Program-made: the position numbers and the translations under genes
From: a virus
Lineage: Duplodnaviria; Caudoviricetes
Length of the DNA stretch: 64,000 nucleotides
Direction: 5' to 3' (one strand)
IMG/VR virus record: IMGVR_UViG_3300010167_000010
Coordinates: 32,001-96,000 of that record
In this document: positions 1-64,000 of the stretch, piece by piece
Layout: each line of letters opens with the position of its first letter
Position numbering within the stretch: the first letter of the stretch is position 1
The notes under the pieces: generated by a model
Told to the model about the DNA's origin: nothing
The model's database searches: none
What the model saw: only the letters and a program-made list of their open reading frames with translations

Positions 1-94
1 TTGTCCAACTTAAATGGACTGGTGGAGGTGACTTAACCGGTCACCCTATGCGATGGCTCGATGGAGCCCCTTGAGTGGGAAACATCGCTTTTAT

Positions 95-165
95 GTCTCC
101 GTTGTTCAGTAGAGAGCAAATGGTCTGCAAAATCATTAGAGTTGGTGCAAGTCCAACCGGGGACT
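95..165 (+). tRNA. tRNA-Cys(GCA)
   Basis: Acceptor GTCTCCG/CGGGGAC, anticodon arm ATGGT-CTGCAAA-ATCAT, T arm GTTGG-TGCAAGT-CCAAC, U73; no CCA. Confidence 0.85.
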
Positions 166-166
166 A

Positions 167-1381
167 ATGATGAATATTGAAAAATTAGAATCAAGATTAG
201 AAGATACTCATAAAACAGTTGCTGTATTAAGAGGAATGCTTGAAGAGTCTTTAATTCAAGAAGTATGTAAATTTTTAATTACTATTGGAAAAACTGAAGC
301 AACAAAAATTTGTGCTATGTTAGATGAACAAACTTTAGAAACTATAACGTTTGAAATAGCTAGACGAGAATATCTAACTGAATCAGAATGTCAAAATATT
401 TTAGAAATGTTTTGTAATTTATATGATAATGATAATTTTATAGTTTTAGGTGGAATAAATTATGCCAAAGATTTAATGACAGAAACTGTTGGCGAACAAA
501 AAGCTATAGATATATTAAATAGAATGTCATCATCATTACAAATTAAACCATTCGACTATATAAGAAGATGTCATCCTATAGATTTATTAAATATAATTCA
601 ACAAGAACATCCTCAAGTAATAGCTTTAATTTTATCTTATTTAGAACCAAATAAAGCATCTATAATGTTACAAAATTTACCAGCTGAACTAAGATCAGAT
701 ATTACCAGAAGAATAGCTTGCATGGACAGTATAGAACCAGAAACTTTACGAGAAGTTGAAAGGGTTTTAGAAAAAAAATTATCTACATTATCTGCTGAAG
801 ATTATTGGAGAAATGCCGGCGGATTGCCAGCGGTTGTAGAAATATTAAATTTGGTTGATAGAGAAGTTGAAAAACAAGTTATAGAAAATTTAGAAGATGA
901 AGACCCAGAATTAGCTGAAGAAATTAAAAAACGAATGTTTATATTTGAAGATATTGTTATGTTAAATGATCATTATATACAAAAAATATTACGAAATGTA
1001 GATAGTCAAGAGTTAGCTAAAGCATTATTTAATGTAGATTCAGAAGTACAAAATAAAATATTTAGAAATTTTTCTAAACGAGCTGAAGCAATGTTAAAAG
1101 AAGATATGATTTATATGGGTCCATTAAAATTAAAAGATATCGAAGAAGCTCAACAAAAAATAGTTTCTATAATTCGTAAATTGGAAGAAGACGGTGAAAT
1201 TTCACTTAATAGATGTGGTGAAAATGAAATGATTTCTCCTAATCTAAATATAGATGAAAAAGTTCAAGAACAAATGAAAAAAGAACATGAAGAAAATAAA
1301 TTGATATTAAATAGCGAAGAAAAACATAATTTTTTTTGGAAGCTAATTCTTAGAAAAATAAAAAGGTTAACTAATGGGTAA
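167..1381 (+). CDS. fliG: Flagellar motor switch protein FliG (spirochete-type)
   Basis: EHPQ motif, GG hinge, MFIFED motif, SKRA..LKED..MGP torque helix region. Confidence 0.95.
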
Positions 1382-2771
1382 ATACGTATTAGATCAAGAT
1401 GATATTGATGATTTAGTAGAAAATGACGATTGGAAAGAATCTTTTAGTTTTAAAAAAGTTAAGGGAAAACATAAAATGACTGAAGTATTAAGTGCAAAAG
1501 AAATAGACGAATTATTAAAAGCTATTAATGCTGGAGAAACTGATCCAGAAGATTTAAAACCGGCGTGTAATGCTAGAAAAATAAAAATATACGATTTTAA
1601 GCGTCCTGATAAATTTTCCAAAGAACAAATTAGAACTGTTTCAATAATGCATGAAACATTTGCTAGATTAAGTACTACTTTTTTATCGGCCAGATTAAGA
1701 CAATTAGTTCATGTTCATGTTGCTTCAGTTGATCAATTAACTTATGAAGAATTTATTCGTTCTGTACCAACACCTACTACAATGGCAATTATAAACATGG
1801 ATCCATTAAAGGGTAGTGCAATATTAGAAATTGATCCTGCAGTAACATTTGCTTTTATAGATAGATTATGTGGTGGAACTGGAGAAGGTACAAAATCTCA
1901 ACACGAATTAACTGATATTGAAATGAGTTTAATGGAAGGAATGATTGTACGATTATTGGGAAACATAAGAGAAGCCTGGTCACAAATTATAGATTTACGA
2001 CCACGATTAGGACAAGTAGATACTAATCCACAATTTTGTATGATAGTACCACCAACTGAAATGACAGTTCTTGTTACATTTGAAGTAAAGGTTGGTGATG
2101 TAGAAGGAATGTTTAATTTATGTATTCCACATATTTTATTAGAACCTATAATGGATAGAATGTCAGCTGCATATTGGTATGGGAGTGGTTGGAATAATAC
2201 TGTCCCTAAAACTTTTAATCAAGAAAAATTAGATAATATAGATGTTTCTTTAAGAGCTGAATATTTTAAAACTACTATGTCGTTATCACAATTAAGTTAT
2301 TTATTAAATAATAATGGAATAATATTAAATGAAGATCATGAAGAAAATACTGGAAAATTATATATAAATAATTTATATATTGGGGAATTTAAAGAAATAG
2401 ACGTTTTAAGAGAACATAAGAAAATTAAAATAACAAAAATAACAAATATTATGGAGAAAAATTATATGAATGAAAAAAATAATATCGACTTTTCAGGTGG
2501 AAATTTATCTGAAATTAAGGTCCAAATAATTACTGAATTAGGAAGAACTTCTAGAACTTTAAAAGAAATTTCTAGTTTTGGAGAAGGTACAATCTTAGAA
2601 TTAGATAAGTTAGCTGGAGAACCTGTCGATATATTTGCTAATAATGTTTTAATAGCAAAAGGTGAAGTTGTAGTAATAGATGAAAATTTTGGTGTCAGAA
2701 TAACTGATGTTCTTAATCAAAAAGAAAAGGAAGAGGGGCCTTGCAAAGGAGATGAAGCTCAAAACAGCTAG
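1374..2771 (+). CDS. fliM: FliM-FliN fusion flagellar switch protein
   Basis: [41 protein letters not shown] (FliM); C-terminal SpoA domain [27 protein letters not shown] (FliN/FliY-C). Confidence 0.93.
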
Positions 2772-2919
2772 TATTTTATTTTTAATTTTATTTTTAATAA
2801 CGTTTTTAATGATATTATTAAAAGTATCAATTATAAGTTTAATCTTATTTTGTATTACAACAATTTTTGCAATATTTTTAGGAGGATATTTAATATATGA
2901 GCACAATGGTCTTTGTTAG
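2707..2919 (+). CDS. Small membrane protein (start probably the later Met, MKLKTAS)
   Basis: Two hydrophobic segments; AAGGAG upstream of internal ATG. Confidence 0.5.
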
Positions 2920-2969
2920 TTGTATAGTTTTATTTTTAGTTTTTTGGATTAAAATAAGTTGGTAATTTT

Positions 2970-3054
2970 GCTCAGGTGGTGGAATTTAGAAGACACCCTA
3001 GCCCGAGGAGCTAGTGCCCGAAAGGGCGTGCAAGTGCAAGTCTTGTCCTGAGTA
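2970..3054 (+). tRNA. tRNA-Leu(GAG), C33 variant
   Basis: GCTCAGG/CCTGAGT acceptor, CTAGC-CCGAGGA-GCTAG, long variable arm GCCC-GAAA-GGGC. Confidence 0.85.
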
Positions 3055-3096
3055 ATATGAATGTCGATATGGAAATGTACAATCCATGAAGTTCAT

Positions 3097-3158
3097 ATCT
3101 TGGGAAAGAGCAGGCTAGAAATGACCCCTGGGTGAGTGCGAAGTCTCACCTCCAAGAT
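3097..3158 (+). ncRNA. Truncated tRNA-like element (acceptor plus T arm)
   Basis: ATCTTGG/CCAAGAT terminal stem, GGTGAG-TGCGAAGT-CTCACC T-like arm, no D stem or canonical anticodon loop. Confidence 0.45.
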
Positions 3159-3161
3159 TAT

Positions 3162-3236
3162 GCCATCGTAGCCCAACGGCAGAGGCACTACGCTTAGAAC
3201 GTAGAAAGGTGTCGAGTTCAAATCTCACCGATGGTA
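3162..3236 (+). tRNA. tRNA-Leu(TAG), short variable region
   Basis: GCCATCG/CGATGGT, CTACG-CTTAGAA-CGTAG, TTCAAAT T loop with a bulged T stem. Confidence 0.8.
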
Positions 3237-3319
3237 CTTATACAATAAATATTATAGAGGTAGATTAAAATTACTTTAAGTGTCCTCTACTAAATAGTAA
3301 TAAAGTGAAGATAAATATT

Positions 3320-3466
3320 ATGAGTATTGAATTTAATCAAAAAGTAGTTTGTGAAGATTGTAAAGAATTACTAGAAAGTGAATACGAGATAATTTCTGAA
3401 GCTACTGATAAATGTGATTTTTGTGATAAAATTGGAAAATTTGAAATAATACTTTTAATTGATTAG
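3320..3466 (+). CDS. Small Cys-rich (CxxC..CxxC) protein, 48 aa
   Basis: ATG 3320 to TAG 3466; CEDC and CDFC; below the ORF track cutoff. Confidence 0.5.
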   Translation: MSIEFNQKVVCEDCKELLESEYEIISEATDKCDFCDKIGKFEIILLID

Positions 3467-3468
3467 AA

Positions 3469-3539
3469 GCCCGATTGATGTAACAGGAGCATGATGGTCC
3501 TACAAACCGTTCGCAATGGTGCAAATCCATTATTGGGTA
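3469..3539 (+). tRNA. tRNA-Val(TAC), C33 variant
   Basis: GCCCGAT/ATTGGGT, ATGGT-CCTACAA-ACCGT, AATGG-TGCAAAT-CCATT. Confidence 0.8.
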
Positions 3540-3552
3540 AAAGGAAAATAAT

Positions 3553-3777
3553 ATGAGTAAGTTCGTAAAACAAAATAAAATGAAAGATTACGAAACTGTT
3601 GTACCTGCAAAAATACTTCATTATATGTTTACTACTCATGGTTTTCCACCAGAAATGGTAAAAGAAATGGCAGAAGAAAAGGGTTTAACAGTTGACTTAG
3701 ATGGTTTTTATAAAATGATGGAATTAGAAAAAGAAAAGTCTAGATCTAATAGTAAATTGATACAAGGTAAAATATAA
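3553..3777 (+). CDS. Stand-alone fragment homologous to the alanyl-tRNA synthetase helical region
   Basis: MFTTHGFPPEMVKEMAEEKGLTVDLDGFYKMME resembles the AlaRS segment LYDTYGFP.DLT.E.A.E.GL.VD..GF...M; RBS AAGGA. Confidence 0.75.
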   Translation: MSKFVKQNKMKDYETVVPAKILHYMFTTHGFPPEMVKEMAEEKGLTVDLDGFYKMMELEKEKSRSNSKLIQGKI

Positions 3778-3817
3778 AGCCCCGCGTCTGGCAGCTTCGG
3801 CGTATGACGCACTTTAA

Positions 3818-3889
3818 GCAGTATATGAGTAGATAGCGACTCACGTGATTGCCAATCATGAGAGGCGGGTGCGTGTCCCGCATACTGCT
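3818..3889 (+). tRNA. tRNA-Gly(GCC)
   Basis: GCAGTAT/ATACTGC, GAGT/ACTC D stem, CGTGA-TTGCCAA-TCATG, GCGGG/CCCGC T stem, U73. Confidence 0.8.
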
Positions 3890-3891
3890 AT

Positions 3892-3974
3892 GTGAACGTG
3901 CGCGAGTGGTTAAAGCGGCTTGATTGTGGATCAAGTGGAGAAATCCATCGGGAGTTCAAATCTCCTCGTTCACC
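3892..3974 (+). tRNA. tRNA-His(GTG) with long variable arm
   Basis: GTGAACG/CGTTCAC, CTTGA-TTGTGGA-TCAAG, variable arm TGGA-GAAA-TCCA, C73. Confidence 0.85.
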
Positions 3975-3986
3975 TAACTAATTATT

Positions 3987-4349
3987 ATGAAAAAATGTTG
4001 TAAATGCAAAAACAAACAAGAAGATAAACAACCAGATTACTATTATTATGATAGAAATCCCAGAGTAACCTCTATGAGACGATTTATAAAAGAACAATAT
4101 GCATTATGGTTAGCAGAACAAAGATCCAAACCACAACAGAAAAAAGATGATGGAGAATGGAATTATAGATTTAAATTTGGAGACGTATCACCAAAACAAG
4201 CTTGGCAAACTTATTCAAAATATATTGAAGACAATGCTTGTAGATATCCAGTTTGGCCAAATTTTCATGGTCGAATGACTTCTGTTTCATCATTAGATAC
4301 TTCAAATATTAGAACTGTACAAAAATTTGGCACAACTTGGAGAGTATAA
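3987..4349 (+). CDS. Hypothetical protein
   Basis: ORF preceded by the ACTAATTA motif. Confidence 0.55.
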   Translation: MKKCCKCKNKQEDKQPDYYYYDRNPRVTSMRRFIKEQYALWLAEQRSKPQQKKDDGEWNYRFKFGDVSPKQAWQTYSKYIEDNACRYPVWPNFHGRMTSVSSLDTSNIRTVQKFGTTWRV

Positions 4350-4662
4350 ATGTTTATTTTTAGTTTAATAGTTGCTATTCTTGTTATAGTAATTATTATA
4401 AAAATTTCATTTAGTATTGGTTATCAAAAAGGCCATGAAAATGGTTATATGGAAGCAGAATATCGTTTCAATAAAAAATCTACAACTTATGCAAATCCTT
4501 TAGATGAAGATTTAACTGGGTATATTTAACATGTCAGCATCTGGGCGAGTATGGGAGCAGAAAGCAAGGAGATAAGGCGATGAGCGGCTCGAGCGTGGTC
4601 GTCGTGAACGGGGCGGAACCGACCGCTGGCAAACCTATATTAGTTAATTTAACTAAATAAAT

Positions 4663-5298
4663 ATGATAGGTATTTATTTAATTACAAATTTAACTAATAA
4701 AAAACGATATGTTGGTAAATCTAAAAATATTGAAAATAGATGGAAACAACATAAAAAATTAAATGATGGTTATAGACCGTCTTACTTACAAAGTGCCTTT
4801 TTAAAAGAAGGGATAGAAAATTTTTCTTTTGAAGTTTGGGAAGAATGTATTTTAGAAAAATTAAATGAAAGAGAAAAATTTTGGATTAAAGAATTAGAAA
4901 CGAGAAATCCCGAATTTGGATATAATTTAACAAAGGGTGGTGATGGGGGAGATACTTTTTATATTCAATCTGAAGAAAAACAAAATGAATTAAGAAAAAT
5001 TTTTAGTGAAAATAGTAAAAAATATAATACTATTAAATATCTTCAAACAGATAGAGCTGAACAATCAAGAAAACCTCATAGAAAAAAATTAGGCCAAAAT
5101 GCTAAAGGTAAAACATGGCAATGGAATGAAGAAAAAAGAAAAAATTATATACCTTCAAATAAAGGAAAATTAATGAATAATGAACAAAAAGAAAAACAAA
5201 AACAATATCATTGGTTTAATAATGGGATTATTCAAATAATGTCAATAAAATGTCCGGAAAATTTTAATTCAGGAATGTTAAAAAGAAAAACTAACTAA
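4663..5298 (+). CDS. GIY-YIG homing endonuclease (Seg-like)
   Basis: GIYLITN..YVGKS..NRWKQH, ERE..WI, GYN motifs; basic C-terminal DNA-binding region. Confidence 0.9.
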   Translation: MIGIYLITNLTNKKRYVGKSKNIENRWKQHKKLNDGYRPSYLQSAFLKEGIENFSFEVWEECILEKLNEREKFWIKELETRNPEFGYNLTKGGDGGDTFYIQSEEKQNELRKIFSENSKKYNTIKYLQTDRAEQSRKPHRKKLGQNAKGKTWQWNEEKRKNYIPSNKGKLMNNEQKEKQKQYHWFNNGIIQIMSIKCPENFNSGMLKRKTN

Positions 5299-5312
5299 TA
5301 AGAAGTTTTTAT

Positions 5313-5654
5313 ATGAACAAAGGACCAATAGTTCAAAAGTTAGCTAAGCTTTTGATGTTATATCAAAATGCGGCGTCTACCCGTGGTGAAAAAGATGTAG
5401 CAATAATTAAAATAAAAAACTTATGTGAACAACATAAGTTAAAAATTGATGGAAATACTGTTATTGATTTAGAAGCTGTTAAAAAAGTAGAAACACAAAA
5501 AACAGCACCTATTTCACCAGTAGTAAAACAAACTATTTTAGGAGACCCATCAGCGTACAATAGATATGTATATTATAATGGACAAAAATATTATGGAAGG
5601 GTACCTAAACATATTTATGAAAAAGATAATGAAATTAGAAAAAGAAAATTTTGA
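5313..5654 (+). CDS. Hypothetical protein, DUF2786-like N-terminus
   Basis: KLAKLL..A....GEKDVA..K...L..QH pattern. Confidence 0.5.
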   Translation: MNKGPIVQKLAKLLMLYQNAASTRGEKDVAIIKIKNLCEQHKLKIDGNTVIDLEAVKKVETQKTAPISPVVKQTILGDPSAYNRYVYYNGQKYYGRVPKHIYEKDNEIRKRKF

Positions 5655-5681
5655 ACAATAACATTATTTTTCTTATATAAT
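5651..5681 (+). promoter_or_regulatory. Sigma70-like (early) promoter
   Basis: TTGAACA..TCTTATATAAT; recurs at 25167 and 54488. Confidence 0.6.
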
Positions 5682-5767
5682 TAATGTAAGGGAGTGGAAA
5701 CACACCTTTATAGAGTGAGTAAGGCAGAGCCGAGGCGGAGCAACTTAAATGTTGAACCCAAAACTCT

Positions 5768-5866
5768 AAAAGAAGTCTGTCAAAGAACTAGTGGTCAGAG
5801 CCGGATTGATACTAGTCAGGTAGGCAGCCGGGTACGGTAATATGGGTTCGATTCCCATCTTCTTTT
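5768..5866 (+). ncRNA. tRNA-like RNA with expanded interior
   Basis: AAAAGAAG/CTTCTTTT terminal stem, canonical T arm ATGGG-TTCGATT-CCCAT, internal ACTAGT/ACTAGT-closed helix. Confidence 0.5.
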
Positions 5867-5953
5867 ATTCGGAGTGAGTAAAGAGCGGCTTATTTACTAG
5901 TAGCCGGGACTCCGAGTTTTTGAAATTGATCTCCGAGGTTAGGAGTTCAAATT

Positions 5954-6181
5954 ATGTACAAGTATGGTAGAAAAATCGCAATAGAGAATTGCGCAAAAGG
6001 TATGATGACTGTCAAGACATTGGCAAATGCATTGTATTACATGGGTTATCGGTATTCTGATGACGAAGTAAAAGAATTAGTAAATAATTGCTTAGATGGT
6101 TCCGGAGACTTTGTGAGCTTGTCTGGAGCGGCAGTTAATATAATTAAAGATGGTCAGCTGTTTGGTTATGGAACTCACTAG
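5954..6181 (+). CDS. Hypothetical protein
   Basis: Strong RBS AGGAG upstream. Confidence 0.6.
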   Translation: MYKYGRKIAIENCAKGMMTVKTLANALYYMGYRYSDDEVKELVNNCLDGSGDFVSLSGAAVNIIKDGQLFGYGTH

Positions 6182-6184
6182 TGG

Positions 6185-6517
6185 AGTATACTGCCGGCAA
6201 ATCTGCATTCATCAAAATGTTGGTCAAAAGTATTAAGTTACAGGACGGCCTTCATAGATAGTTGCCATAGCTTAGTCTGCGCGCTATCAAAAATAAATGG
6301 TGGCATAGTGGCCTTAAATGTCGTATGGCAGCCAAAATATTCCGTCACAGTCATAACGGATATAAAAAGACTGGTCGCCTAAAGGTTGCGACTAATAAGT
6401 GAACCAGTTAAATTGCACCGAGTCGACAGTGCCGAGGTTGGAATGCTCCGCGTTAATAAAAGCAAGTTGCAGGCGCCTGCACATTAAAATTATTAGACCT
6501 TACGTATAGCGTGAGGG
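6185..6517 (+). ncRNA. Putative tandem-pseudoknot structured RNA
   Basis: Up to five consecutive H-type pseudoknot pairings read by eye; raised GC; non-coding. Confidence 0.5.
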
Positions 6518-6588
6518 TTTGCAAGAATTGAAGTGCCGGGATCCGCGGATTATTAACTGGTAGAGGGTGCAACTCCCTCCTTGCAAAG
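6518..6588 (+). ncRNA. D-armless tRNA-like element
   Basis: TTTGCAAG/CTTGCAAA, T arm GAGGG-TGCAACT-CCCTC, GCCGG/CTGGT helix in place of an anticodon arm. Confidence 0.5.
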
Positions 6589-6601
6589 AGTTTTATTTTT
6601 A

Positions 6602-6674
6602 CAGAGTGTAGACCAAATAGATGGCCGCCTGTTTTGGAGACAGGAGATTGGAGATGCGAGCGCTCCCGCTCTGA
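6602..6674 (+). tRNA. tRNA-Pro(TGG)
   Basis: CAGAGTG/CGCTCTG, CCTGT-TTTGGAG-ACAGG; atypical T loop. Confidence 0.8.
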
Positions 6675-6682
6675 TTTATTTT

Positions 6683-6754
6683 GGCGCTATCGGCTAATGG
6701 TTAGGCCAGCAGGTTTTCAACCTACTAATCGGAGTTCGATTCTCCGTAGCGCTA
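6683..6754 (+). tRNA. tRNA-Glu(TTC)
   Basis: GGCGCTA/TAGCGCT, loop TTTTCAA, CGGAG-TTCGATT-CTCCG. Confidence 0.88.
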
Positions 6755-6850
6755 TTATACTATGTGTTTACCAACTATCAACGTTGGGCTGGAACAGTCG
6801 GAATACTAAATTAAATTGTTTATCCGATATGCCAGTGCATAGTATTTTAT

Positions 6851-6924
6851 TCCCTGGTAGCTCAGTTGGTATGAGCAACTGGCTGTTAACCAGTTGGTCC
6901 TAGGTTCAAGTCCTAGTCAGGGAG
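6851..6924 (+). tRNA. tRNA-Asn(GTT)
   Basis: TCCCTGG/TCAGGGA, ACTGG-CTGTTAA-CCAGT, GGTTCAAGTCC, G73. Confidence 0.93.
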
Positions 6925-7058
6925 AAACAAAATCCCACCGCCCCCGGGTTTTAGAAAAACAAGCGGAAAGGGTATTGCGGGTCGTTAAACCTTGACGACA
7001 ACAAGGACGCAAGTTAAACCGGACGATGCTAATGGCGGAGAGTCTTAGCGGGACGGAA

Positions 7059-7124
7059 TCTATATGGTGTAGGTAGCACATCGACCGCAATGTCGAAGGT
7101 TTGAGATCGGAACTCAATATAGAA
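7059..7124 (+). pseudogene. Degenerate cloverleaf with 6-nt anticodon loop
   Basis: TCTATA/TATAGA, GTGT/GCAC, TCGAC-CGCAAT-GTCGA, TTGAG/CTCAA. Confidence 0.5.
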
Positions 7125-7147
7125 AAATTTCAATGTTAGGATTTAGA

Positions 7148-7401
7148 CCACGATAGCTTGGCGATCAGATGGCGTACAAATGAGTCCATTCTGAGCAAGT
7201 AGCGACAATAACTAGATTCCGGCGAAATTCGACTGACCGTCGTATAAAGTCAAATGAGTAAACCTTGATTAATGGTGCTGAATAGCTACAGTGATTAATC
7301 CGTAAATGTTCACGTGACGAACTGAGTTTGGCGACAAGTCTTTGTAATATGTCGTGGGTATTTGGTACCATTTACCCTGCTTCCGGAGCAAAAAATGGTA
7401 C
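7148..7401 (+). ncRNA. Putative large structured RNA
   Basis: Long-range CCACGATA/TGTCGTGG helix, internal hairpins, 3' pseudoknot GGGTA/TACCC plus GTACCATT/AATGGTAC. Confidence 0.45.
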
Positions 7402-7406
7402 AATTT

Positions 7407-7482
7407 GCGCTACTGGTGTTAATAGTTTTGAGCATATCAGTCTTCCAAACTGGTGGGGAGAGTGCAAGTCTCTCGTAGCGCT
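7407..7482 (+). tRNA. tRNA-Gly(TCC)
   Basis: GCGCTAC/GTAGCGC, TCAGT-CTTCCAA-ACTGG, U73. Confidence 0.88.
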
Positions 7483-7601
7483 TAATACGGGAAACCGGGT
7501 GTTGTTGGTACGCTTCCAACGAACTAAATAAGTCTAGGAGTAGACAACTATTTTAGGGATTGGATCAGGATCTCGTGTTAAATCCGAGAAACCAACTTTA
7601 A

Positions 7602-7676
7602 GGGCTTGTAGCTCACAGTAGGTAGAGCGCGTGCTTTGCAAGCATGAGGTAGACCGTTCGATCCGGTTCAGGTCCA
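7602..7676 (+). tRNA. tRNA-Ala(TGC)
   Basis: GGGCTTG/CAGGTCC with G3:U70, CGTGC-TTTGCAA-GCATG, A73. Confidence 0.9.
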
Positions 7677-7695
7677 TTAGTTAATTTAAAAATAC

Positions 7696-7840
7696 GGGCA
7701 AGTAGCATATCGGCAAAGTTTGGGGGAGTGCAGGAGTGCACGCTGATCTCGTCCATTTGCTAAAATAGTCTTAATGCGCTCCTGTCAGCCATGTCGACAT
7801 TGGCGAGGTAGAGAACTTGGTGCAAACCCAAGCTGGTCCA
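7696..7840 (+). ncRNA. 145-nt tRNA-like RNA with Ala-type acceptor
   Basis: GGGCAAG/CTGGTCC-A (G3:U70, A73, one mismatch), T arm CTTGG-TGCAAAC-CCAAG, 11-bp internal helix GCAGGAGTGCA/TGCGCTCCTGT. Confidence 0.55.
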
Positions 7841-8027
7841 TTTTTAATTTATAAGAAGTAATTTACAGCTGGGAGCAGCCATATATCATCTAGTAAAATA
7901 TTACGTATTGGATAGCCGTATGATGAAAAAATGATATGGAATTACTGGTAAAACTTGCTATCTAAGGAAAGCATTTTACCGCAGAAGTGGTCGATATGTT
8001 ACTGCGAATTAAAAAACTAATCGATTG

Positions 8028-8099
8028 GGTTGTATAGTCTAGTGGTTAGGACGGGAGATTGTCAATCTCTTAGCGCGGGTTCAATTCCCGCTACGACCG
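8028..8099 (+). tRNA. tRNA-Asp(GTC)
   Basis: GGTTGTA/TACGACC, GGAGA-TTGTCAA-TCTCT, GCGGG-TTCAATT-CCCGC, G73. Confidence 0.92.
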
Positions 8100-8101
8100 A
8101 T

Positions 8102-8281
8102 AGTCGTGTAAACTGGAAATAGGAATGGGAAACACGACTTAAAATAATGGAACTGCCTTTCCAGTGCTGAAGGTTCCACCGTTCATGTTTGTTACCTCCC
8201 TTATAAAAACATGATACGGCATTCCGAGGTTTGGTGCCAAGCAACAAACTAGTAGGTGCAATGCAACTATGTATCGGAATG
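8102..8281 (+). ncRNA. Putative kissing-loop structured RNA
   Basis: Hairpins AGTCGTGT/ACACGACT and TGGAAC/GTTCCA have complementary loops ACTGGAAA/TTTCCAGT; two further hairpins follow. Confidence 0.5.
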
Positions 8282-8309
8282 GTTTCCAAATAAATAAAAA
8301 GGAAATTTT

Positions 8310-8525
8310 ATGAAAGATTTTTTAGAAACAATAGGAACAGCTTTTGCTTGCGCACTAATTCTTGTTATAGGTGTTCCTCTTATGATTGCACTTGCTATTA
8401 TTTGTATTGCAATATCACCGCTAATTTTAGCAGCTTATTTAATACAAGTTAAAATATTAGCTAAAAGTATTGATAAATTTACAAAAGTAATAAATAGTAA
8501 AATAGCCAGTAATAACAAGAGTTAG
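8310..8525 (+). CDS. Small membrane protein
   Basis: Long hydrophobic stretch; RBS AAGGA. Confidence 0.65.
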   Translation: MKDFLETIGTAFACALILVIGVPLMIALAIICIAISPLILAAYLIQVKILAKSIDKFTKVINSKIASNNKS

Positions 8526-8574
8526 CCCTTATCTCATAAGTAAGTGGAAGATGGAGCATTACCATCTATTGGCA
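8505..8574 (+). tRNA. Atypical tRNA(CAT) (Met or Ile2) overlapping the upstream ORF end
   Basis: GCCAGTA/TATTGGC, CTTAT-CTCATAA-GTAAG, GATGG-AGCATTA-CCATC; minimal D arm. Confidence 0.6.
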
Positions 8575-8579
8575 AACGA

Positions 8580-8649
8580 CGCAGGGAGAATGGGTATTCA
8601 AGTGAGTCTCATAAATTCACCTCTGCTGGTTCGACTCCAGCCCCTGTTA
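8580..8649 (+). tRNA. tRNA-Met(CAT), initiator-like
   Basis: CGCAGGG/CCCTGTT with 1:72 mismatch, TGAGT-CTCATAA-ATTCA, GCTGG-TTCGACT-CCAGC. Confidence 0.75.
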
Positions 8650-8650
8650 T

Positions 8651-8797
8651 ATGGAATGTAAACATAATTGGAAAGAAAAAGAAGAATATCCAAACAATGT
8701 AATTGAATGTACATTGTGTGGAGAAATTTGCAAATGTGAATATTTTATTGAAGTTGAACAAGACAATTTTGTATGTAGTGTTTGTGGGTTTAATTAA
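8651..8797 (+). CDS. Small Cys-rich zinc-ribbon protein, 48 aa
   Basis: CTLC, CKC, CSVC; stop abuts the next ATG. Confidence 0.55.
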   Translation: MECKHNWKEKEEYPNNVIECTLCGEICKCEYFIEVEQDNFVCSVCGFN

Positions 8798-9652
8798 ATG
8801 TTTGTAACTTTAAAAGATATGGAAGATATATATCGAAAATATACTGGAAATAGAAATTGTGTAATGGTAGAAATAACTCAAGAATGTAATTTTAATTGTC
8901 ATTTTTGTAATTATAATCATGAAGGAAAAGGAAAAATTTTAGATTTAAAATTATTTGAAGATTTCATGAGACCTTTAGAAGGTCAAGATATTGCAATAGT
9001 TTTATTTGGTGGAGAACCGACATTAGAAATGGAAATGTGTAAACAAACTATTGAAATGTGTAAAAAATATGGTTTTTTAACTTCAATGTTTTCTAATGGT
9101 TGGTGGGGGAAAAATGAAAAAGTACTAAAAGAAATAGAAGAAATAAATTTTGATTATATTTATATATCTACAGATAGACTTCATGCTGAATTTGTATCTG
9201 CAGATATTATAGAAAATATCTTTAGATATTTTGAACATAATCAAAATACTAGAATTTTAACTATTTCAGTATTTGATACTCAAGAAGGTGAAGCACAAAA
9301 TAAAGATTTAGATTTTTTACGGAATTTAAATTTTGATGGTGCAAAAATGGCTTTAGCATTAAATAATTATTTATTTGAAGAAGATATTCCACACGAATAT
9401 TGCATGACCGATGGTATATTATTTGAATATAATGGAATATTAAAACATTCTTGTCCATTAGGTGCACATGCTTGTACAATTGGACACGCAAGAGATTTAG
9501 ATGGTAAAGCAGTTTATAAAAATTTTATTAGACCTATAGAAAATAGACTAATGAAAAAATTATTAAATATTAATGATCATACTGAAATATCTAAAATAGA
9601 TTATGAGAAAGTAGATAAATTATTAAGACCAATTAATGCAGCATTGTGTTAA
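8798..9652 (+). CDS. Radical SAM protein
   Basis: CNFNCHFC (CxxxCxxC), GGEP, SNGWW motifs. Confidence 0.9.
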   Translation: MFVTLKDMEDIYRKYTGNRNCVMVEITQECNFNCHFCNYNHEGKGKILDLKLFEDFMRPLEGQDIAIVLFGGEPTLEMEMCKQTIEMCKKYGFLTSMFSNGWWGKNEKVLKEIEEINFDYIYISTDRLHAEFVSADIIENIFRYFEHNQNTRILTISVFDTQEGEAQNKDLDFLRNLNFDGAKMALALNNYLFEEDIPHEYCMTDGILFEYNGILKHSCPLGAHACTIGHARDLDGKAVYKNFIRPIENRLMKKLLNINDHTEISKIDYEKVDKLLRPINAALC

Positions 9653-9658
9653 TTATTA

Positions 9659-9730
9659 GCCCGGTTCGCTTAATGGATAAAGCCTGTGCCTTCTAAGCAC
9701 ATTCTGGGGGTTCGATTCCCTCACCGGGTA
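9659..9730 (+). tRNA. tRNA-Arg(TCT)
   Basis: GCCCGGT/ACCGGGT, TGTGC-CTTCTAA-GCACA, GGTTCGATTCC. Confidence 0.93.
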
Positions 9731-9899
9731 ACTTCTTTTCTGAGAAAAATGTCATTATTCTTTAAGCCTGGAGAGGTTGAATAATGAAGATATGCTTCGT
9801 GCATACTCAGTTTAATGAGGGATCACAAATGATAAAGAAGTAGTCAGTCGTGCCCTAGACGAAAAACAACGGAAAACCAGTGAGTGGTAAAAACCGTAT

Positions 9900-9971
9900 G
9901 ATTCTATAGTGTAATAGATAGCACTACAGTCTTCGAAACTGTAAGTAGGGGTGCAAATCCTCTTAGAATCA
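9900..9971 (+). tRNA. tRNA-Arg(TCG)
   Basis: GATTCTA/TAGAATC, ACAGT-CTTCGAA-ACTGT. Confidence 0.87.
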
Positions 9972-10070
9972 TTATGAGAGAAGAAACTAAACTAAAAGTA
10001 ATGTTAGTATTTTGGCCTTGGATAACTATTTATTATTTATTCAGAACTTTAGTACTTTTCATTAATAAGC

Positions 10071-10142
10071 AATCGCGTCGTTCAACGGATAGGACACAAC
10101 ACTGCGAATGTTGAAATGATGGTTCAATTCCATCCGTGATTA
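10071..10142 (+). tRNA. tRNA-Arg(GCG)
   Basis: AATCGCG/CGTGATT, CAACA-CTGCGAA-TGTTG, GATGG-TTCAATT-CCATC. Confidence 0.88.
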
Positions 10143-10145
10143 TAA

Positions 10146-10307
10146 ATGTATAAACAATGTGTTAAATGTAGTAACTGGGAAGAAGTTACTGAAAAATGTT
10201 GTTCTGTTTGTAACAGGATGCATTTTAGAAATGAGAAAGAAGCAGAAGATGCTTTAGCTAAAGAATACTATTATTTTGTAATTAAAAGAAAAAAACGTAA
10301 GAGTTAA
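10146..10307 (+). CDS. Small Cys-rich protein, 53 aa
   Basis: CVKC and CSVC; ATG 10146 to TAA 10307. Confidence 0.5.
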   Translation: MYKQCVKCSNWEEVTEKCCSVCNRMHFRNEKEAEDALAKEYYYFVIKRKKRKS

Positions 10308-10317
10308 TATATTTCTA

Positions 10318-10674
10318 ATGGTTAAAAAATACTTGCTTTACTTAGGTCGCTGGCAACTTAGTACACCAATTTTAGCCGGAGTACTTATCATAATGTCTGG
10401 ATTTAATCCAACATTTGCAACCATAATTGCCAATTTTATTGGAGGTTTAATTTTCTTTTGGATAGATAAGTTTATTTTTAGAACTGTATCTAAGAATCCA
10501 TTATGGGAAATTAAAGATGAAAATGTTTGTGCTGATTGTGGAAAAATAGGAATTGGTTATCGTATAGTTGAATGGCGAGGGTATAACAGAAGAAAAAATA
10601 AAGACCCTCAATTTAGATGTGAAAGTTGTAGAATATTAAAACTACAATCTATAAAAAAGAAGGAAAAATACTGA
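10318..10674 (+). CDS. Membrane protein with C-terminal zinc ribbon
   Basis: Two TM segments followed by CADC..CESC. Confidence 0.65.
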   Translation: MVKKYLLYLGRWQLSTPILAGVLIIMSGFNPTFATIIANFIGGLIFFWIDKFIFRTVSKNPLWEIKDENVCADCGKIGIGYRIVEWRGYNRRKNKDPQFRCESCRILKLQSIKKKEKY

Positions 10675-10733
10675 TACATGTTTTAATGACCGTGAGTCAG
10701 TGTTAATATAATAAAATATTAAGGAGAAACACA

Positions 10734-12212
10734 ATGATTAATGCTATCCAAAAAGAGATAAAGAATCAAGAAAAAAACGAGTTAATGCGATCAGAAAATG
10801 GTGCATTTATGTTTAAAACTTCGGGGCAAAATTTGCTCGATATGAATTTCCGTGTAGCGAGCTATCGCGGAGCTTCTGAAAATAAAATATTAAGTGATTG
10901 GAAAAAGGCTTTTGCTGATGATCCAGAACTTGCTGTAAAGTGGTTGTTTTATGTGAGAGATGTGCGAGAAGGTTTAGGTGAAAGAGATACTTTCAGAAAA
11001 ATTGCAAATTATCTTTCAGGTACTGAAGATAGATTCGTAAAATTAATTAATCAAATACCAGAGTTTGGTAGATGGGATGACCTTTTTTCAGTTTATGGTT
11101 CTAATAAGAAAGCTGTATGTGGGCTCATATCTGCACAACTTAATTTAGATAAGAAAAATATGAAAGAAAATAAGTCAATTTCTCTTTTAGCTAAGTGGCT
11201 TCCATCTGTAAATACATCTTCAAAAGGAAAAAGAAATCTTGCAAGGGAGATAGCAAAAGAATTATGTTTAACAGAAAGAAATTATAGAAAGACTTTAGCA
11301 GAACTTAGAGATTATCTTGACGTAATCGAAGTAAAGACATCTGGCGGAAAGTGGAATGAGATTAATTATGAAGCAGTTCCATCACAAGCGAATTTAAAAT
11401 ATCGTACAGCATTTTTCAAGCATGACGAAGAAAGACGAAGAGAATTTTTATCAAAACTTGAAAAAGGTGAAACAAAGATAAATGCTGGAACTACATTTCC
11501 ACATGATATTGTATCACGTGTAGCTAGATTAAGTAAAACAGATGCAGCATTAGAAGCAATGTGGAAAGCTTTACCATCATACGGTGTTGAAAACACTTTA
11601 GTTGTTGCAGATGGTTCAGGCTCAATGACATCTAGTATCCCAGGTACAAATTCTTCAGCTTTAGATGTTGCAAATGCGCTCGCTATTTATTGTGCTGAAC
11701 ATAATTCTGGTGAGTTCAGAGATAAGTACATCACTTTTTCAGAGAATCCACGTTTTGTCGATTTTAGCAAGTGCACAACTTTACTTCAAAAGATTCAGAC
11801 AGCTATGTCTCATAACGAAGTAGCAAATACAGATATTTATAGAGTGTTCAAACTCGTATTAAATACAGCTGTAAAGAATAATATGAAGCAAGAAGATTTT
11901 GTAAAGAATATTCTTGTTATTAGTGATATGGAGTTCGATCAAGGTACAAGTAATGCTTCTGAAAGTTTGTTTACTAAAATAGCAAAAGAATATGCAGACG
12001 CTGGATATGATTTACCACGTTTAATTTTCTGGAATGTAAATAGCCGAACAGGCGCAGTTCCAGTAAATCAGAACAAGTTAGGAGTAGCTCTGGTATCAGG
12101 TTTTAGTGTACACATCGCAAAGATGGTTATGAGTGGACAACTTTGCCCATTTGAAGCATTGAAAGAAGTCTTAATGGGTGAACGATATAAGGAGATTACT
12201 TTAGGGGGTTAA
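10734..12212 (+). CDS. DUF2828-family TROVE/Ro60-like protein with C-terminal vWA domain
   Basis: RDVREGLGER, GRWDDL, LAKWLPS helical region; MIDAS VADGSGSM, NTD, ISDMEFD, IFWNV, VSGFS. Confidence 0.85.
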   Translation: MINAIQKEIKNQEKNELMRSENGAFMFKTSGQNLLDMNFRVASYRGASENKILSDWKKAFADDPELAVKWLFYVRDVREGLGERDTFRKIANYLSGTEDRFVKLINQIPEFGRWDDLFSVYGSNKKAVCGLISAQLNLDKKNMKENKSISLLAKWLPSVNTSSKGKRNLAREIAKELCLTERNYRKTLAELRDYLDVIEVKTSGGKWNEINYEAVPSQANLKYRTAFFKHDEERRREFLSKLEKGETKINAGTTFPHDIVSRVARLSKTDAALEAMWKALPSYGVENTLVVADGSGSMTSSIPGTNSSALDVANALAIYCAEHNSGEFRDKYITFSENPRFVDFSKCTTLLQKIQTAMSHNEVANTDIYRVFKLVLNTAVKNNMKQEDFVKNILVISDMEFDQGTSNASESLFTKIAKEYADAGYDLPRLIFWNVNSRTGAVPVNQNKLGVALVSGFSVHIAKMVMSGQLCPFEALKEVLMGERYKEITLGG

Positions 12213-12227
12213 TATAACTAAATAAAT

Positions 12228-12247
12228 ACGGGAAAATATTTTCCCGT
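12228..12247 (+). terminator. Hairpin after the DUF2828 gene (terminator or processing signal)
   Basis: ACGGGAAAA-TA-TTTTCCCGT palindrome followed by TTATT. Confidence 0.4.
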
Positions 12248-12256
12248 TTATTCACT

Positions 12257-12400
12257 AAGGCGGGTTCTGCAAACCATACAAAAATCAGGATGCTGCCAAA
12301 CAAACAGTCGTCCAAATTTTGGGCGCAAAAGTAATTGTTTGGCTAGACTTTTTTGGAGTTTTTAAAGTCAATAAACTTTATAAATGACCAAGACCGTCTT
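12257..12400 (+). ncRNA. CWGCAA array unit 1
   Basis: AAGGCGG/CCGTCTT closing stem, CTGCAA at 12267, internal GCCAAACAA/TTGTTTGGC helix. Confidence 0.7.
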
Positions 12401-12444
12401 GTTTATTAAAATAAGCCGCTGACGGGCGGTGAAATATATTATGT

Positions 12445-12539
12445 TAGGTGCGTTAACAGCAAAAACTACTTAAAAATCAATTTGGTAGATTTGTCTTTTG
12501 GAGGTTTAGACGTTAAAGAAAATTGCCACCACGCATCTA
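12445..12539 (+). ncRNA. CWGCAA array unit 2
   Basis: TAGGTGCGT/ACGCATCTA stem, CAGCAA at 12457. Confidence 0.75.
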
Positions 12540-12557
12540 GTTTTTATTTTATTATTC

Positions 12558-12610
12558 CGATGCATACAGCAATTCAAACATACACTTAAAATGTAATTAA
12601 AAGTGCATCG
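12558..12610 (+). ncRNA. CWGCAA array unit 3 (UAA anticodon-like loop)
   Basis: CGATGCA/TGCATCG stem, CAGCAA at 12567, TACA-CTTAAAA-TGTA. Confidence 0.75.
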
Positions 12611-12658
12611 TGTTTATTTTAGATAATGATAAACGACGGTTTATCATAAATTATAATT

Positions 12659-12760
12659 TAGGCGCTAACTGCAAATTAAAAAAGGTTAATAAAATTTCTT
12701 AAACAATTTTTAGTTGGTTCGATCCCGACAACGTAGAAATACGTGATTCTAACGCGTCTA
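12659..12760 (+). ncRNA. CWGCAA array unit 4 (contains a T arm)
   Basis: TAGGCGC/GCGTCTA stem, CTGCAA at 12669, GTTGG-TTCGATC-CCGAC. Confidence 0.75.
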
Positions 12761-12812
12761 GTTTTTATTTAATATGAAGGCCTTCTTAATCATTGTGTGG
12801 CCAACATATAAA

Positions 12813-12879
12813 AAGGTTCAAGCAGCAATTTAAACTTATAAATTATCTGTTAAATGATTATTGTTAAAATACGAATCTT
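12813..12879 (+). ncRNA. CWGCAA array unit 5 (GUU anticodon-like loop)
   Basis: AAGGTTC/GAATCTT stem, CAGCAA at 12823, AATTAT-CTGTTAA-ATGATT. Confidence 0.7.
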
Positions 12880-12880
12880 G

Positions 12881-12905
12881 GCTCCCTTCGGGGAGCATTT
12901 TTTTT
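12881..12905 (+). terminator. Rho-independent terminator closing the array
   Basis: GCTCCC-TTCG-GGGAGC followed by a T tract. Confidence 0.9.
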
Positions 12906-12988
12906 CTCATGTTAATATATAAATAATAATCAATAGTTTGATTCTTCTTACAAAATAGACAGCTTTAAATTACATAATAAGGAGAATT

Positions 12989-13741
12989 ATGAAACCAATA
13001 AAATATGAAAATGAAGCCAGGGCGCCGATAGTTTTTTCTGATGAGGGTGCTGTCTGGCATGGTGAATTAAAATTTAAACCAGAAATAGAACAAGAACTTT
13101 TTTTAAAACAAGAAAAATTTTATAAAGAAAAAAATGAAAATAAACGACAACTTATTTGGAGAGATATGTTTACTCTTGTCCAAAAATATTCTAAATCTTT
13201 AATACTTAAAAAAATAAAAGGTAGACGATATGTTGAGCCTGATGAAGTAGACGATCAGGCTACTCAAACAGCTTTATCATTTATGAGTCAATATATTTAT
13301 AGACCGGGTTACCATGTTGGTGCATCATTTGCTGGTATGATAAATCCAAAAGTATTAGAAACTTTATATAAACATTCTAAAGAGGATTCTCATTATTCTT
13401 TAAACAGCATATTAGGAGATACAAATCTCGAATTAGAAGATATGCAAGAAAGAATTGGTTTTGAATCTATATATGGAAATAATTTTGAAAATCCCGGCGA
13501 TTTTATAAATAGAATATCATTAAAAGATACGCTCAATGGAATAATTAAAGAGTTTTGTAAAGAAGTTAAAAATGAAACATTTAGATTTAAATTAATGCTT
13601 TATATTCAGATTCTATTACGAAAACCTAAAAATAAACATACTCGACCAATGTTTTTTAAATACATAACTCCTAATAAAAAAGAATACGATTTAATACATT
13701 TATTTGAATATGAATTACAGAAGAGACTGAGCAATAATTAG
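12989..13741 (+). CDS. Hypothetical protein, possibly a divergent sigma-factor-like protein
   Basis: Weak region-2-like pattern (DEVDDQATQTALSF..Y....GASFAG); sits before the late genes. Confidence 0.35.
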   Translation: MKPIKYENEARAPIVFSDEGAVWHGELKFKPEIEQELFLKQEKFYKEKNENKRQLIWRDMFTLVQKYSKSLILKKIKGRRYVEPDEVDDQATQTALSFMSQYIYRPGYHVGASFAGMINPKVLETLYKHSKEDSHYSLNSILGDTNLELEDMQERIGFESIYGNNFENPGDFINRISLKDTLNGIIKEFCKEVKNETFRFKLMLYIQILLRKPKNKHTRPMFFKYITPNKKEYDLIHLFEYELQKRLSNN

Positions 13742-13756
13742 TACTTACTAATTATT

Positions 13757-15508
13757 ATGATAACAAATTCTTCAGATTTAGTAAAGGCCCACCCTAATCC
13801 TAATATTACTCCCCCACAAGCTGAAGAAGGGAGATATGTTCTCCCAATGTTTATAAATAATGAAATAGAAAATAGATTCGTTTACGGAATATATGGTTAC
13901 GAATATCATTTGGGAGAACCATCTAATAATGTAGAAATACCAGAACCCCAAAGTAGATATAAAGTACAAACTAGAAGAGCAATTGATTTAAATTTAAAAT
14001 CTCAACCACATGGAATATTAGGAAGCTTTTTAGCAACTAAAGATACGTCAAATGAAAAAGAAGGTGGATTCTTCCAGAATGCTATCTCAAGCGGTACTTG
14101 GAAAACTACATTAGAAAGATGGAATAGAGAAAATTTAGCTATAGTTCCTGCATTTATTAGAGGTATAGAAAACTTAGATGATTTTAAAGATAATGCAAAA
14201 GACTCTTGGAATCAATTTACAGAAGGTCTTGGTGGTATGGGAAGTTCTATTGCTGATTTAGCAAAAAGATCGTTAGATTTAGTATTAGCAGATATGTGGG
14301 GTCCAGCTAGAAGTTTTAGAAAAACACCAAAAGAAAAAGCTATCCCTAGACCAATGGAAGAATTTCTTAATTTATTTAGAGAGAAAAAAGTTACTAGTCA
14401 AGATTTGATAGATTTTGAACTTTATAAAAAAAGCGAAGTTGTGCCGGAACATTTTTGGATTCCGTGGGGTTCAGATACTGTATTTGAAAGATTAAATCCA
14501 ATAAGAGGTTCATTTCGTAGGACAGAACAAAATATTCATAAACCACACCCCCAACGTAACAGAAGAGGTTTTTCTCCTCCAGAAATGATACAAAATATTG
14601 GTGCTGACTTTCTTCAACATAAATTTGATGCATTTTTTATTTGGAATTTTATGGAAGAAGATCAGATAGAAATGGACCAAGCAATTGAAAACGCTAAATG
14701 GTTAACACCTTATGAAAAACATATTTTAAGTAGAAGCGGGTTTGCAGTTAGAGTTGGTCAAATTACTGTGCCGCATATAATTAATGAAGAGTTTACTTTA
14801 CAATTTTTACAAACAGAAATTAAAAAAATAAAATCTACAAAAGAAATAAATAATCAATCTACATTCTCTATAAGAATGGATCAAAATCTTATTTGGTTAA
14901 ATCAAATAAACGAATTTGCCGGAAGAAAAAATAGTGTTGATGAAACAATATTATTAAAAGCTGATGTACATCCTTATATTAAAGCAGCTGAAAAAAATAA
15001 AAACTTAGAATGGCGATATGCATTAAAAACTATTGCAAAATCATGGCCGTTTCATGAGAGCGGTATTCCTAAAAGAATTAAAAAATCAGAATTATGTTTA
15101 ATAATAAAAATGGTTCATTTATCTAATTGGATTCAACCATCTTATCAACAAGATAATTTACCTTGGTTTGTATTTGAAAATGTACGGATATTAGGAACAT
15201 CTGATAAAATAACTTATAATAGAGAAGGTAATGATATATTAAATATGAATGTAAATTTTATATTTAGAAGATGTTATCAAATAAATCAGGGATTTATGAG
15301 ATCAGCACCAAATAGAAATCTTCCAATTAGAGATAATACTAATTCAGTTTTAGAAATTTCAAGAAACACAGATTTTATCGCTAATACTAGAAGAATCGTT
15401 GGTATACCACAAATACCTGCTTATGGAAAAATGTTTGATTGGAGAAATAGAGATCCTAATACTTTTAGAATAATGAGCGAAAGTCCAGCCATTAAGGGTA
15501 ATATATGA
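13757..15508 (+). CDS. Virion protein with C-terminal tail-tube-like (gp19/gp48/gp54) fold
   Basis: RVGQITVP, F.IRMD, FENV.ILG..ITYN, VNFIFRR pattern; late motif upstream. Confidence 0.5.
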   Translation: MITNSSDLVKAHPNPNITPPQAEEGRYVLPMFINNEIENRFVYGIYGYEYHLGEPSNNVEIPEPQSRYKVQTRRAIDLNLKSQPHGILGSFLATKDTSNEKEGGFFQNAISSGTWKTTLERWNRENLAIVPAFIRGIENLDDFKDNAKDSWNQFTEGLGGMGSSIADLAKRSLDLVLADMWGPARSFRKTPKEKAIPRPMEEFLNLFREKKVTSQDLIDFELYKKSEVVPEHFWIPWGSDTVFERLNPIRGSFRRTEQNIHKPHPQRNRRGFSPPEMIQNIGADFLQHKFDAFFIWNFMEEDQIEMDQAIENAKWLTPYEKHILSRSGFAVRVGQITVPHIINEEFTLQFLQTEIKKIKSTKEINNQSTFSIRMDQNLIWLNQINEFAGRKNSVDETILLKADVHPYIKAAEKNKNLEWRYALKTIAKSWPFHESGIPKRIKKSELCLIIKMVHLSNWIQPSYQQDNLPWFVFENVRILGTSDKITYNREGNDILNMNVNFIFRRCYQINQGFMRSAPNRNLPIRDNTNSVLEISRNTDFIANTRRIVGIPQIPAYGKMFDWRNRDPNTFRIMSESPAIKGNI

Positions 15509-17265
15509 TAGTAGAAGTTCCTAATATTAAAAGCAGTCAAGAAATAGAATTATTTATAAATAACATCAATCCCAATTTAAGTCCACCAGAAAAAAATTTT
15601 GGATTATATTTTATTGGTGGTGGAGAAGAGGGCTTAAGTTTAAGTGCATTATCTTTAGATGCTTCTGAATTTATGAAAGAATCTTTACAAAGAATATCTG
15701 ATGCTTGGGGAATGAATCGTTCAACATATGTTAGTGCTAATACTGGTTCAGATTTTTTAGATGGTAAAGTTGAAGAATTTTTTGGTGTATTAGAAAAACA
15801 TGCTAGAAATATAAAAAATAAAGGTGAAAAACTTAAAAATGAAATAACAGGTTCTTGGAAATTAGATGATTTAGATTGGAGTATGATGAATGATATAAGG
15901 AGTTCTCCACCTAAACAAGACGAAAAAGTTTTAGTAGTATTTACTGATATTCTAAAGAACTTTAATGAAAGAGCTAATCGTAATATAACAAATATTGGTC
16001 AAACAATAAATTCTGATCATTATTATTGGTTACCATATCATTATCCTAAAAAAGACAGCGGCCCAACATATAGTGGGTATGAAGTAAACTTTAAAAAGAT
16101 ATATGACACTTTACAATGGGCATGGAATACATCTCTTCATAATCCTGATATTGGGGGACATGCTGGAAATGCGTGGACAACAGCTAATAATTTAGGTAGA
16201 AATGCCAGTGCTCAGTTATGGAATAGATTATTAAGAATTCCTGAATTACAACATTTACCTGTTATCCCAGATTATAGACCCAATTTAAATGAATTAGATG
16301 AGAGATTAAATGAAGGTACTAGAGATGCCTCAGCATCTTTAAGACCTAAATTAGAAAATAAACGTAATCAAGCAATAGAGTATCTTCTTAATTCTGGTAC
16401 TGATTTTATAGATAATATGTTTGATGTTATGCTTATTTGTTCACGTGGTTCTGGTCGAGATGGTAGTTTTACTAATTTCTTTGAAGAATTATATAAAAGT
16501 AAATTTATTGGTGGAAATTTACCACCATTTTTAAGTTATGGAAATATATTTATGGTTAGGGCAACTACTATTGATGTTCCACAATCTGAATCTGAATCGT
16601 TCGACTTAAAATTTGGTATTCATGCTATTAAAAAAGTTAGAACAAAAGTTAAATATGAAAGACGAGCTGATTTAAAAGTGCTTATGGACGAACCATTATA
16701 TTTTATGGGAATATTTAATATGATATCTAATAATAATAGAATAGTATTTGATGGTATTTCAGAAAGAAATAGATATCCAAAAGGATTTGCAACTTTCTCT
16801 ACTCAAAGAATTATAAAAGAAAATATATTATCTAAAAATATTAGAATAGATATTTTAATTAAACATCAAAAATTAATGAATAATCCAGAAGTAGAAAACT
16901 TAAGAAATAATAAAGGAATAAATGGTTGGAAATATGATACTTCATTAAATAGAACTGTTATCAACCATGCTGGTTTAAGTTCAGCTGAATTACCATTATG
17001 GTGGTTTGAAGATGTTAAATTTTTAGGCCAAGGTGATGATTTAGTATTTAATAGAGATAATGCTGAAAAATTAGATTTAACTTTTCCATTTTTATTTAAA
17101 AGATGTATTAAAATAGATAGACAATTTAGACACGGTACAGAACAAACTATACAATTTGATGGTAAACCGATTGATGGAATAGAAAGATTTATTGATGAAA
17201 GATTAGTAAAAGAAAGTTTCTATGAACAATCAAATCAAGAGTGGTACTATGACAAATCAAACTAA
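15505..17265 (+). CDS. Virion protein, paralog of the upstream tail-tube-like protein
   Basis: VRATTIDVP, LMDE, LPLWWFEDVKFLG, FPFLFKRC parallel the upstream ORF. Confidence 0.5.
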   Translation: MIVEVPNIKSSQEIELFINNINPNLSPPEKNFGLYFIGGGEEGLSLSALSLDASEFMKESLQRISDAWGMNRSTYVSANTGSDFLDGKVEEFFGVLEKHARNIKNKGEKLKNEITGSWKLDDLDWSMMNDIRSSPPKQDEKVLVVFTDILKNFNERANRNITNIGQTINSDHYYWLPYHYPKKDSGPTYSGYEVNFKKIYDTLQWAWNTSLHNPDIGGHAGNAWTTANNLGRNASAQLWNRLLRIPELQHLPVIPDYRPNLNELDERLNEGTRDASASLRPKLENKRNQAIEYLLNSGTDFIDNMFDVMLICSRGSGRDGSFTNFFEELYKSKFIGGNLPPFLSYGNIFMVRATTIDVPQSESESFDLKFGIHAIKKVRTKVKYERRADLKVLMDEPLYFMGIFNMISNNNRIVFDGISERNRYPKGFATFSTQRIIKENILSKNIRIDILIKHQKLMNNPEVENLRNNKGINGWKYDTSLNRTVINHAGLSSAELPLWWFEDVKFLGQGDDLVFNRDNAEKLDLTFPFLFKRCIKIDRQFRHGTEQTIQFDGKPIDGIERFIDERLVKESFYEQSNQEWYYDKSN

Positions 17266-17271
17266 ATATTT

Positions 17272-18144
17272 ATGGCAATAGATAGAATAAACTTTGGAGA
17301 TGCGATTGAATCTGGTGAAGACAATAAAGGCCAAATCAAATTCGGTGAAGAGTTTATACAACAATTAGATAGATTTCAATCAGATGGTCTCGATTATTTA
17401 TATGAAGTTGAACCACAATCTCAAAACTTATTCTGGGTTGGTTATTTTAGACAAGCTGGTATTGGAGAAAGAAATAGGGGAGAAATAAAAGCTTTTTATA
17501 ATGCTGCATATAGAATAAGAAAAATAACTATCCCCCTACCTAAATTAGAAATAGATCAACAAAATGAATTAAGGGCACCAATATTTAAGAACGTTAATTT
17601 TCCACAAGAAATATCTATAGAATGGTTTGAAGATGTTTATCATTCAGTTAAAAAATATCATTTAGATTGGTATGCTCGTTGGTATAATAGACAATTTGAC
17701 GTATTACGATGCGGAGTAAACGGAAAGTTTAGACAATTAACTTTAGTTGCTTATCATTATATAAATAATGATCATGATTCTTTAATTGAAACACCTATAA
17801 CACAACCTATAATGGCAATTAAAGTTGGTGGTTTAATTCCACTATCACTCCCAGATATTACATTCGATCATGGTGCTGATCAAAATGATCAAGCAATTGC
17901 TATGACTTATAAATGTAGTGCAATTCATTGGGCTTATAGTGATAAAATTGGTTTTGGTACAGACTCGGGACAATTATTTGCAGACGGAACTGGTTCGTTA
18001 CCAGATAGAGACATTGATATTTGGAAACCAGAAGGATTTCAAGAAGAAGGCTCTGTTGATAGATCTGATAATAGTTTCTTAGAACATATTAGAATTGCAA
18101 GAGCAGCAACAAGTCATCAAGTGGCGGAAGGAGCAATTGGATAA
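17272..18144 (+). CDS. Tail-tube-like/baseplate protein
   Basis: IRKITIP, EISIEWFED, PLSLPDITFD tube-fold pattern. Confidence 0.5.
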   Translation: MAIDRINFGDAIESGEDNKGQIKFGEEFIQQLDRFQSDGLDYLYEVEPQSQNLFWVGYFRQAGIGERNRGEIKAFYNAAYRIRKITIPLPKLEIDQQNELRAPIFKNVNFPQEISIEWFEDVYHSVKKYHLDWYARWYNRQFDVLRCGVNGKFRQLTLVAYHYINNDHDSLIETPITQPIMAIKVGGLIPLSLPDITFDHGADQNDQAIAMTYKCSAIHWAYSDKIGFGTDSGQLFADGTGSLPDRDIDIWKPEGFQEEGSVDRSDNSFLEHIRIARAATSHQVAEGAIG

Positions 18145-18251
18145 CGAAACGTTCCTTCTATAATTTAATTGTTAACTAATTAAAAGGAGTTAAGGGGAAG
18201 CAATTCCTCTTGGATATAAACTCGGCTTTAAAATATCATAAACTAAATAAT

Positions 18252-18716
18252 ATGGCAATTAAATCTTTATTAGCAAAAGACATTAAAAAATTAAATAATA
18301 GTATAAATAATGCTATCAATTATGTAGACATAGATTATGATGTAAAAAGAGATCCTAGTAATCCCTGGACAACAAAAACACGTTCTACAATATGTAGAAA
18401 TGATTACGCTATATTAAATGCTTATCGATTATGGCTACAATCTAAACGTTACGATTATGTAAGAGCTCCAGATTTCGGCGGATTATTTGAAAATAATTTA
18501 AATGATAGAGTTTATTTTAGTCCAGATAATGAAGAAGCAGTACGACAAATTGTAATAGAAGAATCAGCAATTAAATGGCCTGATATAACAGTATTAGAAT
18601 GTCATGTAACTGCAATTGTTCAAAGAAGAGAATGGTTAATTAGAATAGTAGCTCAAGATAAGGGAACACGTTTAGTTTTAACTGATGAAAATTTAATTAT
18701 ACCAGTAGATAATTAA
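18252..18716 (+). CDS. Baseplate wedge gp25-like protein
   Basis: AILNAYRLWL....Y.RAPDFGG, WPDITV; start moved to ATG 18252 just after the late motif. Confidence 0.65.
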   Translation: MAIKSLLAKDIKKLNNSINNAINYVDIDYDVKRDPSNPWTTKTRSTICRNDYAILNAYRLWLQSKRYDYVRAPDFGGLFENNLNDRVYFSPDNEEAVRQIVIEESAIKWPDITVLECHVTAIVQRREWLIRIVAQDKGTRLVLTDENLIIPVDN

Positions 18717-19936
18717 TTTATTTGCTTTGATGCCCAATCAAATTCATCTTCACAACCCATAAATTGGGCCATTCGAGTAAAATCATCACCGTTTTCAAAA
18801 AATTCTTCAATTTCTTCATCTGTCATATTTTTCTCTTTAACACAATATCTACAAAAAGCATCAGGTAATTTTCTTTCTACAATATCGAAAAGATAATCTT
18901 TTACTCTACCTTCTTCAAGTTTACTTTCTCTCATAGATTCTTTATCTTTTTTGAATAATTCGAGAGCATATTCTATACAACTAGGACAAAGTTTTCCACC
19001 TGAAAGATTTTCGCCTCCACAATGTTCACATTTTGAATCTTTATATTTATTAGCAACACGATTTTTCTTATCATTCATTCTTGCAACTTTATCTTTATCC
19101 CATGACCAATTTGCTTCATACTCAAAATCATCTTTATATCTTCCAGGGTTTCTATTATATGCAGCTAGTAATCTTGATAATGCATCTTGATAAGAAAGTT
19201 TTGTAGTTCCACCTTTAGTATCGTTAAGAATATGCATACCAGAACCACTTCTATTAGGTGCTCTTATATAACCTTCTTTAGTTATAGTTACTACTGAACC
19301 ATTAGGAAATTGAAATTCTGCTGTTCCATTACCAAATTGTCTTGCAGATGATATAATTTCAGCTCCTGTAGTTTCTAAGAAAGAACTCATTTCATTTGAA
19401 TTCATAAAATTTTCAAAATCTTTCATAGTATTTTCAGATTCTTGTAATTGAGATTCTTTCATTCTCATTAGTATTTTAAATTCTTCTAAGCTATATCCTA
19501 GTTTCATTAAAACATCTCTAAGCCATCCAGCATCTCTTATTTCTCCACTATCATAAGCATTAATAGCAACATTAATTAAACGTTTAATATCTGTATCGCT
19601 TAAATTATCTAAATCACCAGAAGTTAAAAAATCTATATCACTTACTTCACTTGGTGTAGGACCTTTATGTGCTTCAATTATTTTTTTAGAATAAATATCT
19701 TCATAAGAACCATTTTCATTTAATTTTTCTTGATTATTACCATCATACATTTCAGTAAATGTTCTAGGATAATTCTTTTTATATTCTTTAAAGGAGAAAC
19801 CTTTTCCGTATTCAGTTTCTACTTTAGGTGATTTATTTACAATTGAAGAATAAAGTTGTTCCCAAGACATACTCTTTTCTTCCTGTAGTTTTTCTTCTTT
19901 ATTATCTTGTAACTTTTCCAATTTATTCTCCTTCAA
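18713..19936 (-). CDS. Putative internal head protein with zinc ribbon
   Basis: Multiple L/I-x-E sites, CEHC..CPSC; downstream of the prohead protease. Confidence 0.45.
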   Translation of the reverse strand: MKENKLEKLQDNKEEKLQEEKSMSWEQLYSSIVNKSPKVETEYGKGFSFKEYKKNYPRTFTEMYDGNNQEKLNENGSYEDIYSKKIIEAHKGPTPSEVSDIDFLTSGDLDNLSDTDIKRLINVAINAYDSGEIRDAGWLRDVLMKLGYSLEEFKILMRMKESQLQESENTMKDFENFMNSNEMSSFLETTGAEIISSARQFGNGTAEFQFPNGSVVTITKEGYIRAPNRSGSGMHILNDTKGGTTKLSYQDALSRLLAAYNRNPGRYKDDFEYEANWSWDKDKVARMNDKKNRVANKYKDSKCEHCGGENLSGGKLCPSCIEYALELFKKDKESMRESKLEEGRVKDYLFDIVERKLPDAFCRYCVKEKNMTDEEIEEFFENGDDFTRMAQFMGCEDEFDWASKQIN

Positions 19937-19939
19937 AAA

Positions 19940-20728
19940 TTAAACTATATGGCCGCCGCCGCCTAATGCATCAAACTTTAATGGCATACCATCAGATCCG
20001 CCAAAAGCTTTCATTCTACTAAAATCAAGTTTAGTTCCTTCTGTTAAATGTTCTGTATCTTCAAACATTTCATCATCAGCTGCTGCTCTCATTTGTTCTC
20101 TTATTACTGTTCTTTCTTGTTGTGGTACTGGTTTAGCAACATTTTTGCTGAATTGTGCCATCATATCACCATCATATTGAACACCAAAGATATTATTTTC
20201 TCTTAATGAATTAAAAGATAAAGTATTATCATCATATTCGTAAGTATTTACTTCTTCTTGTAATACATTTCTATAGAAATCTTCTAAAGTTTGTTCTTTT
20301 ACTGAACCTATTGCACTTTGTGGACCATCTGAATAATTTACATTAAGATTTACTCTATTATCTAAATCCTTTTTTACTTCTCCAGGTGATTTTTTATCAA
20401 AGCTTCCAACAGGTAATGTGTTTATAAGTTCAGCTGTTTTAGACATAGAACTTCCGTTATTTGGATCTATCATATTATTTAATTTTTGAATAATATTAGA
20501 AAACTCTGTAGAAAAATTAGATAAATTATTTGGTATCTTTAAAGTTTCTTGATTTATATTAGATATTTTTTGAGTTCCTTCTTCACCTAATAATGCAGAT
20601 AATTCGGCATCGACTTTCTTAACAGCATCTATAGCTTTTGATACACTAGTTTCTATTTTTGAGATTGATGACTTAAACGAATTTAAATCTGATATATCGT
20701 ATTTTTCTCTTAGATTATATCTTGCCAT
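19940..20728 (-). CDS. Putative head-associated protein
   Basis: N-terminal YNLRE, several LxE sites; RBS AAGGAG. Confidence 0.45.
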   Translation of the reverse strand: MARYNLREKYDISDLNSFKSSISKIETSVSKAIDAVKKVDAELSALLGEEGTQKISNINQETLKIPNNLSNFSTEFSNIIQKLNNMIDPNNGSSMSKTAELINTLPVGSFDKKSPGEVKKDLDNRVNLNVNYSDGPQSAIGSVKEQTLEDFYRNVLQEEVNTYEYDDNTLSFNSLRENNIFGVQYDGDMMAQFSKNVAKPVPQQERTVIREQMRAAADDEMFEDTEHLTEGTKLDFSRMKAFGGSDGMPLKFDALGGGGHIV

Positions 20729-20740
20729 TTTATGCTCCTT

Positions 20741-22912
20741 TTATTGTAATCCTGCTGCATGAAGATTTTTTAAGAATTCTTCATTTTTTTGATCTGTAGA
20801 ACTTTCTCTATAAGAGTCAAGAGGATTAATTATTCCTTGATGTTCATATAATTTTGCTCTTTCATCTCTATTTCTATATGAGAATTCAGCTGGTTGTGCT
20901 ACAGCAAAATTAGGATCTATTTGTGTTCTTAAACTTAGGAAAGTAGATGTTGCTTCTCGTAAAGTTTTAGCTCCTCTAATTTGATCTTCAAATGGATCAA
21001 TTGCATCACCATATTTTTCTTTAAGATCTGCCCAATATGATTCAATTTCTATACCTTTATTTTCTCTAAAATTTAAAAACTTACCAATTCTTTCTTCAAA
21101 CTTTGGTTGAATTCTTGCAATCGGATTATATGTATCATTTACTTCTTGCTTGTATGCATTAAAATCTTCTTGAAGCTTTGTATATCGTTTAGATTGTACA
21201 TCATAATTCTTTTCAATTTCTTCATTAGCTTCTTCAAGCTCTCGAATTCTTTCTTGAAGTTTAATAATACCAGCATCGATCTTTTTATTTTCTTCTTCTC
21301 TTAATGTGCTTTCTTCTTTAACACCTTTCATAATAGTTCCAGCTTCTTTTAATTTTCCAACTAAAATATCATTTTCTTTTTCAAATTCTTTATTACTTAA
21401 TGCTAATTTTGAAACTCTTTCCATTAATCTTTCATTTCTAGTTTCAAGTTTTTCAACTGTTTCTTGTAATGATTCTACTTCTGAAGATTTATCTACAATT
21501 TCTTTATTAGAAAGCATGATTTTCTTTTCAGAAAGTTTATTATGAATATTTAATTTTTTCTTTAAATTTTCATTTTCTTCTTTAAGTTGAATATTTCGCT
21601 TTGCTAATCCATCACAAAGTTCTTTATAATCAGTAACTTGCTCATGTAATAAAAGACCTTGTGCTGTATTTCTTTCTGCAGCTTCTCTGAATTGAGTGAT
21701 ATTCATATCATAATCTTTTTCAGTAGTAACTACTTCTTCTACTAATTTTTCTAAAGCACTTTTCTCTTCTAATAGTTGTTTTTCAAGTGCTTCCCGTAAG
21801 TCTGGACAATTTCCTTCATCGAAGCAACTAAGAATGTCAACGCACTCATTAAGTCGTTTAATAGGGTTATCTATCTTATTTGCATCTTCTAAAAAAGATT
21901 GTACATACTTTCTAAATGCTTTTTCTTCCACTTTTGTTAAAGTTCCTTTTGTTTCCATTCTTGTACTCTCCTGTAATGATTCTCTGGTTGTTTTTACTGC
22001 ATCTGCTTTTTGCTCATTTTCATTTGCAATTTGTGATGCACCTTGTGCTGCCCCGTCGGTTGGCGCAGCTATAGGCGCTTGACCTGATGGAGCGGCAGGT
22101 TGTGGTTGCTGGTTTTCTCTAACAGCATCATATTTTTCTGCCATAATTTTACTCCTTGGTTTTATTTTTTCAGCTTCTTTCATTGGCTGATATTTATTAT
22201 ATTCAATCGACGCTCCCTTTGCAGGGTCTTTTAAGAATTCGCCGGCTGTTTTTGTATCTTTTGCAGTACCAAATGTCCCTTGTGAAGGATTTAACACTAA
22301 GTCTGCTAATCTTTCAATTATATAAGTGTTTGGGTCTACTGTTTTAGTTATTGTATCAACATCACCGAATCCAGAAGATGATGTTCCAACACGACCACCA
22401 TGCTCTAATATCTCTTGTGCTAATGCTCCGTATGGTCCAACAAAAGAACCATATCCATAAACTAAACCACCATCTGTTGGAACATCCATATCGTGCCAAA
22501 TAACAGCTTGGTTTTTAAATTCACCTGGATCATTATCTGCTACTGGATGATCACATAATCCACAAAAGCCTTTCCAAGTATCAGATTGTTTATCTTTTAC
22601 ATTTTGCCAAAGTTGTAATGGATAAATACGTTTATTCCCATTCATATTACCATATTTACCAATTGGTAATTTCCAAACTTTGAATGAATTAGATAATCCA
22701 TTTTCAGCTAATTTATTTAAAATAGAATTAAAAACTTTTTGATCGTTTTCTGTCAATCTAGATTTTAATTCATTAGCAACAGAGACAACTTCATTAAGAT
22801 TAATTTGTGATTCAGTGAGACGAACTTTAATATTAAGATTTTTAATTTCTTCTTCTGTGAGACGAGTTATTTCATTGCGGTCAAAAAACCAACTTTCACG
22901 TAATCTTTCCAT
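20741..22912 (-). CDS. Prohead core protease (T4 gp21-like) fused to a coiled-coil scaffold
   Basis: NGNKRIY, GLCDHP, VGTSSSGFG, DLVLNPS motifs; long Glu/Lys coiled coil. Confidence 0.8.
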   Translation of the reverse strand: MERLRESWFFDRNEITRLTEEEIKNLNIKVRLTESQINLNEVVSVANELKSRLTENDQKVFNSILNKLAENGLSNSFKVWKLPIGKYGNMNGNKRIYPLQLWQNVKDKQSDTWKGFCGLCDHPVADNDPGEFKNQAVIWHDMDVPTDGGLVYGYGSFVGPYGALAQEILEHGGRVGTSSSGFGDVDTITKTVDPNTYIIERLADLVLNPSQGTFGTAKDTKTAGEFLKDPAKGASIEYNKYQPMKEAEKIKPRSKIMAEKYDAVRENQQPQPAAPSGQAPIAAPTDGAAQGASQIANENEQKADAVKTTRESLQESTRMETKGTLTKVEEKAFRKYVQSFLEDANKIDNPIKRLNECVDILSCFDEGNCPDLREALEKQLLEEKSALEKLVEEVVTTEKDYDMNITQFREAAERNTAQGLLLHEQVTDYKELCDGLAKRNIQLKEENENLKKKLNIHNKLSEKKIMLSNKEIVDKSSEVESLQETVEKLETRNERLMERVSKLALSNKEFEKENDILVGKLKEAGTIMKGVKEESTLREEENKKIDAGIIKLQERIRELEEANEEIEKNYDVQSKRYTKLQEDFNAYKQEVNDTYNPIARIQPKFEERIGKFLNFRENKGIEIESYWADLKEKYGDAIDPFEDQIRGAKTLREATSTFLSLRTQIDPNFAVAQPAEFSYRNRDERAKLYEHQGIINPLDSYRESSTDQKNEEFLKNLHAAGLQ

Positions 22913-22973
22913 TTTTTCTCCATAAACATATAGCCACTTCTTGGAGTGATATTATTTAGTTATTTTTACTTTT

Positions 22974-23285
22974 TTATTTTCCAAAAAGTATATCAATTAA
23001 TTCATTAAATAATTCTAAATTATCATAAGCCCAATTTTCATCTAATTTTCTAACTGGACTAATAGTAATTAATTTTCTTCCCTCTGGTCTCCAATAAAAA
23101 CGATATCCATTTTGACCAACTTTTTCTTTTGGTATTTTATATTTAGAAGCTAATGCTCTAACTAAATCGTTATGATCCCTCGACGGCCCATTACTTTTAA
23201 TAGCTAATCCTTGATAAATTACTATACGACCAGTATCATAAGATAATTTCCCATCTTGAATGGCCCATGAAATTCTATAATCCAT
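22974..23285 (-). CDS. Hypothetical protein
   Basis: ORF coupled to the upstream gene. Confidence 0.55.
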   Translation of the reverse strand: MDYRISWAIQDGKLSYDTGRIVIYQGLAIKSNGPSRDHNDLVRALASKYKIPKEKVGQNGYRFYWRPEGRKLITISPVRKLDENWAYDNLELFNELIDILFGK

Positions 23286-23812
23286 TATTTTCCAAAATTC
23301 CTATTGATTCTTTTAACTTCTTTAATAATATGTTTTGCATGCTGTTGAGCAAACTTATAAGAAGCAGGTGTACTTCTTCCTCTAACATAAGATTGACCAG
23401 AATTATCTACTCCCCAATAACCTGCAATACTATCACCATATTTATCTTTTTTAACTGTTGAGGGGTGTTGTCCTTCTATTCTTCCGTCACTAACTCGAAT
23501 GGACTCATCTCTATCCCACCACCATCTACCATATCCACCTTGCCAATCTTTGAAAAACCTGGGATCAGTTTTTCCCGTTAGATCTGGTGGCATTTCTCCA
23601 TCCGACTTAAATATAATATTATTTATAACTATATCACCAGAATCTCTCGATGGTCCTCTACTTTCTGGTTTTGATGATGCTCCTTTTAATTTCATATATT
23701 CATTAAAATCTAAAAGTTCACCATCTTCTAAATCATAATCTATTTTTTTTACACCATTTTCAATGTAAGATCGCTTTTCATTTAATTTATATATTTCATC
23801 AAATGTTTTCAA
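23285..23812 (-). CDS. Putative internal head protein
   Basis: N-terminus MKTFDEIYKLNE resembles T4 capsid-targeting leaders. Confidence 0.5.
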   Translation of the reverse strand: MKTFDEIYKLNEKRSYIENGVKKIDYDLEDGELLDFNEYMKLKGASSKPESRGPSRDSGDIVINNIIFKSDGEMPPDLTGKTDPRFFKDWQGGYGRWWWDRDESIRVSDGRIEGQHPSTVKKDKYGDSIAGYWGVDNSGQSYVRGRSTPASYKFAQQHAKHIIKEVKRINRNFGK

Positions 23813-25131
23813 TTTATTCCTCCACCTATTTCATTTTGAGAATTATCATTAGCTGATCTAACTAATGTTTCTACTGTTTGTACTATATTTTGAGCATATT
23901 CTGAATTAGATGATTTAGCTTTTTGTAATAAATTTCTTAAATCAAATTGTAAATTAGCATTTAATCCATTTTCTATTTTTTGTAATCTCATTTTTAATTG
24001 CTCATTTTCACTATTATTTCCATCATTCATCATTTGTTTTAAAGACATTACAGCACCTGCAGTTAGTAAACCAGCGTCAGCTGCTTTATCTAATCCATTA
24101 TTTATTGTATCAAAAAATGCTTCTCTTCTTTCTACCCTACTATTATTTGAAAAAACATTATGAATATTATTTTGTCTATCGAAAGGATTAAAATCATTTA
24201 ATTGACGTTGTCTAGGAGCAGCAGTAACCTGTCCGCCTTGAGAACTTAATTGTTGTATTTGATTAGAATCATTTGTTCTAATAACTTGACCATCCGGCAT
24301 AGTAATATTTACATCTCCTTGAGAAATAGTTCCCATAGGGATTTCAGCATGACGTTGACCTAACCATAAGTTTCTTTCATGTTCTATTTCTTCTGGCGTT
24401 CTTTCTTGATTCCACCAATCTTCATTTAATCTATATATTTGTTCAAATTTACTTTCTTTGGTTTGTAAAGGTTGTTTACTTAAAACTTCTAAAGTATTTA
24501 TTATAGATTGAGCATATTCATTTTCACTGGTATTAGCCTTTTGAATTATGCTTCTTAAATCAAATTGTAAATTTTGATCTTGATTATTCCCCCCGCCGCC
24601 CAATTGTTTAGTTGCCTGATTAAAAAAATTACCAATTAAATTCATTATTTCTTTTAAGAAATTATTTAAAGTTAGTTTAGATGTTAAAGTAATTCCAAAT
24701 TTAGTAATTAATTTAGTAATTCCAGCAGCTAAACCACCTACCCCACCTACAGCTGCTAATCCAACACCGCCGGCAACAATTACTCCAGCACCAATTAACA
24801 TTTGAGTCATTGCTTTATTTATATCTTGTTCTAATTGTTGTTGAGATACTTGTGCCATTTGTCTGCCAGCTTCTAATCTTTCATTATCAGCTTGAGTAAT
24901 TGCAGCTCCTAATGGTTTATCAGGATCTTGTTGTTGTATTATTCTAGCTTGACGCATATTTTGTGCTTGAGTTTGACTATTATATTCTCTTCCATCAAAT
25001 TCCCATATAAAATTATTAGACTCATCTCCACCTCTACCAGTAAAATTAGGATTAGGCCTTCTAGTTATTTCAGGAATTTCATCGTTTTCTTTTAATTTTG
25101 GGTACAATTTTGAGAATAAAACAGCATTCAT
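23809..25131 (-). CDS. Putative ejection/internal head protein with internal repeat
   Basis: Gly-rich hydrophobic segment, duplicated NLQFDLR..QKA....EYAQ.I..T.E.L, LKE/LNE sites. Confidence 0.5.
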   Translation of the reverse strand: MNAVLFSKLYPKLKENDEIPEITRRPNPNFTGRGGDESNNFIWEFDGREYNSQTQAQNMRQARIIQQQDPDKPLGAAITQADNERLEAGRQMAQVSQQQLEQDINKAMTQMLIGAGVIVAGGVGLAAVGGVGGLAAGITKLITKFGITLTSKLTLNNFLKEIMNLIGNFFNQATKQLGGGGNNQDQNLQFDLRSIIQKANTSENEYAQSIINTLEVLSKQPLQTKESKFEQIYRLNEDWWNQERTPEEIEHERNLWLGQRHAEIPMGTISQGDVNITMPDGQVIRTNDSNQIQQLSSQGGQVTAAPRQRQLNDFNPFDRQNNIHNVFSNNSRVERREAFFDTINNGLDKAADAGLLTAGAVMSLKQMMNDGNNSENEQLKMRLQKIENGLNANLQFDLRNLLQKAKSSNSEYAQNIVQTVETLVRSANDNSQNEIGGGIN

Positions 25132-25166
25132 AAATAGTTAGTTTGAATTTAGATGTTTTGTTGATT

Positions 25167-25197
25167 TTGAACATATATTTCTATAATCTTATATAAT
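25167..25197 (+). promoter_or_regulatory. Sigma70-like (early) promoter
   Basis: TTGAACA..TCTTATATAAT. Confidence 0.6.
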
Positions 25198-25229
25198 ATT
25201 GAGAACAAACTTACCGAAGGAGGTACAAA

Positions 25230-25526
25230 ATGAGAACGAAGAAACTTGTTAGAACAGTGAATAAAGGAAAACCAGTCGTGGAGTTCACATTGTGGCACTC
25301 CAATGAAAACGGTTATTGTCCTGTAGCTAATCGTGAGATTATTGGAATTATCAATGCTCGTTTCATAGTGAAGAAAGTTTTGAATATTACAGCGAAACAA
25401 GTAGAAATGGTAATCAATAAAATCCAAGAAGAGAAGAATTATATCGTTTTTGGAAAAGATATCGAGCCTTATTTCGAATCCAAAATCAAAAAACTTCCGA
25501 ATGTATTTTTCTTAGGAGCTAATTAA
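25230..25526 (+). CDS. Hypothetical early protein
   Basis: RBS AAGGAGGT. Confidence 0.7.
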   Translation: MRTKKLVRTVNKGKPVVEFTLWHSNENGYCPVANREIIGIINARFIVKKVLNITAKQVEMVINKIQEEKNYIVFGKDIEPYFESKIKKLPNVFFLGAN

Positions 25527-26962
25527 TGAATATTCAGTCTAAAATACCTTCCACTGCGAAGAAAATCTGTAATACCCTTCACAAAAAAGGTTTTGAGGCT
25601 TATATTTGTGGCGGAGCAATTAGAGATATAATTATTGGTCGCGAGCCTAAAGATTTCGATATTGTATCTAATGCAACCCCAGAAGATATAGAAAAACTTT
25701 TTCCGAAGACGCTTCCTATTGGAAAAGCATTTGGAATAATTACTGTTATTTATAATAATGAATCTTATGAAATTGCTCAGATGAGAATAGACGGAAATTA
25801 TTCTGACGGAAGACATCCTGATGATATTTTTATCACCCGAGATATTGAAAAAGATTTGGCAAGACGAGATTTTACAATGAATGCTATTGCGTGGTGCCCG
25901 TCAAGAGAAATAATAAGAGATCCGTATGCGGGTACTATGGATATAATGGATAAAGAAATTACTTTTGTTGGTGATGCTTTAATTCGTATTCAAGAAGATA
26001 AGCTGCGCATATTAAGAGCTTTTCGTTTTTCAAGTCAAATAGGTTTTAAAATTGCTGACAGTTCTTTAGAAGCTATTCAATTATGGATAAATGAAGGAAA
26101 TACTTTTGAAGGTGTTTCTCAAGAAAGAATTTCTGCAGAATTTAGCAAAATAGTAACTGGTAAAAATGCAATGGAAACAATTAAATTGATGGCAGAAATT
26201 GGATTACTTTGGATGATTATTCCTGAATTAAAAGATTTGTGTGAAGAACATAATAACGAATATCATACTGAGTTTATGAGGGACCTAAAAAATATTAGTA
26301 ATACTTCTATTTTGGTTCACGTATTATACGTAATAAAGTTTGCAACAGAACATCTCTTAAATAGGGGAGTAGAAACTGAAACAGAAAAATTGTTAATTAT
26401 GTTAGCAGCTTTATTTCATGATATTGGAAAACCTGTTTGTAGAGAAACAAAATCGAACGGAAAAAGTAGATATTTGAATCATGATACTATTGGTGCTGAA
26501 ATGACTTTTAATATTTTAACTCGTATGAAGTTTTCAAACGAGATTATTAAAGGTGTTACTAATTTAGTTAGAAGACATATGAATGCGCATGATATTCCTA
26601 AAATTAAAAAGGTTCATAAAATAAAGCGCATATTAGCTTCAGAGTATTTCGACTTGTTAATGATATTATCGTATTGTGATACTATGGGGACTGCTGGAAA
26701 TAATGGAGTACCTAACTTAAAGGATGCAGAAGCATTTCATAATTGTGTTTGTGATTATATATCTAAATATGGAAAGAAACTTCCTACTCCTTTGGTAACA
26801 GGTGATACTTTAATTCATCTTGGTTTTACTCCTGGTCCAGACTTTAAGGAAAGATTAGAGAAGACTTTCAATTATCAACTTAATGGTTGTGATTGTAAAA
26901 TCAAACTAATATCTTATGCAAAGGGGTTGATTCTAAAAAATCAATCTTGGGAAACACCTTAG
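25526..26962 (+). CDS. cca: CCA-adding tRNA nucleotidyltransferase with HD domain
   Basis: GGAIRD, DFDI, YSDGRHP loop, RRDFTMNA, ED.LR..RA.RF, ERI..E, HDIGK. Confidence 0.93.
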   Translation: MNIQSKIPSTAKKICNTLHKKGFEAYICGGAIRDIIIGREPKDFDIVSNATPEDIEKLFPKTLPIGKAFGIITVIYNNESYEIAQMRIDGNYSDGRHPDDIFITRDIEKDLARRDFTMNAIAWCPSREIIRDPYAGTMDIMDKEITFVGDALIRIQEDKLRILRAFRFSSQIGFKIADSSLEAIQLWINEGNTFEGVSQERISAEFSKIVTGKNAMETIKLMAEIGLLWMIIPELKDLCEEHNNEYHTEFMRDLKNISNTSILVHVLYVIKFATEHLLNRGVETETEKLLIMLAALFHDIGKPVCRETKSNGKSRYLNHDTIGAEMTFNILTRMKFSNEIIKGVTNLVRRHMNAHDIPKIKKVHKIKRILASEYFDLLMILSYCDTMGTAGNNGVPNLKDAEAFHNCVCDYISKYGKKLPTPLVTGDTLIHLGFTPGPDFKERLEKTFNYQLNGCDCKIKLISYAKGLILKNQSWETP

Positions 26963-26966
26963 ATTT

Positions 26967-26990
26967 AATCCCCCAGAAATGGGGGATTTC
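26967..26990 (+). terminator. Terminator hairpin
   Basis: AATCCCCC-AGAAAT-GGGGGATT. Confidence 0.65.
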
Positions 26991-27014
26991 TTATATAATA
27001 TTAAGGAGATAAAA

Positions 27015-27509
27015 TTGTTAAAAACTAATCATAATTGGAAAAAAATTCCAACTTTTTCAAAAATTAGAAAATTTCATAATCATCATTTTGATGTTATAAA
27101 TTCAACAATGGATAATGAAGATATAAAAGATTATTCAGACGGAAGACATCCAATAAAAAATAAATATCAATGGTTAAGACAACCTAGCGGTGGAAATTCA
27201 CATAATTTCGATATTAAAGATTTTCCAAAGTCTGTATGTTATATCCCTACTAATAAAGAATTCTTTATAAGAAAAAATGGAGAATCTGGTACATTTGGTA
27301 ATAGAAGAAATGATCCTAAATATTCTAGAGATTATCATTATTTTATGTGTTTTCTTGAAGAATGGATTGGAAAAAAAATATTTGATGTAAAAATAACGAA
27401 AGAAAATTATAATTTAGATTCAACAAGACATTTAGTTGAGTTTAGAACTAAAAATGCTTTATTTGATATTTTTAAAACTTCTAACCCAAATGACCATTAT
27501 AAAACTTAA
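27015..27509 (+). CDS. Hypothetical protein
   Basis: Probable TTG start after AAGGAG; the listed ATG lies inside the terminator. Confidence 0.55.
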   Translation: MLKTNHNWKKIPTFSKIRKFHNHHFDVINSTMDNEDIKDYSDGRHPIKNKYQWLRQPSGGNSHNFDIKDFPKSVCYIPTNKEFFIRKNGESGTFGNRRNDPKYSRDYHYFMCFLEEWIGKKIFDVKITKENYNLDSTRHLVEFRTKNALFDIFKTSNPNDHYKT

Positions 27510-27529
27510 TTTCAATAAAGGAGAAAAAT

Positions 27530-27790
27530 ATGACAGATCATGAAAGATGGGAAGCATCATCAATAGATGCTTGTTTACGATTAAAAGAAGATTTAGGATT
27601 AAAGATTACTTCTGAACTGCAAGAATTGCTTTACGAGCATAAAAAAGGAATGTTTATTGCAGACTGTAGTGACGATTATTTTGGCAAAACTATTCCAGAA
27701 CAAGCCGCGCTCAAAAAGAAACTTCAAGATTATTTGCTTAATTTAGGTTTTACAAAAGAAAAAATAAACCAAACAATTAAATGGATATAA
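27530..27790 (+). CDS. Hypothetical protein
   Basis: RBS AAGGAG. Confidence 0.6.
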   Translation: MTDHERWEASSIDACLRLKEDLGLKITSELQELLYEHKKGMFIADCSDDYFGKTIPEQAALKKKLQDYLLNLGFTKEKINQTIKWI

Positions 27791-27853
27791 CAACTAAATA
27801 ATTAAGTTAATATAATTATAGGAAATCAGAGAGATTTCTAAAATGGAGTTTAA

Positions 27854-28867
27854 ATGAAAATAGGCGTTTTTATTGGGCGCTTCCAACCTGTTCACAATAT
27901 TCATTCTAAAATAATAAATTATTCTCTATCTAAATATGATAAAACTGTAATTATAATTGGAAGTTCTGAAGCTTCATTTTCTTTACGAAATCCTTTTAGT
28001 GATGATTTTAGAAAACATATGATTACTGGCTGTATTGAAGATAAAAGAGCTAGTACTTTTTCGATTAGATTTTTAAAAGATTCTAATTATAATTTTAATC
28101 AATGGTTAAAAGATGTTCATAATATTGTTGAAGATGAAAAATTAACAAAAAATGATGAAATATTTTTAATTGGTCATTATAAAGATTCTGGAAGTTATTG
28201 GTTAAATCATTTCCCGCAATGGAATTTAGATAAAATAGATTTTGAAGATAAATTAAGTAGTACACAAATAAGAGAAAATTTATTTAGTTGGTGTCCAACT
28301 GATTGGAAAGATTATGTTCCAGAGTCTACAATAAAAGTTATAAATGATTGGAAATCTTCTAGAAATGATTTATTTGAATTAGCTAAAAATGAACTTCAAT
28401 TTATTACCGATTATAAAAATAAATGGTCAAATGCACCATTTCCGCCAACATTTGTTACAGTAGATTCGATAGTATTATGTAAAGGCCATGTAGTAATAAT
28501 AAAACGTGGAAGAAACCCAGGCAAAGGTCAATATGCAATGCCTGGCGGTTTTATAAATCAAAATGAATCTTTAAAAGATGCAGCAATTAGAGAATTAAAA
28601 GAAGAAACTAAAATTGATGTTGCAAAACCTATTTTAGAAAATTCTTTGAAACAAGTTAAAGTATTCGATTATCCATATAGAGACCCGCGGGGTAGAATTA
28701 TTACTCATGTGCATCAATTTGAATTAAATTTAAAAGAACTTCCAAATATCAAAGCAGCTGATGATGCAAATGATGTTAAATGGATGTCTTTTGGAGATAT
28801 TGATTTAGGATATAGTCATTTTTATTCTGATCATTATCAAATTATAAAAAACATATTAGAGTTCTAA
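27854..28867 (+). CDS. nadM: Bifunctional NMN/NaMN adenylyltransferase - ADP-ribose Nudix hydrolase
   Basis: IGRFQPVHNIH, RNPF, SSTQIR; Nudix box GG.....ESLKDAAIRELKEET; RDPRGR. Confidence 0.93.
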   Translation: MKIGVFIGRFQPVHNIHSKIINYSLSKYDKTVIIIGSSEASFSLRNPFSDDFRKHMITGCIEDKRASTFSIRFLKDSNYNFNQWLKDVHNIVEDEKLTKNDEIFLIGHYKDSGSYWLNHFPQWNLDKIDFEDKLSSTQIRENLFSWCPTDWKDYVPESTIKVINDWKSSRNDLFELAKNELQFITDYKNKWSNAPFPPTFVTVDSIVLCKGHVVIIKRGRNPGKGQYAMPGGFINQNESLKDAAIRELKEETKIDVAKPILENSLKQVKVFDYPYRDPRGRIITHVHQFELNLKELPNIKAADDANDVKWMSFGDIDLGYSHFYSDHYQIIKNILEF

Positions 28868-28880
28868 GGAGGAACACGAA

Positions 28881-29552
28881 ATGAAAAAAATATTAATTGT
28901 AGTAGACCCACAAAATGATTTTGTGAAACCGAATGGAGCATTAGCGGTCCCTAATGCAGAAACAGTAATTCCTAACATAAATAAATTGTTAAACGCTAAA
29001 TTTGATTTTGTAATTATTTCACAAGATTGGCATCCAGCAGATCATATTTCTTTTGCTAGGACACATGGTGCTGAAGTATTTACTGAAAGAGATACTTTAC
29101 AAGGAGCTGGAAGTGCAGCAGGAATTAAAACTATCAGACAAGTGATGTGGCCGAACCATTGTGTTGCAAATACTTCAGGAGCTGAAATTCATTCAGGTAT
29201 TGATCAAAGTAAAGTTAATGCAATATTTAGAAAAGGAGCTGATAAATTTAGAGAATGTTATTCTTTATTTGAATATGTTTATGAACCTGGAACTACTGTT
29301 TTTGGAGATGAGTATTTAACACCGTTTTATAAAATAATTGCAGAAATGAAACCTATAGAAATTATAATTTGTGGTTATGCAACTGATTTTTGTTGTGCAC
29401 AAACTGCAATAGGGGCAAATAAAATTGCTTGCGCTACTTTAATAACAGATGCATGTGCTCCAGTTGATCCAGGAAATGTAGAAATGACTTATAAACGTTT
29501 ACAAGCTATAAACATTACATTAAAAACTACTGCTAAATATTTGGGAGAATAA
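28881..29552 (+). CDS. pncA: Nicotinamidase
   Basis: VDPQNDF, QDWHPADHISF, WPNHCV, RKG, GYATDFC. Confidence 0.93.
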   Translation: MKKILIVVDPQNDFVKPNGALAVPNAETVIPNINKLLNAKFDFVIISQDWHPADHISFARTHGAEVFTERDTLQGAGSAAGIKTIRQVMWPNHCVANTSGAEIHSGIDQSKVNAIFRKGADKFRECYSLFEYVYEPGTTVFGDEYLTPFYKIIAEMKPIEIIICGYATDFCCAQTAIGANKIACATLITDACAPVDPGNVEMTYKRLQAINITLKTTAKYLGE

Positions 29553-29553
29553 T

Positions 29554-30753
29554 ATGATTATAGAATCTTTACTTGATACTGATTTATATAAATTTAATAT
29601 GATGCGTATATTTATTGAGAAATTTTTTAATAGTTATGGTCGTTATGTATTTAAATGTAGAACACCAAATATAAAATTTACTCCAGAAATGTTTAAAGAT
29701 ATTGGAGAAGAATTACGACATGTTGCTACATTGCGATTTTCTCCTGAAGAAATAGATTATATAAAAAATATTCGTTATCATAGTACAGCATACGGATATC
29801 TTAATTTTCTAAAAATGTTTCAATTAGACATGAGTAATTTTAAAAAATTAGATTTACATGATGGTAAACTTGAGATAGAAGTTGAAGGACCAATATTTCA
29901 AGTAAGTATGTGGGAAACATTTGTATTAGCGATAGTACAAGAAACTTATTGGAAACATACTATTGGTGATGACGACGTTCCTGATAGAAATACTTTAATG
30001 CACGATGGTATAAATAAATTACTTGGAGATTTAGAAATTATGCATCATCATCCATTTTTATTAATCGAATTTGGGACTAGAAGAAGATTTAGCAAAGGTT
30101 ATCAAGAAGCAGTATTAAAAATTTTATTAAAACAAACACCAGAAGGATCTTTATTTGGTACTTCTAATGTAGAACTTGCTAAAAAATATCGCTTACGACC
30201 TTGCGGAACTATGGCACACGAATATATTTGTTTAGGCCAAGCACTTAAACATGTACCTATTGGAGAAAGTCAAACTTATATGCTGGATCAATGGTACGAT
30301 TTATATGGTGATAGTTTAGGAACTGCATTAAGTGATACTCTTGGTACAGATAAATTTTTAAAAGATTTTACTCCCCGATATGCTAAATTATATGATGGTG
30401 TTCGTCACGATTCTGGTGACCCTTTAACTTGGGGAAATAAAATTATTGAACATTATACAAGTATGGGAATTGATCATAAAACTAAAGTATTATTTTTTAG
30501 TGATAGTTTAACTCTAGAAAAAGCTTCTGAAATAAAAACTTACTTTAAAAAATTTCATGATCATTATAAAATAAGTTTTGGGATAGGGACAGCTTTAACT
30601 AATAATATCCCAGGAATAACTCCATTAAATCTAGTAATGAAACTAGTTGAAGCAAATGGAAGACCAGTAGCAAAAATTAGTGATGAATCTGGAAAAACGA
30701 TGTGTGAAGATGAAAAATATCTTGAATATTTGAGATATACTATAAATAATTAG
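29554..30753 (+). CDS. pncB: Nicotinate phosphoribosyltransferase
   Basis: SLLDTDLYKF, EFGTRRRFS, GTSNV, GTMAHE, GVRHDSGDP, FSDSL, FGIGT, KISD. Confidence 0.95.
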   Translation: MIIESLLDTDLYKFNMMRIFIEKFFNSYGRYVFKCRTPNIKFTPEMFKDIGEELRHVATLRFSPEEIDYIKNIRYHSTAYGYLNFLKMFQLDMSNFKKLDLHDGKLEIEVEGPIFQVSMWETFVLAIVQETYWKHTIGDDDVPDRNTLMHDGINKLLGDLEIMHHHPFLLIEFGTRRRFSKGYQEAVLKILLKQTPEGSLFGTSNVELAKKYRLRPCGTMAHEYICLGQALKHVPIGESQTYMLDQWYDLYGDSLGTALSDTLGTDKFLKDFTPRYAKLYDGVRHDSGDPLTWGNKIIEHYTSMGIDHKTKVLFFSDSLTLEKASEIKTYFKKFHDHYKISFGIGTALTNNIPGITPLNLVMKLVEANGRPVAKISDESGKTMCEDEKYLEYLRYTINN

Positions 30754-30762
30754 GAGAATAAA

Positions 30763-31248
30763 ATGTATACTAGTTTAATTGACATTCTTTTATGGCTTAG
30801 TTTAGTAAAAGGAATTATTATTGCCTTTGGACTAACTTTTGGTTTTGGTTCAATTGTTTGGTGGGTTTATGCATATATGAGAAGCGATAATCATAAATCT
30901 TATAGAGCTCAAACAATAATGGGATTTGTTTTTCTATTTTTAATGATGTGTATGATTGCTGTAGGTTCATCATATTTTTTAAAACCAGAATGGCAAATAG
31001 CTAAAGCAGTTGCAAAGCAAGTTGATATTCATATTGTTGCTAACCCAGAATCTACATTTAGTCCAGACGTTTTAATTGGTCATGCTGATAAGGCAGTATT
31101 AGGAGTATTTACAATTATTCAAGATGCTCCAGCAAATATTCAAAAATTGATTGGCGGCCAATCGATGGCTGAAATTCAAGCTGAACGTGAAGCACGAGAA
31201 AGACAAGCTGAGTTCCAAGAATTTTTAAGATGGCGAGAACAGCAATGA
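30763..31248 (+). CDS. Membrane protein
   Basis: Two TM segments. Confidence 0.65.
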   Translation: MYTSLIDILLWLSLVKGIIIAFGLTFGFGSIVWWVYAYMRSDNHKSYRAQTIMGFVFLFLMMCMIAVGSSYFLKPEWQIAKAVAKQVDIHIVANPESTFSPDVLIGHADKAVLGVFTIIQDAPANIQKLIGGQSMAEIQAEREARERQAEFQEFLRWREQQ

Positions 31249-31291
31249 TTGGAATGTATATTTATGGTATTGGAATGATAGGATTAAGTAT

Positions 31292-31765
31292 ATGTCTGGT
31301 CTTTTATCTAAAACACTATTTGGAAAACCCATGAAAAAATATTTAGAAATTTATACAGATGGGGGTTGGTATGAACAAAAAAATAGAATTACCTGGGGAT
31401 TTATTATTGTAGATAATGATGTTATTCAATATACAGAAAATTCTCATGGATCAGGTGCACATAAAGCAGACGTGGAGCGGGCTGAAAGTGAAGCTATTAT
31501 ACAAGCATGTAAATATGTTGCTAAAAATCCCGGAAATTATCGTTTATATACCGATAGCAAAAGTGTAATAAATAAAATAGAAAATAAAGTCCCAAATGCA
31601 ACTAAAAACCCAAATATAAAAGGGATTCAAAAAATATTAAATAGTGTTAATAGTTCTTGGAATCCAGAATCATTAGTTATAGAATATAAAAGAAGACGAA
31701 GCGATATATTTTCTGAACATATAGATGATTTATGTAGAGCATGGAGCGGGGTAAATTTTAAATGA
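31292..31765 (+). CDS. rnhA: Ribonuclease HI-family protein
   Basis: IYTDGG, AESEA, YTDS, late DDL acidic residues; start may be MKKYL. Confidence 0.75.
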   Translation: MSGLLSKTLFGKPMKKYLEIYTDGGWYEQKNRITWGFIIVDNDVIQYTENSHGSGAHKADVERAESEAIIQACKYVAKNPGNYRLYTDSKSVINKIENKVPNATKNPNIKGIQKILNSVNSSWNPESLVIEYKRRRSDIFSEHIDDLCRAWSGVNFK

Positions 31766-32259
31766 ATGGGAAAATTATTAGTGTTTTTCCATGTTCAGGA
31801 AAAACACATACAGTAACAAAATATTATTTTGAACTTGATTGTGTAGATCATGATTTTTATGATTGGAAATATCGCTCCGTTCATCAGGAAAAAATTTGGT
31901 TAAAACATTACTTATCTAGAATGCATCAATTACAAAGAAAATTTAAATTTGTTTTTGTAAATGCTTTACCAGAAATTGTTAACGAATTACCAAAAGATTC
32001 GATAGTCATTTATCCTACAAAATCCTTAAAATCTGAATGGGTTGAAAGAGCAAAATCTCGTGGAGGTATTTCAGAATTTCCATTATTATTAGAAGAAAAA
32101 TGGAATAAATGGATTGATACTTGTATGAATTGGTATGGAAAAAAATATGTTTTAGAAAGTGGTCAATATCTTACAGATATAATTAAACAATTATATGGAG
32201 TAAAAGTTAATTTAAATTCAATGCCAGGAGAACGGGCATCAAAATTTGGATATGCTTAA
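31762..32259 (+). CDS. P-loop NTPase/kinase-like protein
   Basis: SVFPCSGKT Walker-A-like motif. Confidence 0.6.
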   Translation: MNGKIISVFPCSGKTHTVTKYYFELDCVDHDFYDWKYRSVHQEKIWLKHYLSRMHQLQRKFKFVFVNALPEIVNELPKDSIVIYPTKSLKSEWVERAKSRGGISEFPLLLEEKWNKWIDTCMNWYGKKYVLESGQYLTDIIKQLYGVKVNLNSMPGERASKFGYA

Positions 32260-32512
32260 AAGGAAGTTTATGAAAAGATTATTATTTTTATTATTCGTAT
32301 TTACGATAGGATCAATTATATTGATATCGTGTTTTGTTAGAATTGGAACAGGACCTAATTCTATGGGAGAAGCAGTTATAGTAAATTCAGAAGGTTTTCC
32401 AATTGGTACGACTAGAGCATATTATACAGATAATTTACGAGGAAGAATGGGGACTTATGTTTTAGTTGAGAAAATGCCAGATGGTACTTTTATTCTTTGG
32501 CAGCCTGAATAA
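32246..32512 (+). CDS. Small exported or lipoprotein-like protein
   Basis: MKRLLFLL..LISC signal-like segment. Confidence 0.5.
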   Translation: MDMLKRKFMKRLLFLLFVFTIGSIILISCFVRIGTGPNSMGEAVIVNSEGFPIGTTRAYYTDNLRGRMGTYVLVEKMPDGTFILWQPE

Positions 32513-32516
32513 TATT

Positions 32517-33260
32517 ATGTTTAATGCTAAAAAAATAAAACAAGAATTAATTCAATGGATCAAAAATTGGTTTGAACAAAACGGGCCACATAGTCCTGCT
32601 ATAATTGGAATATCTGGTGGAAAAGACAGTGCAATAGTTGCTGCACTTTGTGTAGAAGCTTTAGGAAAAGGACGAGTAATTGGAATATCTTTACCTCAAG
32701 ATTGTCATGAAGGAGAATCCACTGAAGACCCAGATGTTCAAAAGTTAGTGAAACATTTAGGAATATCTTGTTTTACTTATGATATTGGTGGAATATGTGG
32801 AAGTATTTTAGGTAATATTGGTGAAACATTTTATAAAGTGGCTAATTCACAAACGGTAGAAAATATCCCTCCAAGAGTACGAATGACTTATCTTTATGCA
32901 CTTGCATCTATGTGTGATGGGCGTGTTGCTAATTGTAGTAATTTATCTGAAGACGTAGTTGGCTATACTACAAAATGGGGAAGTAATACTGGAGATTTTG
33001 CACCTATAGCAGATTTAACTGTAACAGAAATTAAACTGATTGGAAAAGAATTACGATTACCTCGTAAAATTGTAGAAAAAATTCCACATGATGGTTTACA
33101 AAGTTTAAGTGATGAAGAAAGATTGGGAATTACTTATAAAGAAATTGACAAATGGTGTAGACATTTATGTAATGATGAAAAAATTGATAAAAAAATTGTA
33201 GAATTAAAAAAGAAAAACGCTCATAAATTTAAATCAATTCCAAGATACAATTTTAGTTAA
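32517..33260 (+). CDS. nadE: NH3-dependent NAD+ synthetase
   Basis: GISGGKDS, NI.PRVRM, NLSE..GY.TKWG, P.DGL..SDEE.LG; start set at ATG 32517. Confidence 0.93.
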   Translation: MFNAKKIKQELIQWIKNWFEQNGPHSPAIIGISGGKDSAIVAALCVEALGKGRVIGISLPQDCHEGESTEDPDVQKLVKHLGISCFTYDIGGICGSILGNIGETFYKVANSQTVENIPPRVRMTYLYALASMCDGRVANCSNLSEDVVGYTTKWGSNTGDFAPIADLTVTEIKLIGKELRLPRKIVEKIPHDGLQSLSDEERLGITYKEIDKWCRHLCNDEKIDKKIVELKKKNAHKFKSIPRYNFS

Positions 33261-33281
33261 TATATGTAATATGGAGATAAT

Positions 33282-33674
33282 ATGACTCAAAAACAATATG
33301 TACCAATAGAAAGTGAAGATTATATTACTGGATTAAAAGAAGATGAAAGTATTTTTACTGTAGAATTTATACAAGAAGAAACAGGAGGACCTATGTTCTC
33401 CAATAAAGAATTTATATTTAAGAAATTTTTGAATAACGATTTTCATATTGAAGGATTACAAAAAACAGAAAATTCTATTCTAGCAGAAATAAGAGATATT
33501 AAATTTCCTGATACACCAATTAGAACAGATATAAGTAGAGGATTTTTTAGAACAAAAGCTGATGCAGCTTATGAATTTACTAAAATGTTAAGAGTTTTAT
33601 ATGAAGCATCATTAAAAGAATTTCATGAAAAGTTTGGTCAATACGAAGAAGCTTTAGGTATTAAACGTAGTTAA
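33282..33674 (+). CDS. Hypothetical protein
   Basis: RBS GGAG; GTTAATATA motif upstream. Confidence 0.6.
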   Translation: MTQKQYVPIESEDYITGLKEDESIFTVEFIQEETGGPMFSNKEFIFKKFLNNDFHIEGLQKTENSILAEIRDIKFPDTPIRTDISRGFFRTKADAAYEFTKMLRVLYEASLKEFHEKFGQYEEALGIKRS

Positions 33675-33684
33675 TCTAATATAA

Positions 33685-34812
33685 ATGAATTATCAATACT
33701 TTGAGCTTTTAAAAAATAAATCTATTCACACAAAATGGAAAGCTTTAGATAGGGGCCAACACTTATCTTTTTTAAATGATAATTGTAATAAATATTATGC
33801 TCCCCTATTTTGTCATTTATTTGGTTCAAACATTAAAAAAATAATTCCTTCACACGTAAAAACTATTAAAGGAAATAAAACTATTTATGAAAATTATGTT
33901 TATGGTCATTTAATAGTAGGAAATAATCCAATAAGATTATCGACAAATTTAGATTTAAAAAATAATTCTATACAATTCCCAATAGAAGAATATTCTTATT
34001 TTAGCTATGGAAAATACTTATTTTTTACTTGCGGCGATTTATATTTAATAGTAAGTTGTAGTAAATTACAAGATTGTATAGAAAGTAAAACTATAATGAT
34101 AGAAAAGACAGCATTAAAAAATTATGAAATTTCTATTATAGATTTATTTAATAATAATATTATAGAAAATTTTGGTCTTTTAGATATAAATAATTTATCA
34201 GTAGAAAAAGACGATGGAACTTCTGCAGTTTTATCTAATACATTATCACAAACTTTCTTAAATACTAAATTAAGAGGTTGTTTAATTGGTCAAAAACCAA
34301 AATATATAGTAGCTAGAATAGAAAATTCTAATAGTGATTTATTTTTTGAATTATTCTTTTTTATGAATAGAAAAGATATTCGTAAAATGATATTTCGTAA
34401 TACAATTAAAAATATAAAAACCGATCAAGGTATTGGTTTAATTATTAAATATCATACTAATAATATTTTATCTGAAATACAAGAAATTAGACAGTCTAGT
34501 TTAATTAAAACTGGGAAAAACTTTTCTTATGCAATATTAAATTATAATAAAGTAAATAATATACATAAAATTAAACAATATTGTCAAAAATATTTACTTG
34601 CTAAACCGCCTGAAAAAGAATATTGTTTACATTGGGCTGTCAAAAAATCTATATATTGTAATAGCAAAGAAGAATACAACTATTATAAACAATTATTTAT
34701 TAGTTGTAATGGAAAGAAAAATAAATATACAGAAGAAGATATATACTTTTTTAAAGATTGTTTTAGTTATAAAAAATATATTTCTAAAAGTTCTGATCAC
34801 TTTTACAAATGA
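33685..34812 (+). CDS. Hypothetical protein
   Basis: 375-aa ORF, no recognised motif. Confidence 0.55.
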   Translation: MNYQYFELLKNKSIHTKWKALDRGQHLSFLNDNCNKYYAPLFCHLFGSNIKKIIPSHVKTIKGNKTIYENYVYGHLIVGNNPIRLSTNLDLKNNSIQFPIEEYSYFSYGKYLFFTCGDLYLIVSCSKLQDCIESKTIMIEKTALKNYEISIIDLFNNNIIENFGLLDINNLSVEKDDGTSAVLSNTLSQTFLNTKLRGCLIGQKPKYIVARIENSNSDLFFELFFFMNRKDIRKMIFRNTIKNIKTDQGIGLIIKYHTNNILSEIQEIRQSSLIKTGKNFSYAILNYNKVNNIHKIKQYCQKYLLAKPPEKEYCLHWAVKKSIYCNSKEEYNYYKQLFISCNGKKNKYTEEDIYFFKDCFSYKKYISKSSDHFYK

Positions 34813-36656
34813 TAAAATTAGCGTATGAATATGAACAACTTTTAATTCAAGCCTCAGGTAATAACTTTATGGAACAAGTTGAGTCTATTAAAGGAATGGG
34901 TGCTAGATATGATTCTAAAAGAAAAATATGGACAATTGGAATAGGTAAATATAATAAAATATTAGAAGAATTGAATCAATATAAATTTGATATTTCAGTT
35001 TATGATCAACAAGAAATAGATAAATATTTTAATAATTTATTAGAATTAGATATAGTAAATAAAAGATCAAATATGAGAAAATTTAATTCTAATCTTTTAT
35101 TAATGCCGCCGTTAAAAGAATTTCAATTAACTGATATAACTATTGCATTAAATAGAAATAGATATTTATTTTCTCATGCAACTGGTTTAGGAAAAAGCTA
35201 TTGTTTAGCAGCATTATTAGTTCATTTACGACATTATAATGAAATAAATAAAGCAATAATTTTAACGTCTTCAATTGGAATATTAAATTTAGCAAATGAA
35301 TTAAAAAAGTTTATTCCAAATTATGATGAATCTAAAACTTTAATCATTAGGTCTGTTACTGAATTAAAAGATAGATTAATTTTTAAAGATGATTATGATA
35401 TAATTATATGTCAATATGATACGTTTCGTTCTATTGGAGACGCATACGATAAAAATGTTAACAATCGAAAAAAGAAAGTTAAATATAGAAAAAGCTCATT
35501 ACCACTAGGAGAATGGTTTGGTAATTTTAATGGTGCATTATTTTTAGATGAATGTCATTTATTAGGTAGCCCAGATAGTTTAAGATCTAAATTTATAAAT
35601 ATGAATTTACAGTATTTTAAATATCGTTTTCTTTTTAGCGCAACACCTTGTGATAAAGAAGAAAAAATGTATATGATATTAAAAATACTAGATAAAAAAC
35701 TTGTTAATGGAGAAGATTATTTAGGTTGGTGTGAACAGTTTTGTGTTATAGGAAATAGATGGTCTCGCTTTGGAATAAATAAAGAAACTTGGAATTATCA
35801 AAAATGGGCAGAATTACAAGAAGAACTTTATAAGCAATACGCAGTAAAACGAGAAAAAAGTTTATTACAATTAAAACCAGCATATGATGTTCCTATCATT
35901 TCTTTAAATATGACTAAAGAACATAGAGAAATATATGAAGCATTTACTTATGAAGTTATAAATGATATTAAAAATAGAAATTCTATAAATGGCGCTGGAC
36001 TTGTCGCTAATTTAAGTAATATGTTTTCTTATTTGCAATTAGCTGTCGATAATCCACTTTGTCTTTTAACTACTCCTGGATTTTCTAAGTTTGATCCAAA
36101 ATTACAACAAAAAATACAAAATTTTAATTTTGAAAAACAGTTTAGAAAATTAGACGCACTAGATGCTATTATTGAAGAAGAATGTGTAGAAAAAGATAAT
36201 AAAATAATTATATCTTATCATCATCCAAAAACTTTAGAATGTTTAAAAGATCATCTTAAAAAAGGTTTTCATGTTTTATCTGCTGATGTTCCAATGGCTG
36301 ATAGATTCCAAGTAATAGAGAATTTTAAAAAGAGCAATGAAAAAATAATTTTAGTATCTATAAATATTGGTAATACTTCATTCACTTTAGTAGAATGTAA
36401 AGCAACTGTTTTCTTTGAACGAACTTGGACTTATATAATTTATGAACAACTTCGCGGCCGAAATTATAGAATTGGTCAAGAGGATGAGGTAAGATATTAT
36501 AATATGGTCTTTAATAATAGTATAGATAATTTACAACTTAAAGCATTAGAAACTAAAGGAAAAGTTTTAGATAATTTAATAAAAAAGAATGTTTTATCTC
36601 AAGATGAGTGGAAATATATTTTTAATGCTGACCAACATATAGATAAGTTAATATAA
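34809..36656 (+). CDS. SNF2-like superfamily 2 helicase
   Basis: TGLGKS, DECH, SATP, Q.RGR.YRIGQ. Confidence 0.9.
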   Translation: MIKLAYEYEQLLIQASGNNFMEQVESIKGMGARYDSKRKIWTIGIGKYNKILEELNQYKFDISVYDQQEIDKYFNNLLELDIVNKRSNMRKFNSNLLLMPPLKEFQLTDITIALNRNRYLFSHATGLGKSYCLAALLVHLRHYNEINKAIILTSSIGILNLANELKKFIPNYDESKTLIIRSVTELKDRLIFKDDYDIIICQYDTFRSIGDAYDKNVNNRKKKVKYRKSSLPLGEWFGNFNGALFLDECHLLGSPDSLRSKFINMNLQYFKYRFLFSATPCDKEEKMYMILKILDKKLVNGEDYLGWCEQFCVIGNRWSRFGINKETWNYQKWAELQEELYKQYAVKREKSLLQLKPAYDVPIISLNMTKEHREIYEAFTYEVINDIKNRNSINGAGLVANLSNMFSYLQLAVDNPLCLLTTPGFSKFDPKLQQKIQNFNFEKQFRKLDALDAIIEEECVEKDNKIIISYHHPKTLECLKDHLKKGFHVLSADVPMADRFQVIENFKKSNEKIILVSINIGNTSFTLVECKATVFFERTWTYIIYEQLRGRNYRIGQEDEVRYYNMVFNNSIDNLQLKALETKGKVLDNLIKKNVLSQDEWKYIFNADQHIDKLI

Positions 36657-36662
36657 AATTAT

Positions 36663-37079
36663 ATGAATATAACAACATTACTTATAATTATAGCTGTTGT
36701 CAATACGTTGAATTTAATTGTTACAATATTTAATTCTATTCAAAGTAAAAAAAGATCAGCTGGAAAGGCACCAAATTTATTTGAAGATCAAACTGTAGAT
36801 CCTTTAATCACAGATTTAATGGAGTATGCATTTGATAAGGGATTACAATGTTCTATTAGACCTGGGTTAGATAACAAGTTAACATTGTATTATCATGATG
36901 AAAAAGATAATAATGAATATGCTATTACAGAATTACATACTACATCATCTAAAAAAGGTTCTTATTCTTATAATCAAATATTAAAAGAACTAACAACTAT
37001 AGTAGATGTTTTTTTAGAAAATAAAGATATAGTAAAAGAAAAAATTAAGGAAGATAAAAATGCCCCTACAGATAAATAA
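36663..37079 (+). CDS. Membrane-anchored hypothetical protein
   Basis: N-terminal TM helix. Confidence 0.55.
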   Translation: MNITTLLIIIAVVNTLNLIVTIFNSIQSKKRSAGKAPNLFEDQTVDPLITDLMEYAFDKGLQCSIRPGLDNKLTLYYHDEKDNNEYAITELHTTSSKKGSYSYNQILKELTTIVDVFLENKDIVKEKIKEDKNAPTDK

Positions 37080-37731
37080 TTTAGAATACGGTTTAATTCC
37101 ATTTGGACCTGGGTATGGTGAAAGAGGAATAATTATAGATATTGGTGAAATAAGTGATATAACTGAAGAATCAACATTAACTACTTTATTTGAAAAATTA
37201 AAAATTAAAATAAAAGAATTAGATTTAGAAAAACAATGGCTTACTGCAATTGATGGAACTAACTCTACATTTTTATTATTTAAAGGTAATAATGGAATTG
37301 AAAAAGAAGAGAATCAACCTGAGTGGGATAATTTTAATCGCCAATTATCTAAAGAATCAGTACAAATACAAATGACTTTAAAATTGAGGCCTGATCAATT
37401 AAAACCACCATTTTGTATCTGGTTTGGAAAACCAGAAAACTTTACTGGTAATAGATTATTTTATGAATATTTTAATTGTATTTATGGTATTATTGAAAAT
37501 AATTTTAATCCATTAGCTACTCAAGAAATAGTTAATCATAAATTTTCTGCTATAACTTTAATTGCAAATGAAAATTATAAATCTATAGTAGATGACCTTA
37601 ATTTAAAATATAAATTAAATAGAAAACTTTATATTATTGGAAAAAGCGAAGAACTTCAAGAGTATTGTATGATTAAAGGATATAGATATAATTATACTCT
37701 TGAAAATAAAACTTTTTTGAAGTTAATCTAA
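37060..37731 (+). CDS. Hypothetical protein
   Basis: ORF in operon. Confidence 0.55.
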   Translation: MPLQINNLEYGLIPFGPGYGERGIIIDIGEISDITEESTLTTLFEKLKIKIKELDLEKQWLTAIDGTNSTFLLFKGNNGIEKEENQPEWDNFNRQLSKESVQIQMTLKLRPDQLKPPFCIWFGKPENFTGNRLFYEYFNCIYGIIENNFNPLATQEIVNHKFSAITLIANENYKSIVDDLNLKYKLNRKLYIIGKSEELQEYCMIKGYRYNYTLENKTFLKLI

Positions 37732-37752
37732 AAATATAGGAGATTAAAAAAA

Positions 37753-38292
37753 ATGGTATATATTTTTGAAGGTGTTGATAACGTCGGAAAGGGGACACAA
37801 ATTCAAAAATTAAAAAGACATCTTGAAGAAAAGGGAGAATTAGTTCATATACTACATTACTCAAATATTAAGGGTGATAATATTGAAGAAAGATCTAAAC
37901 AGTATTATTATGAAATGTTTAATTTAATAAAGTTTGCAACATTTAATAAAATAAATTTAATATTAGATAGAGCACATGGGGGTGAAACAGTATATTCACC
38001 TATATATCGTAATTATTCTGGTGATTATATTTATGATATTGAACAAAATTTTGGAAACCGAATATTACAAAATATAACTTTATTTGTATTTACAGACGAT
38101 CCAGAAAATTTAATTGATAGAGAAGATGGTCAATCTTTTTCTACAGAATTTGAAAAGAAAAGAGATGAAATTGTTAAGTTTATAGATTTCTTTGAAAAAT
38201 CTAAAATAAAAAATAAAGCTTTAATAAATATTCAAGATATGGATATTGAACAAGTTTTTAATAAAATGAAAGAATTTATAGAGGCGAAATGA
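37753..38292 (+). CDS. dNMP kinase (thymidylate-kinase fold), possibly for modified dCMP
   Basis: EGVDNVGKGT, LDRAH.GE.VY; adjacent to the TS-like gene. Confidence 0.8.
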   Translation: MVYIFEGVDNVGKGTQIQKLKRHLEEKGELVHILHYSNIKGDNIEERSKQYYYEMFNLIKFATFNKINLILDRAHGGETVYSPIYRNYSGDYIYDIEQNFGNRILQNITLFVFTDDPENLIDREDGQSFSTEFEKKRDEIVKFIDFFEKSKIKNKALINIQDMDIEQVFNKMKEFIEAK

Positions 38293-39125
38293 GTTATAGT
38301 GTAAATGCAAGAAACTTTATTGAAGTTATTCTTGACCCCCTTTATAGGGAATTAAAAAATAATAATATAGTTAATGGGACTGTAGAAATTATTGATGCTC
38401 ATGTATTTTTTATGGCTAATGATGAGACAGCTATGGAATTAGGAACACATCGTAAAGCACAGCATAAATATATTGAGAATGAAAAAAAATGGTATTTAAG
38501 TATGGATAGATGTATTAAAGGACATCCTGGAATTGAAGATAATCAGATATGGAGTAAAATTTGTTCTGATGATGGTATAGTAAATTCGAATTATGGGTGG
38601 TGTGTATTTTCTGCAGATAATGGAACTTTAAGCAAAGGAAGTATTTATACTAATGCAGAATATGGTGGAGAACATATGTCTCAATATGATTTCGCATTAC
38701 AACAATTAAGATTAAGTCCAGAAGGAAGACAATCTATAATTTATTATTCTCGACCAGAAATGCAATGGGAATGGAATGACAATATAAATGCTAAATATGA
38801 TTTTACATGTACTATAAATACACAACATTTTATTCGTAATGGAAAATTAGATTATATTGTCAACATGAGATCTAATGATGCAATTAGAGGATTACATTGC
38901 GGAGATTTACCGTGGCATGGATATGTTTATAATAAAATGTTAGAAGATATAAATAAACATAGAGATATAAATAGTTATATTAAATCTGGTAAAATATTTT
39001 GGAATGCTGGTAGTCTTCATGTTTATAAAAGAGATTTTGAATTACTAACAAAAATAGTAGAAGAATATAGAGAATGGTATAAAGATAATCTTGGACCGAA
39101 AACTTTTCCTTTCGTAGGTGGATAA
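38289..39125 (+). CDS. Thymidylate-synthase-family dCMP-modifying enzyme (gp42-like hydroxymethylase/hydroxylase)
   Basis: VNSNYG, DFTCT, MRSND..G...D (Asp at the cytosine-specificity position), SLHVY. Confidence 0.8.
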   Translation: MSYSVNARNFIEVILDPLYRELKNNNIVNGTVEIIDAHVFFMANDETAMELGTHRKAQHKYIENEKKWYLSMDRCIKGHPGIEDNQIWSKICSDDGIVNSNYGWCVFSADNGTLSKGSIYTNAEYGGEHMSQYDFALQQLRLSPEGRQSIIYYSRPEMQWEWNDNINAKYDFTCTINTQHFIRNGKLDYIVNMRSNDAIRGLHCGDLPWHGYVYNKMLEDINKHRDINSYIKSGKIFWNAGSLHVYKRDFELLTKIVEEYREWYKDNLGPKTFPFVGG

Positions 39126-39166
39126 TTATTGGAAGAGGATATAATCAAATAAAAATACTAATTATT

Positions 39167-39838
39167 ATGAATTATAGAAAAAAATATATGAAAATAATTA
39201 GTAAAGCTAGAAAAGAAAGTAGAAGAAAAAATTGTGGAATTTATTATGAAGAACAACATATTTTACCACAAGCCATTTTTCCACTTTGGAAAAATCGTAA
39301 ATCAAATAAGATTCTTTTAACTGGAAGAGAACATTTTGAAGCACATAAATTATTAGCGAAAATTTATGGTGGTAAAATGATTAATGCTATTCATAGGATG
39401 GCGTTCGGATGTCATAAAAATAAATATAATATTACAGCTGAAGAATATGAAGAAATAAGAATTATTTGGGCACAAAGAGCACGGGAAATGAATACAGGAA
39501 AAAAACATTCTAATGAAGCAAAAATTAAATCTGGGAGATATTGGAAAGGAAGAAAAAGAAATATTGAATCTGTTAAAAAATCTGCTGATGCAAGAAGAGG
39601 TGTTTTAAGAACTGAACAACAAATTGTTAATATAAGTAAAGGGACTTCTGAAGGAATGAAAAAAGTTCCTTATGAAAAATTAGCTTATTGGAAAGGAAAA
39701 AGTTCTCCTGGAATGGCAAATATGACTGGAAAGTGTTGGTACAATAACGGTCAAATTGAAATAGCATCTTTTAATTGTCCAGATGGTTTTATAAAAGGAA
39801 GATTAAGTGGAAAAAAAAGAAAAACAAAAAAAACTTGA
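39167..39838 (+). CDS. HNH homing endonuclease with NUMOD3-like repeats
   Basis: YEEQHILP..N..LT.REHF.AH.LL; GKKHS.E.K.K. Confidence 0.8.
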   Translation: MNYRKKYMKIISKARKESRRKNCGIYYEEQHILPQAIFPLWKNRKSNKILLTGREHFEAHKLLAKIYGGKMINAIHRMAFGCHKNKYNITAEEYEEIRIIWAQRAREMNTGKKHSNEAKIKSGRYWKGRKRNIESVKKSADARRGVLRTEQQIVNISKGTSEGMKKVPYEKLAYWKGKSSPGMANMTGKCWYNNGQIEIASFNCPDGFIKGRLSGKKRKTKKT

Positions 39839-40355
39839 TAAGTTTTTTTTAGAAACAGCGGTGAAAGCTGCGGAATTTTCTTCATGTATTCGATTAAAAG
39901 TAGGGGCTGTTATAACTAAGGATAATAGAATAATTTCTACTGGTTGGAATGGAGTCTCTTCAGGTGTTCCGCATTGTAATGAATTAAATAATGAATTAAG
40001 ATTAATTAATGATGATTCTTTATATCAAATAGAAGATAGAAAAAAACATCATATATTTTCTGAACAATTTGAAATTCATGCTGAAATGAATGCTATATTA
40101 GATATGGCAAAACGCGGATTATCACCCGAAGGAGCAACACTTTATACTACAATTGCTCCTTGTACAAATTGTGCGAAGCTCGTTATAGTTTCTGGTATTA
40201 AAAGAATAGTTTATTTAAAAGAATATGATAGAGATAATAATAAATTAGATATTGAGGGAAAAACTTTGAATGATGTCTTATATAATAATTTAAACGGACC
40301 ACAAATTATAAAAGTTTTATCACCTAATGTAATTATAGAAAAATTTGAGGAATAA
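39807..40355 (+). CDS. dCMP deaminase
   Basis: VGAVI, STGWNG, HAEMNA, PCTNC. Confidence 0.92.
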   Translation: MEKKEKQKKLDKFFLETAVKAAEFSSCIRLKVGAVITKDNRIISTGWNGVSSGVPHCNELNNELRLINDDSLYQIEDRKKHHIFSEQFEIHAEMNAILDMAKRGLSPEGATLYTTIAPCTNCAKLVIVSGIKRIVYLKEYDRDNNKLDIEGKTLNDVLYNNLNGPQIIKVLSPNVIIEKFEE

Positions 40356-40358
40356 AAT

Positions 40359-40616
40359 ATGTTAGAACTTTGGTTATTCATGATAGTTTTAGTAAGTTTA
40401 TTTCATTTAATTTGTAATACACTTTGGAGAATAAAAGATCATCAAAATTGGAAGGCTACTAATTTATTTCATAATAGACTTATAAAAATACAAGAAGATT
40501 ATAATAGAATGCAACGAGATGCTCATAATACTGCAATGGCTAATCAACAAATTCAACACGAACATCTAATTAAAGCAATAGATGAAGGGAAAATTCAAGT
40601 AATAAATCCCAGTTAA
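40359..40616 (+). CDS. Small membrane-anchored protein
   Basis: N-terminal TM helix. Confidence 0.5.
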   Translation: MLELWLFMIVLVSLFHLICNTLWRIKDHQNWKATNLFHNRLIKIQEDYNRMQRDAHNTAMANQQIQHEHLIKAIDEGKIQVINPS

Positions 40617-40640
40617 TATAAAAATCAAGGAGATATAAAT

Positions 40641-41285
40641 ATGTCACAAGTTCAAACTACGCCTAGCGAATTATTAGAAGAAGCATATGAAACATTAAAA
40701 GAAAAAAAGATGGCCTCTAAACATATGAACATGATAGCTTCAGATACGGCTAAAATGCAAAAAATAGAAAAACCTATTCTTGTTAGGGTAAAAGATTATT
40801 ATCATTATCGCGGGGCTGGTTGGGAAGGAAAAGATCCTCTTAGTAGAGTTCAAGATGAAAAATTTCCAGATAGAGTAACACCAACTATGAGAAAATTATT
40901 ACAAATTGTAGATGATTTGGCAGCAGTAGGTCAATTAGATATGCTAGATGTTTATTTTGATGCTCTAAAAGCTAAAGGAATTGAAATAACTGTTTCAAAT
41001 AAAGATGTAAGAGTAAGTGATGTTGATGAAACTTGGCAAGCAGTAGAAAATATGTCAGGATTTCAATCTAAAATATGTCAATTAGCTGATGAAATTAATT
41101 TTGGTTGTACACAAGTAGCAGAAGATATAAATTTTACACCTAAACAAGAATTTAAAGGTGTTCTTAATTTATACGCTAAAAAAGAAGAAGCTAAAGATGT
41201 AGATGATATGTATCAAGATAAAGTAACTGGTTTACAAATGACAGAAACGGCTTGGAATAATGTATACGACGAAAATCTAAATTAA
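40641..41285 (+). CDS. Hypothetical protein
   Basis: RBS AAGGAG; GTTAATATA motif upstream. Confidence 0.65.
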   Translation: MSQVQTTPSELLEEAYETLKEKKMASKHMNMIASDTAKMQKIEKPILVRVKDYYHYRGAGWEGKDPLSRVQDEKFPDRVTPTMRKLLQIVDDLAAVGQLDMLDVYFDALKAKGIEITVSNKDVRVSDVDETWQAVENMSGFQSKICQLADEINFGCTQVAEDINFTPKQEFKGVLNLYAKKEEAKDVDDMYQDKVTGLQMTETAWNNVYDENLN

Positions 41286-41700
41286 GGATTATAAAAATGG
41301 AAGTTAAACTTGCTTCTCATTTAGAACAATCTCTTTGGTTAAAATATTATGAAAAATTTTTAGAAAGAGAACCTAATCAATATAAAAATGCAGCTGCTTA
41401 TGCAGATAATATTGTTATTGAATTTAAATCTAGAAATAATTATATTGATCAATATGACGATTAAAAGAGGAACAATAATGGGAACAGAAATATCTCGAAC
41501 ATTTACTGATGAACAATTATTTAATTTAGAATTGTCTATAAAAAGTATTATATTAAATGAATTAGAAAGACAAGTTTTTCCTCGTCTTTTAATAGATGCC
41601 CCAGTAATTCCATATGCTGAATTATCTAAAATAATAAATAACTTAAGAACAACACCTACTTTAAAAATAACAGAAACAGGTGTTTCAATAGGATTACCAA

Positions 41701-42330
41701 ATGAATCAATACAAAAATAAATTTATAGTTTTTGAAGGAGCTGATACGTGTGGAAAAAGTTCTACATGTGAATTATTTGTAGAACATTTAAAATCTAATA
41801 ATATAGATGTAGTAAAAACTTTTCAACCTGGAGATACTGAATGGGGTCCGTTAGCATCTTTATTTAGATCTCTATGTAAAGACAAGCGACATAATTTATC
41901 TGAATATGGTAATTTATTTGCATTTTTATTAGATAGGGCTGAATGTGTAGATAAAATAATTAGACCGGCTCTTAAAGAAGGGAAAACAGTTGTATGTGAT
42001 CGTTATACTTATAGTACAATTGCATATCAATTATACGGAAAAAATTTAATAGAAGATTTAACTTTAACTTGTGGACAAGAAATAGCAATGGCACTTCTTC
42101 AATGGTTTAAAAACCCTTATACAGATATTATTCCAGATATAGTCTATTATTTCCCAGAAAAAGTTGGAAATAGAATTAATGATATAAATGATAAATTTGA
42201 TAATGCGACTGATGATTTTAATAAAAGAGTTCAAAATGCTTATCATTTAATGTCTATAAAACATAATTGGAAAATAGTTAAACCTGGAAGTTCTGTTGAA
42301 GAAACTTTAACTAATTTGTTAGGAGTTTAA
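41701..42330 (+). CDS. tmk: Thymidylate kinase
   Basis: FEGADTCGKSS, QPG, DR, CDRY.YS..AYQ. Confidence 0.9.
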   Translation: MNQYKNKFIVFEGADTCGKSSTCELFVEHLKSNNIDVVKTFQPGDTEWGPLASLFRSLCKDKRHNLSEYGNLFAFLLDRAECVDKIIRPALKEGKTVVCDRYTYSTIAYQLYGKNLIEDLTLTCGQEIAMALLQWFKNPYTDIIPDIVYYFPEKVGNRINDINDKFDNATDDFNKRVQNAYHLMSIKHNWKIVKPGSSVEETLTNLLGV

Positions 42331-43281
42331 ATGAAAGTAATAGTAACGGGACATGCTGGCTTCATAGGAAGCCATCTTTGTGATGATCTCTTAAAAAGAG
42401 ATTATGAAGTAATTGGTATAGATAATTTTTCTAATGGAAAAGAAAAAAATATAAAACACTTACATAAAAATAAAAATTTTACGTCTATAAAAGGCGATAT
42501 TATGAAAAGGCTTCCAGGTGAAGAAGAAAAAATATTTGAAAATGTTGATGCTATTTTTCATTTCGCAGCTAATTCAGATATACAAAAATCTTCTAAAGAC
42601 CCATCAATAGATTTTCGTAATACTTTTCATATTACTGTTCAAATGCTAGATTATTGTAGAAAATATAATATAAAGAATTTTATATTTTCCAGTACTAGTG
42701 CAATTTATGGTGATACTAATAATATGAAAGTTCCGGAAAACCATGGACCACTTATTCCTCAATCACATTATGGTGCTGCTAAATTATCAGCTGAAGCTTT
42801 TATTAGTTCTTATGCAGAAAATTTCGGAATTAAATCTTGGATAATTAGGTTTCCAAATGTTTGTGGTTCTAGAATGACTCATGGGGCTATTTATGATTTT
42901 ATTAAACAATTACAATCACAAAAAGATTTAGTTAAAAATTTAAATGTATTAGGTGATGGTAAACAATGTAAACCATATATTCATGTATCTGAACTAATAA
43001 ATGCAATTATTTATATTTGGTTAAGTTCAGCACGCAAAGTAAATATATATAATGTAGCACCTGAAACACAAACTACAGTAGCTGATATTGCTAAATGGTG
43101 TGGTGATGCTTTTGGTGAAGTTAATATAAAGTTTGAAGATAAACCAATTGGTTGGACAGGTGATATAGCAAAATTTCAATATAACACAAGTAGACTACAA
43201 AAATTAGGTTTTGAATTAAAAATGACTTCTGATGAAGCTGTTAAAACATCTATACATGAATTAATTAAGGAGAAACTATGA
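42331..43281 (+). CDS. NAD-dependent nucleotide-sugar epimerase/dehydratase
   Basis: TGHAGFIG, FSSTSAIYG, YGAAK. Confidence 0.92.
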   Translation: MKVIVTGHAGFIGSHLCDDLLKRDYEVIGIDNFSNGKEKNIKHLHKNKNFTSIKGDIMKRLPGEEEKIFENVDAIFHFAANSDIQKSSKDPSIDFRNTFHITVQMLDYCRKYNIKNFIFSSTSAIYGDTNNMKVPENHGPLIPQSHYGAAKLSAEAFISSYAENFGIKSWIIRFPNVCGSRMTHGAIYDFIKQLQSQKDLVKNLNVLGDGKQCKPYIHVSELINAIIYIWLSSARKVNIYNVAPETQTTVADIAKWCGDAFGEVNIKFEDKPIGWTGDIAKFQYNTSRLQKLGFELKMTSDEAVKTSIHELIKEKL

Positions 43282-43850
43282 AAAAATACGAAGAAAATTT
43301 AGAACAATATTTCAATGAAGAAATAATGATTTTAGAACATTTAAAGAAGGATAAGAATATAGTTATCCTATTAGATCATTTATTAAATGCTAGAAATAAT
43401 TTAAGAACAATATATATTATGGGAAATGGTGGATCAGGAGCCGCCGCATCTCATTGGGTTAATGATTTTAATAAGGGAATGCATGGAACGCCACCATTTA
43501 AAATGATTTGTTTAAATGATAATATTGCAACACTTACTGCTATTGCTAATGATGATAGTTATGATAATGTTTTTGTTAAGCAATTAGAATTTAGAGTAAC
43601 AAATAACGATTTAGTAATAGGTATTTCTGGTAGTGGTAATTCTCGAAATGTAATTAAAGCAATAGATTATGCTAATGCTGTTGGAGCAATGACTTTTGCT
43701 ATAGTTGGTTTTGATGGTGGAAAATTAAAGAAAGAAGCTAAATGTGCTATTCATATAAATACTAATGAAATGGGAATATTTGAAGATTTATCTATGACTA
43801 TAGATCATGCTATATTTTATCTCTTTAAAAAAGGTTTGTTAAATGGGTAA
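43278..43850 (+). CDS. gmhA: SIS-domain phosphosugar isomerase (GmhA-like)
   Basis: GNGGSGA, TAIAND, ISGSGNS.NV. Confidence 0.85.
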   Translation: MKKYEENLEQYFNEEIMILEHLKKDKNIVILLDHLLNARNNLRTIYIMGNGGSGAAASHWVNDFNKGMHGTPPFKMICLNDNIATLTAIANDDSYDNVFVKQLEFRVTNNDLVIGISGSGNSRNVIKAIDYANAVGAMTFAIVGFDGGKLKKEAKCAIHINTNEMGIFEDLSMTIDHAIFYLFKKGLLNG

Positions 43851-45168
43851 GCGAGTTATAATTTTGGGTGGTGGGTTATCTGGAATAACTTTAGCTCATA
43901 CGCTACAAAATTATCCAGAAATAGACACTATAGATATAATAGAAAAAGAAGAAAAATTAGGTGGACTTTGTCGTTCATTTAAATCTAAAGATGGTATAGA
44001 TTACGATATAGGACCTCATATTTTCTTTTCTAAAAATAAAGATACTTTAGAATTTATGAAAGATATTATGATGCCTTATATAAATTCTTATAGACGTTCT
44101 AATCAAATAATTCATAAAAGAAAATTTGTTCAATATCCTTTTGAGAATGATTTGGGAAAATTAGACGAAGAAGAAAAAAAATATGTTCTTAGAACTTTTA
44201 ATGAAAATCCATACGAAAATTTAGAAGCAACAAATATGAGACAATTTTTTCTAAAAACATTTGGAAAAGGTATTTGTGATTTATATTTATTGCCTTATAA
44301 TGAAAAAATATGGAAATATGATTTATCATTTATGGATTTACAAATGGTTGAACGTATTCCTAAACCACCAACAGAAGATATACTTAAATCTATTAATGGT
44401 GAAACAGTTGACGGATATACACATCAATTAAATTTCTTTTATCCAGAAAAAGGAGGTTGTCAGACATTTATAGATTTATTTGTAAAAGAATTAAAACATA
44501 AGGTAAGATTTATAAAAGAAAAGGTTGTAAATATAGAAAATGGTTGTATAAATAATACATATAATTATGATATTCTAATTTCTACAATCCCATTAAATGA
44601 ATTTACTAATTTATTTCATGAAAAACCAAATGCGCCTTCTACACAAAAAACTTTATATCCAGTAAAAGAATATGGAGATAATCTAGTTTATAACGGAATA
44701 GAAATTTTTATAGTAAATGTTGAAGGTGATATTGGAGAAGAAAATTTTGCATTTATGACAGCTGATAAAAATATAGAATTTCATAGATTATCTAAATTAG
44801 ATTATTTTGGAAAAAATTATCATAAACCAGGAACTACCACATTTATGATAGAAGTTACTAAACCTAAAGAAGAATTACATTTATCTAAACATATAAATTA
44901 TATAAAACTTATGATAGAAAATGGTTTAATGAAATTATTTGGTACTGATATTAAAATAAATAATATAGATTGTAGTATGTATAATTATGCATATGTAATT
45001 AATGATATAAATCAAAAGGAGAATAAAAGAAAAATATTTGAACACTATAAACAAAAATACAAGAACATTTATTTTGCTGGTCGCTTTGGTTCATGGCAAT
45101 ATCTAAATATGGATCAAACAATTGAAAACGCTTGGAATGTAGCTAAGGAGATTAAAAATGACTTTTAG
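43843..45168 (+). CDS. FAD-dependent NDP-pyranose mutase-like (Glf/UGM-type) protein
   Basis: GGGLSG, GG.CRS, D.GPHIF, PYNEKIW, F.YP..GG, GRFGSWQY.NMDQ. Confidence 0.75.
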   Translation: MGKRVIILGGGLSGITLAHTLQNYPEIDTIDIIEKEEKLGGLCRSFKSKDGIDYDIGPHIFFSKNKDTLEFMKDIMMPYINSYRRSNQIIHKRKFVQYPFENDLGKLDEEEKKYVLRTFNENPYENLEATNMRQFFLKTFGKGICDLYLLPYNEKIWKYDLSFMDLQMVERIPKPPTEDILKSINGETVDGYTHQLNFFYPEKGGCQTFIDLFVKELKHKVRFIKEKVVNIENGCINNTYNYDILISTIPLNEFTNLFHEKPNAPSTQKTLYPVKEYGDNLVYNGIEIFIVNVEGDIGEENFAFMTADKNIEFHRLSKLDYFGKNYHKPGTTTFMIEVTKPKEELHLSKHINYIKLMIENGLMKLFGTDIKINNIDCSMYNYAYVINDINQKENKRKIFEHYKQKYKNIYFAGRFGSWQYLNMDQTIENAWNVAKEIKNDF

Positions 45169-45343
45169 ATTCGGAGAAAAAAATATAACTATAGAGGAAC
45201 TTATAGATTTAATTCCTCGATGCGGTAATGTAGATTTTACTTTAACAGGTGTAGAAGCTATGGATTTAGCAATTATTATTAAAAAACTTTATGAAGATAA
45301 TAAAATGATATATGATTCAGAAGGAGAATTTGTAAGAGAATGA
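45158..45343 (+). CDS. Hypothetical protein
   Basis: RBS AAGGAG, coupled ORF. Confidence 0.5.
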   Translation: MTFRFGEKNITIEELIDLIPRCGNVDFTLTGVEAMDLAIIIKKLYEDNKMIYDSEGEFVRE

Positions 45344-45621
45344 TAGAAATAGTTCTTGTTTCTACTTTTATTAGTTGTATTGGATTATTCTTATTAGCTG
45401 TTATTATTGAAAAAGCTTATACTTATAATAGACATAAAACTAAAAAAGTTATATTTAAAAAAGTAGAAAAAGAACGTTATATAAAACCAATAGAACAGAT
45501 AAAGGAACAGGAAATTAAAAAAGTGGAATTTAATTTTGATGACTTTGTAGATTTTTCTGTTCCTGATAAAACAGAAAAAATAGATAATATAGATATGTTT
45601 AATTTAGGTGAATTTAAGTAG
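45340..45621 (+). CDS. Small membrane-anchored protein
   Basis: N-terminal TM helix. Confidence 0.5.
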   Translation: MIEIVLVSTFISCIGLFLLAVIIEKAYTYNRHKTKKVIFKKVEKERYIKPIEQIKEQEIKKVEFNFDDFVDFSVPDKTEKIDNIDMFNLGEFK

Positions 45622-45637
45622 AGGTTAATGTATTAAA

Positions 45638-46528
45638 ATGAAAAAAACAGCAGTAATGATATTAGGTGGTAATGGCCCAAAATCTAAAATGTATAATTCA
45701 GATTTTCCAACTTTCCAAACTAATGAAAAACAAGATATGTATATATTTTATCCTGCGGGAAAATATCCTGATTGGAAATTAGACCCATCAATTGGAACTT
45801 TAATTGATGATAATGGTCCATTTAAAACACCAGTAGTTCCAACTATTAGAAATAATATGATAGAGTTTGTAAATAAAAAGGGCTATGAAATATTATGGAT
45901 AGTAGATGATGATATAACTAATTTTTATCGTTTTCATGAAAAACAATCAGACGATCAACCTTTACAAAAAGATAAAAAAACACCACTACCAGATGTTGAA
46001 GAATTATTTGGTGGGATTATTGGAGCTAACTTTAAACGATTTAAATTAAAGACTGGAAAAAAATATTCTAATCAAATACCTTATTCTTGTATGTACCTAA
46101 ATTTAAAAATGTATAAAGAAAAAGGAATAAACCCTTTGTTTGAAATAGGTGTAGCAACTTGGGATGACTTTGATTTTGCTTTACAAATGAGACAAAAAGG
46201 ATTTTTACCACAAACATTTAATCAATATGCTATTATAAAAACTGGAACTCAAGATAGTGAAACTGTTGGAAAAAGTATTGCTGCTTCTGGAATAGATAAA
46301 GTAAATAAATTGGGATTTGAATTATATAAAAAATGGGGACATGCTAATACAGCTGTAAAGTTAAAAGTAAATATTATTGATGTTGCTCCAGCTCTTTGTA
46401 AATCTTTTCAACCAAAGTTTTGGACATATAGAATTGATACATATGAAAATTGGAAAGAAGACGTATTAAAAGATTCTAAAAATTTACGAAAATCTGAAAA
46501 GGCTAAAAAAGAAGGATTACATGTTTAA
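45638..46528 (+). CDS. GT-A fold glycosyltransferase (TET-associated/TAGT-like)
   Basis: RN.M, WIVDDDI..F, WDDFDFALQ, LYKKWG. Confidence 0.65.
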   Translation: MKKTAVMILGGNGPKSKMYNSDFPTFQTNEKQDMYIFYPAGKYPDWKLDPSIGTLIDDNGPFKTPVVPTIRNNMIEFVNKKGYEILWIVDDDITNFYRFHEKQSDDQPLQKDKKTPLPDVEELFGGIIGANFKRFKLKTGKKYSNQIPYSCMYLNLKMYKEKGINPLFEIGVATWDDFDFALQMRQKGFLPQTFNQYAIIKTGTQDSETVGKSIAASGIDKVNKLGFELYKKWGHANTAVKLKVNIIDVAPALCKSFQPKFWTYRIDTYENWKEDVLKDSKNLRKSEKAKKEGLHV

Positions 46529-47213
46529 GTTTGGCGAAAATAAATCGTTACAACTATTTAATATTTTAAAAGATAAAAAAACAGGATTACTTTATAGAGA
46601 AAATAGTTCTGACGAAATTACTCTTAAAGACGTTAAATCTGAATATAAAAAATTATATCCTTTTTGTAAAGATAAAACTATTTTAGATATGGGCGCTAAT
46701 ATTGGAATATTTACTCATTATGCTTTAGAAAATGGTGCAAAAAAAGTTATTTGCTATGAACCTGAAGAAATAAATTATTCTATATTACTTAATCAAAATT
46801 TTAAACAAGTAGAATTACATAATGTAGCTATTACTCAATCAGATAGTTTTATAATGTTATATAGCACACCAATTAAAGAAGGAAAAAAAATATCTACAGA
46901 TAATCATTCTATAAAACAAATAAGAGGAAGAACTGCAAAACAAGTTGAATCTTTAAATTTTAGAAAACAATTAGATTTGCATCAACCTGATATATTAAAA
47001 GTAGATATTGAAGGTGCTGAGTTTATTCTTGATTTTAAAAATTTACCAGAATGTATAAAATATATTGCTATAGAAATTCATTATCAACTTGATGAAATTT
47101 GTTCTGATAAATTATTAGAAGTTTTAAGAGACCAATTTAATGAATTAGATTTTAAAATGAAAAATATGTTTAAGAAAAAGTTTGCAGCTGTTTTTATAGG
47201 AGAAAGAAAATGA
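46521..47213 (+). CDS. FkbM-family SAM methyltransferase
   Basis: LDMGANIG, YEP, LKVDIEGAE, IEIH. Confidence 0.88.
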   Translation: MFKFGENKSLQLFNILKDKKTGLLYRENSSDEITLKDVKSEYKKLYPFCKDKTILDMGANIGIFTHYALENGAKKVICYEPEEINYSILLNQNFKQVELHNVAITQSDSFIMLYSTPIKEGKKISTDNHSIKQIRGRTAKQVESLNFRKQLDLHQPDILKVDIEGAEFILDFKNLPECIKYIAIEIHYQLDEICSDKLLEVLRDQFNELDFKMKNMFKKKFAAVFIGERK

Positions 47214-48010
47214 AATATTTAATAGCTATTGCGGCAAGAAGTTCTACTTTTCTACACCCCAAACATCCTAATATTATTTATTTTATGGATGATGATCAAA
47301 CAGACCATTATAAAGATGTAAATCATATTGCTTATCCAAGAGCACATTTACAAGCTAAAAGAAACTTTGTTTTAGACTATGCACGATCTAATAATATAGA
47401 ACATTTAATAGTTTGTGATGATGATGTAGATTATTTCAGAACACCAGAAAAGAAAAAAATAGATTTTATTTCTGGTTGTGAAGAAATGATTAAAATAGCT
47501 AAAGAAGAAAAGTTAACTGGAATGATGTTAACACAAGATGTATTTATTCATTGGAAAAAAGATGCTGAAAAATTTACAAATTGTACAAAATTGGCTTGGT
47601 GTTCTTATTTAAATGTAAAACAAACTCCAGCTAATATTAGATATGATGAAACTCCTAAAACATTCGAAGATGTTGACATGGCCTTACAATTAATGCATGC
47701 TAATCAATCATTAAAGACTTATAATTGGTTATCAGCTCACATGATATCACATAAATCTACTTGTTTTGATCCAGAAAATTATGCAAAAGGTTTTCTTGAA
47801 TATATGTGTAGACTTTATATTAAATGGGGTGATGTAGTAAGTATACATCAACAAAAAAGATTTCCTAAATCACCATACGGATTTAGATTAAAATTAGATA
47901 AATTTCATAAATGGACTAAAAAAGAATTAGCTCAAGCAATATTAGATAATTATACTGAAGAAAATGTAAATAAGTTTTTTGATAAAAAATACGTCTTTGG
48001 TCAAGTTTAA
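47210..48010 (+). CDS. GT-A fold glycosyltransferase (TAGT-like), second paralog
   Basis: KRNFVLD, VCDDDV..F, FEDVDMALQ, LYIKWG. Confidence 0.7.
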   Translation: MKYLIAIAARSSTFLHPKHPNIIYFMDDDQTDHYKDVNHIAYPRAHLQAKRNFVLDYARSNNIEHLIVCDDDVDYFRTPEKKKIDFISGCEEMIKIAKEEKLTGMMLTQDVFIHWKKDAEKFTNCTKLAWCSYLNVKQTPANIRYDETPKTFEDVDMALQLMHANQSLKTYNWLSAHMISHKSTCFDPENYAKGFLEYMCRLYIKWGDVVSIHQQKRFPKSPYGFRLKLDKFHKWTKKELAQAILDNYTEENVNKFFDKKYVFGQV

Positions 48011-48110
48011 TTACTAATTAGGATAATGCTAAAAAATATATTAAAGATTACTCTTTCAATAATAATTACGATTATAATTCTTTTTATTTATTCAATTTTT
48101 ATGTTACGAT

Positions 48111-48692
48111 TTATTTAGCATCAATAACTTCAACATTAGATAAGTTTAAATTTCTGGCTGCCTTTAAGTTTTTATCATCATCATCAATAAATACTACATT
48201 ATCGTACATATCAGCAATCATTTTTATAATTTTAGCTTTTCTTTCAAAATCTTTTAATCCATCTAACACTTCACAATATTTTTCATCCCCAACGGCATAA
48301 GATAATGATTTTTTAAAATTATTTTTTATATCTTGAAGTCTCCCATCTTTATCTCTAAATTTTAAAAATGACATCATTGCGTCTTTAATAACATCTTCGC
48401 ATCCCCTTGCTGTTAAAAAAGCACAATCATATCCCTTATTGATATAATTATCTATAATTTTAAGATTACTTAATAATGGTGTTCCATTCATTATAGAGCG
48501 TCTAACTATATCTGGATCATTAAATTCCCAATAATCGTATGTAATTCCAGGTTTTCCCTTGTCTGAATCATTTGCAAATTCTTCTGTAGATAATCGTTCT
48601 TTTTCTCCGTCTTTAAACTTCCAAATACCAATATCTTCTACCTTAGATTTAAGTATTGTATCGTCTATGTCGAAAAGAACTATACTGTTCAC
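48111..48692 (-). CDS. HAD-superfamily phosphatase
   Basis: FDIDDT, LTAR, K, FIDDD..NL. Confidence 0.85.
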   Translation of the reverse strand: MNSIVLFDIDDTILKSKVEDIGIWKFKDGEKERLSTEEFANDSDKGKPGITYDYWEFNDPDIVRRSIMNGTPLLSNLKIIDNYINKGYDCAFLTARGCEDVIKDAMMSFLKFRDKDGRLQDIKNNFKKSLSYAVGDEKYCEVLDGLKDFERKAKIIKMIADMYDNVVFIDDDDKNLKAARNLNLSNVEVIDAK

Positions 48693-49099
48693 GTTATCAT
48701 ACCTTTATTTAAACTATTTTTATCTGTTTGATTTATATGATTTATTACCCATTCAATTAAAAAGAATACGACATCGTCTAAACTAAAATTAATTTCAGAC
48801 GTTTCTATAATACCACCAATTTTTTTAATAAATGTAGAGTGTTCATATCTATGTTGGTCTAAAAATCTTTTATTTATGTTATTTAATTCCATTATATTTT
48901 CTTCAGTAGAAAAATGTTCAATTATATAATTTGTAATTTCATCTTTTACTGAATTAAAATACTTAAGTTCTTTTTTATGATCTAAATCTATATTATTTGT
49001 TAAATCATTGATGAAATTTATTAGACCTTTATGCTGATTATCTACGATGTCTAAACCTGTAGCCAGTTCTTCTGACCACTCTAAAACTTGTGATTTCAT
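48689..49099 (-). CDS. Bacteriohemerythrin
   Basis: W..ELATG...D.QH, HF..EE, H..EH, W..NHI...D iron ligands. Confidence 0.9.
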   Translation of the reverse strand: MKSQVLEWSEELATGLDIVDNQHKGLINFINDLTNNIDLDHKKELKYFNSVKDEITNYIIEHFSTEENIMELNNINKRFLDQHRYEHSTFIKKIGGIIETSEINFSLDDVVFFLIEWVINHINQTDKNSLNKGMIT

Positions 49100-49135
49100 A
49101 ATAATTAGTTACAATAAGAGTTATTACTAAATAAT

Positions 49136-50866
49136 ATGAGTGATTTATTAGATTATGTAAAACGTATTGAAAATAACGAAGAAACAGGTGTCGGTTTAGA
49201 TGATTTTGCTCCCCTTCCAGGAGCAAGTGATTATGACGAAAATAAAGATCCAGAAATGCAAGATCTTATTGAAAGTTTACAAGAAGCTAGAATGTCTAGA
49301 CCACAAGCTATCGAAGCATATTTAAGTTCAACTGAAGAACCAACATATAAAGATTTTATGAAATCACAATTTGCTCATCCAAAAATGACTGCAGACCAAT
49401 TTGCAAAAGATGTAGCTTATTTAAGAAAAAGAGGGGTTGGTGTTGGTACTGGAGTTAGATTAAAATCTACTGGTGGAACAGGTTATGCTGATGAAGCTGG
49501 AGCTATTCATAGAAAAGATCCTAAAAAAAGGCCGGGCCCTTACGATGAAGAAAAACCGGAAGTTTATGAGGGTGGGGAATATGCTAAAAAGGTAGCATCA
49601 TTAACACAACAATTTGGAACTGCATCATTAGATCTAACTTCAAAAGAAATATTTGATGAAATTACTTCAACTGTCAAAAGTATAATTGGAAAAGATCCAT
49701 TACCAAAAAGAAGACATATTATTATATATGGTGATCCTGGAATTGGAAAAACCTATGAAGTTACAAAAGCTTGTAAAGAACACAAGCATTCTAAATATAA
49801 GTTTGTAGAAATAATGGGTTCTGGATTAAATGATACTATTAAAGCAGTAGTTCCTTTTATGTTTATAAATTCTCAAGATTGTGTTATTTTATTAGACGAT
49901 TGTGATAAGATGTTAAAACAAGAAGCTAGAGAAGAAGTTTTATTATTCTTAAAAGGTATCATGGCTGAAGATGCTGATGAAAGACCAACAAGTTATCCAG
50001 TACATAGAAAAGATGAAATGGAAAGAGAAGTAGAAAAACGAAGAGGTGCAATAGCTTCTAAACAAGAGGGTTGTACAATTTCTATAGATTTACCAGCATT
50101 AAAAGAAAATAAATTTATATTAAAAATTGATAATGAAATAATTATAGATAAACATATTTCTCTTAGAGAAGCACAAGAATGGCAAAATAAAATTAGACCT
50201 TTAAAAAGAGAAGAAACAAAATACGAAAATATTTATTCAAGATCTTTAAGAGATTTTAAAAGACTAGATGAGGGGAATACAGTAAAAGATTTCTTAAATG
50301 ATTACGGAGCTGATCCTAATAAAGATAAAAAAGATTCAAGAAGAGATGACGAAGATGACAATGATATAATTGAAAGTGATGGTTCTATGCCAGAAAGCTT
50401 TACTTTTAATTCTTCAATTATATTTGTTTCTAATTTAGAAATGGAACATATAAATTCAGCACTCTTAACTAGAGTAAGTGCTAAAGGTGTTAAACTTTCT
50501 ATGTTACAATTCTTAGATAGATTAGGTGCAATTTATGGTGGATTAGCTAAAGGCGGAAATCCAGAAATAAGAGAATGGTCTAAAAAATGCGTTTTTACTC
50601 TTATTGGTATTTTGATTGAAGCTTGGAGAGCAAATGTTCCAATATTCGGTTCACCTGTAGAAATAAATAGAAAATTAACTTTTAGAATGTTTAACGAATT
50701 TGTTGATGATTGGGAAAGATATGCTGATGATGAATGTAGAAATACTTTTAAGAAAGATTTAGATCCTAGAAATAAAGATTTCTTAGATAAATTATCTGAG
50801 CATTTAATTCCAATTATGTTAAAGAGAAAATGTATTCCTTGGTTAAAAACTGTTGAAAGAATTTAA
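49136..50866 (+). CDS. AAA-family ATPase
   Basis: GDPGIGKT Walker A, LLDDCD Walker B, IFVSN sensor, ALLTR. Confidence 0.75.
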   Translation: MSDLLDYVKRIENNEETGVGLDDFAPLPGASDYDENKDPEMQDLIESLQEARMSRPQAIEAYLSSTEEPTYKDFMKSQFAHPKMTADQFAKDVAYLRKRGVGVGTGVRLKSTGGTGYADEAGAIHRKDPKKRPGPYDEEKPEVYEGGEYAKKVASLTQQFGTASLDLTSKEIFDEITSTVKSIIGKDPLPKRRHIIIYGDPGIGKTYEVTKACKEHKHSKYKFVEIMGSGLNDTIKAVVPFMFINSQDCVILLDDCDKMLKQEAREEVLLFLKGIMAEDADERPTSYPVHRKDEMEREVEKRRGAIASKQEGCTISIDLPALKENKFILKIDNEIIIDKHISLREAQEWQNKIRPLKREETKYENIYSRSLRDFKRLDEGNTVKDFLNDYGADPNKDKKDSRRDDEDDNDIIESDGSMPESFTFNSSIIFVSNLEMEHINSALLTRVSAKGVKLSMLQFLDRLGAIYGGLAKGGNPEIREWSKKCVFTLIGILIEAWRANVPIFGSPVEINRKLTFRMFNEFVDDWERYADDECRNTFKKDLDPRNKDFLDKLSEHLIPIMLKRKCIPWLKTVERI

Positions 50867-50892
50867 ATTAAGTTAATTTAAACTCATTAAAT

Positions 50893-52200
50893 ATGAAGAA
50901 GAGTAATCTCAAATGGGCTGTTATTCAGCCTTTAACTGGCGGCGTTTATTTTGCTGCTGAACAATCTTTTGGTAAATCGGCTGAATGGATTTTATCATAT
51001 CCTGGATTAGAAAAAGAATATTTTAATAAAGACGGTAAATGTATCAATATGGGTAATGAAAGACATTTACTCAAATATCTAGAAAAGAATAATAATTTAC
51101 CACCATATACACAATTTGATCATGATATGTTTGATGATAGAAACGGAAAAATTATTCATATAAAAAATAATGAAGAATATGGAAATAAAAAATTTAAAGA
51201 AGACGACATCATAAAAAATGAAATAGATTTAATTTGTGCTGTTCCTGTTTGTTCAGGTTTGAGCGCTGCTAATACTCAGGATCATGGAAAAAAAGATAGT
51301 ATTAAAAATAATAATATGAAATTTATTACTGAGTTTACTTTAACATCAATTCAGCCAAAAGTATTTATATTTGAAAATGCACCTAATCTTTTTACTAATG
51401 TTGGTATTGAAGTTAGAGATTATCTTAATAATGTTGCTTTAGATAGAGGTTATTCAGTTTCTTATATAAAAACAGATACTAGATTACATAAAAATGTTCA
51501 AAAAAGAATTAGAACATTTGTTATATTTTGGAAATGGTTAGATAATAAACCAACTCCTCCGCCAATGATTGGTTATGAAAATGCTCCTTTTGATACTGTT
51601 CAAGAATACTTAAATTTAATTCCAAAAAATGCTACACAACAAGATATAATATTAAATGAAGTAAATAAAGATAGAGAATATAATTTTATTAAAAAACATT
51701 TTGGTAAAAATTGGCGAAAAGAAGTCGGAAGACAAAGATTAAAAAGTTTTATTATATCGAGAGGACTAGAAAATGATTTCTATCAATTTCATAAAGACGA
51801 TAAATTAAAAGCTCATTATAAATATTGTAAACATAAACTAGATATTCAAAAAGGTTATTTTGATAGATCACATTTTGTAATGGGTAACGATTATATGCCA
51901 ACTGTTTATCATGGAAATACTTGGTCAGCAATACACCCGACAGAAGATAGGTGTCTAAACTTTAGAGAATATATTCATGCTATGGGTTTACCGCACGATT
52001 TTGAATATTTGCATAATAAACATACTTTTGGTTCTGTTATTGGTCAAAATGTTCCAGTAAATACTTTTAAATTTTGGATTGATGAATGTAGGTATATAAT
52101 TGAAGATTGGGATAATAGAAGAAAAAAAGCTCCAATAGGAGTAAATAGAACTAATGTTTATTTTCATGATAATATTCATCAACGCGGAGAATATAAATGA
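50893..52200 (+). CDS. C5-cytosine DNA methyltransferase-like protein
   Basis: PVCSGLS, FENAP, Q.R.RTF, R.L..RE...MG.P.DF, GQNVP; atypical motif I (QPLTGG). Confidence 0.75.
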   Translation: MKKSNLKWAVIQPLTGGVYFAAEQSFGKSAEWILSYPGLEKEYFNKDGKCINMGNERHLLKYLEKNNNLPPYTQFDHDMFDDRNGKIIHIKNNEEYGNKKFKEDDIIKNEIDLICAVPVCSGLSAANTQDHGKKDSIKNNNMKFITEFTLTSIQPKVFIFENAPNLFTNVGIEVRDYLNNVALDRGYSVSYIKTDTRLHKNVQKRIRTFVIFWKWLDNKPTPPPMIGYENAPFDTVQEYLNLIPKNATQQDIILNEVNKDREYNFIKKHFGKNWRKEVGRQRLKSFIISRGLENDFYQFHKDDKLKAHYKYCKHKLDIQKGYFDRSHFVMGNDYMPTVYHGNTWSAIHPTEDRCLNFREYIHAMGLPHDFEYLHNKHTFGSVIGQNVPVNTFKFWIDECRYIIEDWDNRRKKAPIGVNRTNVYFHDNIHQRGEYK

Positions 52201-52751
52201 GCGATGACTTAAAGGTTCCCCCAGAGCCTAATTTCCCAATACCTAAAATTATAAATCCAATAAATTTTACTGAAGATAGATTTTCACAATTTATGTTTAT
52301 AGTTTATTATACTAACCCAACTAGAGATTCTGTAAGACTTATTTTAGATGATGGTAGTATTAAAGTTTGGATTAAACGAGATAAATTTTTAAAACTTATG
52401 AGTGATATTTTAAATGAAACTTTATTATACGAATGTCAAGTTACTTTATATAGAATTAAAGAATCTTTAAGTTCTTATGGTAAAATATATTATTATAACA
52501 GAGTTAGAAATCATTTTGAAGAACTTATGGAAGTAGCTGATTTTGAAAAAATTAGGCCGCAAGAATTATTAGAAGAATCTAGAAAACCGTTAGAACAAAA
52601 AACTATGCAAGATAATTTTAATAAAGTAAATAAACAATATAATGAAGAAATATTAAATAAAATATCTTTCTCACCACCTGAAAAATTATTTAATAAAGTT
52701 GTATCTGTTATAACTAAAGACTTTGCTAAAAGAAAAAAGAAAACACTTTAA
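52197..52751 (+). CDS. Hypothetical protein
   Basis: Coupled ORF. Confidence 0.55.
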   Translation: MSDDLKVPPEPNFPIPKIINPINFTEDRFSQFMFIVYYTNPTRDSVRLILDDGSIKVWIKRDKFLKLMSDILNETLLYECQVTLYRIKESLSSYGKIYYYNRVRNHFEELMEVADFEKIRPQELLEESRKPLEQKTMQDNFNKVNKQYNEEILNKISFSPPEKLFNKVVSVITKDFAKRKKKTL

Positions 52752-53389
52752 CATTTCATTCCGACAATATAATTATTTTCTAATTTAACTACTGTTGTTT
52801 TTCCCTCTTTAACTATATCAGATAATTTTTTCATTGTCATTAATTGTTCTTCACTCATATCTTTTAAACAATCTTCAGTAAGTTTTTCTATTTCACTTTC
52901 TGGGTGAGCCTTTTGAAAACCAGAAACTACTTTATTTCCTGAAACATAAAATAAAACAGTAGAACCAAATGAAACAAATAATGGTGTTAAAGCTAAATCA
53001 GCATCAAAAATAGAATTTAATCCAACAGCTAATAAATAAATAAAAAAAGACATTACCATAACTTGTTTAAGATGTCCTATTTTTTCTTCTGTAAAAGCAG
53101 TAGTTTGATTCCCATTTTTAAATGCGTCTACTGAAAAAGCTGCTCTATCTAAACCAACATAAGCAGCAGATATTGCAGCCCAAAAATTTGATATCATTTC
53201 CATCGGAAGATTAAATCTGGCATTAAATATAGTTAAAAACCAAGCCCATTCTCCATTGCCATTTAATTCGGCCATTAATTGGAGAAAGGGAATTAAACAT
53301 TGTAAAATAAGAGATCCAGCTACAAAAAATCCAAAAAAGAGAACATAAATTGATGCACCTTTTAATCGCTTTTTAAACGGATCACTCAT
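52748..53389 (-). CDS. Multi-pass membrane protein
   Basis: About four hydrophobic segments. Confidence 0.65.
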   Translation of the reverse strand: MSDPFKKRLKGASIYVLFFGFFVAGSLILQCLIPFLQLMAELNGNGEWAWFLTIFNARFNLPMEMISNFWAAISAAYVGLDRAAFSVDAFKNGNQTTAFTEEKIGHLKQVMVMSFFIYLLAVGLNSIFDADLALTPLFVSFGSTVLFYVSGNKVVSGFQKAHPESEIEKLTEDCLKDMSEEQLMTMKKLSDIVKEGKTTVVKLENNYIVGMKC

Positions 53390-54380
53390 AATATCTTACG
53401 GCAGTTTCTGGTAGCCACGCTCCATATAAAGGTTCTTCTAATTGTAAATTACGTCTAGTAATAAAATTTAATATATTATTAGCTGGGGTATATTGTAAAA
53501 AATTAGTAAATAAACCTGGTTTCTTTTTTAATAATTTTGCATCAACATCATTTCTCCAAGCTCTTTTACTTTTATCAGCAGGGCATTCTAATACATTTTC
53601 TTTTTTGAGATATAAAGTTTTTAATTTAAAATCTGTTTGCATAAATACAGCAACCTCTCTTATAGTTTGTGAACGACAAATCATTTGACATTCATTTTTA
53701 GGCGAACCGTCTGTAACTATAAGTGCTGGTAAAAAATATGCTTTACATTCTTTACATTGAACTCGAGTATCAGTAGCATATTGTTCAGCTCTAGATTTAA
53801 ATCTAGGATCTGGTGTTGGATTCATATAATAATTAAAAACATCTGAAAAAGAATGAATTGCATTACATTTTGGACATGGAGAATAATTTATAATTTCTAT
53901 ATTCGTATCTGGAATTTTAACATTTCCCATGTTTTCTTTTTCATTAATTGCTCGTATATCTGATAAAATATTTTCTGCTTTACTATTTCCAGCATTTGCA
54001 GAAGTAAAAAATCGACATACAGAAATATCGCTATCCATCATTCCATAAACTCTTTCTTCTACTTGATTTCGATATTTTAAAAATTTCAAAAAGTGGTCAG
54101 TATTTTCAAATCTATCAGCTTTAAATCCACCTTTAACTGAGTCTAATAACAATTGAATTTCAGCATCAGACAATACTTTTCCAGTATCTGGGTCTAACAT
54201 TGGTTTCCAATACCTTTGATATTCTTTAGGCCAGTTTACATAAGACATTTTTTCTTCGCCTTCCCACTCATATTCAATAGTTCGGCCTAAAGCAGCTCTT
54301 TGTAATGAGTCTGGTCCATCATAGACAGGAATCTCATTATTTTTCCAACCTGTGGTTGTAGATGATTGTCTTATTCTCAT
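53382..54380 (-). CDS. Hypothetical protein with zinc ribbon
   Basis: CPKC..CKEC; late motif upstream. Confidence 0.6.
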   Translation of the reverse strand: MRIRQSSTTTGWKNNEIPVYDGPDSLQRAALGRTIEYEWEGEEKMSYVNWPKEYQRYWKPMLDPDTGKVLSDAEIQLLLDSVKGGFKADRFENTDHFLKFLKYRNQVEERVYGMMDSDISVCRFFTSANAGNSKAENILSDIRAINEKENMGNVKIPDTNIEIINYSPCPKCNAIHSFSDVFNYYMNPTPDPRFKSRAEQYATDTRVQCKECKAYFLPALIVTDGSPKNECQMICRSQTIREVAVFMQTDFKLKTLYLKKENVLECPADKSKRAWRNDVDAKLLKKKPGLFTNFLQYTPANNILNFITRRNLQLEEPLYGAWLPETAVRYYE

Positions 54381-54487
54381 ATATAATTAGTTACCTAATA
54401 ATCATTATTGTAATCAAATTTCGATCTCGAAATCTCTTTCGTTTTTAAAGATAAATTTAAAAAGGAAACAAAATCAGAGATCACATT

Positions 54488-54519
54488 TTGAACAAAAATA
54501 GGTGTTAATCTTATATTAT
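54488..54519 (+). promoter_or_regulatory. Sigma70-like (early) promoter
   Basis: TTGAACA..TCTTATATTAT. Confidence 0.55.
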
Positions 54520-54550
54520 ATAAAGAATATCTTAAACTAAGGGGAAAAGT

Positions 54551-54931
54551 ATGTCTAAGAGAACTTTAATATGGTTGGCGATTGCACTGTTTTTTCTGAC
54601 TATGGCGATTGGAGTCGCACATGGCGAATGTTTTGATAGTGCTCATCGTGAACTACGGCATAACTTTAATTTTATCGATTCTTATGAAAGAGAAGCATTA
54701 TCTATTGATAATTATGCGACTATCATATTTAACGATAATACTGGAGTTGCTTTTTTAATAGAGCAAGACGACAGGGTAGTTAGAGTTACTGTATTTGCCA
54801 AAGCGGGTAATCCTGAGGCGATAGAATCTGCGTTATCTTTTAATGTAAGAGAATTAAACGGTGGAGTTAAGAATATTGTTTCAATTGGAATGGCTCCCAT
54901 GAGAGGAATTAGAATTCTAACGACAATTTAA
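54551..54931 (+). CDS. Exported protein
   Basis: Signal peptide MSKRTLIWLAIALFF..AHG. Confidence 0.65.
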   Translation: MSKRTLIWLAIALFFLTMAIGVAHGECFDSAHRELRHNFNFIDSYEREALSIDNYATIIFNDNTGVAFLIEQDDRVVRVTVFAKAGNPEAIESALSFNVRELNGGVKNIVSIGMAPMRGIRILTTI

Positions 54932-54951
54932 TTTTATTTTCTTTTCTTCTT

Positions 54952-54975
54952 AAGCTCCCGAAAGGGAGCTTTTTT
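54952..54975 (+). terminator. Rho-independent terminator
   Basis: AAGCTCCC-GAAA-GGGAGCTT plus T tract. Confidence 0.9.
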
Positions 54976-54991
54976 AGTTAATATAACAATA

Positions 54992-55357
54992 ATGAAAAAT
55001 ATAGAAAAATTATTTATATCAGATGCAGAACAAAAAGAATTGATTACTAAGATTTCTGCACTTTGTGGATTAAAACAAGATATTATAAAACAAGTTTGGA
55101 TGTATACTTTTTTTAATAGTTATCTTTCTCTTTTAGAACAAAAAGATAAAAATGTTAATGAAATTAAATTACCTTTTATTGGTAAAGTTATGTTACGATT
55201 TAATGAAGAAAATGCAGATTGTGAATCTTTTTTATGTTTGGACCATAACGTAAAAGAAATTATAAAAAATTTAAGAACTGGCAACGATACAGGCTTAGTA
55301 CAATTTTTTCAAGAAAATTTTATCAACAAAGTAATATCTAATATCGTAGAAGAATAA
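54992..55357 (+). CDS. Divergent HU/IHF-like DNA-binding protein
   Basis: KELI.KIS...GL...I..V, EIKLPFIGK. Confidence 0.45.
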   Translation: MKNIEKLFISDAEQKELITKISALCGLKQDIIKQVWMYTFFNSYLSLLEQKDKNVNEIKLPFIGKVMLRFNEENADCESFLCLDHNVKEIIKNLRTGNDTGLVQFFQENFINKVISNIVEE

Positions 55358-55379
55358 GATATTTATAAAAAGGAAAAAT

Positions 55380-56552
55380 ATGTATATAGATAATGAAATA
55401 AAAATTTGTTTTAGTGATGTACTTATAAAACCAAAAAGATCTACTCTTTCAAGTAGAAAAGATGTTACTTTAGAAAGAACTTTTTTAACTAAAAATCAAA
55501 ATAGTATATCTGGTATTCCTATTATTGCTGCAAATATGTCTACAGGTAATTTTAATATGGCAAATATATTTATTAAAAATAATATGTTTGTAGCTATTGC
55601 AAAACATTATAATAATAAATGGATGGAAATTTGTAATGATACTATACAAGATGATGTAAATGATAATGATTTATTAAAATATATTGGGAATTGTTTTTAT
55701 ACTATCGGAATGTGTGAAGAAGAAGTAGATCAATTAAAATTATTTTATAATAGTGTTCGAGTAAAAGGCTTTAATCCTGATAATATTAAAATTTGTATAG
55801 ATATTGCTAATGGATATTCTCAAAAATTTGCAGACTTTGTAAATTTTGTTAGAATACATTTCCCAAATAATATTATAATGGCTGGTAATGTTTGTACTCC
55901 AGAAATGACTCAAGAACTTATTTTAGCTGGAGCAGATATAATTAAAATTGGAATTGGTCCAGGAAGTGCTTGTACTACTAGATTAAAAACTGGAGTAGGA
56001 TATCCACAATTAAGTGCTTGCATAGAAAATGCTGATGTTGCTCACGGTTTAGATGCTCTTATTTGTTTAGATGGTGGGATAACGTGTCCGGGTGATGTTG
56101 CTAAAGCGTTTGGAGCAAACTCAGATTTTGTTATGATTGGTGGTATGTTTGCTGGTACAGATGAATGTGACGGAGATATTATAACTAAATATGAGCATGA
56201 CGGTACTTTTAACAGAATAGGTATTCCAATTCATGTAGATGGAATGTCAGTACAATTACCACCGCAAAGACATATGTTTCATTATGAACCAAATATTATA
56301 GAAAAAAAATATAAAATTTGGTACGGAATGAGTTCAGATATTGCACCTGGAAATAAAGGAAAAGAAAAAAAATACAGAACTTCAGAAGGAAGAATTGAAG
56401 AAATTCTTTTAAAAGGTCCTGTTCAAAATATAATTGACGATATTTTAGGGGGATTAAGATCGGCTTGTACTTATGTCGGTGCAAGCCAACTTAAGAACAT
56501 GGGAAAGTGTACTCCTTTTGTAAAAGTTGGACGTCAACACAACAAGTTCTAA
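55380..56552 (+). CDS. guaC: GMP reductase
   Basis: DVLIKPKRSTLSSR, DIANGYS, GIGPGSACTTR, GVGYPQLSA, SEG, GGLRSACTYVGA. Confidence 0.95.
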   Translation: MYIDNEIKICFSDVLIKPKRSTLSSRKDVTLERTFLTKNQNSISGIPIIAANMSTGNFNMANIFIKNNMFVAIAKHYNNKWMEICNDTIQDDVNDNDLLKYIGNCFYTIGMCEEEVDQLKLFYNSVRVKGFNPDNIKICIDIANGYSQKFADFVNFVRIHFPNNIIMAGNVCTPEMTQELILAGADIIKIGIGPGSACTTRLKTGVGYPQLSACIENADVAHGLDALICLDGGITCPGDVAKAFGANSDFVMIGGMFAGTDECDGDIITKYEHDGTFNRIGIPIHVDGMSVQLPPQRHMFHYEPNIIEKKYKIWYGMSSDIAPGNKGKEKKYRTSEGRIEEILLKGPVQNIIDDILGGLRSACTYVGASQLKNMGKCTPFVKVGRQHNKF

Positions 56553-56606
56553 ATCAAACTTAGAACAGTCTACTAATTATTTTTATGGAGGAGCTTAAAT
56601 TTATTT

Positions 56607-58403
56607 ATGGCAGATAATGGAGATTTTGGTCCCGTTACTATAGATCCTATTTTAATTACTGATTCTTATTTAGAAAAACAAGATTGGAGAATTAAGGAAA
56701 ATAGTACATCAAACTATTCGGTTGGAGGGTTGATTTTACATCAATCTGGTACAATATCAGCAAACTATTGGTTGAATAAAGTTTATTCTACTGATGTTAA
56801 AATGGCACACCAATCGTGTGATTTTCATATACACGATTTACAACTTCTTGCGGCCTATTGTGCAGGTTGGTCAATAGCTACTGTTTTAGAAGAGGGTTTA
56901 GGAAAAGTTAGAGGAAAAATTGATAGTGGTCCTCCTAAACATTTAAATACAGCTGTGCAGCAATTAGTTAATTTTTTAGGTATTTTACAAAACGAATGGA
57001 ATGGGGCTCAAGCATTTAATGGCTTCGATACTTATTTAGCACCCTTTATACGTAAAGATAATATGTCTTATGAAGAAGTTAAACAATGTATGCAATTTTT
57101 CTGTTTCAGTATAAATACTCCGTCTAGATGGGGGAGTCAATCACCATTTAGTAATATAACTTTAGATTTAACAGTACCTGCCGACTTAAAAGATAAACAT
57201 CCTATTATAGGTGGACGTAAACAGCAATTTACTTATGGTGAACTTCAAAATGAAATGAACTTAATAAATAAAGCTTTTTTTGATGTATTTGAAACAGGAG
57301 ATTATTCTGGAAATATATTTCAATACCCAATCCCAACATTGAATTGTACACCAGATTTTTTTGAAAAATTAGATCCAGAGATAGAAGAAAGAATATATCG
57401 ACTTACTTGTAAATTTGGTAGCTTTTATTTTAGTAATTTTGTAAATACAGATATGAAACCAGAAGACGCGCGATCAATGTGCTGTCGTTTGAGATTAGAT
57501 CTTCGTGAATTAACGAGAAAGAATGGTTCATTATTTGGTGCTGGAGATAATACTGGAAGCATCGGTGTAGTGACGCTTAATTTACCAAAAATTGGATATC
57601 TTTCTAAAACTAGAGAAGAATTATTTGAAAGAATTGAAGCCTTAATGGTTATAGCAAAAAAGAGTTTAGAACAAAAACGAAATAGATTAAATGATTGGTT
57701 TGATAGAGGGATATTTCCTTATACTAAACGATACTTAAAAGCAAAATATGAAAATCATTTTAGCACAATTGGTTTAGTTGGAATGAATGAATTATGTAGA
57801 AATTATTTCCGAAATATTAAGAAGAAAGATTGGGATATTTCTACTAAAGAAGGGAAACAACTAGCAATAGATATTTTAAATTTTATGCGTACTAAATGTT
57901 CAGATTTTCAAGTAGAAACTGGTCATCTTTATAATTTAGAATCTACACCGGCTGAATCTACTTCTTATCGATTAGCTAAACATGATAAAAAGAAATATCA
58001 AGATATAATAACAGCTGGAACTATTCAACGACCATATTATACTAATTCATCAAATCTTCCAGTAAACTTTTCTGATAATCCTTGGGACGCTATTATGCAT
58101 CAACAAGATATTCAACCATTATATACTGGAGGTACTACATTCCATACTTATTTGGGCGAGGGTCTAGATGATTGGCAAAAAATTAGAGATTTTATTAAAA
58201 AAGTAATGTTTAATACTAAATTACCATACATAACTATTACACCAACTTTTAGTCATTGTATAAATCATGGATTTATAAAAGGGAACACTAATGGAGTATG
58301 TCCAAAGTGTAAAGAAGAAGTAGTAAGTAACTATAGAGAAAAACTTACTGAACTTGAAAATAAGAAAAAAGCTATTTTGGAAGAAATCGGCGGTGAAAAA
58401 TAA
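56607..58403 (+). CDS. nrdD: Anaerobic (class III) ribonucleotide reductase, catalytic part lacking ATP cone and glycyl domain
   Basis: HIHDL, AYCAGW, SMCCRL, GSIGVVT.N, E.TPAES, YTGGT, C..HG..CPKC. Confidence 0.93.
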   Translation: MADNGDFGPVTIDPILITDSYLEKQDWRIKENSTSNYSVGGLILHQSGTISANYWLNKVYSTDVKMAHQSCDFHIHDLQLLAAYCAGWSIATVLEEGLGKVRGKIDSGPPKHLNTAVQQLVNFLGILQNEWNGAQAFNGFDTYLAPFIRKDNMSYEEVKQCMQFFCFSINTPSRWGSQSPFSNITLDLTVPADLKDKHPIIGGRKQQFTYGELQNEMNLINKAFFDVFETGDYSGNIFQYPIPTLNCTPDFFEKLDPEIEERIYRLTCKFGSFYFSNFVNTDMKPEDARSMCCRLRLDLRELTRKNGSLFGAGDNTGSIGVVTLNLPKIGYLSKTREELFERIEALMVIAKKSLEQKRNRLNDWFDRGIFPYTKRYLKAKYENHFSTIGLVGMNELCRNYFRNIKKKDWDISTKEGKQLAIDILNFMRTKCSDFQVETGHLYNLESTPAESTSYRLAKHDKKKYQDIITAGTIQRPYYTNSSNLPVNFSDNPWDAIMHQQDIQPLYTGGTTFHTYLGEGLDDWQKIRDFIKKVMFNTKLPYITITPTFSHCINHGFIKGNTNGVCPKCKEEVVSNYREKLTELENKKKAILEEIGGEK

Positions 58404-58680
58404 TTTTGTTTCACTTACTAGTCTATTTGATTTAGACGATGACCAAAGTTTCGAAGATGATTTTGGAGATTTAGATATGAGATATATGACTAACAGGCAA
58501 TCGCAACAACAAGTACCAAAAACAGCTGATCAATTATTAAGAGAAGCAATTGAAACTAATGGGATGTTATTAAGAGAAATTAATCAATTAAAAAATGAAA
58601 TGAAAATTATAAAAGATAGAATGTGGATTTTATATAAAGAATTTAAAAAATATGGTCATAGTATAGAATTATTTGAATAA
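58354..58680 (+). CDS. Hypothetical coiled-coil protein between the nrdD parts
   Basis: ORF; true start uncertain. Confidence 0.5.
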   Translation: MKIRKKLFWKKSAVKNNFVSLTSLFDLDDDQSFEDDFGDLDMRYMTNRQSQQQVPKTADQLLREAIETNGMLLREINQLKNEMKIIKDRMWILYKEFKKYGHSIELFE

Positions 58681-58709
58681 AGTTACTTACTAATTATAAG
58701 GAGAAATAT

Positions 58710-58895
58710 ATGGATAAAAGAATAGAAAAAATAGACGAACAAATACAACAAATTACAGCTAAACTTAATGACCCACATTTATGTGAAGGAACAGCTGATA
58801 CTTATAGTAGAATATCAGGATATTATAGACCTACAGCAAATTGGAATGAAGGTAAAACAGAAGAATTTGTTCAACGAGTAGAATATTCTTTATAA
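58710..58895 (+). CDS. nrdD: Separate glycyl-radical domain of NrdD
   Basis: YSRISGYYRP..NWN.GK.EEF..R..Y; own RBS AAGGAG. Confidence 0.9.
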   Translation: MDKRIEKIDEQIQQITAKLNDPHLCEGTADTYSRISGYYRPTANWNEGKTEEFVQRVEYSL

Positions 58896-58900
58896 ATTAT

Positions 58901-58927
58901 AAGGTGAACTGAAAAGTTCACCTTTTT
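58901..58927 (+). terminator. Rho-independent terminator
   Basis: AAGGTGAACT-GAAA-AGTTCACCTT plus T tract. Confidence 0.85.
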
Positions 58928-58947
58928 AGTTTTAAAACTAACTAATA

Positions 58948-60330
58948 ATGGAAGATTCTAATCTCACTATCAAACGTGTTTATGACCAATATGACCATAA
59001 AGATTATAATTATGGAACTCTTGACTCTACAAATTTAAATCCAAAACGAGAAATTAAATTTGATCGTTTAGATAAAGTAGCTGCAAGATTACAAGAAATA
59101 ACAGATGATATAATCCGAAAAAGAATTGCACCACCAAGAGAAGTAGAAGAAGTAATAAAAGGAGCAATTGGTAGAGAATCTTTTCCTCAAGGAATTCCTT
59201 TTAAGAAACAACAAGCTTTAGCTCAAACAGGTGGTGTTGGTAATGCTTTATTATTTCCAATAATTGCAACTGGATTAGAAGTAGACGCATTAGATAGATT
59301 ATTAGAAGTAATGGTTGGAACATACCCAATACCTGAATTATTATGGGAATTTGATAAACCAATTCAATTAGATTGTGAACTCATATTAAAAAAATTCGAT
59401 GTAGAAGATGCAGAAGATTTTGAAGAATGGGATGAAGTATCAGATAGAAGAAGTAGTTCAGATTCTATATCTGCGGAAGATACTAGTGACGATTCAGATG
59501 ATGGTGGTGATTCAGATGATGACAATAATGAAGATGATGACGATGAGGACGAGGACGAGGCAGCTAGAACTGCAAAAGAATGCGCAGAAATAGAACTAAC
59601 TTGGTTAAAAATACTTTTAATCATAATCAAAATAATAAAAATATTAAAAATGATTATAGATTTAATTTTATCTTTAATAATTCCAATTTTAGAAATTTTG
59701 CAATTGGCAATTGGTGCGTGGCTTAATCCTCCTAATATTGCTCTTATTGTTCAACTTATCATAAAATTAGTTACAGCTATTATTGTAATGTTGATAACCC
59801 TTCTAATTCAACTTATTTGGAATTTATTAAATTTAGATTGTGTCGCAGATCAATTAGCTTCTATTATGGATCAAATTAGAAAAGCTTTATCAGCTTTTTC
59901 TTCTATAATGAATGCATTTGATGCTAATGCAGTAAATATGTTTGCAAATAGAATTAAAGTAGAAATAACTAATCCTCTAGATGAAATTATAGATCAAGCA
60001 ATGCAGAAAAAAGAACTCTGGGCTAATTTAAGAGATGAAATGAAAGCTTCTTTTGAAGGAATGACTATTGAAGGATTAAAAAACGATTTAATAAATGGTG
60101 TGCTTCAAGGAGTAATGGAAATACCTGAAGTTGGAGAAGTAGGAGCACTATATGCACAAGGAGCAGATATAATGAATAATTCTTTAAGGGAAGCTAAAGA
60201 ATCTATGAAAAATGCAGCGGAAGGATTTAGGGCAATGCAAGCTATGTTTAGTAAAATGCCAAAAGGAAATGATCCAATAGCTGCTGCAATGAGTCATCCT
60301 TCTATTGAGAATATGAGTAAGGGGAGTTAA
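58948..60330 (+). CDS. Hypothetical (probable virion/membrane) protein
   Basis: Asp-rich tract followed by a long Ile/Leu amphipathic segment. Confidence 0.6.
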   Translation: MEDSNLTIKRVYDQYDHKDYNYGTLDSTNLNPKREIKFDRLDKVAARLQEITDDIIRKRIAPPREVEEVIKGAIGRESFPQGIPFKKQQALAQTGGVGNALLFPIIATGLEVDALDRLLEVMVGTYPIPELLWEFDKPIQLDCELILKKFDVEDAEDFEEWDEVSDRRSSSDSISAEDTSDDSDDGGDSDDDNNEDDDDEDEDEAARTAKECAEIELTWLKILLIIIKIIKILKMIIDLILSLIIPILEILQLAIGAWLNPPNIALIVQLIIKLVTAIIVMLITLLIQLIWNLLNLDCVADQLASIMDQIRKALSAFSSIMNAFDANAVNMFANRIKVEITNPLDEIIDQAMQKKELWANLRDEMKASFEGMTIEGLKNDLINGVLQGVMEIPEVGEVGALYAQGADIMNNSLREAKESMKNAAEGFRAMQAMFSKMPKGNDPIAAAMSHPSIENMSKGS

Positions 60331-63300
60331 ATGCAATATAATGCTAGAGAATTTTTAACATCTGAATCTTATTCGTCTCCAGAAAATTATTCTAACTTAA
60401 GAGAAAGATATGACATATATACAAAATTTTCCAGAGCTCAATTTTTCTTAGCAAATCCTAGACAAAGAGGATTAGAAAATTTAAACTTTATAAATATATT
60501 AGAAAGTAAAAAAGTAGATGAAGAAGGTCGTATAGTTTCTATTCAACAAAAAATGGATGAAGATTTACAAAATGCTATTGAAGGTACTTTTAATGATGAT
60601 TTAACTGAAGAAGCAAATGAAATATTAGAAAAAATTGATAACGAAGCTAAAATAAAATTTTTACAATTATATTTTGATTCTTATATGGCGCCGAAAATGT
60701 CAGACATCCAATGGAGATTAGGTGCAGTAGTTAGGACAATGTTAGAAACTGATAGTACTGATGATTTAGGTCTTTTAATAAATGGCCAAATGTATACTAG
60801 ATCAAATTTTGCTATTCCTTTTTATAGAAGATTTTGGGGCGGGAATGATGTTTTAGATAAAAAAGAATTTTTTACATCAATGTATTTTCCGCCTTTTAAA
60901 GTTGGTCATGAAACTAAAATAGAGGAACGAACAACCTTTATGAAAGATATTAGAAAAGTTAATCCTAATGCAACTTTTGATCAAGATAATTTTCTAATAA
61001 AAAGAGAAGGTTTTTCTTTTAGAGAACCGGGTTTTAAAGGAATAAATGATTATATAACTTTTTTACAATGGTTAGCAGAAGGAACAACTGGAATAGTTTC
61101 TACGTTTTTAACTGAATGGGATTTATCTGTTTATATGCAAGAAAACTTATTGACAGCTGTTGAGAATGGCGGGCCAATGAAATTATTCTTAAATTATAGA
61201 GTTAGACATGATAACCCATTATCAAATGCAGAAGGAAAATATACTAATGATAGAGCTCTTGTATTTAACGTAGCTGCTTCCGCTGTATCTAAAATAGATT
61301 TCGATTGTCAAAAATTATGGAGACCTTCTGACCATCCATTATCAGCATTTTGGATGCCTTATGTCAAAGATAGAGATTGGCATATGAATAATTTTAAAGT
61401 AGAGAACGATGAATATGATATAGAAATTCCTTATATGGATATTTATGACAATACTAAAGCTGATTTTCCTTATGAAGCAAAATCTATGAGAGAAATCATG
61501 CGACAACAAGATTACATTGGTTCTATATTAGGAACGTTTCCTAATTTTAATTTAAAATATTTCCAAGCATTTTATTATACTGACAATGATTCTTTAACTG
61601 ATTTTGAAATAAAAGTACAAAGCTGGTTAAAGAGAGTAGCTGGTGCAGAACCAGGGGCAGCAGCACAAATGAAAAGAGGCTTAAATGATTTTATAGAAAA
61701 AGCTAGAGAAGAAATGCTTATAAATGGTGGTTATTGGGGATCACCAACTCCTCCAGGTTTATCAGGTGGTTATATGGGCCGCATGATGATGAAAGATGCT
61801 ATCGGTGGAGGTGGTGGAGGTCAAATGACTGGTGGTAAAATGAGAAGTGCTGCTAGTTCTGGAGCTGATAATGCATTAGAAGATCAAGAATTAAATCAAA
61901 TTGGTAATAATGATGTTGCAAAAGATTTTATGAATTCTGGATTAAGTAATAAAGCAGATGCATCAACTATGGCTAGACATATTGGAATAAATAGATTTAG
62001 TCCAGCATTATTTGGTGGTCCTCATGGTTCAGATTTTAGTCCAAATACTATTCAAGGTTATTTTCAAACAGATAGTAAAATTATGAGAAATATTCCTCGA
62101 TTATCTCCTAATAATTCTAATTATTTTCAATCAGAAGATATTGAAGATAAATTTACTGATTTAAATCAATTTTATGATGATGGTACTCGTCTCGGGGCTT
62201 CACCTAATACATCATTAGAAAAATTAACTAATGGTATTTTAAATTATACGATAGAATATGGTTTTTATCGAGCTAGAAGATCTACTTGGATTGAAGGTCA
62301 AATACAATTTAATCCGGCCACTAATCAATTTAATACTTATATATTCCCAACTAGAACACCTCAAGGTGAACAAATAACTTATTCTGGAAATTATAGATTT
62401 GCAACAAAAGTAATAACAAGAACAACTAATCCTTGGACAGCTAGAAATTGGTGGTATAATTATACTGCTTACATGAATATATTTAATGTTTCATATTTTT
62501 ATAGAAGAGGTTGGAGATTTTTCTTTGTAACTATTGTCAATTTAGTTTATAGAATAGGAACATATTATTTTACTGGAATAAATCCATTTAGAAAAGTTTT
62601 ATTTCATAGTATGCCAGATACTCCATGGACAATTACACATCATAGTTTTGAAAATTTTGATAATAATAATGCTCCTGGTAGCCCGTTTTGGAATTGGGTC
62701 AGAACAATTGCACCCACTTATGGTGTAAAAAATAATAAAGAATTTACTGATCGTATACGACATAAAAATGCTTTTATATTAAAGTTTTATGGTAATGAAG
62801 CTAAAGAAAAAGAATTTATGAATTATATGATTGGAATAAATCAGGGCCAAAATGCTTCAATTCCAGTTATATTTTGTGAAGGAAATGAAAATAATAGATT
62901 TACCCAAGGACCTGAAAGTATTTTTAAAGCCAATTGTACTGTTAGATCTTTTAGAAATGTTATACAAAACTTTATGATATTAAAATTATTATTTATTAGA
63001 ATAAGAATCAGATTACCTAATAAATTTGCTCATGTTCCTTATATAAGTGTAGATATGGCTTCTTGTGATTTTTTTGAAGATAGATTACAAGATGTACTTG
63101 TTACTAATAGATTTCATACCGGGCAAGATTTTCCAATGCATTTAAAATCTATAGCTATGGGTCAACGCGCTTCTTTTTATAGAGATCATCCAATACAAAA
63201 ATTTGCTAATAGATATTTTGATACAACTGTTTCATTTAAAGTTCAAAACGAAACTTCGATGAATATGTTAGGCTTATTAGTGGGTGCAATGTTGGGCGGA

Positions 63301-64000
63301 TTTGTTTTAATGTTTGCAGCTCTACTTTTAGCATTTAGGAATAGATCGGCAGCAGCTAGTAATGATATAAATTGGATATCAAGTGGACGAATGGGTTTAA
63401 GCGGTATTGGTATTTTATCTTCTGTTCAAGGAATAAACCCCAGTACTACAAATTTAGTTGCATCAGGAATAAACTATAATTTTAGAGATTATTTAGCAAT
63501 GCCAACCTTTGCTAGAGATGTTCCATTAGCTAATTTACCGTTTAAAACATTTACGTTTAGAGGACATTCATCTGGTGTTAGAGAAAATGATATTATGATT
63601 AGATGGTGGTCTAGAGGTGGAATGCCATCTTATATTGCTAGAGATATGGACGATGGTCTTAAAAAAGCTTTAGTTAAAATATATACTCGAGCTAAATTTT
63701 TTCCAGCTACTCGACAATCACAGCCAGCGGCATTTATTGGTATAGATATACCAATAAGAAATTTTTTATCTATAGTTTTAACTCAAGTATCTTTTTATAA
63801 TTTTGCTAAAGATTGTATTATTGATAGTATAGACTTTGAAACTTTATATAATTCTTTATTTAATTGTGTAGATAAAGCTGTAATAAAAGCTTGTGGAATG
63901 AAAGCAGATGGAACTAGAATAGATCCAGATAAATCTCATGTATTATATAATTTCTGGATAGATAAGGCTATACAATTATTTGGTAGAAAATCCCAATTTA
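60331..64000 (+). CDS. Very large ORF, 3'-truncated (over 1200 aa), probable virion protein
   Basis: ATG 60331 after GGGGAG; appears open to the window end; absent from the ORF track because it has no stop. Confidence 0.7.
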   Translation, partial: MQYNAREFLTSESYSSPENYSNLRERYDIYTKFSRAQFFLANPRQRGLENLNFINILESKKVDEEGRIVSIQQKMDEDLQNAIEGTFNDDLTEEANEILEKIDNEAKIKFLQLYFDSYMAPKMSDIQWRLGAVVRTMLETDSTDDLGLLINGQMYTRSNFAIPFYRRFWGGNDVLDKKEFFTSMYFPPFKVGHETKIEERTTFMKDIRKVNPNATFDQDNFLIKREGFSFREPGFKGINDYITFLQWLAEGTTGIVSTFLTEWDLSVYMQENLLTAVENGGPMKLFLNYRVRHDNPLSNAEGKYTNDRALVFNVAASAVSKIDFDCQKLWRPSDHPLSAFWMPYVKDRDWHMNNFKVENDEYDIEIPYMDIYDNTKADFPYEAKSMREIMRQQDYIGSILGTFPNFNLKYFQAFYYTDNDSLTDFEIKVQSWLKRVAGAEPGAAAQMKRGLNDFIEKAREEMLINGGYWGSPTPPGLSGGYMGRMMMKDAIGGGGGGQMTGGKMRSAASSGADNALEDQELNQIGNNDVAKDFMNSGLSNKADASTMARHIGINRFSPALFGGPHGSDFSPNTIQGYFQTDSKIMRNIPRLSPNNSNYFQSEDIEDKFTDLNQFYDDGTRLGASPNTSLEKLTNGILNYTIEYGFYRARRSTWIEGQIQFNPATNQFNTYIFPTRTPQGEQITYSGNYRFATKVITRTTNPWTARNWWYNYTAYMNIFNVSYFYRRGWRFFFVTIVNLVYRIGTYYFTGINPFRKVLFHSMPDTPWTITHHSFENFDNNNAPGSPFWNWVRTIAPTYGVKNNKEFTDRIRHKNAFILKFYGNEAKEKEFMNYMIGINQGQNASIPVIFCEGNENNRFTQGPESIFKANCTVRSFRNVIQNFMILKLLFIRIRIRLPNKFAHVPYISVDMASCDFFEDRLQDVLVTNRFHTGQDFPMHLKSIAMGQRASFYRDHPIQKFANRYFDTTVSFKVQNETSMNMLGLLVGAMLGGFVLMFAALLLAFRNRSAAASNDINWISSGRMGLSGIGILSSVQGINPSTTNLVASGINYNFRDYLAMPTFARDVPLANLPFKTFTFRGHSSGVRENDIMIRWWSRGGMPSYIARDMDDGLKKALVKIYTRAKFFPATRQSQPAAFIGIDIPIRNFLSIVLTQVSFYNFAKDCIIDSIDFETLYNSLFNCVDKAVIKACGMKADGTRIDPDKSHVLYNFWIDKAIQLFGRKSQF

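Follow-up and report, generated by a model that had tools for sequence, protein, structure and literature searches.

A flagellar switch-protein pair, FliG and a FliM::FliN fusion, in the tRNA island of a jumbo phage with a probable termite-gut spirochaete host

The closest described counterpart of the locus reported here is the canonical switch complex of Treponema, which comprises FliG2, FliM and FliY/FliN. In canonical FliG, the N-terminal domain (FliG_N) serves as the MS-ring docking domain and the EHPQ motif of the middle domain (FliG_M) contacts FliM; the FliM–FliN platform, in turn, binds FliH/FliI. Other architectures are the FliY proteins of Thermotoga and Bacillus, which start with a CheY-binding peptide, have the CheC/FliM fold in the middle and end in a FliN domain; the engineered FliM(SPOA)::FliN fusion solved in complex with FliH (4YXB, 4YXC); a Salmonella FliM–FliN fusion mutant, which is reportedly motile; and FliF–FliG fusions. 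The FliF C-tail co-folds with FliG_N (PMC7355467), and Borrelia, with its FliG1 and FliG2, provides an example of a second FliG per cell with a specialised role (PMC7225975).

Phage auxiliary genes offer a further point of comparison. Like these, the genes described here are host-derived, kept in a complete lytic-type phage genome, phage-like in composition and conserved among relatives, but they encode structural parts of the motility machine and not metabolic enzymes. Flagella serve as receptors for phages, and phages can also act through regulators to repress the motility of their hosts; a virus encoding rotor/switch proteins itself would represent a different way of controlling host behaviour. 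Literature searches yielded only unrelated papers and no description of a phage-borne fliG, fliM or C-ring module, in agreement with the preliminary description of this DNA, whose author was aware of none.

The window, i.e., the whole stretch of 64,000 nucleotides that was analysed, is part of IMGVR_UViG_3300010167_000010, a virus record of 329,018 bp that is complete and has a 124-bp terminal repeat. The element is a phage, given the terminal repeats, a CheckV value of 100%, a baseplate wedge match (7e-17) and weak matches to portal, sheath and terminase, the latter three obtained with PHROG/Pfam only; it is jumbo and myovirus-like. Its structural genes are very diverged, and the Pfam models Terminase_6C, Terminase_6N, Phage_capsid and Gp23 found no match in the genome. 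The host is probably a termite-gut spirochaete, as judged from protein similarity. Besides the flagellar genes, RNA repair enzymes, tRNA enzymes and a helicase are encoded in the window. The same FliG and FliM proteins are present on three contigs, the longest of 329,032 bp. The features of the locus are as follows.

95..165, + strand: tRNA-Cys (GCA) (ARAGORN)
167..1381, + strand: fliG, FliG2-type, 404 aa, P0001 (Pfam, TIGR00207, phylogeny)
167..247, + strand: FliG N-terminal extension, residues 1–27 (alignment)
257..553, + strand: FliG_N, residues 31–129, strongly diverged (Pfam, E 7.6e-27)
584..799, + strand: FliG_M, residues 140–211, with the EHPQ motif (Pfam, alignment)
884..1207, + strand: FliG_C, residues 240–347 (Pfam, 143 bits; alignment)
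1238..1378, + strand: FliG C-terminal extension, residues 358–404 (alignment)
1374..2771, + strand: fliM::fliN fusion, 465 aa, P0002 (Pfam, TIGR01397, TIGR02480)
1386..1415, + strand: extra upstream CheY-binding-like motif, residues 5–14 (alignment)
1479..1529, + strand: predicted canonical FliM N-terminal CheY-P-binding peptide, residues 36–52 (alignment with Treponema FliM)
1590..2162, + strand: FliM middle domain, residues 73–263, with GGxG (Pfam, 253 bits)
2220..2441, + strand: FliM's own C-terminal SpoA domain, residues 283–356, degenerate (weak FliMN_C match, E 0.002)
2505..2714, + strand: added FliN-type SpoA domain, residues 378–447 (PF01052, 91.8 bits)
2969–3055 and 3162–3237, + strand: two tRNA-Leu (GAG, TAG), closing the interval (ARAGORN)

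The flanking tRNAs, which had been seen in the preliminary description, are part of a genomic run of 19 tRNAs. The 3' end of tRNA-Cys lies one base ahead of the fliG start codon, and the sole Shine-Dalgarno-like sequence for fliG is GGGGA within the acceptor arm of this tRNA. As the fliM start overlaps the fliG end by 8 nt (ATGGGTAA), the two genes are predicted to form a translationally coupled pair. A homing endonuclease adjoins the flagellar genes within the tRNA island. The phage-like AT content noted earlier is borne out by a GC content of 26–29% and a GC3 of 0.11–0.13 in fliG and fliM, similar to the remaining phage genes and unlike the host fliG/fliM (GC3 0.40–0.54); by this measure, the pair has evidently resided in phage genomes long enough to have taken on phage base composition.

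With the canonical Treponema complex, the phage proteins share families, folds, the motifs EHPQ, GGxG and MFxF, and the CheY-binding peptide. In contrast to it, they are viral and their genes stand apart from any flagellar operon, a FliN domain is joined to FliM, which also has a predicted second CheY-binding motif, FliG is extended at both ends and has a diverged FliG_N, and evolution is much faster.

P0001 is a full-length FliG, as had been claimed: it reaches 371 bits with the TIGR00207 fliG model (cut-off 227), and FliG_N, FliG_M and FliG_C score 94, 95 and 143 bits, respectively, all exceeding the Pfam cut-offs. Identity to canonical Treponema FliG is 64–66%. In the phylogeny, P0001 falls into the FliG2 clade, separated from FliG1 with 100/100 support; its branch is long and lies outside the tight cluster of canonical sequences. 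The phage and orphan bacterial FliGs resemble the Borrelia paralogy in that they would be a second, specialised FliG in one cell, but they sit with FliG2 and not with FliG1. EHPQ and MFIF (MFxF) align with canonical FliG, and the torque-helix charges KRA...KED are retained in FliG_C. At the positions which we take to match K264 and R297 of E. coli, P0001 has Phe for Lys and Lys for Arg, respectively.

The N-terminal part of P0001 is less conserved. Many residues that are invariant in canonical FliG are substituted in FliG_N. A predicted complex of residues 26–135 with a host FliF C-tail scored 0.16 (mark 0.32), a value that speaks neither for nor against docking. Several FliGs of related phages bear a captured FliF TM2 and C-tail, and some lack FliG_N. 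Similar to FliF–FliG fusions, the phage FliGs of loci L010, L135 and L137 open with a segment that follows the order of TM2, linker and C-tail in host FliF; unlike these fusions, they contain only the last ~100 FliF residues, without the ring-building domains, and the FliF segment is undetectable in the FliG of the window. Here, residues 1–27 occupy the place of the FliF C-tail-like segment of the relatives. A FliF-tail mimic at this site is not supported: the HMM score is -1.3 bits, a value that was reached by 898 of 1000 shuffles. With a mean pLDDT of 64.5, the AF2 model of P0001 has moderate quality; pLDDT is below 50 in the N-terminal extension, leaving residues 1–26 without confident placement, and it is low in the C-terminal extension, which is absent in canonical FliG and longer in relatives and bacterial orphans.

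P0002 matches the Pfam FliM model (PF02154) with 253 bits and TIGR01397 with 304 bits (cut-off 220). Over residues 35–300, it is 70–76% identical to canonical Treponema FliM, a protein of 343 aa that, in the alignment, ends after its own SpoA domain. Because P0002 keeps this domain and additionally possesses a second one of the FliN type, the domain matches identify it as a true FliM::FliN fusion, which upholds the initial reading as a FliM with fused FliN. The middle domain, with G167, G168 and G170 of GGxG invariant, is modelled by AF2 at pLDDT > 95 and superimposes on solved FliM middle domains with Foldseek target TM-scores of 0.94–0.97 (rmsd 1.0–1.5 Å). FliM's own SpoA domain is predicted as a beta domain (residues 290–360, pLDDT 82–88), and it has no alignable identity to the SpoA domain of host FliM. 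Residues 378–449 pass the stand-alone FliN model TIGR02480 (90.1 bits, cut-off 84.05); the added domain shares 58–60% identity with the FliN portion of host FliY, whose CheX/CheC-like part it lacks. At the N-terminus, helices are predicted by AF2 at residues 8–16 and 41–55. The extra CheY-binding-like motif is found in 6 of 88 long-form FliMs, three of which have a known context, in each case a large phage.

Among known architectures, the model of P0002 matches the engineered fusion 4YXB (E 1.9e-12). The order of a SpoA followed by a FliN SpoA in one chain is common to 4YXB, 4YXC, the Salmonella mutant and the phage protein; compared with the engineered chain, the phage fusion is natural and full-length, with a degenerate first SpoA domain. 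P0002 also resembles the Thermotoga/Bacillus FliY layout, but its middle domain is that of FliM, it has two SpoA domains, and its NF005995 score of 130 bits is below the cut-off of 218, so that an assignment as FliY was rejected. An injectisome SctQ was likewise rejected (TIGR02551, 49.8 bits; cut-off 100.8), as was a small stand-alone FliN for the FliN part, this domain being fused to FliM.

Evolutionary rates divide both proteins into two sets of domains. Computed against the sister phage, pN/pS is 0.29–0.35 across FliM_M, FliN, FliG_M and FliG_C (0.29 in FliM_M, 0.31 in FliG_M and 0.34 in FliG_C), compared with 0.87 in FliG_N, 0.95 in FliM's own SpoA domain and about 1 in the FliG C-terminal extension, all of these being crude values, given the AT bias of both genomes and synonymous sites that are almost saturated. 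On this basis, the partner-binding domains appear to be under purifying selection, and the anchoring domains (FliG_N and FliM's own SpoA) seem to evolve almost freely. Overall, the phage proteins evolve several-fold to ~30-fold faster than the canonical ones.

The module is present beyond a single phage, orphan pairs exist in bacteria, and the proteins are rearranged, not plain copies. The pair turned up in no fewer than nine further phage-like contigs, which represent three synteny types and come mostly from termite-gut metagenomes: one is a 328-kb phage with the pair at the syntenic site and FliG/FliM about 59% identical to those of the window; further phage-like contigs with the pair measure 183, 174 and 90 kb, and 52, 65 and 27 kb; and IMG/VR contigs with the pair measure 90 and 39 kb. 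The IMG/VR contigs were recovered by an alignment-based query, P0002 alone having given no match among the viral sequences; long-form FliMs were counted by a family-wide search, the genome-collection scan having given mostly canonical fliM. All long-form FliMs cluster together, beside the canonical FliM of termite Treponema. This position, the grouping of FliG with FliG2 and the identities given above support the likeness to Treponema proteins that had been pointed out earlier. The pair derives from a Treponema-like flagellar operon, with FliG2, FliM and the FliN portion of FliY as its sources.

The statement that no other flagellar genes are present holds for the window but not for the whole genome. 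Outside the window, the phage encodes an intact FlaB-type flagellin, a separate FliN of 88 aa and P0242, a small coiled-coil protein bearing a host-type CheY-binding peptide (TEVLSQEEIDQLLTAING). Genes for CheX, MotA and a stand-alone CheY were not found in the phage genome, whose lone receiver domain sits in a hybrid kinase.

Since the phage has rearranged switch-ring proteins and related phages share the pair, these phages probably tamper with the swimming and steering of infected cells. The reading we favour, at a probability of roughly 0.55, is that units of phage FliG, FliM::FliN and FliN act as a modifier or decoy of the host switch complex and of CheY-P signalling. FliG and FliM::FliN would be made during infection and joined by binding of the FliG_M EHPQ motif to GGxG of FliM_M; together with the lone FliN, they would form switch-complex units that engage host CheY-P through the two tandem FliM peptides, with P0242 as a separate contributor, and that also engage host stators and possibly FliH/FliI. 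Thereby, the normal switching of the periplasmic flagellar motors and their control by chemotaxis would be altered or disabled. In favour of a modifier or decoy are the predicted second CheY-binding motif on FliM and the host-type peptide on P0242, the relatives that have lost FliG_N or possess a FliF TM2 and tail of their own, the added FliN domain without a CheX/CheC-like part, and the exchange of the K264-equivalent Lys for Phe; against it stands the FliF-tail feature, undetectable in the FliG of the window. Another suggested benefit, the blocking of flagellum-dependent phages, is unlikely because the flagella of spirochaetes are periplasmic (PMC7225975).

More tentatively, the proteins might form a self-contained mini-rotor that is independent of the host MS ring and captures CheY-P, stators and export ATPase complexes, with the orphan Treponema pairs as domesticated phage genes. 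In some lineages, a FliF TM2 and tail of its own would serve FliG as an anchor, and in all lineages the module would include a FliM::FliN fusion with extra CheY-P-binding peptides. In this case, the virus would gain command of how the infected cell is steered and propelled.

Somewhat more doubtful still is a supply of spare parts, in which phage FliG, FliM, FliN and flagellin keep motors running after host gene expression stops, so that the infected cell would stay in its gut niche until lysis. All C-ring components plus an intact flagellin are indeed encoded, the core domains are constrained, and both the FliG–FliM contact motifs and most of the torque-helix charges persist, which fits replacement equally well. 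However, the domain that docks on the MS ring is almost free to change and is missing in relatives, the rates of evolution exceed those of canonical proteins by the margins given above, and replacement needs neither a doubled CheY-binding peptide, nor a separate peptide protein, nor fusions. A modifier or decoy is judged likelier than like-for-like replacement.

It is improbable that the target is the flagellar export apparatus. Because the FliM–FliN platform binds FliH/FliI, the phage could redirect or block type III export, for instance exporting its own flagellin or stopping costly flagellar synthesis; the match of the C-terminal half of the model to the fusion solved with FliH, and the flagellin and lone FliN in the genome, are compatible with this, but the FliG gene and the extra CheY-binding peptides would be left unexplained.

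Finally, the insertion-prone tRNA island next to a homing endonuclease could speak for host DNA that was recently captured and has no function, for contamination from the host or for a chimeric assembly. Such an origin is very improbable and already largely refuted, because the genes are intact and coupled in both frames, fully phage-like in composition and thus long resident, constrained in their core domains, and conserved among related phages, including at the syntenic site in the 328-kb phage; chimeric assembly and pseudogenisation, earlier named as possible refuters, are, thus, unlikely.

Across these phages, the module would supply natural versions of motor variants that have so far been engineered, namely FliM::FliN, FliF-tail::FliG, FliG without its N-domain and tandem CheY-binding peptides. 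An orphan two-gene fliG–fliM/N cassette is also found in 3 of 218 related bacterial genomes, which suggests that some termite-gut treponemes have a second, so far unstudied pair of switch proteins. These orphan pairs have a lower GC content than the chromosomes in which they lie, which hints at a phage source.

The flagellar pair of the window consists of two genes:

167-1381, plus strand: fliG, encoding P0001 (404 aa) with FliG_N, FliG_M and FliG_C domains (TIGR00207, 371 bits against a cut-off of 227)
1374-2771, plus strand: fliM::fliN, encoding P0002 (465 aa; PF02154, 253 bits; TIGR01397, 304 bits against a cut-off of 220)

The two ORFs overlap by 8 nt and together fill the interval first reported for them; the 3' end of a tRNA-Cys gene lies one base upstream of the start codon of fliG, and downstream of fliM are two tRNA-Leu genes. 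Profile matches above cut-offs and tRNA positions thus confirm the preliminary description of a FliG and a FliM with fused FliN between phage tRNAs. The sole Shine-Dalgarno-like sequence for fliG lies inside the tRNA-Cys gene (window 150-175), so that fliG translation and tRNA processing may be linked.

Since a normal FliM itself ends in a SpoA domain, “FliM plus FliN” could conceivably be a misreading of that domain; this is ruled out by alignment, domain matches and structural modelling. The canonical Treponema FliM (343 aa) stops after its own SpoA domain, and P0002 and its relatives extend about 100 residues past this end, FliN domain included. A family search of the P0002 ORF returned two SpoA matches: residues 283-356 match weakly, residues 378-447 strongly and also above the cut-off of the stand-alone FliN model. 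The AlphaFold2 model (mean pLDDT 80) starts with two short helices, continues with the FliM middle domain (pLDDT >95; target TM-score 0.94-0.97 to solved FliM middle domains in Foldseek) and ends in two successive beta domains; this C-terminal half was matched by Foldseek to 4YXB, a FliM(SPOA)::FliN fusion which, in contrast to P0002, is engineered, the resemblance being one of predicted structure.

The added FliN domain is 58-60% identical to that ending host FliY, and in Treponema operons fliY follows fliM. Host FliY carries a weak CheX/CheC-like part that is missing from the phage fusion. The simplest origin would, on these sequences, be capture of fliM-fliY and a subsequent deletion joining both. 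On the viral contig L010, fliM and fliN are still separate genes, and the product of this fliN shares 82-84% identity with host FliY. Because the fused FliN domains of phages and bacterial orphans are closer to each other (68-73% identity) than to host FliY (52-60%), a single origin of the fusion fits. Two metagenomic single chains, P0076 (775 aa) and P0121 (811 aa), join FliG and long-form FliM, i.e., FliM with the extra C-terminal FliN domain.

The window covers positions 32,001-96,000 of a single record of 329,018 bp and 28.5% GC. This record has a direct terminal repeat of 124 bp and contains 22 tRNA genes; the collection lists it as a terminally repetitive virus, 100% complete by CheckV. 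With the Pfam terminase and capsid models, the genome gave no match; an 878-aa protein matches baseplate wedge PHROGs (7e-17), and weak matches link a 749-aa protein to T4-type portal models in two libraries, a 904-aa protein to tail sheath and a 750-aa protein to two large-terminase PHROGs. By these structural-protein matches and the terminal repeat, the record appears to be a very diverged jumbo myovirus. The window also holds a TROVE/DUF2828-type RNA-binding protein, a tRNA nucleotidyltransferase, a helicase and a methyltransferase and, among the tRNA genes adjoining the pair, a GIY-YIG homing endonuclease (4663-5298) and a radical SAM enzyme (8798-9652).

The pair is unlikely to be an assembly artefact or a fresh capture. 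Its phage-like AT content, claimed at the outset, was borne out by GC3 values of 0.11 (fliG) and 0.13 (fliM::fliN), other window genes having 0.11-0.22 and canonical host fliG and fliM 0.40-0.54. P0001 and P0002 are recorded from three contigs, the longest of 329,032 bp. A syntenic site on another phage contig (328 kb), flanked by an HNH gene and a DUF2828 gene, also houses the pair, its FliM having just 59% identity to P0002. The chimeric assembly considered in the preliminary description is therefore unlikely.

Long-form FliM proteins are numerous in metagenomes, and 12 contexts besides the window were examined, of which nine are phage-like and three lie on bacterial chromosomes:

328-kb phage-like relative
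183- and 174-kb phage-like contigs: primase and phosphoesterase adjoin the pair
90-, 52- and 65-kb phage-like contigs: DnaJ and T4-type portal nearby
27-kb phage-like contig, L136:3840-7973: two tandem long-form FliM copies, each followed by a FliG fragment; D5-type primase adjoins
90- and 39-kb IMG/VR contigs, phage-like
L006:8658-11269, L008:8951-11242 and L111:6480-9058: orphan fliG-fliM::fliN pairs on termite-gut Treponema chromosomes

On the 174-kb contig (that of P0006), a receiver-domain protein, CheX and a kinase ATPase protein are encoded just upstream of fliG-fliM, which suggests a larger chemotaxis set in this phage. Identifiers shared between several of the source samples and published termite-gut Treponema MAGs make a termite-gut treponeme, by similarity, the likely host. 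Of the family's 218 representative genomes, three contain an orphan pair; apart from these pairs, the genomes have canonical fliM and fliY only. The pairs occupy three different housekeeping loci: one is located by ffh, gpsA, a class A penicillin-binding protein and RNase II, one by fab and acc genes, and the third elsewhere. Their GC is lower than that of their own chromosomes and canonical paralogues, a hint that they were imported from an AT-rich source, for instance a phage. Among the viruses of the collection searched, the pair is rare. FliG, FliM and FliN are textbook protein families, and host-derived genes in phages are of a known kind; no published description of a phage-encoded FliG or FliM was found in the paper library searched, in which two comparative jumbo-phage surveys do not mention flagella.

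Phylogenetically, all phage and orphan FliGs group with canonical FliG2 against the FliG1 paralogue (support 100/100), outside the tight canonical clade (94/86) and on branches of 0.3-2.0 versus 0.02-0.09. All long-form FliMs fall together (SH-aLRT 88) on long branches adjoining canonical termite-gut FliM, the three bacterial orphans forming one clade within an unresolved radiation. Against a sister phage, pN/pS is 0.29-0.35 for the FliM N-terminus and middle domain, FliN, FliG_M and FliG_C, and 0.87-1.0 for FliG_N, FliM's own SpoA domain and the FliG tail; with synonymous sites near saturation these values are crude, yet the contrast between domains is clear. The comparison shows the predicted surfaces for FliM, FliG and FliN partners and the stator to be constrained, and the anchoring parts not.

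P0001 retains most of the canonical FliG_M and FliG_C residues (EHPQ, MFxF, torque-helix KRA...KED), while FliG_N is heavily altered; one canonical lysine, which we take to be the equivalent of E. coli K264, is replaced by phenylalanine in P0001 and three relatives. In three other phage FliGs, the N-terminus consists of a hydrophobic helix and a linker, followed by a stretch that matches the C-tail of host FliF:

L010:11366-12580, L135:7362-8969 and L137:7375-8637: FliGs with FliF-collinear extension

Here, the FliF-tail HMM scores 20-23 bits (0/1000 shuffles as high), and the entire extension is collinear with host FliF from TM2 to the C-terminus. Because fliF ends three bases ahead of fliG in host operons, the phage gene evidently captured the 3' end of fliF, and these proteins are natural truncated-FliF::FliG fusions, probably membrane-anchored. 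The FliF C-tail and FliG_N fold together where the MS ring joins the C ring (PMC7355467). The signal is weak in the window's closest relatives, L007 and P0123 (7.7-7.8 bits; reached by 1/1000 shuffles), and undetectable with this HMM in P0001 (-1.3 bits; 898/1000 shuffles as high). FliG_N is wholly absent in other relatives and, as a recognisable domain, in the orphans, whose FliGs have a C-terminal extension of about 90 aa common to some phage FliGs. Docking on the host MS ring seems dispensable across this family.

The canonical N-terminal CheY-binding peptide is present at residues 36-52 of P0002, and a second, similar motif at residues 5-14. Such doubling occurs in six of 88 long-form FliMs, and all three with examined context lie on large phage contigs (the window's phage, P0003 and P0005/P0006). 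Outside the window, the record (coordinates G000:C1) encodes further motility- and signalling-related proteins:

G000:C1:164185-166302, minus strand: hybrid sensor kinase (dCache, HisKA, HATPase and the sole receiver domain of the phage genome)
G000:C1:306492-307346: intact FlaB-type flagellin with both flagellin domains
G000:C1:310402-310668: stand-alone FliN, 88 aa (P0243)
G000:C1:320902-321282: P0242, 126 aa, with the host-type FliM CheY-binding peptide TEVLSQEEIDQLLTAING followed by a coiled coil

CheX and MotA were looked for in the phage genome and neither was found.

The genes are phage-borne, intact, coupled by their overlap, conserved and host-derived. Made during infection, their products would form FliG-FliM::FliN(-FliN) units interacting with host motor and chemotaxis components, either as decoys that sequester CheY-P and potentially also stators or export ATPase complexes, or as modifiers building altered switch units. 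We favour such a modifier or decoy role (probability about 0.55) because the CheY-binding peptide is doubled and another protein carries one too, the phosphatase-like part of FliY has been lost, the anchor domains are loosened and evolution is fast. Simple replacement of worn parts is a possible but weaker reading, and a role directed at flagellar export appears improbable. An artefact or dead passenger is unlikely; the relaxed selection or pseudogenisation raised earlier is not borne out for the core domains, given their low pN/pS and the intact genes. Equally, the earlier suggestion that the pair blocks superinfection by flagellum-dependent phages is unlikely, since spirochaete flagella are periplasmic (PMC7225975).

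Another huge phage of 42% GC (IMG/VR contig of 305,833 bp; L013:10010-11148) carries a truncated FliM-like gene and a gene for a FliN-like protein of 155 aa; since either product shares only about 32% identity with the window's protein, these genes may represent an independent capture.

What the first reader, a model, noticed from the sequence alone, without database searches (positions are those of the whole stretch)
12558..12879. Array cargo looks like tRNA anticodon-loop and T-arm mimics (possible decoys for anticodon nucleases)
Seen: unit 5 carries AATTAT-CTGTTAA-ATGATT, whose 7-nt loop is identical to the anticodon loop of this phage's tRNA-Asn. Unit 3 carries TACA-CTTAAAA-TGTA, a canonical Leu(UAA)-type loop. 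Unit 4 has GGTTA, a stem with loop TCTTAAAC, then a perfect T arm GTTGG-TTCGATC-CCGAC. Units 1 and 2 share a hairpin with TTTGGAG in the loop, the same 7-mer as the tRNA-Pro anticodon loop at 6602-6674. Established: host defences such as PrrC, RloC, PARIS AriB and VapC toxins cleave tRNA anticodon loops. Inference: these non-chargeable mimics could titrate such nucleases, or recruit tRNA-modifying or repair enzymes.
Basis: partly seen in the sequence, partly recalled or inferred. Interest (0 to 1): 0.8.

Follow-up and report, generated by a model that had tools for sequence, protein, structure and literature searches.

The report
Phage Y-like RNAs displaying tRNA parts
A 329-kb phage encodes, next to a Ro60-shaped RNA-binding protein, five small RNAs that share a conserved "handle" and hold out pieces that imitate tRNA (a T arm, anticodon-type hairpins); this trait recurs in many phages and may bait host enzymes that read or cut tRNAs, though that role is untested.

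Summary
Units 3 and 5 carry hairpins whose 7-nt loops (CTTAAAA, CTGTTAA) match the anticodon loops of this phage's own tRNA-Leu(UAA) and tRNA-Asn. Unit 4 has a canonical T arm. The TTTGGAG loops of units 1 and 2 are 11-12 nt, not anticodon-like, and the "tRNA-Pro" at 6602-6674 is not called by tRNA finders.

The five units belong to a large RNA family absent from Rfam: a covarying closing helix followed by C(A/U)GCAA, sitting beside genes for a DUF2828 protein. I show here that this protein folds like Ro60. Across 148 non-redundant units from about 85 phage loci, C-U-NNN-A-A loops occur 25 times against 1.0 in shuffles. The most enriched cargo 7-mers are the T-loop GGTTCGA and the loops CTGCAAA, CTGTTAA and CTTTTAA.

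In this phage's close relatives the signal is weaker. The T arm and the last-unit hairpin are conserved; the unit 3 loop is not.

tRNA-part mimicry is supported. The anticodon-nuclease decoy role remains a plausible, untested inference. This scan has already noted the same family, including anticodon-loop cargo, in at least 14 other genomes. I found no description of it in Rfam or in the papers I searched.

The parts
10734..12212 (+). Gene for a Ro60-like ring protein (DUF2828 + DUF7788/vWA), the presumed protein partner of the RNAs
   Evidence: Pfam DUF7788 8e-48, DUF2828 2e-35, weak vWA_Ro60. AlphaFold2 model has pLDDT 82.5. The top 13 PDB matches are all Ro60/TROVE, TM 0.44-0.58. 711 phage records hold homologues.
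12208..12216 (+). GTTAATATA promoter-like motif just upstream of the array; a second copy at 12911-12919 lies after it
   Evidence: 12 copies in the window, all on the + strand, against 2.7 expected. They sit before gene starts. That it is a promoter is inference.
12256..12401 (+). Unit 1: handle TAAGGCGG / CCGTCTTG with CTGCAA; long cargo including a hairpin that presents UUUGGAG (12346-12369)
   Evidence: (z -4.3). Orthologue in L211. The stems flanking TTTGGAG(G) covary among the window, L003, L211 and L213.
12415..12430 (+). Inter-unit hairpin with conserved GACGGGCGGUGA, role unknown
   Evidence: Present in the window, L003, L004, L211 and in variant form in L213. Fold.
12445..12541 (+). 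Unit 2: handle TAGGTGCGT / ACGCATCTA with CAGCAA; cargo has a D-loop-like AAUUUGGUA (12476-12490) and a UUUGGAGG hairpin (12493-12511)
12558..12610 (+). Unit 3: 53-nt short unit; handle CGATGCAT / GTGCATCG, CAGCAA; hairpin TACA-CTTAAAA-TGTA (12581-12595)
   Evidence: Family model R1 gives 33 bits, E 2.5e-5. The loop equals that of the phage tRNA-Leu(UAA). It is not conserved in orthologues.
12658..12761 (+). Unit 4: tRNA-like unit; handle TTAGGCGC / GCGTCTAG, CTGCAA; GGUUA (12684-12688), AU hairpin with loop UCUUAAAC (12691-12710), T arm (12713-12729), GNRA hairpin (12732-12743)
   Evidence: The MFE structure holds all three inner hairpins. The module is conserved in L003, L004 and L211 with covarying T stems and GNRA loops GAAA/GCAA/GUAA. 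It is not called as a tRNA.
12774..12807 (+). Inter-unit hairpin before the last unit, loop with UGAUCAUUGU-like sequence
   Evidence: Conserved as ATGGCC...GGCCAT or ATGGGT...ACCCAT in L003, L211 and L213. Fold.
12813..12879 (+). Unit 5: 67-nt short unit; handle AAGGTTC / GAATCTT, CAGCAA; hairpin AATTAT-CTGTTAA-ATGATT (12841-12859)
   Evidence: Best R1 hit in the window, 37.2 bits, E 2.6e-6. The loop equals that of tRNA-Asn. The hairpin is kept in L213 (CCGTTAA, with a compensatory stem change) and L211 (8-nt CTGGTTAA).
12881..12905 (+). Intrinsic terminator closing the array
   Evidence: GCTCCC-TTCG-GGGAGC followed by a U run. The same position is a terminator in L003, L004, L211 and L213.

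Best explanation
The gap 12213-12988 is a separate transcription unit. It encodes five small RNAs of an uncatalogued family that travels with phage DUF2828 proteins, which fold like Ro60.

Each RNA has a 'handle': a 7-9-bp closing helix, then C(A/U)GCAA 1-4 nt inside the 5' strand, then a G and, in this lineage, a U-rich 3' tail. The handle most likely docks on the ring protein, as Y RNAs dock on Ro60.

The variable interior ('cargo') displays imitation tRNA parts:
- Unit 4 carries a D-loop GG, an anticodon-arm-like hairpin and a T arm in normal tRNA order.
- Units 3 and 5 carry bare anticodon-arm-like hairpins of Leu(UAA) and Asn(GUU) type.
- Units 1 and 2 carry other loops (UUUGGAGG, UUGGUA).

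The likely purpose is to present tRNA look-alikes on a protein platform, so that proteins which recognise tRNA elbows or anticodon loops are captured or diverted. Host anticodon nucleases are the leading candidate; modification or repair enzymes are the alternative.

Shown: the RNA family, its link to the gene, the Ro60-like fold, and the enrichment and conservation of tRNA-type loops.
Inferred: binding to the protein, expression and processing, and any bait or decoy action.
For: Family and gene linkage:
- My scanner finds 290 handle units on the gene strand against 91 on the other strand in 703 kb around DUF2828 genes. They cluster just upstream or downstream of the gene.
- They are also present in Listeria phage LMTA-94, the FelixO1-type phage Michonne and locus L005.
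- All 7 handle pairs show compensatory changes across 75 units.
- Model R1, built from other phages' units, picks units 5 and 3 as the two best hits in 64 kb.

Protein: the top 13 PDB matches of the fold are all Ro60/TROVE.

tRNA-type cargo:
- C-U-NNN-A-A loops occur in 25 of 148 units, against 1.0 +/- 1.0 in shuffles and 0 on the reverse complement.
- In unbiased MFE folds, 7-nt loops are the modal class (30 vs 6.0), with C32 at 60% and U33 at 70%.
- The top enriched cargo 7-mers are GGTTCGA, CTGCAAA, CTGTTAA and CTTTTAA.
- 15 units carry canonical T-loop hairpins.

This window:
- Two loops equal the phage's own tRNA loops, p about 0.001.
- The T-arm module is conserved with covariation in four arrays.
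- The unit 5 hairpin is kept in L213 with a compensatory change.

Context:
- The phage has an Rnl1-type ligase and two PF09414 ligases.
- Bas63 gp130, a Ro60-like protein encoded upstream of that phage's tRNA genes, counters the ppl defence (PMC11482910).
- A canonical phage Ro60 binds adjacent Y-like RNAs (PMC12135203).
- YrlA Y RNAs mimic tRNA (PMC4201824).
Against: - There are no expression, binding or cleavage data for any member.
- In this window the anticodon-type hairpins are weak and AU-rich. They are not the MFE choice, and unit 5 does not fold better than shuffles (z -0.9).
- The unit 3 loop is not conserved in L003/L004 orthologues.
- Orthologues of the unit 5 loop have C33 (L213) or an 8-nt loop (L211), which departs from a strict anticodon loop.
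- The loose Y-U-NNN-R count in the five close arrays is not enriched (5 vs 3.1).
- Only about a fifth to a third of family units carry an anticodon-type loop, so mimicry is not the whole story.
- T loops of the close relatives have 8 nt rather than 7.
- The defence that Bas63 gp130 counters (ppl) is described as a putative DNA-degrading system, not an anticodon nuclease.
Confidence: 0.55

Rival explanations
1. Specific decoy model: the anticodon-arm and T-arm mimics, held on the Ro60-like ring, bind or are cut by host anticodon nucleases such as PrrC, RloC, PARIS AriB, retron-linked PtuAB, VapC or colicin-type enzymes. This spares real tRNAs.
For: - The displayed triplets are diverse (Lys, Asn, Cys, Ser, Pro, Ile, Phe, Tyr, Met, Glu, Leu types). 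That fits many anticodon-specific enemies better than one fixed partner.
- Between related units, the triplet positions differ more (0.155 per site) than the rest of the RNA (0.058).
- The phage carries an Rnl1-type tRNA-repair ligase.
- A homologous protein is a counter-defence factor (PMC11482910).
- From my own knowledge: isolated anticodon stem-loops are substrates of several anticodon nucleases, and RNA decoys exist in phages (crRNA-repeat mimics, pseudo-ToxI).
Against: - No nuclease, host or cleavage is known for this phage.
- The mimics would lack the modifications some nucleases prefer, unless they are themselves modified.
- C33 and 8-nt variants occur in close relatives.
- The rate comparison rests on few non-independent pairs.
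- ppl is not known to cut tRNA.
Confidence: 0.3
2. Tether or adaptor model, as for Rsr-Y RNA-PNPase: the cargo recruits a helper enzyme (PNPase, RNA ligase, a tRNA-modifying or CCA-adding enzyme) to RNAs threaded through the Ro60-like ring. The particle would repair, modify or degrade damaged tRNAs rather than act as bait.
For: - Y RNAs tether Ro60 to PNPase, and the phage phiLo Ro60 with its Yrl RNAs assembles with host PNPase (PMC4201824, PMC12135203).
- The genes sit at the edge of tRNA clusters and near RtcB in Listeria phage LMTA-94.
- YrlA is a substrate of tRNA-modifying enzymes (PMC4201824).
Against: - One effector would not need many different anticodon triplets.
- No RtcB is present in this phage, and the ligase genes are far from the array.
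Confidence: 0.2
3. In this window the anticodon-like loops of units 3 and 5 are by-products: relics of descent from tRNA genes, or chance in AT-rich sequence. Only the handle, and perhaps the T-arm module, is functional.
For: - The hairpins are weak and not favoured by MFE.
- The unit 3 loop is not conserved in orthologues.
- The loose loop pattern is not enriched in the close arrays.
- Many family units have other cargo.
Against: - p is about 0.001 for two own-tRNA loops in five units.
- CTGTTAA is among the three most enriched cargo 7-mers family-wide.
- The hairpins sit at the family's standard anticodon-arm position.
- The unit 5 hairpin is kept with a compensatory change in L213.
Confidence: 0.15
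4. The units are only punctuation of the tRNA region: terminators or RNase processing sites, each a closing helix plus a U run. They are not stand-alone functional RNAs.
For: - U-rich tails follow units 1-4, and one terminator-like call lies at the 3' end of unit 4.
- Extra hairpins lie between units.
Against: - The invariant CAGCAA and the gene linkage hold in phages where no U run follows, such as Listeria phage LMTA-94 and Michonne.
- Loops of 30-120 nt are not terminator-like.
- The cargo contains conserved motifs.
Confidence: 0.05

Closest known systems
Ro60/Rsr with Y RNAs: bacterial and phage YrlA/YrlB (Rfam RF02553; Chen et al. 2014, PMC4201824) and Thermus phage phiLo Ro60 with Yrl1/Yrl2 (PMC12135203)
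   Same: - A ring protein of Ro60 fold with a vWA domain.
- Small RNAs encoded next to its gene, closed by a terminal helix.
- At least one RNA per locus with a tRNA-like domain containing a T arm.
- Several RNAs per locus.
   Different: - The protein is DUF2828/DUF7788, with no TROVE Pfam hit and no sequence match to solved Ro60.
- The handle is helix + C(A/U)GCAA, not the Y RNA bulged helix or the CGAA motif.
- RF02553 does not match the array.
- The tRNA-like unit is in normal order (GG, anticodon arm, T arm), not the permuted YrlA order.
- Many units carry only a bare anticodon-type hairpin.
- There are five tandem units.
Class I RNAs of dictyostelid amoebae (Rfam RF01414; Kjellin et al. 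2021, PMC7919456)
   Same: - About 60-nt RNAs with a short covarying terminal stem.
- A conserved single-stranded motif directly after the 5' strand. The paper gives its invariant positions as T3, C6, C9, A10, A11, which fits ..T..C..CAA as in cTTACAGCAA.
- A variable interior.
   Different: - Eukaryotic, with no known Ro60-like partner.
- RF01414 does not match the array at E <= 10.
- No tRNA-like cargo has been described for them.
- The full motif is shown only in a figure I could not read, so the likeness is a lead.
Phage tRNAs that bypass anticodon nucleases (for example T5 tRNA-Lys against PARIS; review PMC11455837) and T4 Rnl1/Pnk repair of PrrC-cut tRNA-Lys
   Same: Phage-encoded RNA answers to attacks on tRNA anticodon loops. 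This phage also has many tRNAs and an Rnl1-type ligase.
   Different: Those are functional, chargeable tRNAs or repair enzymes. The units here lack an acceptor end, D stem and, mostly, a T arm, and are not called as tRNAs.

Membership tests
CAGCAA-handle RNAs beside DUF2828 genes (uncatalogued family) | Terminal helix whose sequence varies but stays paired | tested here: met
   Five different helices in the window all pair. All 7 pairs have compensatory changes in 75 units from other phages.
CAGCAA-handle RNAs beside DUF2828 genes (uncatalogued family) | C(A/U)GCAA 1-4 nt after the 5' strand | tested here: met
   CAGCAA in units 2, 3 and 5. The CTGCAA variant in units 1 and 4, also seen in L003 and L004.
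CAGCAA-handle RNAs beside DUF2828 genes (uncatalogued family) | Same strand as, and adjacent to, a DUF2828 gene | tested here: met
   The array starts 44 nt after the gene. This is the only array in the 329-kb genome. Family-wide strand bias is 290:91.
CAGCAA-handle RNAs beside DUF2828 genes (uncatalogued family) | Significant match to a covariance model built from other phages' units | tested here: met
   Unit 5 E 2.6e-6 and unit 3 E 2.5e-5, the two best hits in the window.
YrlA-type Y RNA (RF02553) | Match to the Rfam model | tested here: not met
   No hit in the gap at E <= 10. The whole-genome search hits only near tRNA genes.
YrlA-type Y RNA (RF02553) | Partner protein with a TROVE domain | tested here: inconclusive
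   No TROVE Pfam hit and no sequence hit to solved Ro60, but the predicted fold matches Ro60 over its full length.
YrlA-type Y RNA (RF02553) | tRNA-like domain with a T arm | tested here: met
   Unit 4 has GTTGG-TTCGATC-CCGAC with G53:C61 and a UUCGA loop. It is conserved in four arrays. The order is unpermuted, unlike YrlA.
tRNA (RF00005) | Cloverleaf recognised by ARAGORN or the Rfam model | tested here: not met
   No call in 12213-12988.
Dictyostelid Class I RNA (RF01414) | Match to the Rfam model | tested here: not met
   No hit on the array at E <= 10.
Anticodon-nuclease decoy (functional class) | Is bound or cut by an anticodon nuclease and protects tRNA | not testable with these tools
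   Only the sequence mimicry could be tested.

The most novel reading that the evidence does not exclude
Phages keep a library of baits built on one scaffold. A fixed handle docks on a Ro60-like ring, and the three 'anticodon' bases of the displayed hairpin are swapped over evolutionary time to track whichever tRNA-cutting defence the host carries. This would be an RNA-based counter-defence with its own arms-race signature: fast-changing triplet, frozen loop frame.
Probability: 0.25. Interest if true: 0.85.

Novelty: new variant of a known kind. Interest (0 to 1): 0.6.

Why it matters
Ro60-Y RNA particles are known from animals, bacteria and a few phages, but what their tRNA-like parts do is an open question.

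A second, much larger phage branch is seen here: 711 GenBank phage records hold the protein. It has a different handle and bare anticodon hairpins of many specificities. This gives a concrete, testable idea that the tRNA-like part is a bait or adaptor for anticodon-reading proteins.

It would also name the missing RNA partners of a protein already shown to defeat a bacterial defence in phage Bas63. It would add an RNA-mimicry layer to the fight between phages and hosts over tRNAs.

For this window the value is as one more member, and a weaker one for the anticodon loops, of a family this scan has met repeatedly.

Tried and rejected
- Rfam scans of the gap, of five related loci and of the genome found no family for the units. 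A below-threshold TarB hit at 12842-12908 (30.6 vs 80 bits) is driven by the terminator.
- blastn of the gap and of 8 kb downstream against GenBank phages found nothing.
- A 14-mer scan for the inter-unit motif CTGACGGGCGGTGA in IMG/VR returned mostly chance hits in GC-rich phages and only the already known relative.
- A profile search of the protein against PDB sequences found nothing. Only the fold search linked it to Ro60.
- RtcB is absent from the phage.
- The Pro-anticodon reading of TTTGGAG was rejected because the loops are 11-12 nt. I considered that UUUGGAGG mimics a Shine-Dalgarno or a CsrA-type GGA site, and found no start codon at a suitable distance. This is left open.
- MAFFT alignments of the orthologous units were too poor in the cargo for automated covariation counts, so the comparisons of cargo hairpins were made by reading.
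- The model R1 cannot score the long units.

Full report
**What is in the sequence.**
The window is part of a 329-kb IMG/VR phage genome with terminal repeats and 29% G+C. A cluster of tRNA genes ends with a 492-aa gene at 10734-12212. A 776-nt gap without ORFs follows.

The gap holds five units: 12256-12401, 12445-12541, 12558-12610, 12658-12761 and 12813-12879. Each is closed by a 7-9-bp helix. The helix sequence differs from unit to unit, and C(A/T)GCAA lies 1-4 nt inside the 5' strand. Units 1-4 are followed by G plus a U-rich run. Unit 5 is followed by a clean terminator at 12881-12905.

The motif GTTAATATA lies at 12208 and again at 12911. It occurs 12 times in the window, always on the + strand, against 2.7 expected. 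So the array looks like its own transcription unit (inference). No other such array exists in the genome.

**Check of the observation.**
All the quoted sequences are there.
- The unit 5 loop CTGTTAA equals the loop of the phage tRNA-Asn.
- The unit 3 loop CTTAAAA equals the loop of the phage tRNA-Leu(UAA), which lies outside the window.
- Hairpins of at least 4 bp with a 7-nt loop identical to one of the phage's tRNA loops occur at 0.06-0.10 per kb per strand elsewhere in the genome. Two such units among five arose in 5 of 5000 dinucleotide shuffles of the cargo.
- The T arm of unit 4 (GTTGG-TTCGATC-CCGAC) is canonical: G53:C61, a UUCGA loop and one U.G pair. It appears in the minimum-energy fold.

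- The TTTGGAG motifs of units 1 and 2 sit in 11-12-nt loops.
- The 'tRNA-Pro' at 6602-6674 is not called by ARAGORN or Rfam.
- The hairpins of units 3 and 5 are not the minimum-energy choice.

**What it is: the protein.**
The upstream gene matches DUF7788 and DUF2828 and, weakly, the Ro60 vWA domain. An AlphaFold2 model built from 18 homologues has pLDDT 82.5. Its 13 best PDB matches are all Ro60/TROVE proteins aligned over the full length, including the Ro60 of Thermus phage phiLo. Sequence alone finds no solved relative. Homologues occur in 711 GenBank phage records, some annotated 'Ro-like RNA-binding protein'.

**What it is: the RNA family.**
I fetched the following:
- Four arrays of close relatives: L003 (77% protein identity), L004 (60%), L211 (81%) and L213 (75%).
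- 80 more distant IMG/VR loci.
- Three GenBank phages.

A simple scanner (closing helix of at least 7 bp, 0-5 nt gap, then C[AT]GCAA) finds 290 units on the gene strand and 91 on the other strand. The gene-strand units are crowded just before or after the gene. Units are present:
- upstream of the gene in Listeria phage LMTA-94;
- between the tRNA genes that follow it in the FelixO1-type phage Michonne;
- in locus L005.

In an alignment of 75 short units, CAGCAA is invariant and all seven helix pairs show compensatory changes. A covariance model from these units returns units 5 (E 2.6e-6) and 3 (E 2.5e-5) as the two best hits in the 64-kb window. The model contains no unit from this window. 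Its consensus at the cargo position reads like an anticodon arm, AcUUUuAAU.

Rfam has no family for these RNAs. tRNA, YrlA (RF02553) and Class I RNA (RF01414) do not match the array.

**Is the cargo really tRNA-like?**

Among 148 non-redundant units:
- 25 have a hairpin of at least 4 bp with a 7-nt loop C-U-NNN-A-A. Dinucleotide shuffles give 1.0 +/- 1.0 (maximum 5 of 200 sets). The reverse complement gives none.
- In unbiased minimum-energy folds of 107 short units, the 7-nt loop is the commonest class (30 against 6.0). It has C at the first position in 60% (11% expected), U at the second in 70% (31%), and A at positions six and seven in 67% each.
- A blind k-mer search of cargo puts these 7-mers on top: GGTTCGA, the T loop (10 units against 0.2), CTGCAAA (7 against 0.5), CTGTTAA (6 against 0.6) and CTTTTAA (10 against 2.3).
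- Fifteen units have canonical T-loop hairpins.

The displayed triplets are of Lys, Asn, Cys, Ser, Pro, Ile, Phe, Tyr, Met, Glu and Leu type. Between related units, the triplet differs more often (0.155 per site) than the rest of the RNA (0.058). Examples are CTTTTAA against CTTGAAA and CTGCAAA against CTGTAAA. These pairs are few and not independent, and the apparent constancy of the loop frame is partly built in by my selection.

**How this window compares.**
The tRNA-like unit 4 is well supported. Three relatives keep the same order: GG(U/A)A, an AU hairpin, UUAG, a hairpin with a UUCGA loop, then a GNRA hairpin.
- The T stems covary: GTTGG/CCGAC, GTGG/CCAC, GTGGA/TCCAC and GTGAG/CTCAC.
- The relatives' T loops have 8 nt.
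- The anticodon-position loop is 7 nt only in L004 (CTTTTAA) and L211 (CTTAAAC).

The same GGTTAA-hairpin-T-arm module recurs in distant loci such as L130, L132 and L183.

The unit 5 hairpin is kept in L213 (AATTAT-CCGTTAA-ATAATT). A G.U pair becomes A-U there, but C replaces U33. In L211 it is kept with an 8-nt loop. L003 and L004 keep TCTG(G)TTAA in other pairings. The unit 3 loop is not conserved.

Over the 23 units of the five close arrays, C-U-NNN-A-A loops number 3 against 0.24 expected (2 of 1000 shuffles). The looser Y-U-NNN-R pattern is not enriched, 5 against 3.1.

So in this lineage the anticodon mimicry is real but loose. The strong case comes from the family as a whole.

**How it most likely works.**
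By analogy with Ro60 and Y RNAs, the handle docks on the ring protein and the cargo is exposed. The precedents are:
- Y RNAs encoded next to the Ro60 gene, at least one per species mimicking tRNA (PMC4201824).
- Phage phiLo Ro60 binding two adjacent Y-like RNAs and assembling with host PNPase (PMC12135203).

Many different triplets on one scaffold argue for partners that read anticodons. Ser- and Leu-type loops argue against synthetases as the sole targets, since from my own knowledge SerRS and LeuRS do not read the anticodon. That leaves anticodon nucleases or anticodon-modifying enzymes.

The phage has an Rnl1-type ligase and two further RNA-ligase-family genes but no RtcB. So it appears equipped for anticodon-loop damage.

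The homologue gp130 of phage Bas63 counters the ppl defence. Its authors guessed that some downstream 'tRNA genes' are its Y RNAs (PMC11482910). The handle-bearing units between the tRNA genes of the related phage Michonne are better candidates.

All steps beyond sequence, fold and conservation are inference. I put about 0.3 on the decoy role itself.

**Novelty.**
I found no description of the handle family or of its anticodon cargo in Rfam or in the papers searched. The scan's own earlier notes already report the same family, and its anticodon-loop cargo, in at least 14 other genomes, as well as a companion note on this window. I treated those as leads and repeated the tests.

One earlier lead is a likeness to dictyostelid Class I RNAs. 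It agrees with the invariant positions given in PMC7919456, but the Rfam model does not match here.

I class the finding as a new variant of the Ro60/Y-RNA kind.

Noticed in passing
window 6134, 10303, 10702, 12208, 12911, 27806, 33256, 36647, 39626, 40612, 43120, 54977: GTTAATATA occurs 12 times, all on the + strand (2.7 expected), typically just before gene starts. It is probably a phage promoter element.
   Followed up: partly
window 12415-12430; L003 about 4128-4150; L004 about 4866-4885; L211 about 2676-2697: A short hairpin with the conserved sequence GACGGGCGGUGA lies between units in every related array. It has no CAGCAA, and its role is unknown: a processing site or a protein-binding site are possibilities.
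   Followed up: partly
window 12774-12807: A hairpin with a 15-19-nt loop containing UGAUCAUUGU-like sequence always precedes the last unit (window, L003, L211, L213). It has no handle motif.
   Followed up: no
window 12346-12369 and 12493-12511; L003 about 4060-4085; L211 about 2418-2440 and 2606-2630: Hairpins with covarying stems present UUUGGAGG(U), a perfect Shine-Dalgarno-like GGAGGU that also contains a GGA, in 9-13-nt loops. This could be a mimic of a ribosome-binding site or of a CsrA-type site. It is not anticodon-like.
   Followed up: partly
window 6602-6674: A tRNA-like element with the hairpin CCTGT-TTTGGAG-ACAGG is called by neither ARAGORN nor Rfam. The genome's called tRNA-Pro(UGG) lies elsewhere, at genome 119551-119623, with loop TTTGGGA.
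   Followed up: partly
genome 324774-325427, 124726-125187, 226673-227170 (outside the window): One T4 Rnl1-type RNA ligase (PF09511) and two PF09414 ligase-family genes. No RtcB.
   Followed up: partly
L127 (Citrobacter phage Michonne) 4208-5040: Four handle units lie between annotated tRNA genes just after the DUF2828 gene. One encloses a T arm, an acceptor-like stem and a ...GCCA end. They are unannotated in the GenBank record.
   Followed up: partly
L003 4161-4221, L004 4584-4635, L211 2705-2763, window 12476-12490: Several cargos are hairpins with the loop A(U)UUGGUA, which reads like a tRNA D loop (A14...G18 G19 U20 A21). This may be a third class of tRNA-part mimic. It does not stand out in the k-mer test.
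   Followed up: partly
L211 2120-2293: In the closest relative, a small ORF of about 58 aa is inserted between the DUF2828 gene and the RNA array.
   Followed up: no
genome 27691-27805 (outside the window): A sub-threshold YrlA (RF02553) match, 27 bits, E 1.5e-4, overlaps the 3' part of tRNA-Ser and the sequence after it. This may be only T-arm similarity.
   Followed up: no

Follow-up and report, generated by a model that had tools for sequence, protein, structure and literature searches.

A large phage carries four intact, clustered genes whose products would together convert nicotinamide to NAD+, and the same gene set recurs in other phages. We consider it probable (roughly 60%) that these genes make up a phage module for salvaging nicotinamide along the deamidating (Preiss-Handler) route, which would raise NAD+ and, by analogy with known systems, blunt NAD-depleting defences. 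The window analysed here, a stretch of 64,000 nucleotides, corresponds to G000:C1:32001-96000 of a virus record that is 329,018 bp long, carries terminal repeats (123-bp repeat) and has a CheckV completeness of 100%. On the + strand, the genes for a NadM-Nudix protein (27854..28867, 337 aa), PncA (28881..29552, 223 aa) and PncB (29554..30753, 399 aa) adjoin one another, and the gene for NadE (32517..33260, 247 aa) follows after four + strand ORFs, 1763 bases beyond PncB when its start is taken at 32517. The sequence-only reading had placed the first three genes side by side with nadE about 1.8 kb downstream; the ORFs indeed match the named families, the distance is 1.76 kb and NadE is of the ammonia type. 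None of the four enzymes is truncated, each retains its signature residues, and the G+C of the block (0.28-0.30) is the same as in the remainder of the window. The salvage genes are embedded in a nucleotide-metabolism block that also encodes a CCA-adding enzyme, thymidylate synthase and kinase, dCMP deaminase, NrdD and an IMPDH-family enzyme. A DNA-level search against GenBank phages returned only short 3% matches, and the closest PncB relative has 69% identity.

The catalytic activities are predicted from sequence. PncA, a putative nicotinamidase, would hydrolyse nicotinamide to nicotinate and NH3, and PncB, a predicted nicotinate phosphoribosyltransferase, would join nicotinate and PRPP to form NaMN. 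Next, NaMN would be adenylylated to NaAD by the NadM domain, and NadE would use NaAD and ammonia to form NAD+. The Nudix domain would split ADP-ribose into AMP and ribose-5-phosphate, which could be returned to PRPP solely via a host PRPP synthetase. It had been proposed that the route uses both products of NAD cleavage. This is overstated, as the return to PRPP depends on the host enzyme: no Prs-type Pfam domain was found at E<=1e-6 in the 373 genome ORFs scanned (of 376 with 70 aa or more; two of the other three are giant), and any recycling of ADP-ribose would therefore be indirect.

The first two steps are assigned on several grounds. A nicotinamidase is recognized by an Asp-Lys-Cys triad, a cis-peptide G-x-A and a metal site of Asp and two His of the DWHPxxH type (PMC5531466). 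PncA has the triad (D9, K118, C171), the G-x-A ahead of the Cys (G165-Y166-A167) and the metal site (D49-W-H51-P-A-D-H55, i.e. DWHPADH at 49-55, together with H93). It matches Pfam Isochorismatase (8.8e-17) and, among solved structures, best the nicotinamidase 2wt9 (E 3.5e-29) and then 2h0r (5.8e-24), while scoring under the NCBIfam equivalog cut-off (NF008623, 120.9 bits vs 174). PncB contains the Pfam domains NAPRTase_N and NAPRTase, both full length, exceeds two NCBIfam cut-offs (TIGR01514, 412.6 vs 269.55; NF003704, 441 vs 379) and aligns with the solved PncB 3os4 over residues 2-395 (E 4.4e-77).

The adenylyltransferase is harder to place. The NadM-Nudix protein combines an N-terminal NMN/NaMN adenylyltransferase domain (Pfam CTP_transf_like, 2.8e-10) with a C-terminal ADP-ribose pyrophosphatase domain (NUDIX, 2.6e-18); it aligns over its full length with the solved bifunctional 2qjo (E 1.2e-71, residues 3-334) and also matches 2qjt (E 1.2e-58, residues 3-336). 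Under the motif definitions that we assume, the nucleotidyltransferase motifs GxFxPxH/TxxH and SxTxxR are present as GRFQPVHNIH (8-17) and LSSTQIR (134-140), as is the Nudix box GGFINQNESLKDAAIRELKEETKI, with G232..E238..R246-E247..E250-E251. The best NCBIfam model, NF003786 (PRK05379), gives 317.1 bits against an equivalog cut-off of 397, which marks the protein as a divergent member, and relatives occur in 456 GenBank phage records at E<=1e-20. Among 80 IMG/VR phage NadM-Nudix loci, Nampt lies within 10 kb in 66 and PncB nearby in 4, and the two never occur together (0/80). The Nampt partner suggests that NadM serves NMN at those 66 loci. In a tree, most of the PncB-linked NadMs group in a single clade, which is nested among the Nampt-linked ones. 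Both the exclusive pairing and the clade are new here. No residue specific to the PncB-linked clade was found in the adenylyltransferase domain, the single discriminating column lying in the Nudix half, and hence there is no sign of retuning to NaMN. Nevertheless, we infer that this NadM may accept NaMN, as do the archaeal and Acinetobacter NadMs, which are bifunctional (NMN and NaMN) and partnered with NAD synthetase (PMC3376133).

Even an NMN-specific NadM could leave the route complete, since NadE could first amidate NaMN to NMN, as reported for one bacterium (PMC3376133). In such an amidation-first order NadE would act as an NMN synthetase, an NMN-preferring NadM would then make NAD+, and PncA, PncB and NadE would in effect replace the Nampt of a NARP2-type pair. 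We regard this order as unlikely, even though it accords with the prevalence of Nampt as phage NadM partner and with the nested, visibly unchanged adenylyltransferase domain of the PncB-linked clade, and even though in the bacterial precedent NadM replaced NadD alongside a NadE homologue adapted as NMN synthetase (PMC3376133). In the 735-kb phage LR756501, PncA, PncB and NadE are clustered with PnuC and an adenylyltransferase of the NadR type, an arrangement that fits the same order. NadR-type adenylyltransferases are NMN-specific.

The evidence from NadE is divided. This single-domain protein of the ammonia-type NAD synthetase family matches Pfam NAD_synthase (3e-47) and TIGR00552 (157.9 vs a cut-off of 63.65), stays under the full-length equivalog cut-off (NF010587, 154 vs 255), carries the PP-loop SGGKDS (residues 33-38, counted in the 247-aa form) and lacks a glutaminase domain. 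Its reading frame extends back to a TTG at 32466, but the ATG at 32517, which directly follows the stop codon of the preceding ORF, is the likelier start and gives the 247-aa form. Among solved structures the best match is the archaeal-type 2e18 (1.6e-29) and the second-best is 3fiu (9.9e-27), which we take to be the NMN synthetase-type NadE of the bacterium in which NadM replaced NadD. The second match favours amidation first. On the other side, the phage NadE differs from 3fiu at both of the alignable specificity positions (n=2), by a list of positions that we assume to be the relevant one. Furthermore, a tree groups it in one clade (SH-aLRT 98) with a NadD-linked phage NadE and with cellular NadE from a Treponema MAG, Clostridia and Bacteroidales, and not in a separate NadM-linked clade; this placement is suggestive of NaAD rather than NaMN as substrate. 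The archaeal-type best match also speaks against amidation first, as the short archaeal NadE that was assayed is an NAD synthetase without NMN synthetase activity (PMC3376133). The claim of a complete deamidating route holds insofar as all four enzymes are encoded, intact and in a cluster, and could plausibly take nicotinamide to NAD+ via nicotinate; in the order that we prefer, NaAD would be formed before amidation.

A co-occurrence survey, suggested by the sequence-only reading, finds the gene set in other phages. All four functions occur together in four further large IMG/VR contigs (L024/L104, L026/L103, L030/L117 and L177) and are clustered in two GenBank phage records, so that the clustering is not due to chance. 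In L026/L103 they form a contiguous operon, NadM-PncA-NadE-PncB. Of 360 confirmed IMG/VR PncB loci, the best 80 yielded 47 that were unique and non-edge; of these 47, 32 have PncA within 10 kb, 28 have NadE and 21 have both. The adenylyltransferase slot of equivalent PncB-NadE clusters is filled by a NadD-type enzyme in L006, L050, L056 and L069 and by a NadM-type enzyme in L036, L043 and L052. NadD-type enzymes favour NaMN, and this interchange suggests that the slot handles NaMN. The complete set is not obligatory, as gene content varies among relatives: L028 has PncA-PncB but neither NadE nor NadM within 10 kb, and NadM is missing from the same range in L023. Such variation, together with the 11 of the 47 PncB loci (again from the best 80 of 360) that have PncA and NadE with an adenylyltransferase undetected nearby, would also be expected if the set were incomplete. 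NadM-Nudix would then serve only NMN, supplied by the host or made from imported nicotinamide riboside by a phage NadR, and PncA, PncB and NadE would feed a host NadD, making the deamidating route host-dependent. PnuC and NadR are encoded in the same genome, which adds to the case, but NadM-Nudix directly adjoins PncA-PncB here and shares one operon with PncA, NadE and PncB in L026, and we find a host-dependent set quite improbable.

Similar clusters have been described. Li et al. 2024 (Microbiome, PMC11662467) describe Preiss-Handler 'NAD-jumbo phages' and report that 174 of 668 gut jumbo phages have complete salvage or Preiss-Handler pathways, with clusters in Fig. S7 such as nadD-nadE-pncB-pncA in Kuafu_71 and pncA-pncB-nadE-nadM in Zhurong_5. 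The phage studied here shares with them a genome of more than 200 kb (329,018 bp) and the clustered enzyme set, the four gene names being those of Zhurong_5, and thus has what defines their Preiss-Handler clusters: size above 200 kb, pncB, a NaMN/NMN adenylyltransferase and nadE in a cluster, pncA being optional. It differs in that it belongs to another lineage and that four unrelated ORFs part PncB from NadE. The proposal of a distinct route is therefore overstated, as the gene set had already been described; that study is purely bioinformatic and does not address NadM specificity or a defence test (PMC11662467). The bacterial NadM cycles, of the Acinetobacter and the NMN-synthetase type (PMC3376133), likewise have a NadM-family enzyme in place of NadD plus a NadE-family amidotransferase, but are cellular housekeeping pathways.

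Among the phage anti-defence routes, NARP2 consists of Nampt and Nmnat of Vibrio phage KVP40 (Osterman et al., bioRxiv 10.1101/2024.02.11.579819). That neither NARP1 nor NARP2 deamidates is borne out by this preprint, in which nicotinic, deamid, PncA, NadE and Preiss have 0 occurrences. The present module resembles NARP2 in starting from nicotinamide, consuming PRPP and having the type of adenylyltransferase that phages normally pair with Nampt. It differs in that PncA, PncB and NadE replace Nampt, with nicotinate intermediates and a higher ATP cost. The KVP40 Nmnat presumably carries a Nudix fusion as well. No Nampt was found in the genome, its sole PF04095 match being PncB, which is PncB-type, and a phage Nampt query had 0 matches across the 80 PncB loci. 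NARP1 (Adps and Namat) is defined by a Prs-like ADPR pyrophosphokinase, and none was seen by Pfam in the 373 of 376 ORFs. NARP3, composed of a PnuC-like transporter and a NadR-like enzyme (Sci Adv 2026, PMC13464706), has a counterpart in this genome: PnuC and a NadR-like enzyme are encoded side by side at ~G000:C1 128.0-129.7 kb, beyond the window, scoring just under the NCBIfam cut-off for PnuC (41.9 vs 42.45) and under that for NadR (167 vs 201). The pair does not figure in the sequence-only reading. Unlike the salvage block, from which it is separate, a NARP3 route starts from imported nicotinamide riboside and involves no deamidation.

Co-expressed with the adjoining genes of nucleotide metabolism, the salvage module would sustain NAD+ levels in infected cells, and it may also blunt NAD-depleting defences by analogy with NARP2, which has a homologous Nmnat, and NARP3, both of which defeat NADase defences experimentally (bioRxiv 10.1101/2024.02.11.579819; PMC13464706). 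The anti-defence part is an inference by analogy only; our literature search found no paper putting a deamidating phage set to the test against such defences. A quite conceivable, if less than even, alternative is general auxiliary metabolism, in which the module and the PnuC-NadR pair raise NAD+ for a large phage in an anaerobic host, or complement weak host salvage, with no specific link to NADase immunity. The salvage genes do lie within a nucleotide-metabolism block, NAD+ also rises with NARP2 when no defence system is present (bioRxiv 10.1101/2024.02.11.579819), and Li et al. read such clusters as an independent NAD supply complementing host pathways (PMC11662467). However, the homologous NARP2 and NARP3 pairs overcome NADase defences in tests, and few NAD-consuming phage enzymes were recognized (an epimerase and the IMPDH-family protein); the two roles are not exclusive. 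No NAD ligase, SIR2 or ART was found by Pfam at E<=1e-6 in the 373 of 376 ORFs. The phage DNA ligase is ATP-dependent rather than NAD-dependent, which removes a classical phage demand for NAD and counts against the NAD-rebuilding module as such.

More tentatively still, the set could be a fourth NAD+ reconstitution pathway that would be distinct experimentally, in which one clade of NARP2-type NadM-Nudix proteins took up a deamidating branch in exchange for Nampt, perhaps with NadE acting first as an NMN synthetase, and which with PnuC-NadR would give two ways round NADase immunity; we hold this to be doubtful. A genome with both the salvage set and a PnuC-NadR pair like the published NARP3 is a further novelty of this analysis and, if that proposal were true, would combine two independent bypasses of NADase immunity in one phage.

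Of the four + strand ORFs between PncB and NadE, the first (30763..31248, 161 aa) has no assigned function: it had 0 NCBIfam and 0 PHROG matches and a sub-threshold Pfam match only, and its homologues are absent from the related loci searched, leaving membership in the pathway unsupported. The last (32246..32512, 88 aa), likewise unassigned, has its stop 4 bases ahead of the NadE ATG. An RNase H-like protein (31292..31765, 157 aa; Pfam RNase_H 2.2e-10, phrog_531 1.2e-15) is probably a passenger. The P-loop protein at 31762..32259 (165 aa; phrog_4182, 4.7e-27) is a conserved PncB neighbour in related phage contigs, with homologues adjoining PncB in L023, L026/L103 and L028, and its P-loop GKT is invariant. 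An AlphaFold model (pLDDT 81.9) resembles NMP kinases, the top Foldseek matches being archaeal adenylate kinases and AK6/Fap7-type kinases (TM 0.5-0.57). The family is broad, with 1754 representatives at E<=1e-3, and the protein is a possible accessory of the salvage set.

The four genes proposed by the sequence-only reading to encode a deamidating route from nicotinamide to NAD+ are all present in the window, on the plus strand. NadM-Nudix (27854-28867; Pfam CTP_transf_like and NUDIX), PncA (28881-29552; Isochorismatase) and PncB (29554-30753; NAPRTase_N and NAPRTase) are encoded by adjacent ORFs 1-14 bases apart, and the NadE ORF (32466-33260; NAD_synthase) follows 1763 bases (1.76 kb) downstream. 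This last ORF is opened by TTG; as the ATG at 32517 lies four bases past the upstream stop and fits the beginnings of homologues, NadE is read as a protein of 247 aa. PncB exceeds its curated NCBIfam cut-off (TIGR01514, 412.6 versus 269.55) and NadE the domain cut-off of TIGR00552 (157.9 versus 63.65); NadM-Nudix (317 versus 397) and PncA (120.9 versus 174) fall below their NCBIfam equivalog cut-offs and are clear yet divergent matches. Solved counterparts were found for all four: 2qjo (E 1.2e-71) and 2qjt for NadM-Nudix, in end-to-end alignments, the nicotinamidases 2wt9 and 2h0r for PncA, 3os4 (E 4.4e-77) for PncB, and 2e18 and 3fiu, both short single-domain enzymes, for NadE. By the definitions in PMC5531466, PncA has an intact nicotinamidase triad (D9, K118, C171), cis-peptide stretch (G-Y-A) and metal site (DWHPxxH plus a histidine); NadM retains GRFQPVHNIH, LSSTQIR and the Nudix box, and NadE retains the PP-loop SGGKDS. 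The gene block noted earlier is confirmed. The record is a 329,018-bp low-G+C jumbo phage genome (0.23-0.32 excluding the tRNA region) with direct terminal repeats (123 bp, exact), 100% complete by CheckV. Chance adjacency or contamination with host DNA is rejected on the basis of the phage-like G+C, the complete, terminally repeated record and the recurrence of the genes in other phages.

At the DNA level, the block gave only 3% matches, in 13 records, among 50,697 GenBank phages, and tblastn against the same collection found PncB in 13, PncA in 6, NadE in 42 and NadM-Nudix in 456 records. In the 735-kb phage LR756501, genes for PncB, NadE, a TonB-dependent receptor (L005:10478-12634), PnuC, a NadR-like protein and PncA lie within 8.5 kb; this receptor may serve in the uptake of a pyridine precursor. 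A gene row in the 117-kb faecal phage MT835470 runs from a PncA-like gene through PncB, NadE and an AAA protein to a NadD-type adenylyltransferase and a Nudix protein. Scanning IMG/VR with a single PncB protein gave nothing, and an alignment query was required, with which PncB relatives were found on 360 stretches. From the best 80 of these 360, 27 loci with PncB at the extreme contig end were dropped, because they resemble host genes at prophage borders, as were six exact duplicates; one retained representative, L057, is a short contig and undercounts its duplicates. Within 10 kb (phmmer E<=1e-5, with our own queries), the remaining 47 loci contain PncA in 32 cases, NadE in 28 and both in 21, and PncA, NadE and an adenylyltransferase-like gene together in 10. 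The full set of NadM-Nudix, PncA, PncB and NadE is found in 3/47, namely L026, where the four genes form a contiguous operon on a contig of 199 kb, L024 (300-kb contig) and L030 (153-kb contig); a fourth complete set, L177 (279 kb), was found via the NadM-Nudix loci. ORFs without a functional call flanking the block (27530-27790, 33282-33674 and 33685-34812) have homologues in matching positions in the loci L023 and L028, which are therefore syntenic relatives. Within 10 kb, L023 is without NadM and L028 without both NadM and NadE, so the full set is not obligatory.

The notion that such a route was undescribed is not borne out. Li et al. 2024 (Microbiome, PMC11662467) report complete salvage or Preiss-Handler pathways, frequently clustered, in 174 of 668 gut jumbo phages, and Fig. 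S7 of that paper depicts nadD-nadE-pncB-pncA in Kuafu_71 and pncA-pncB-nadE-nadM in Zhurong_5. The genomic observation repeats one already published in 2024, and the set in the window is a further example of the published kind. The earlier interpretation therefore stands for the presence of the enzymes and a plausible route, and falls for the novelty of that route (PMC11662467). Its statement that NARP1 and NARP2 do not deamidate agrees with the Osterman preprint (10.1101/2024.02.11.579819), which contains no mention of nicotinic, deamid, PncA, NadE or Preiss; the preprint does state that other NAD salvage genes also occur on phages. No paper testing a deamidating phage NAD route was found in our literature search, and a November 2026 review is limited in coverage to NARP1/2 and the aRES story.

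Among the best 80 of 103 confirmed NadM-Nudix loci in IMG/VR, 66 have Nampt within 10 kb, 4 have PncB, 10 have neither and none has both; conversely, Nampt is found in 0/80 PncB loci (best 80 of 360). A quick maximum-likelihood tree, built from 68 distinct proteins and midpoint-rooted, places NadM-Nudix of the window with those of L103, L104 and L117, all PncB-linked (SH-aLRT 95), and does not resolve the placement of L177. The PncB label requires two changes on this tree versus a mean of 4.9 in shuffles, and 0/500 shuffles were as low; the tree does not give the direction of change because the L117 branch is long and the rooting is by midpoint. By the counts and the tree, a single lineage of the Nmnat common in phages is thus coupled to PncA, PncB and NadE in place of Nampt. 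A NadM-Nudix clade in which Nampt is swapped for a deamidating branch is a modest new twist, and no statement of such alternative coupling within one Nmnat lineage was found in the papers examined. If the module restores NAD+ in infected cells, it would demonstrate that the common phage NadM-Nudix can couple to either Nampt or PncA/PncB/NadE.

The scheme of the sequence-only reading needs NadM to accept NaMN. PMC3376133 reports that NadM enzymes use NMN effectively, that NadM of archaea and of Acinetobacter is bifunctional and works with NAD synthetase, that in one bacterium NadM is partnered by a NadE homologue acting as NMN synthetase, and that a short archaeal NadE, when tested, had NAD synthetase and no NMN synthetase activity. 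We favour the canonical order, in which NadM acts on NaMN and NadE on NaAD, with a probability of about 0.6. In equivalent clusters the adenylyltransferase is of the NadD type (L006, L050, L056, L069) or the NadM type (L036, L043, L052), and NadE of the window falls into a clade (SH-aLRT 98) with a NadD-linked phage NadE and cellular NadE from a Treponema MAG (50% identity to NadE of the window), Clostridia and Bacteroidales; NadM-linked NadEs form no separate clade in this tree. Amidation of NaMN by NadE as an NMN synthetase, followed by NadM, appears unlikely, although three observations speak for it. NMN is the substrate that phage NadM-Nudix normally serves, given its usual Nampt partner (66/80; best 80 of 103). 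In the adenylyltransferase domain, the PncB-linked clade, represented by four members, has no substitution that distinguishes it from 56 Nampt-linked proteins; the one column that sets it apart lies in the Nudix half. Finally, the second-best solved match of NadE is 3fiu. Judging from the predicted enzymes, the route would be closed by either order. The module also provides a natural test of NaMN acceptance by NadM-family enzymes or, alternatively, of a short NadE as NMN synthetase beyond the one bacterium known for it.

Of 376 ORFs called in the genome (>=70 aa), 373 were scanned against Pfam, the scan omitting two giant ORFs that span locus borders and one small ORF in an already scanned stretch. 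Outside the window, at G000:C1 about 128,024-129,730 (L004:751-2457, L011:2024-3730), adjacent genes encode PnuC (NMN_transporter, 6e-18) and a NadR-like protein that scores 167 bits with NF005988 and contains an AAA_28 domain. NARP3, published in 2026, consists of this gene pair (Sci Adv 2026; PMC13464706), and the phage therefore has two separate NAD routes; the co-occurrence of the four-gene set with a NARP3-like pair is a modest new twist. One extra AAA_28 protein and one extra Nudix protein are also encoded. Nampt is absent from the genome, the single PF04095 match being PncB, and no Prs-like gene, SIR2 or NAD-dependent ligase was found with Pfam in 373/376 ORFs; the DNA ligase of the phage is of the ATP-dependent type. 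A third cytidylyltransferase-like ORF, of 196 aa (L003:1273-1863), was rejected as NadD, with TIGR00482 at just 22 bits (E 1.3e-4), no Pfam match at 1e-6 and no solved relative.

An anti-defence benefit of the module is plausible by analogy, because NARP2 (Osterman preprint, bioRxiv 10.1101/2024.02.11.579819) and NARP3 (PMC13464706) restore NAD+ and overcome Thoeris, DSR2 or SIR2-HerA. A general role in NAD supply has no less support, and the one does not exclude the other. Should NAD+ be restored during infection, a nicotinate-based branch would be added to the phage answers to NAD-depleting immunity (NARP1-3). ADP-ribose recycling would end at AMP and ribose-5-phosphate unless host PRPP synthetase acts.

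The neighbours of the block are nucleotide-metabolism genes. A promoter scan gave no clear signal (90 sites versus 87.5 in shuffles), and of seven terminator-like hairpins (3.0 expected) only that at 26967-26988, upstream of the block, suggests a unit boundary. At 31762-32259 lies the gene for a 165-aa protein (phrog_4182) that has a P-loop and an NMP-kinase-like fold; its homologues adjoin PncB in L023, L026/L103 and L028. Another homologue, P0123, is from a contig of 4,491 bp, which is also the length of the contig carrying the closest PncB, P0002. Since the sharing loci are syntenic relatives, common descent rather than function may account for this linkage. The GKT P-loop is invariant, and the structural model (pLDDT 81.9) is similar to adenylate kinases of archaea and to kinases of the AK6/Fap7 type (TM 0.5-0.57, E about 1e-4); that the protein might be an AMP-recycling kinase is offered as an idea. 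Considered as a ribosylnicotinamide kinase, it showed no detectable relation to the NadR kinase domain, hhalign against the phage NadR and the extra AAA_28 protein aligning the P-loop alone (probabilities 0.7% and 6%). The family is large and unnamed (1754 representatives at E<=1e-3, 468 at E<=1e-10), 17 of 22 scanned relatives have no Pfam match, and the domains fused to distant relatives (DHHA1, GT8, HD) are uninformative on NAD.

The closest cellular NadE genes lie on gut Clostridia MAG contigs (L185, L191, L207, L209, L222, L237, L262), in operons encoding a PncA-like protein, a short Prs-like ribose-phosphate diphosphokinase, a 489-499-aa PRK09198-type phosphoribosyltransferase, NadE and NrtR. 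The Prs-like and Nampt-like pair resembles Adps and Namat of NARP1, here beside PncA and NadE, and through these operons bacteria may recycle ADP-ribose by a deamidating route. In the Lachnospiraceae MAG contig L222, the PncA/Prs-like/phosphoribosyltransferase/NadE operon has directly upstream of it a gene (L222:1325-3130) whose 601-aa product joins a HemN-like radical SAM domain to an NrtR/Nudix-like domain.

Elsewhere in the window, a CCA-adding enzyme is encoded at 25526-26962, and 12 tRNA genes are present, with a tRNA cluster (2969-10142) into which genes for a GIY-YIG homing endonuclease (4663-5298), a 74-aa fragment of alanyl-tRNA synthetase (3553-3777) and a radical SAM protein are interspersed; directly upstream of the window there is another GIY-YIG gene as well as an HNH gene. 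The load of motility and chemotaxis genes is unusual for a phage (ORFs at window 167-1381 and 1374-2771 and at G000:C1 306,492-307,346, 179,449-181,269 and 164,185-166,302). Their products are FliG and a FliM whose C-terminal domain is FliN, both of the flagellar C-ring, along with flagellin, a methyl-accepting chemotaxis protein and a hybrid histidine kinase.
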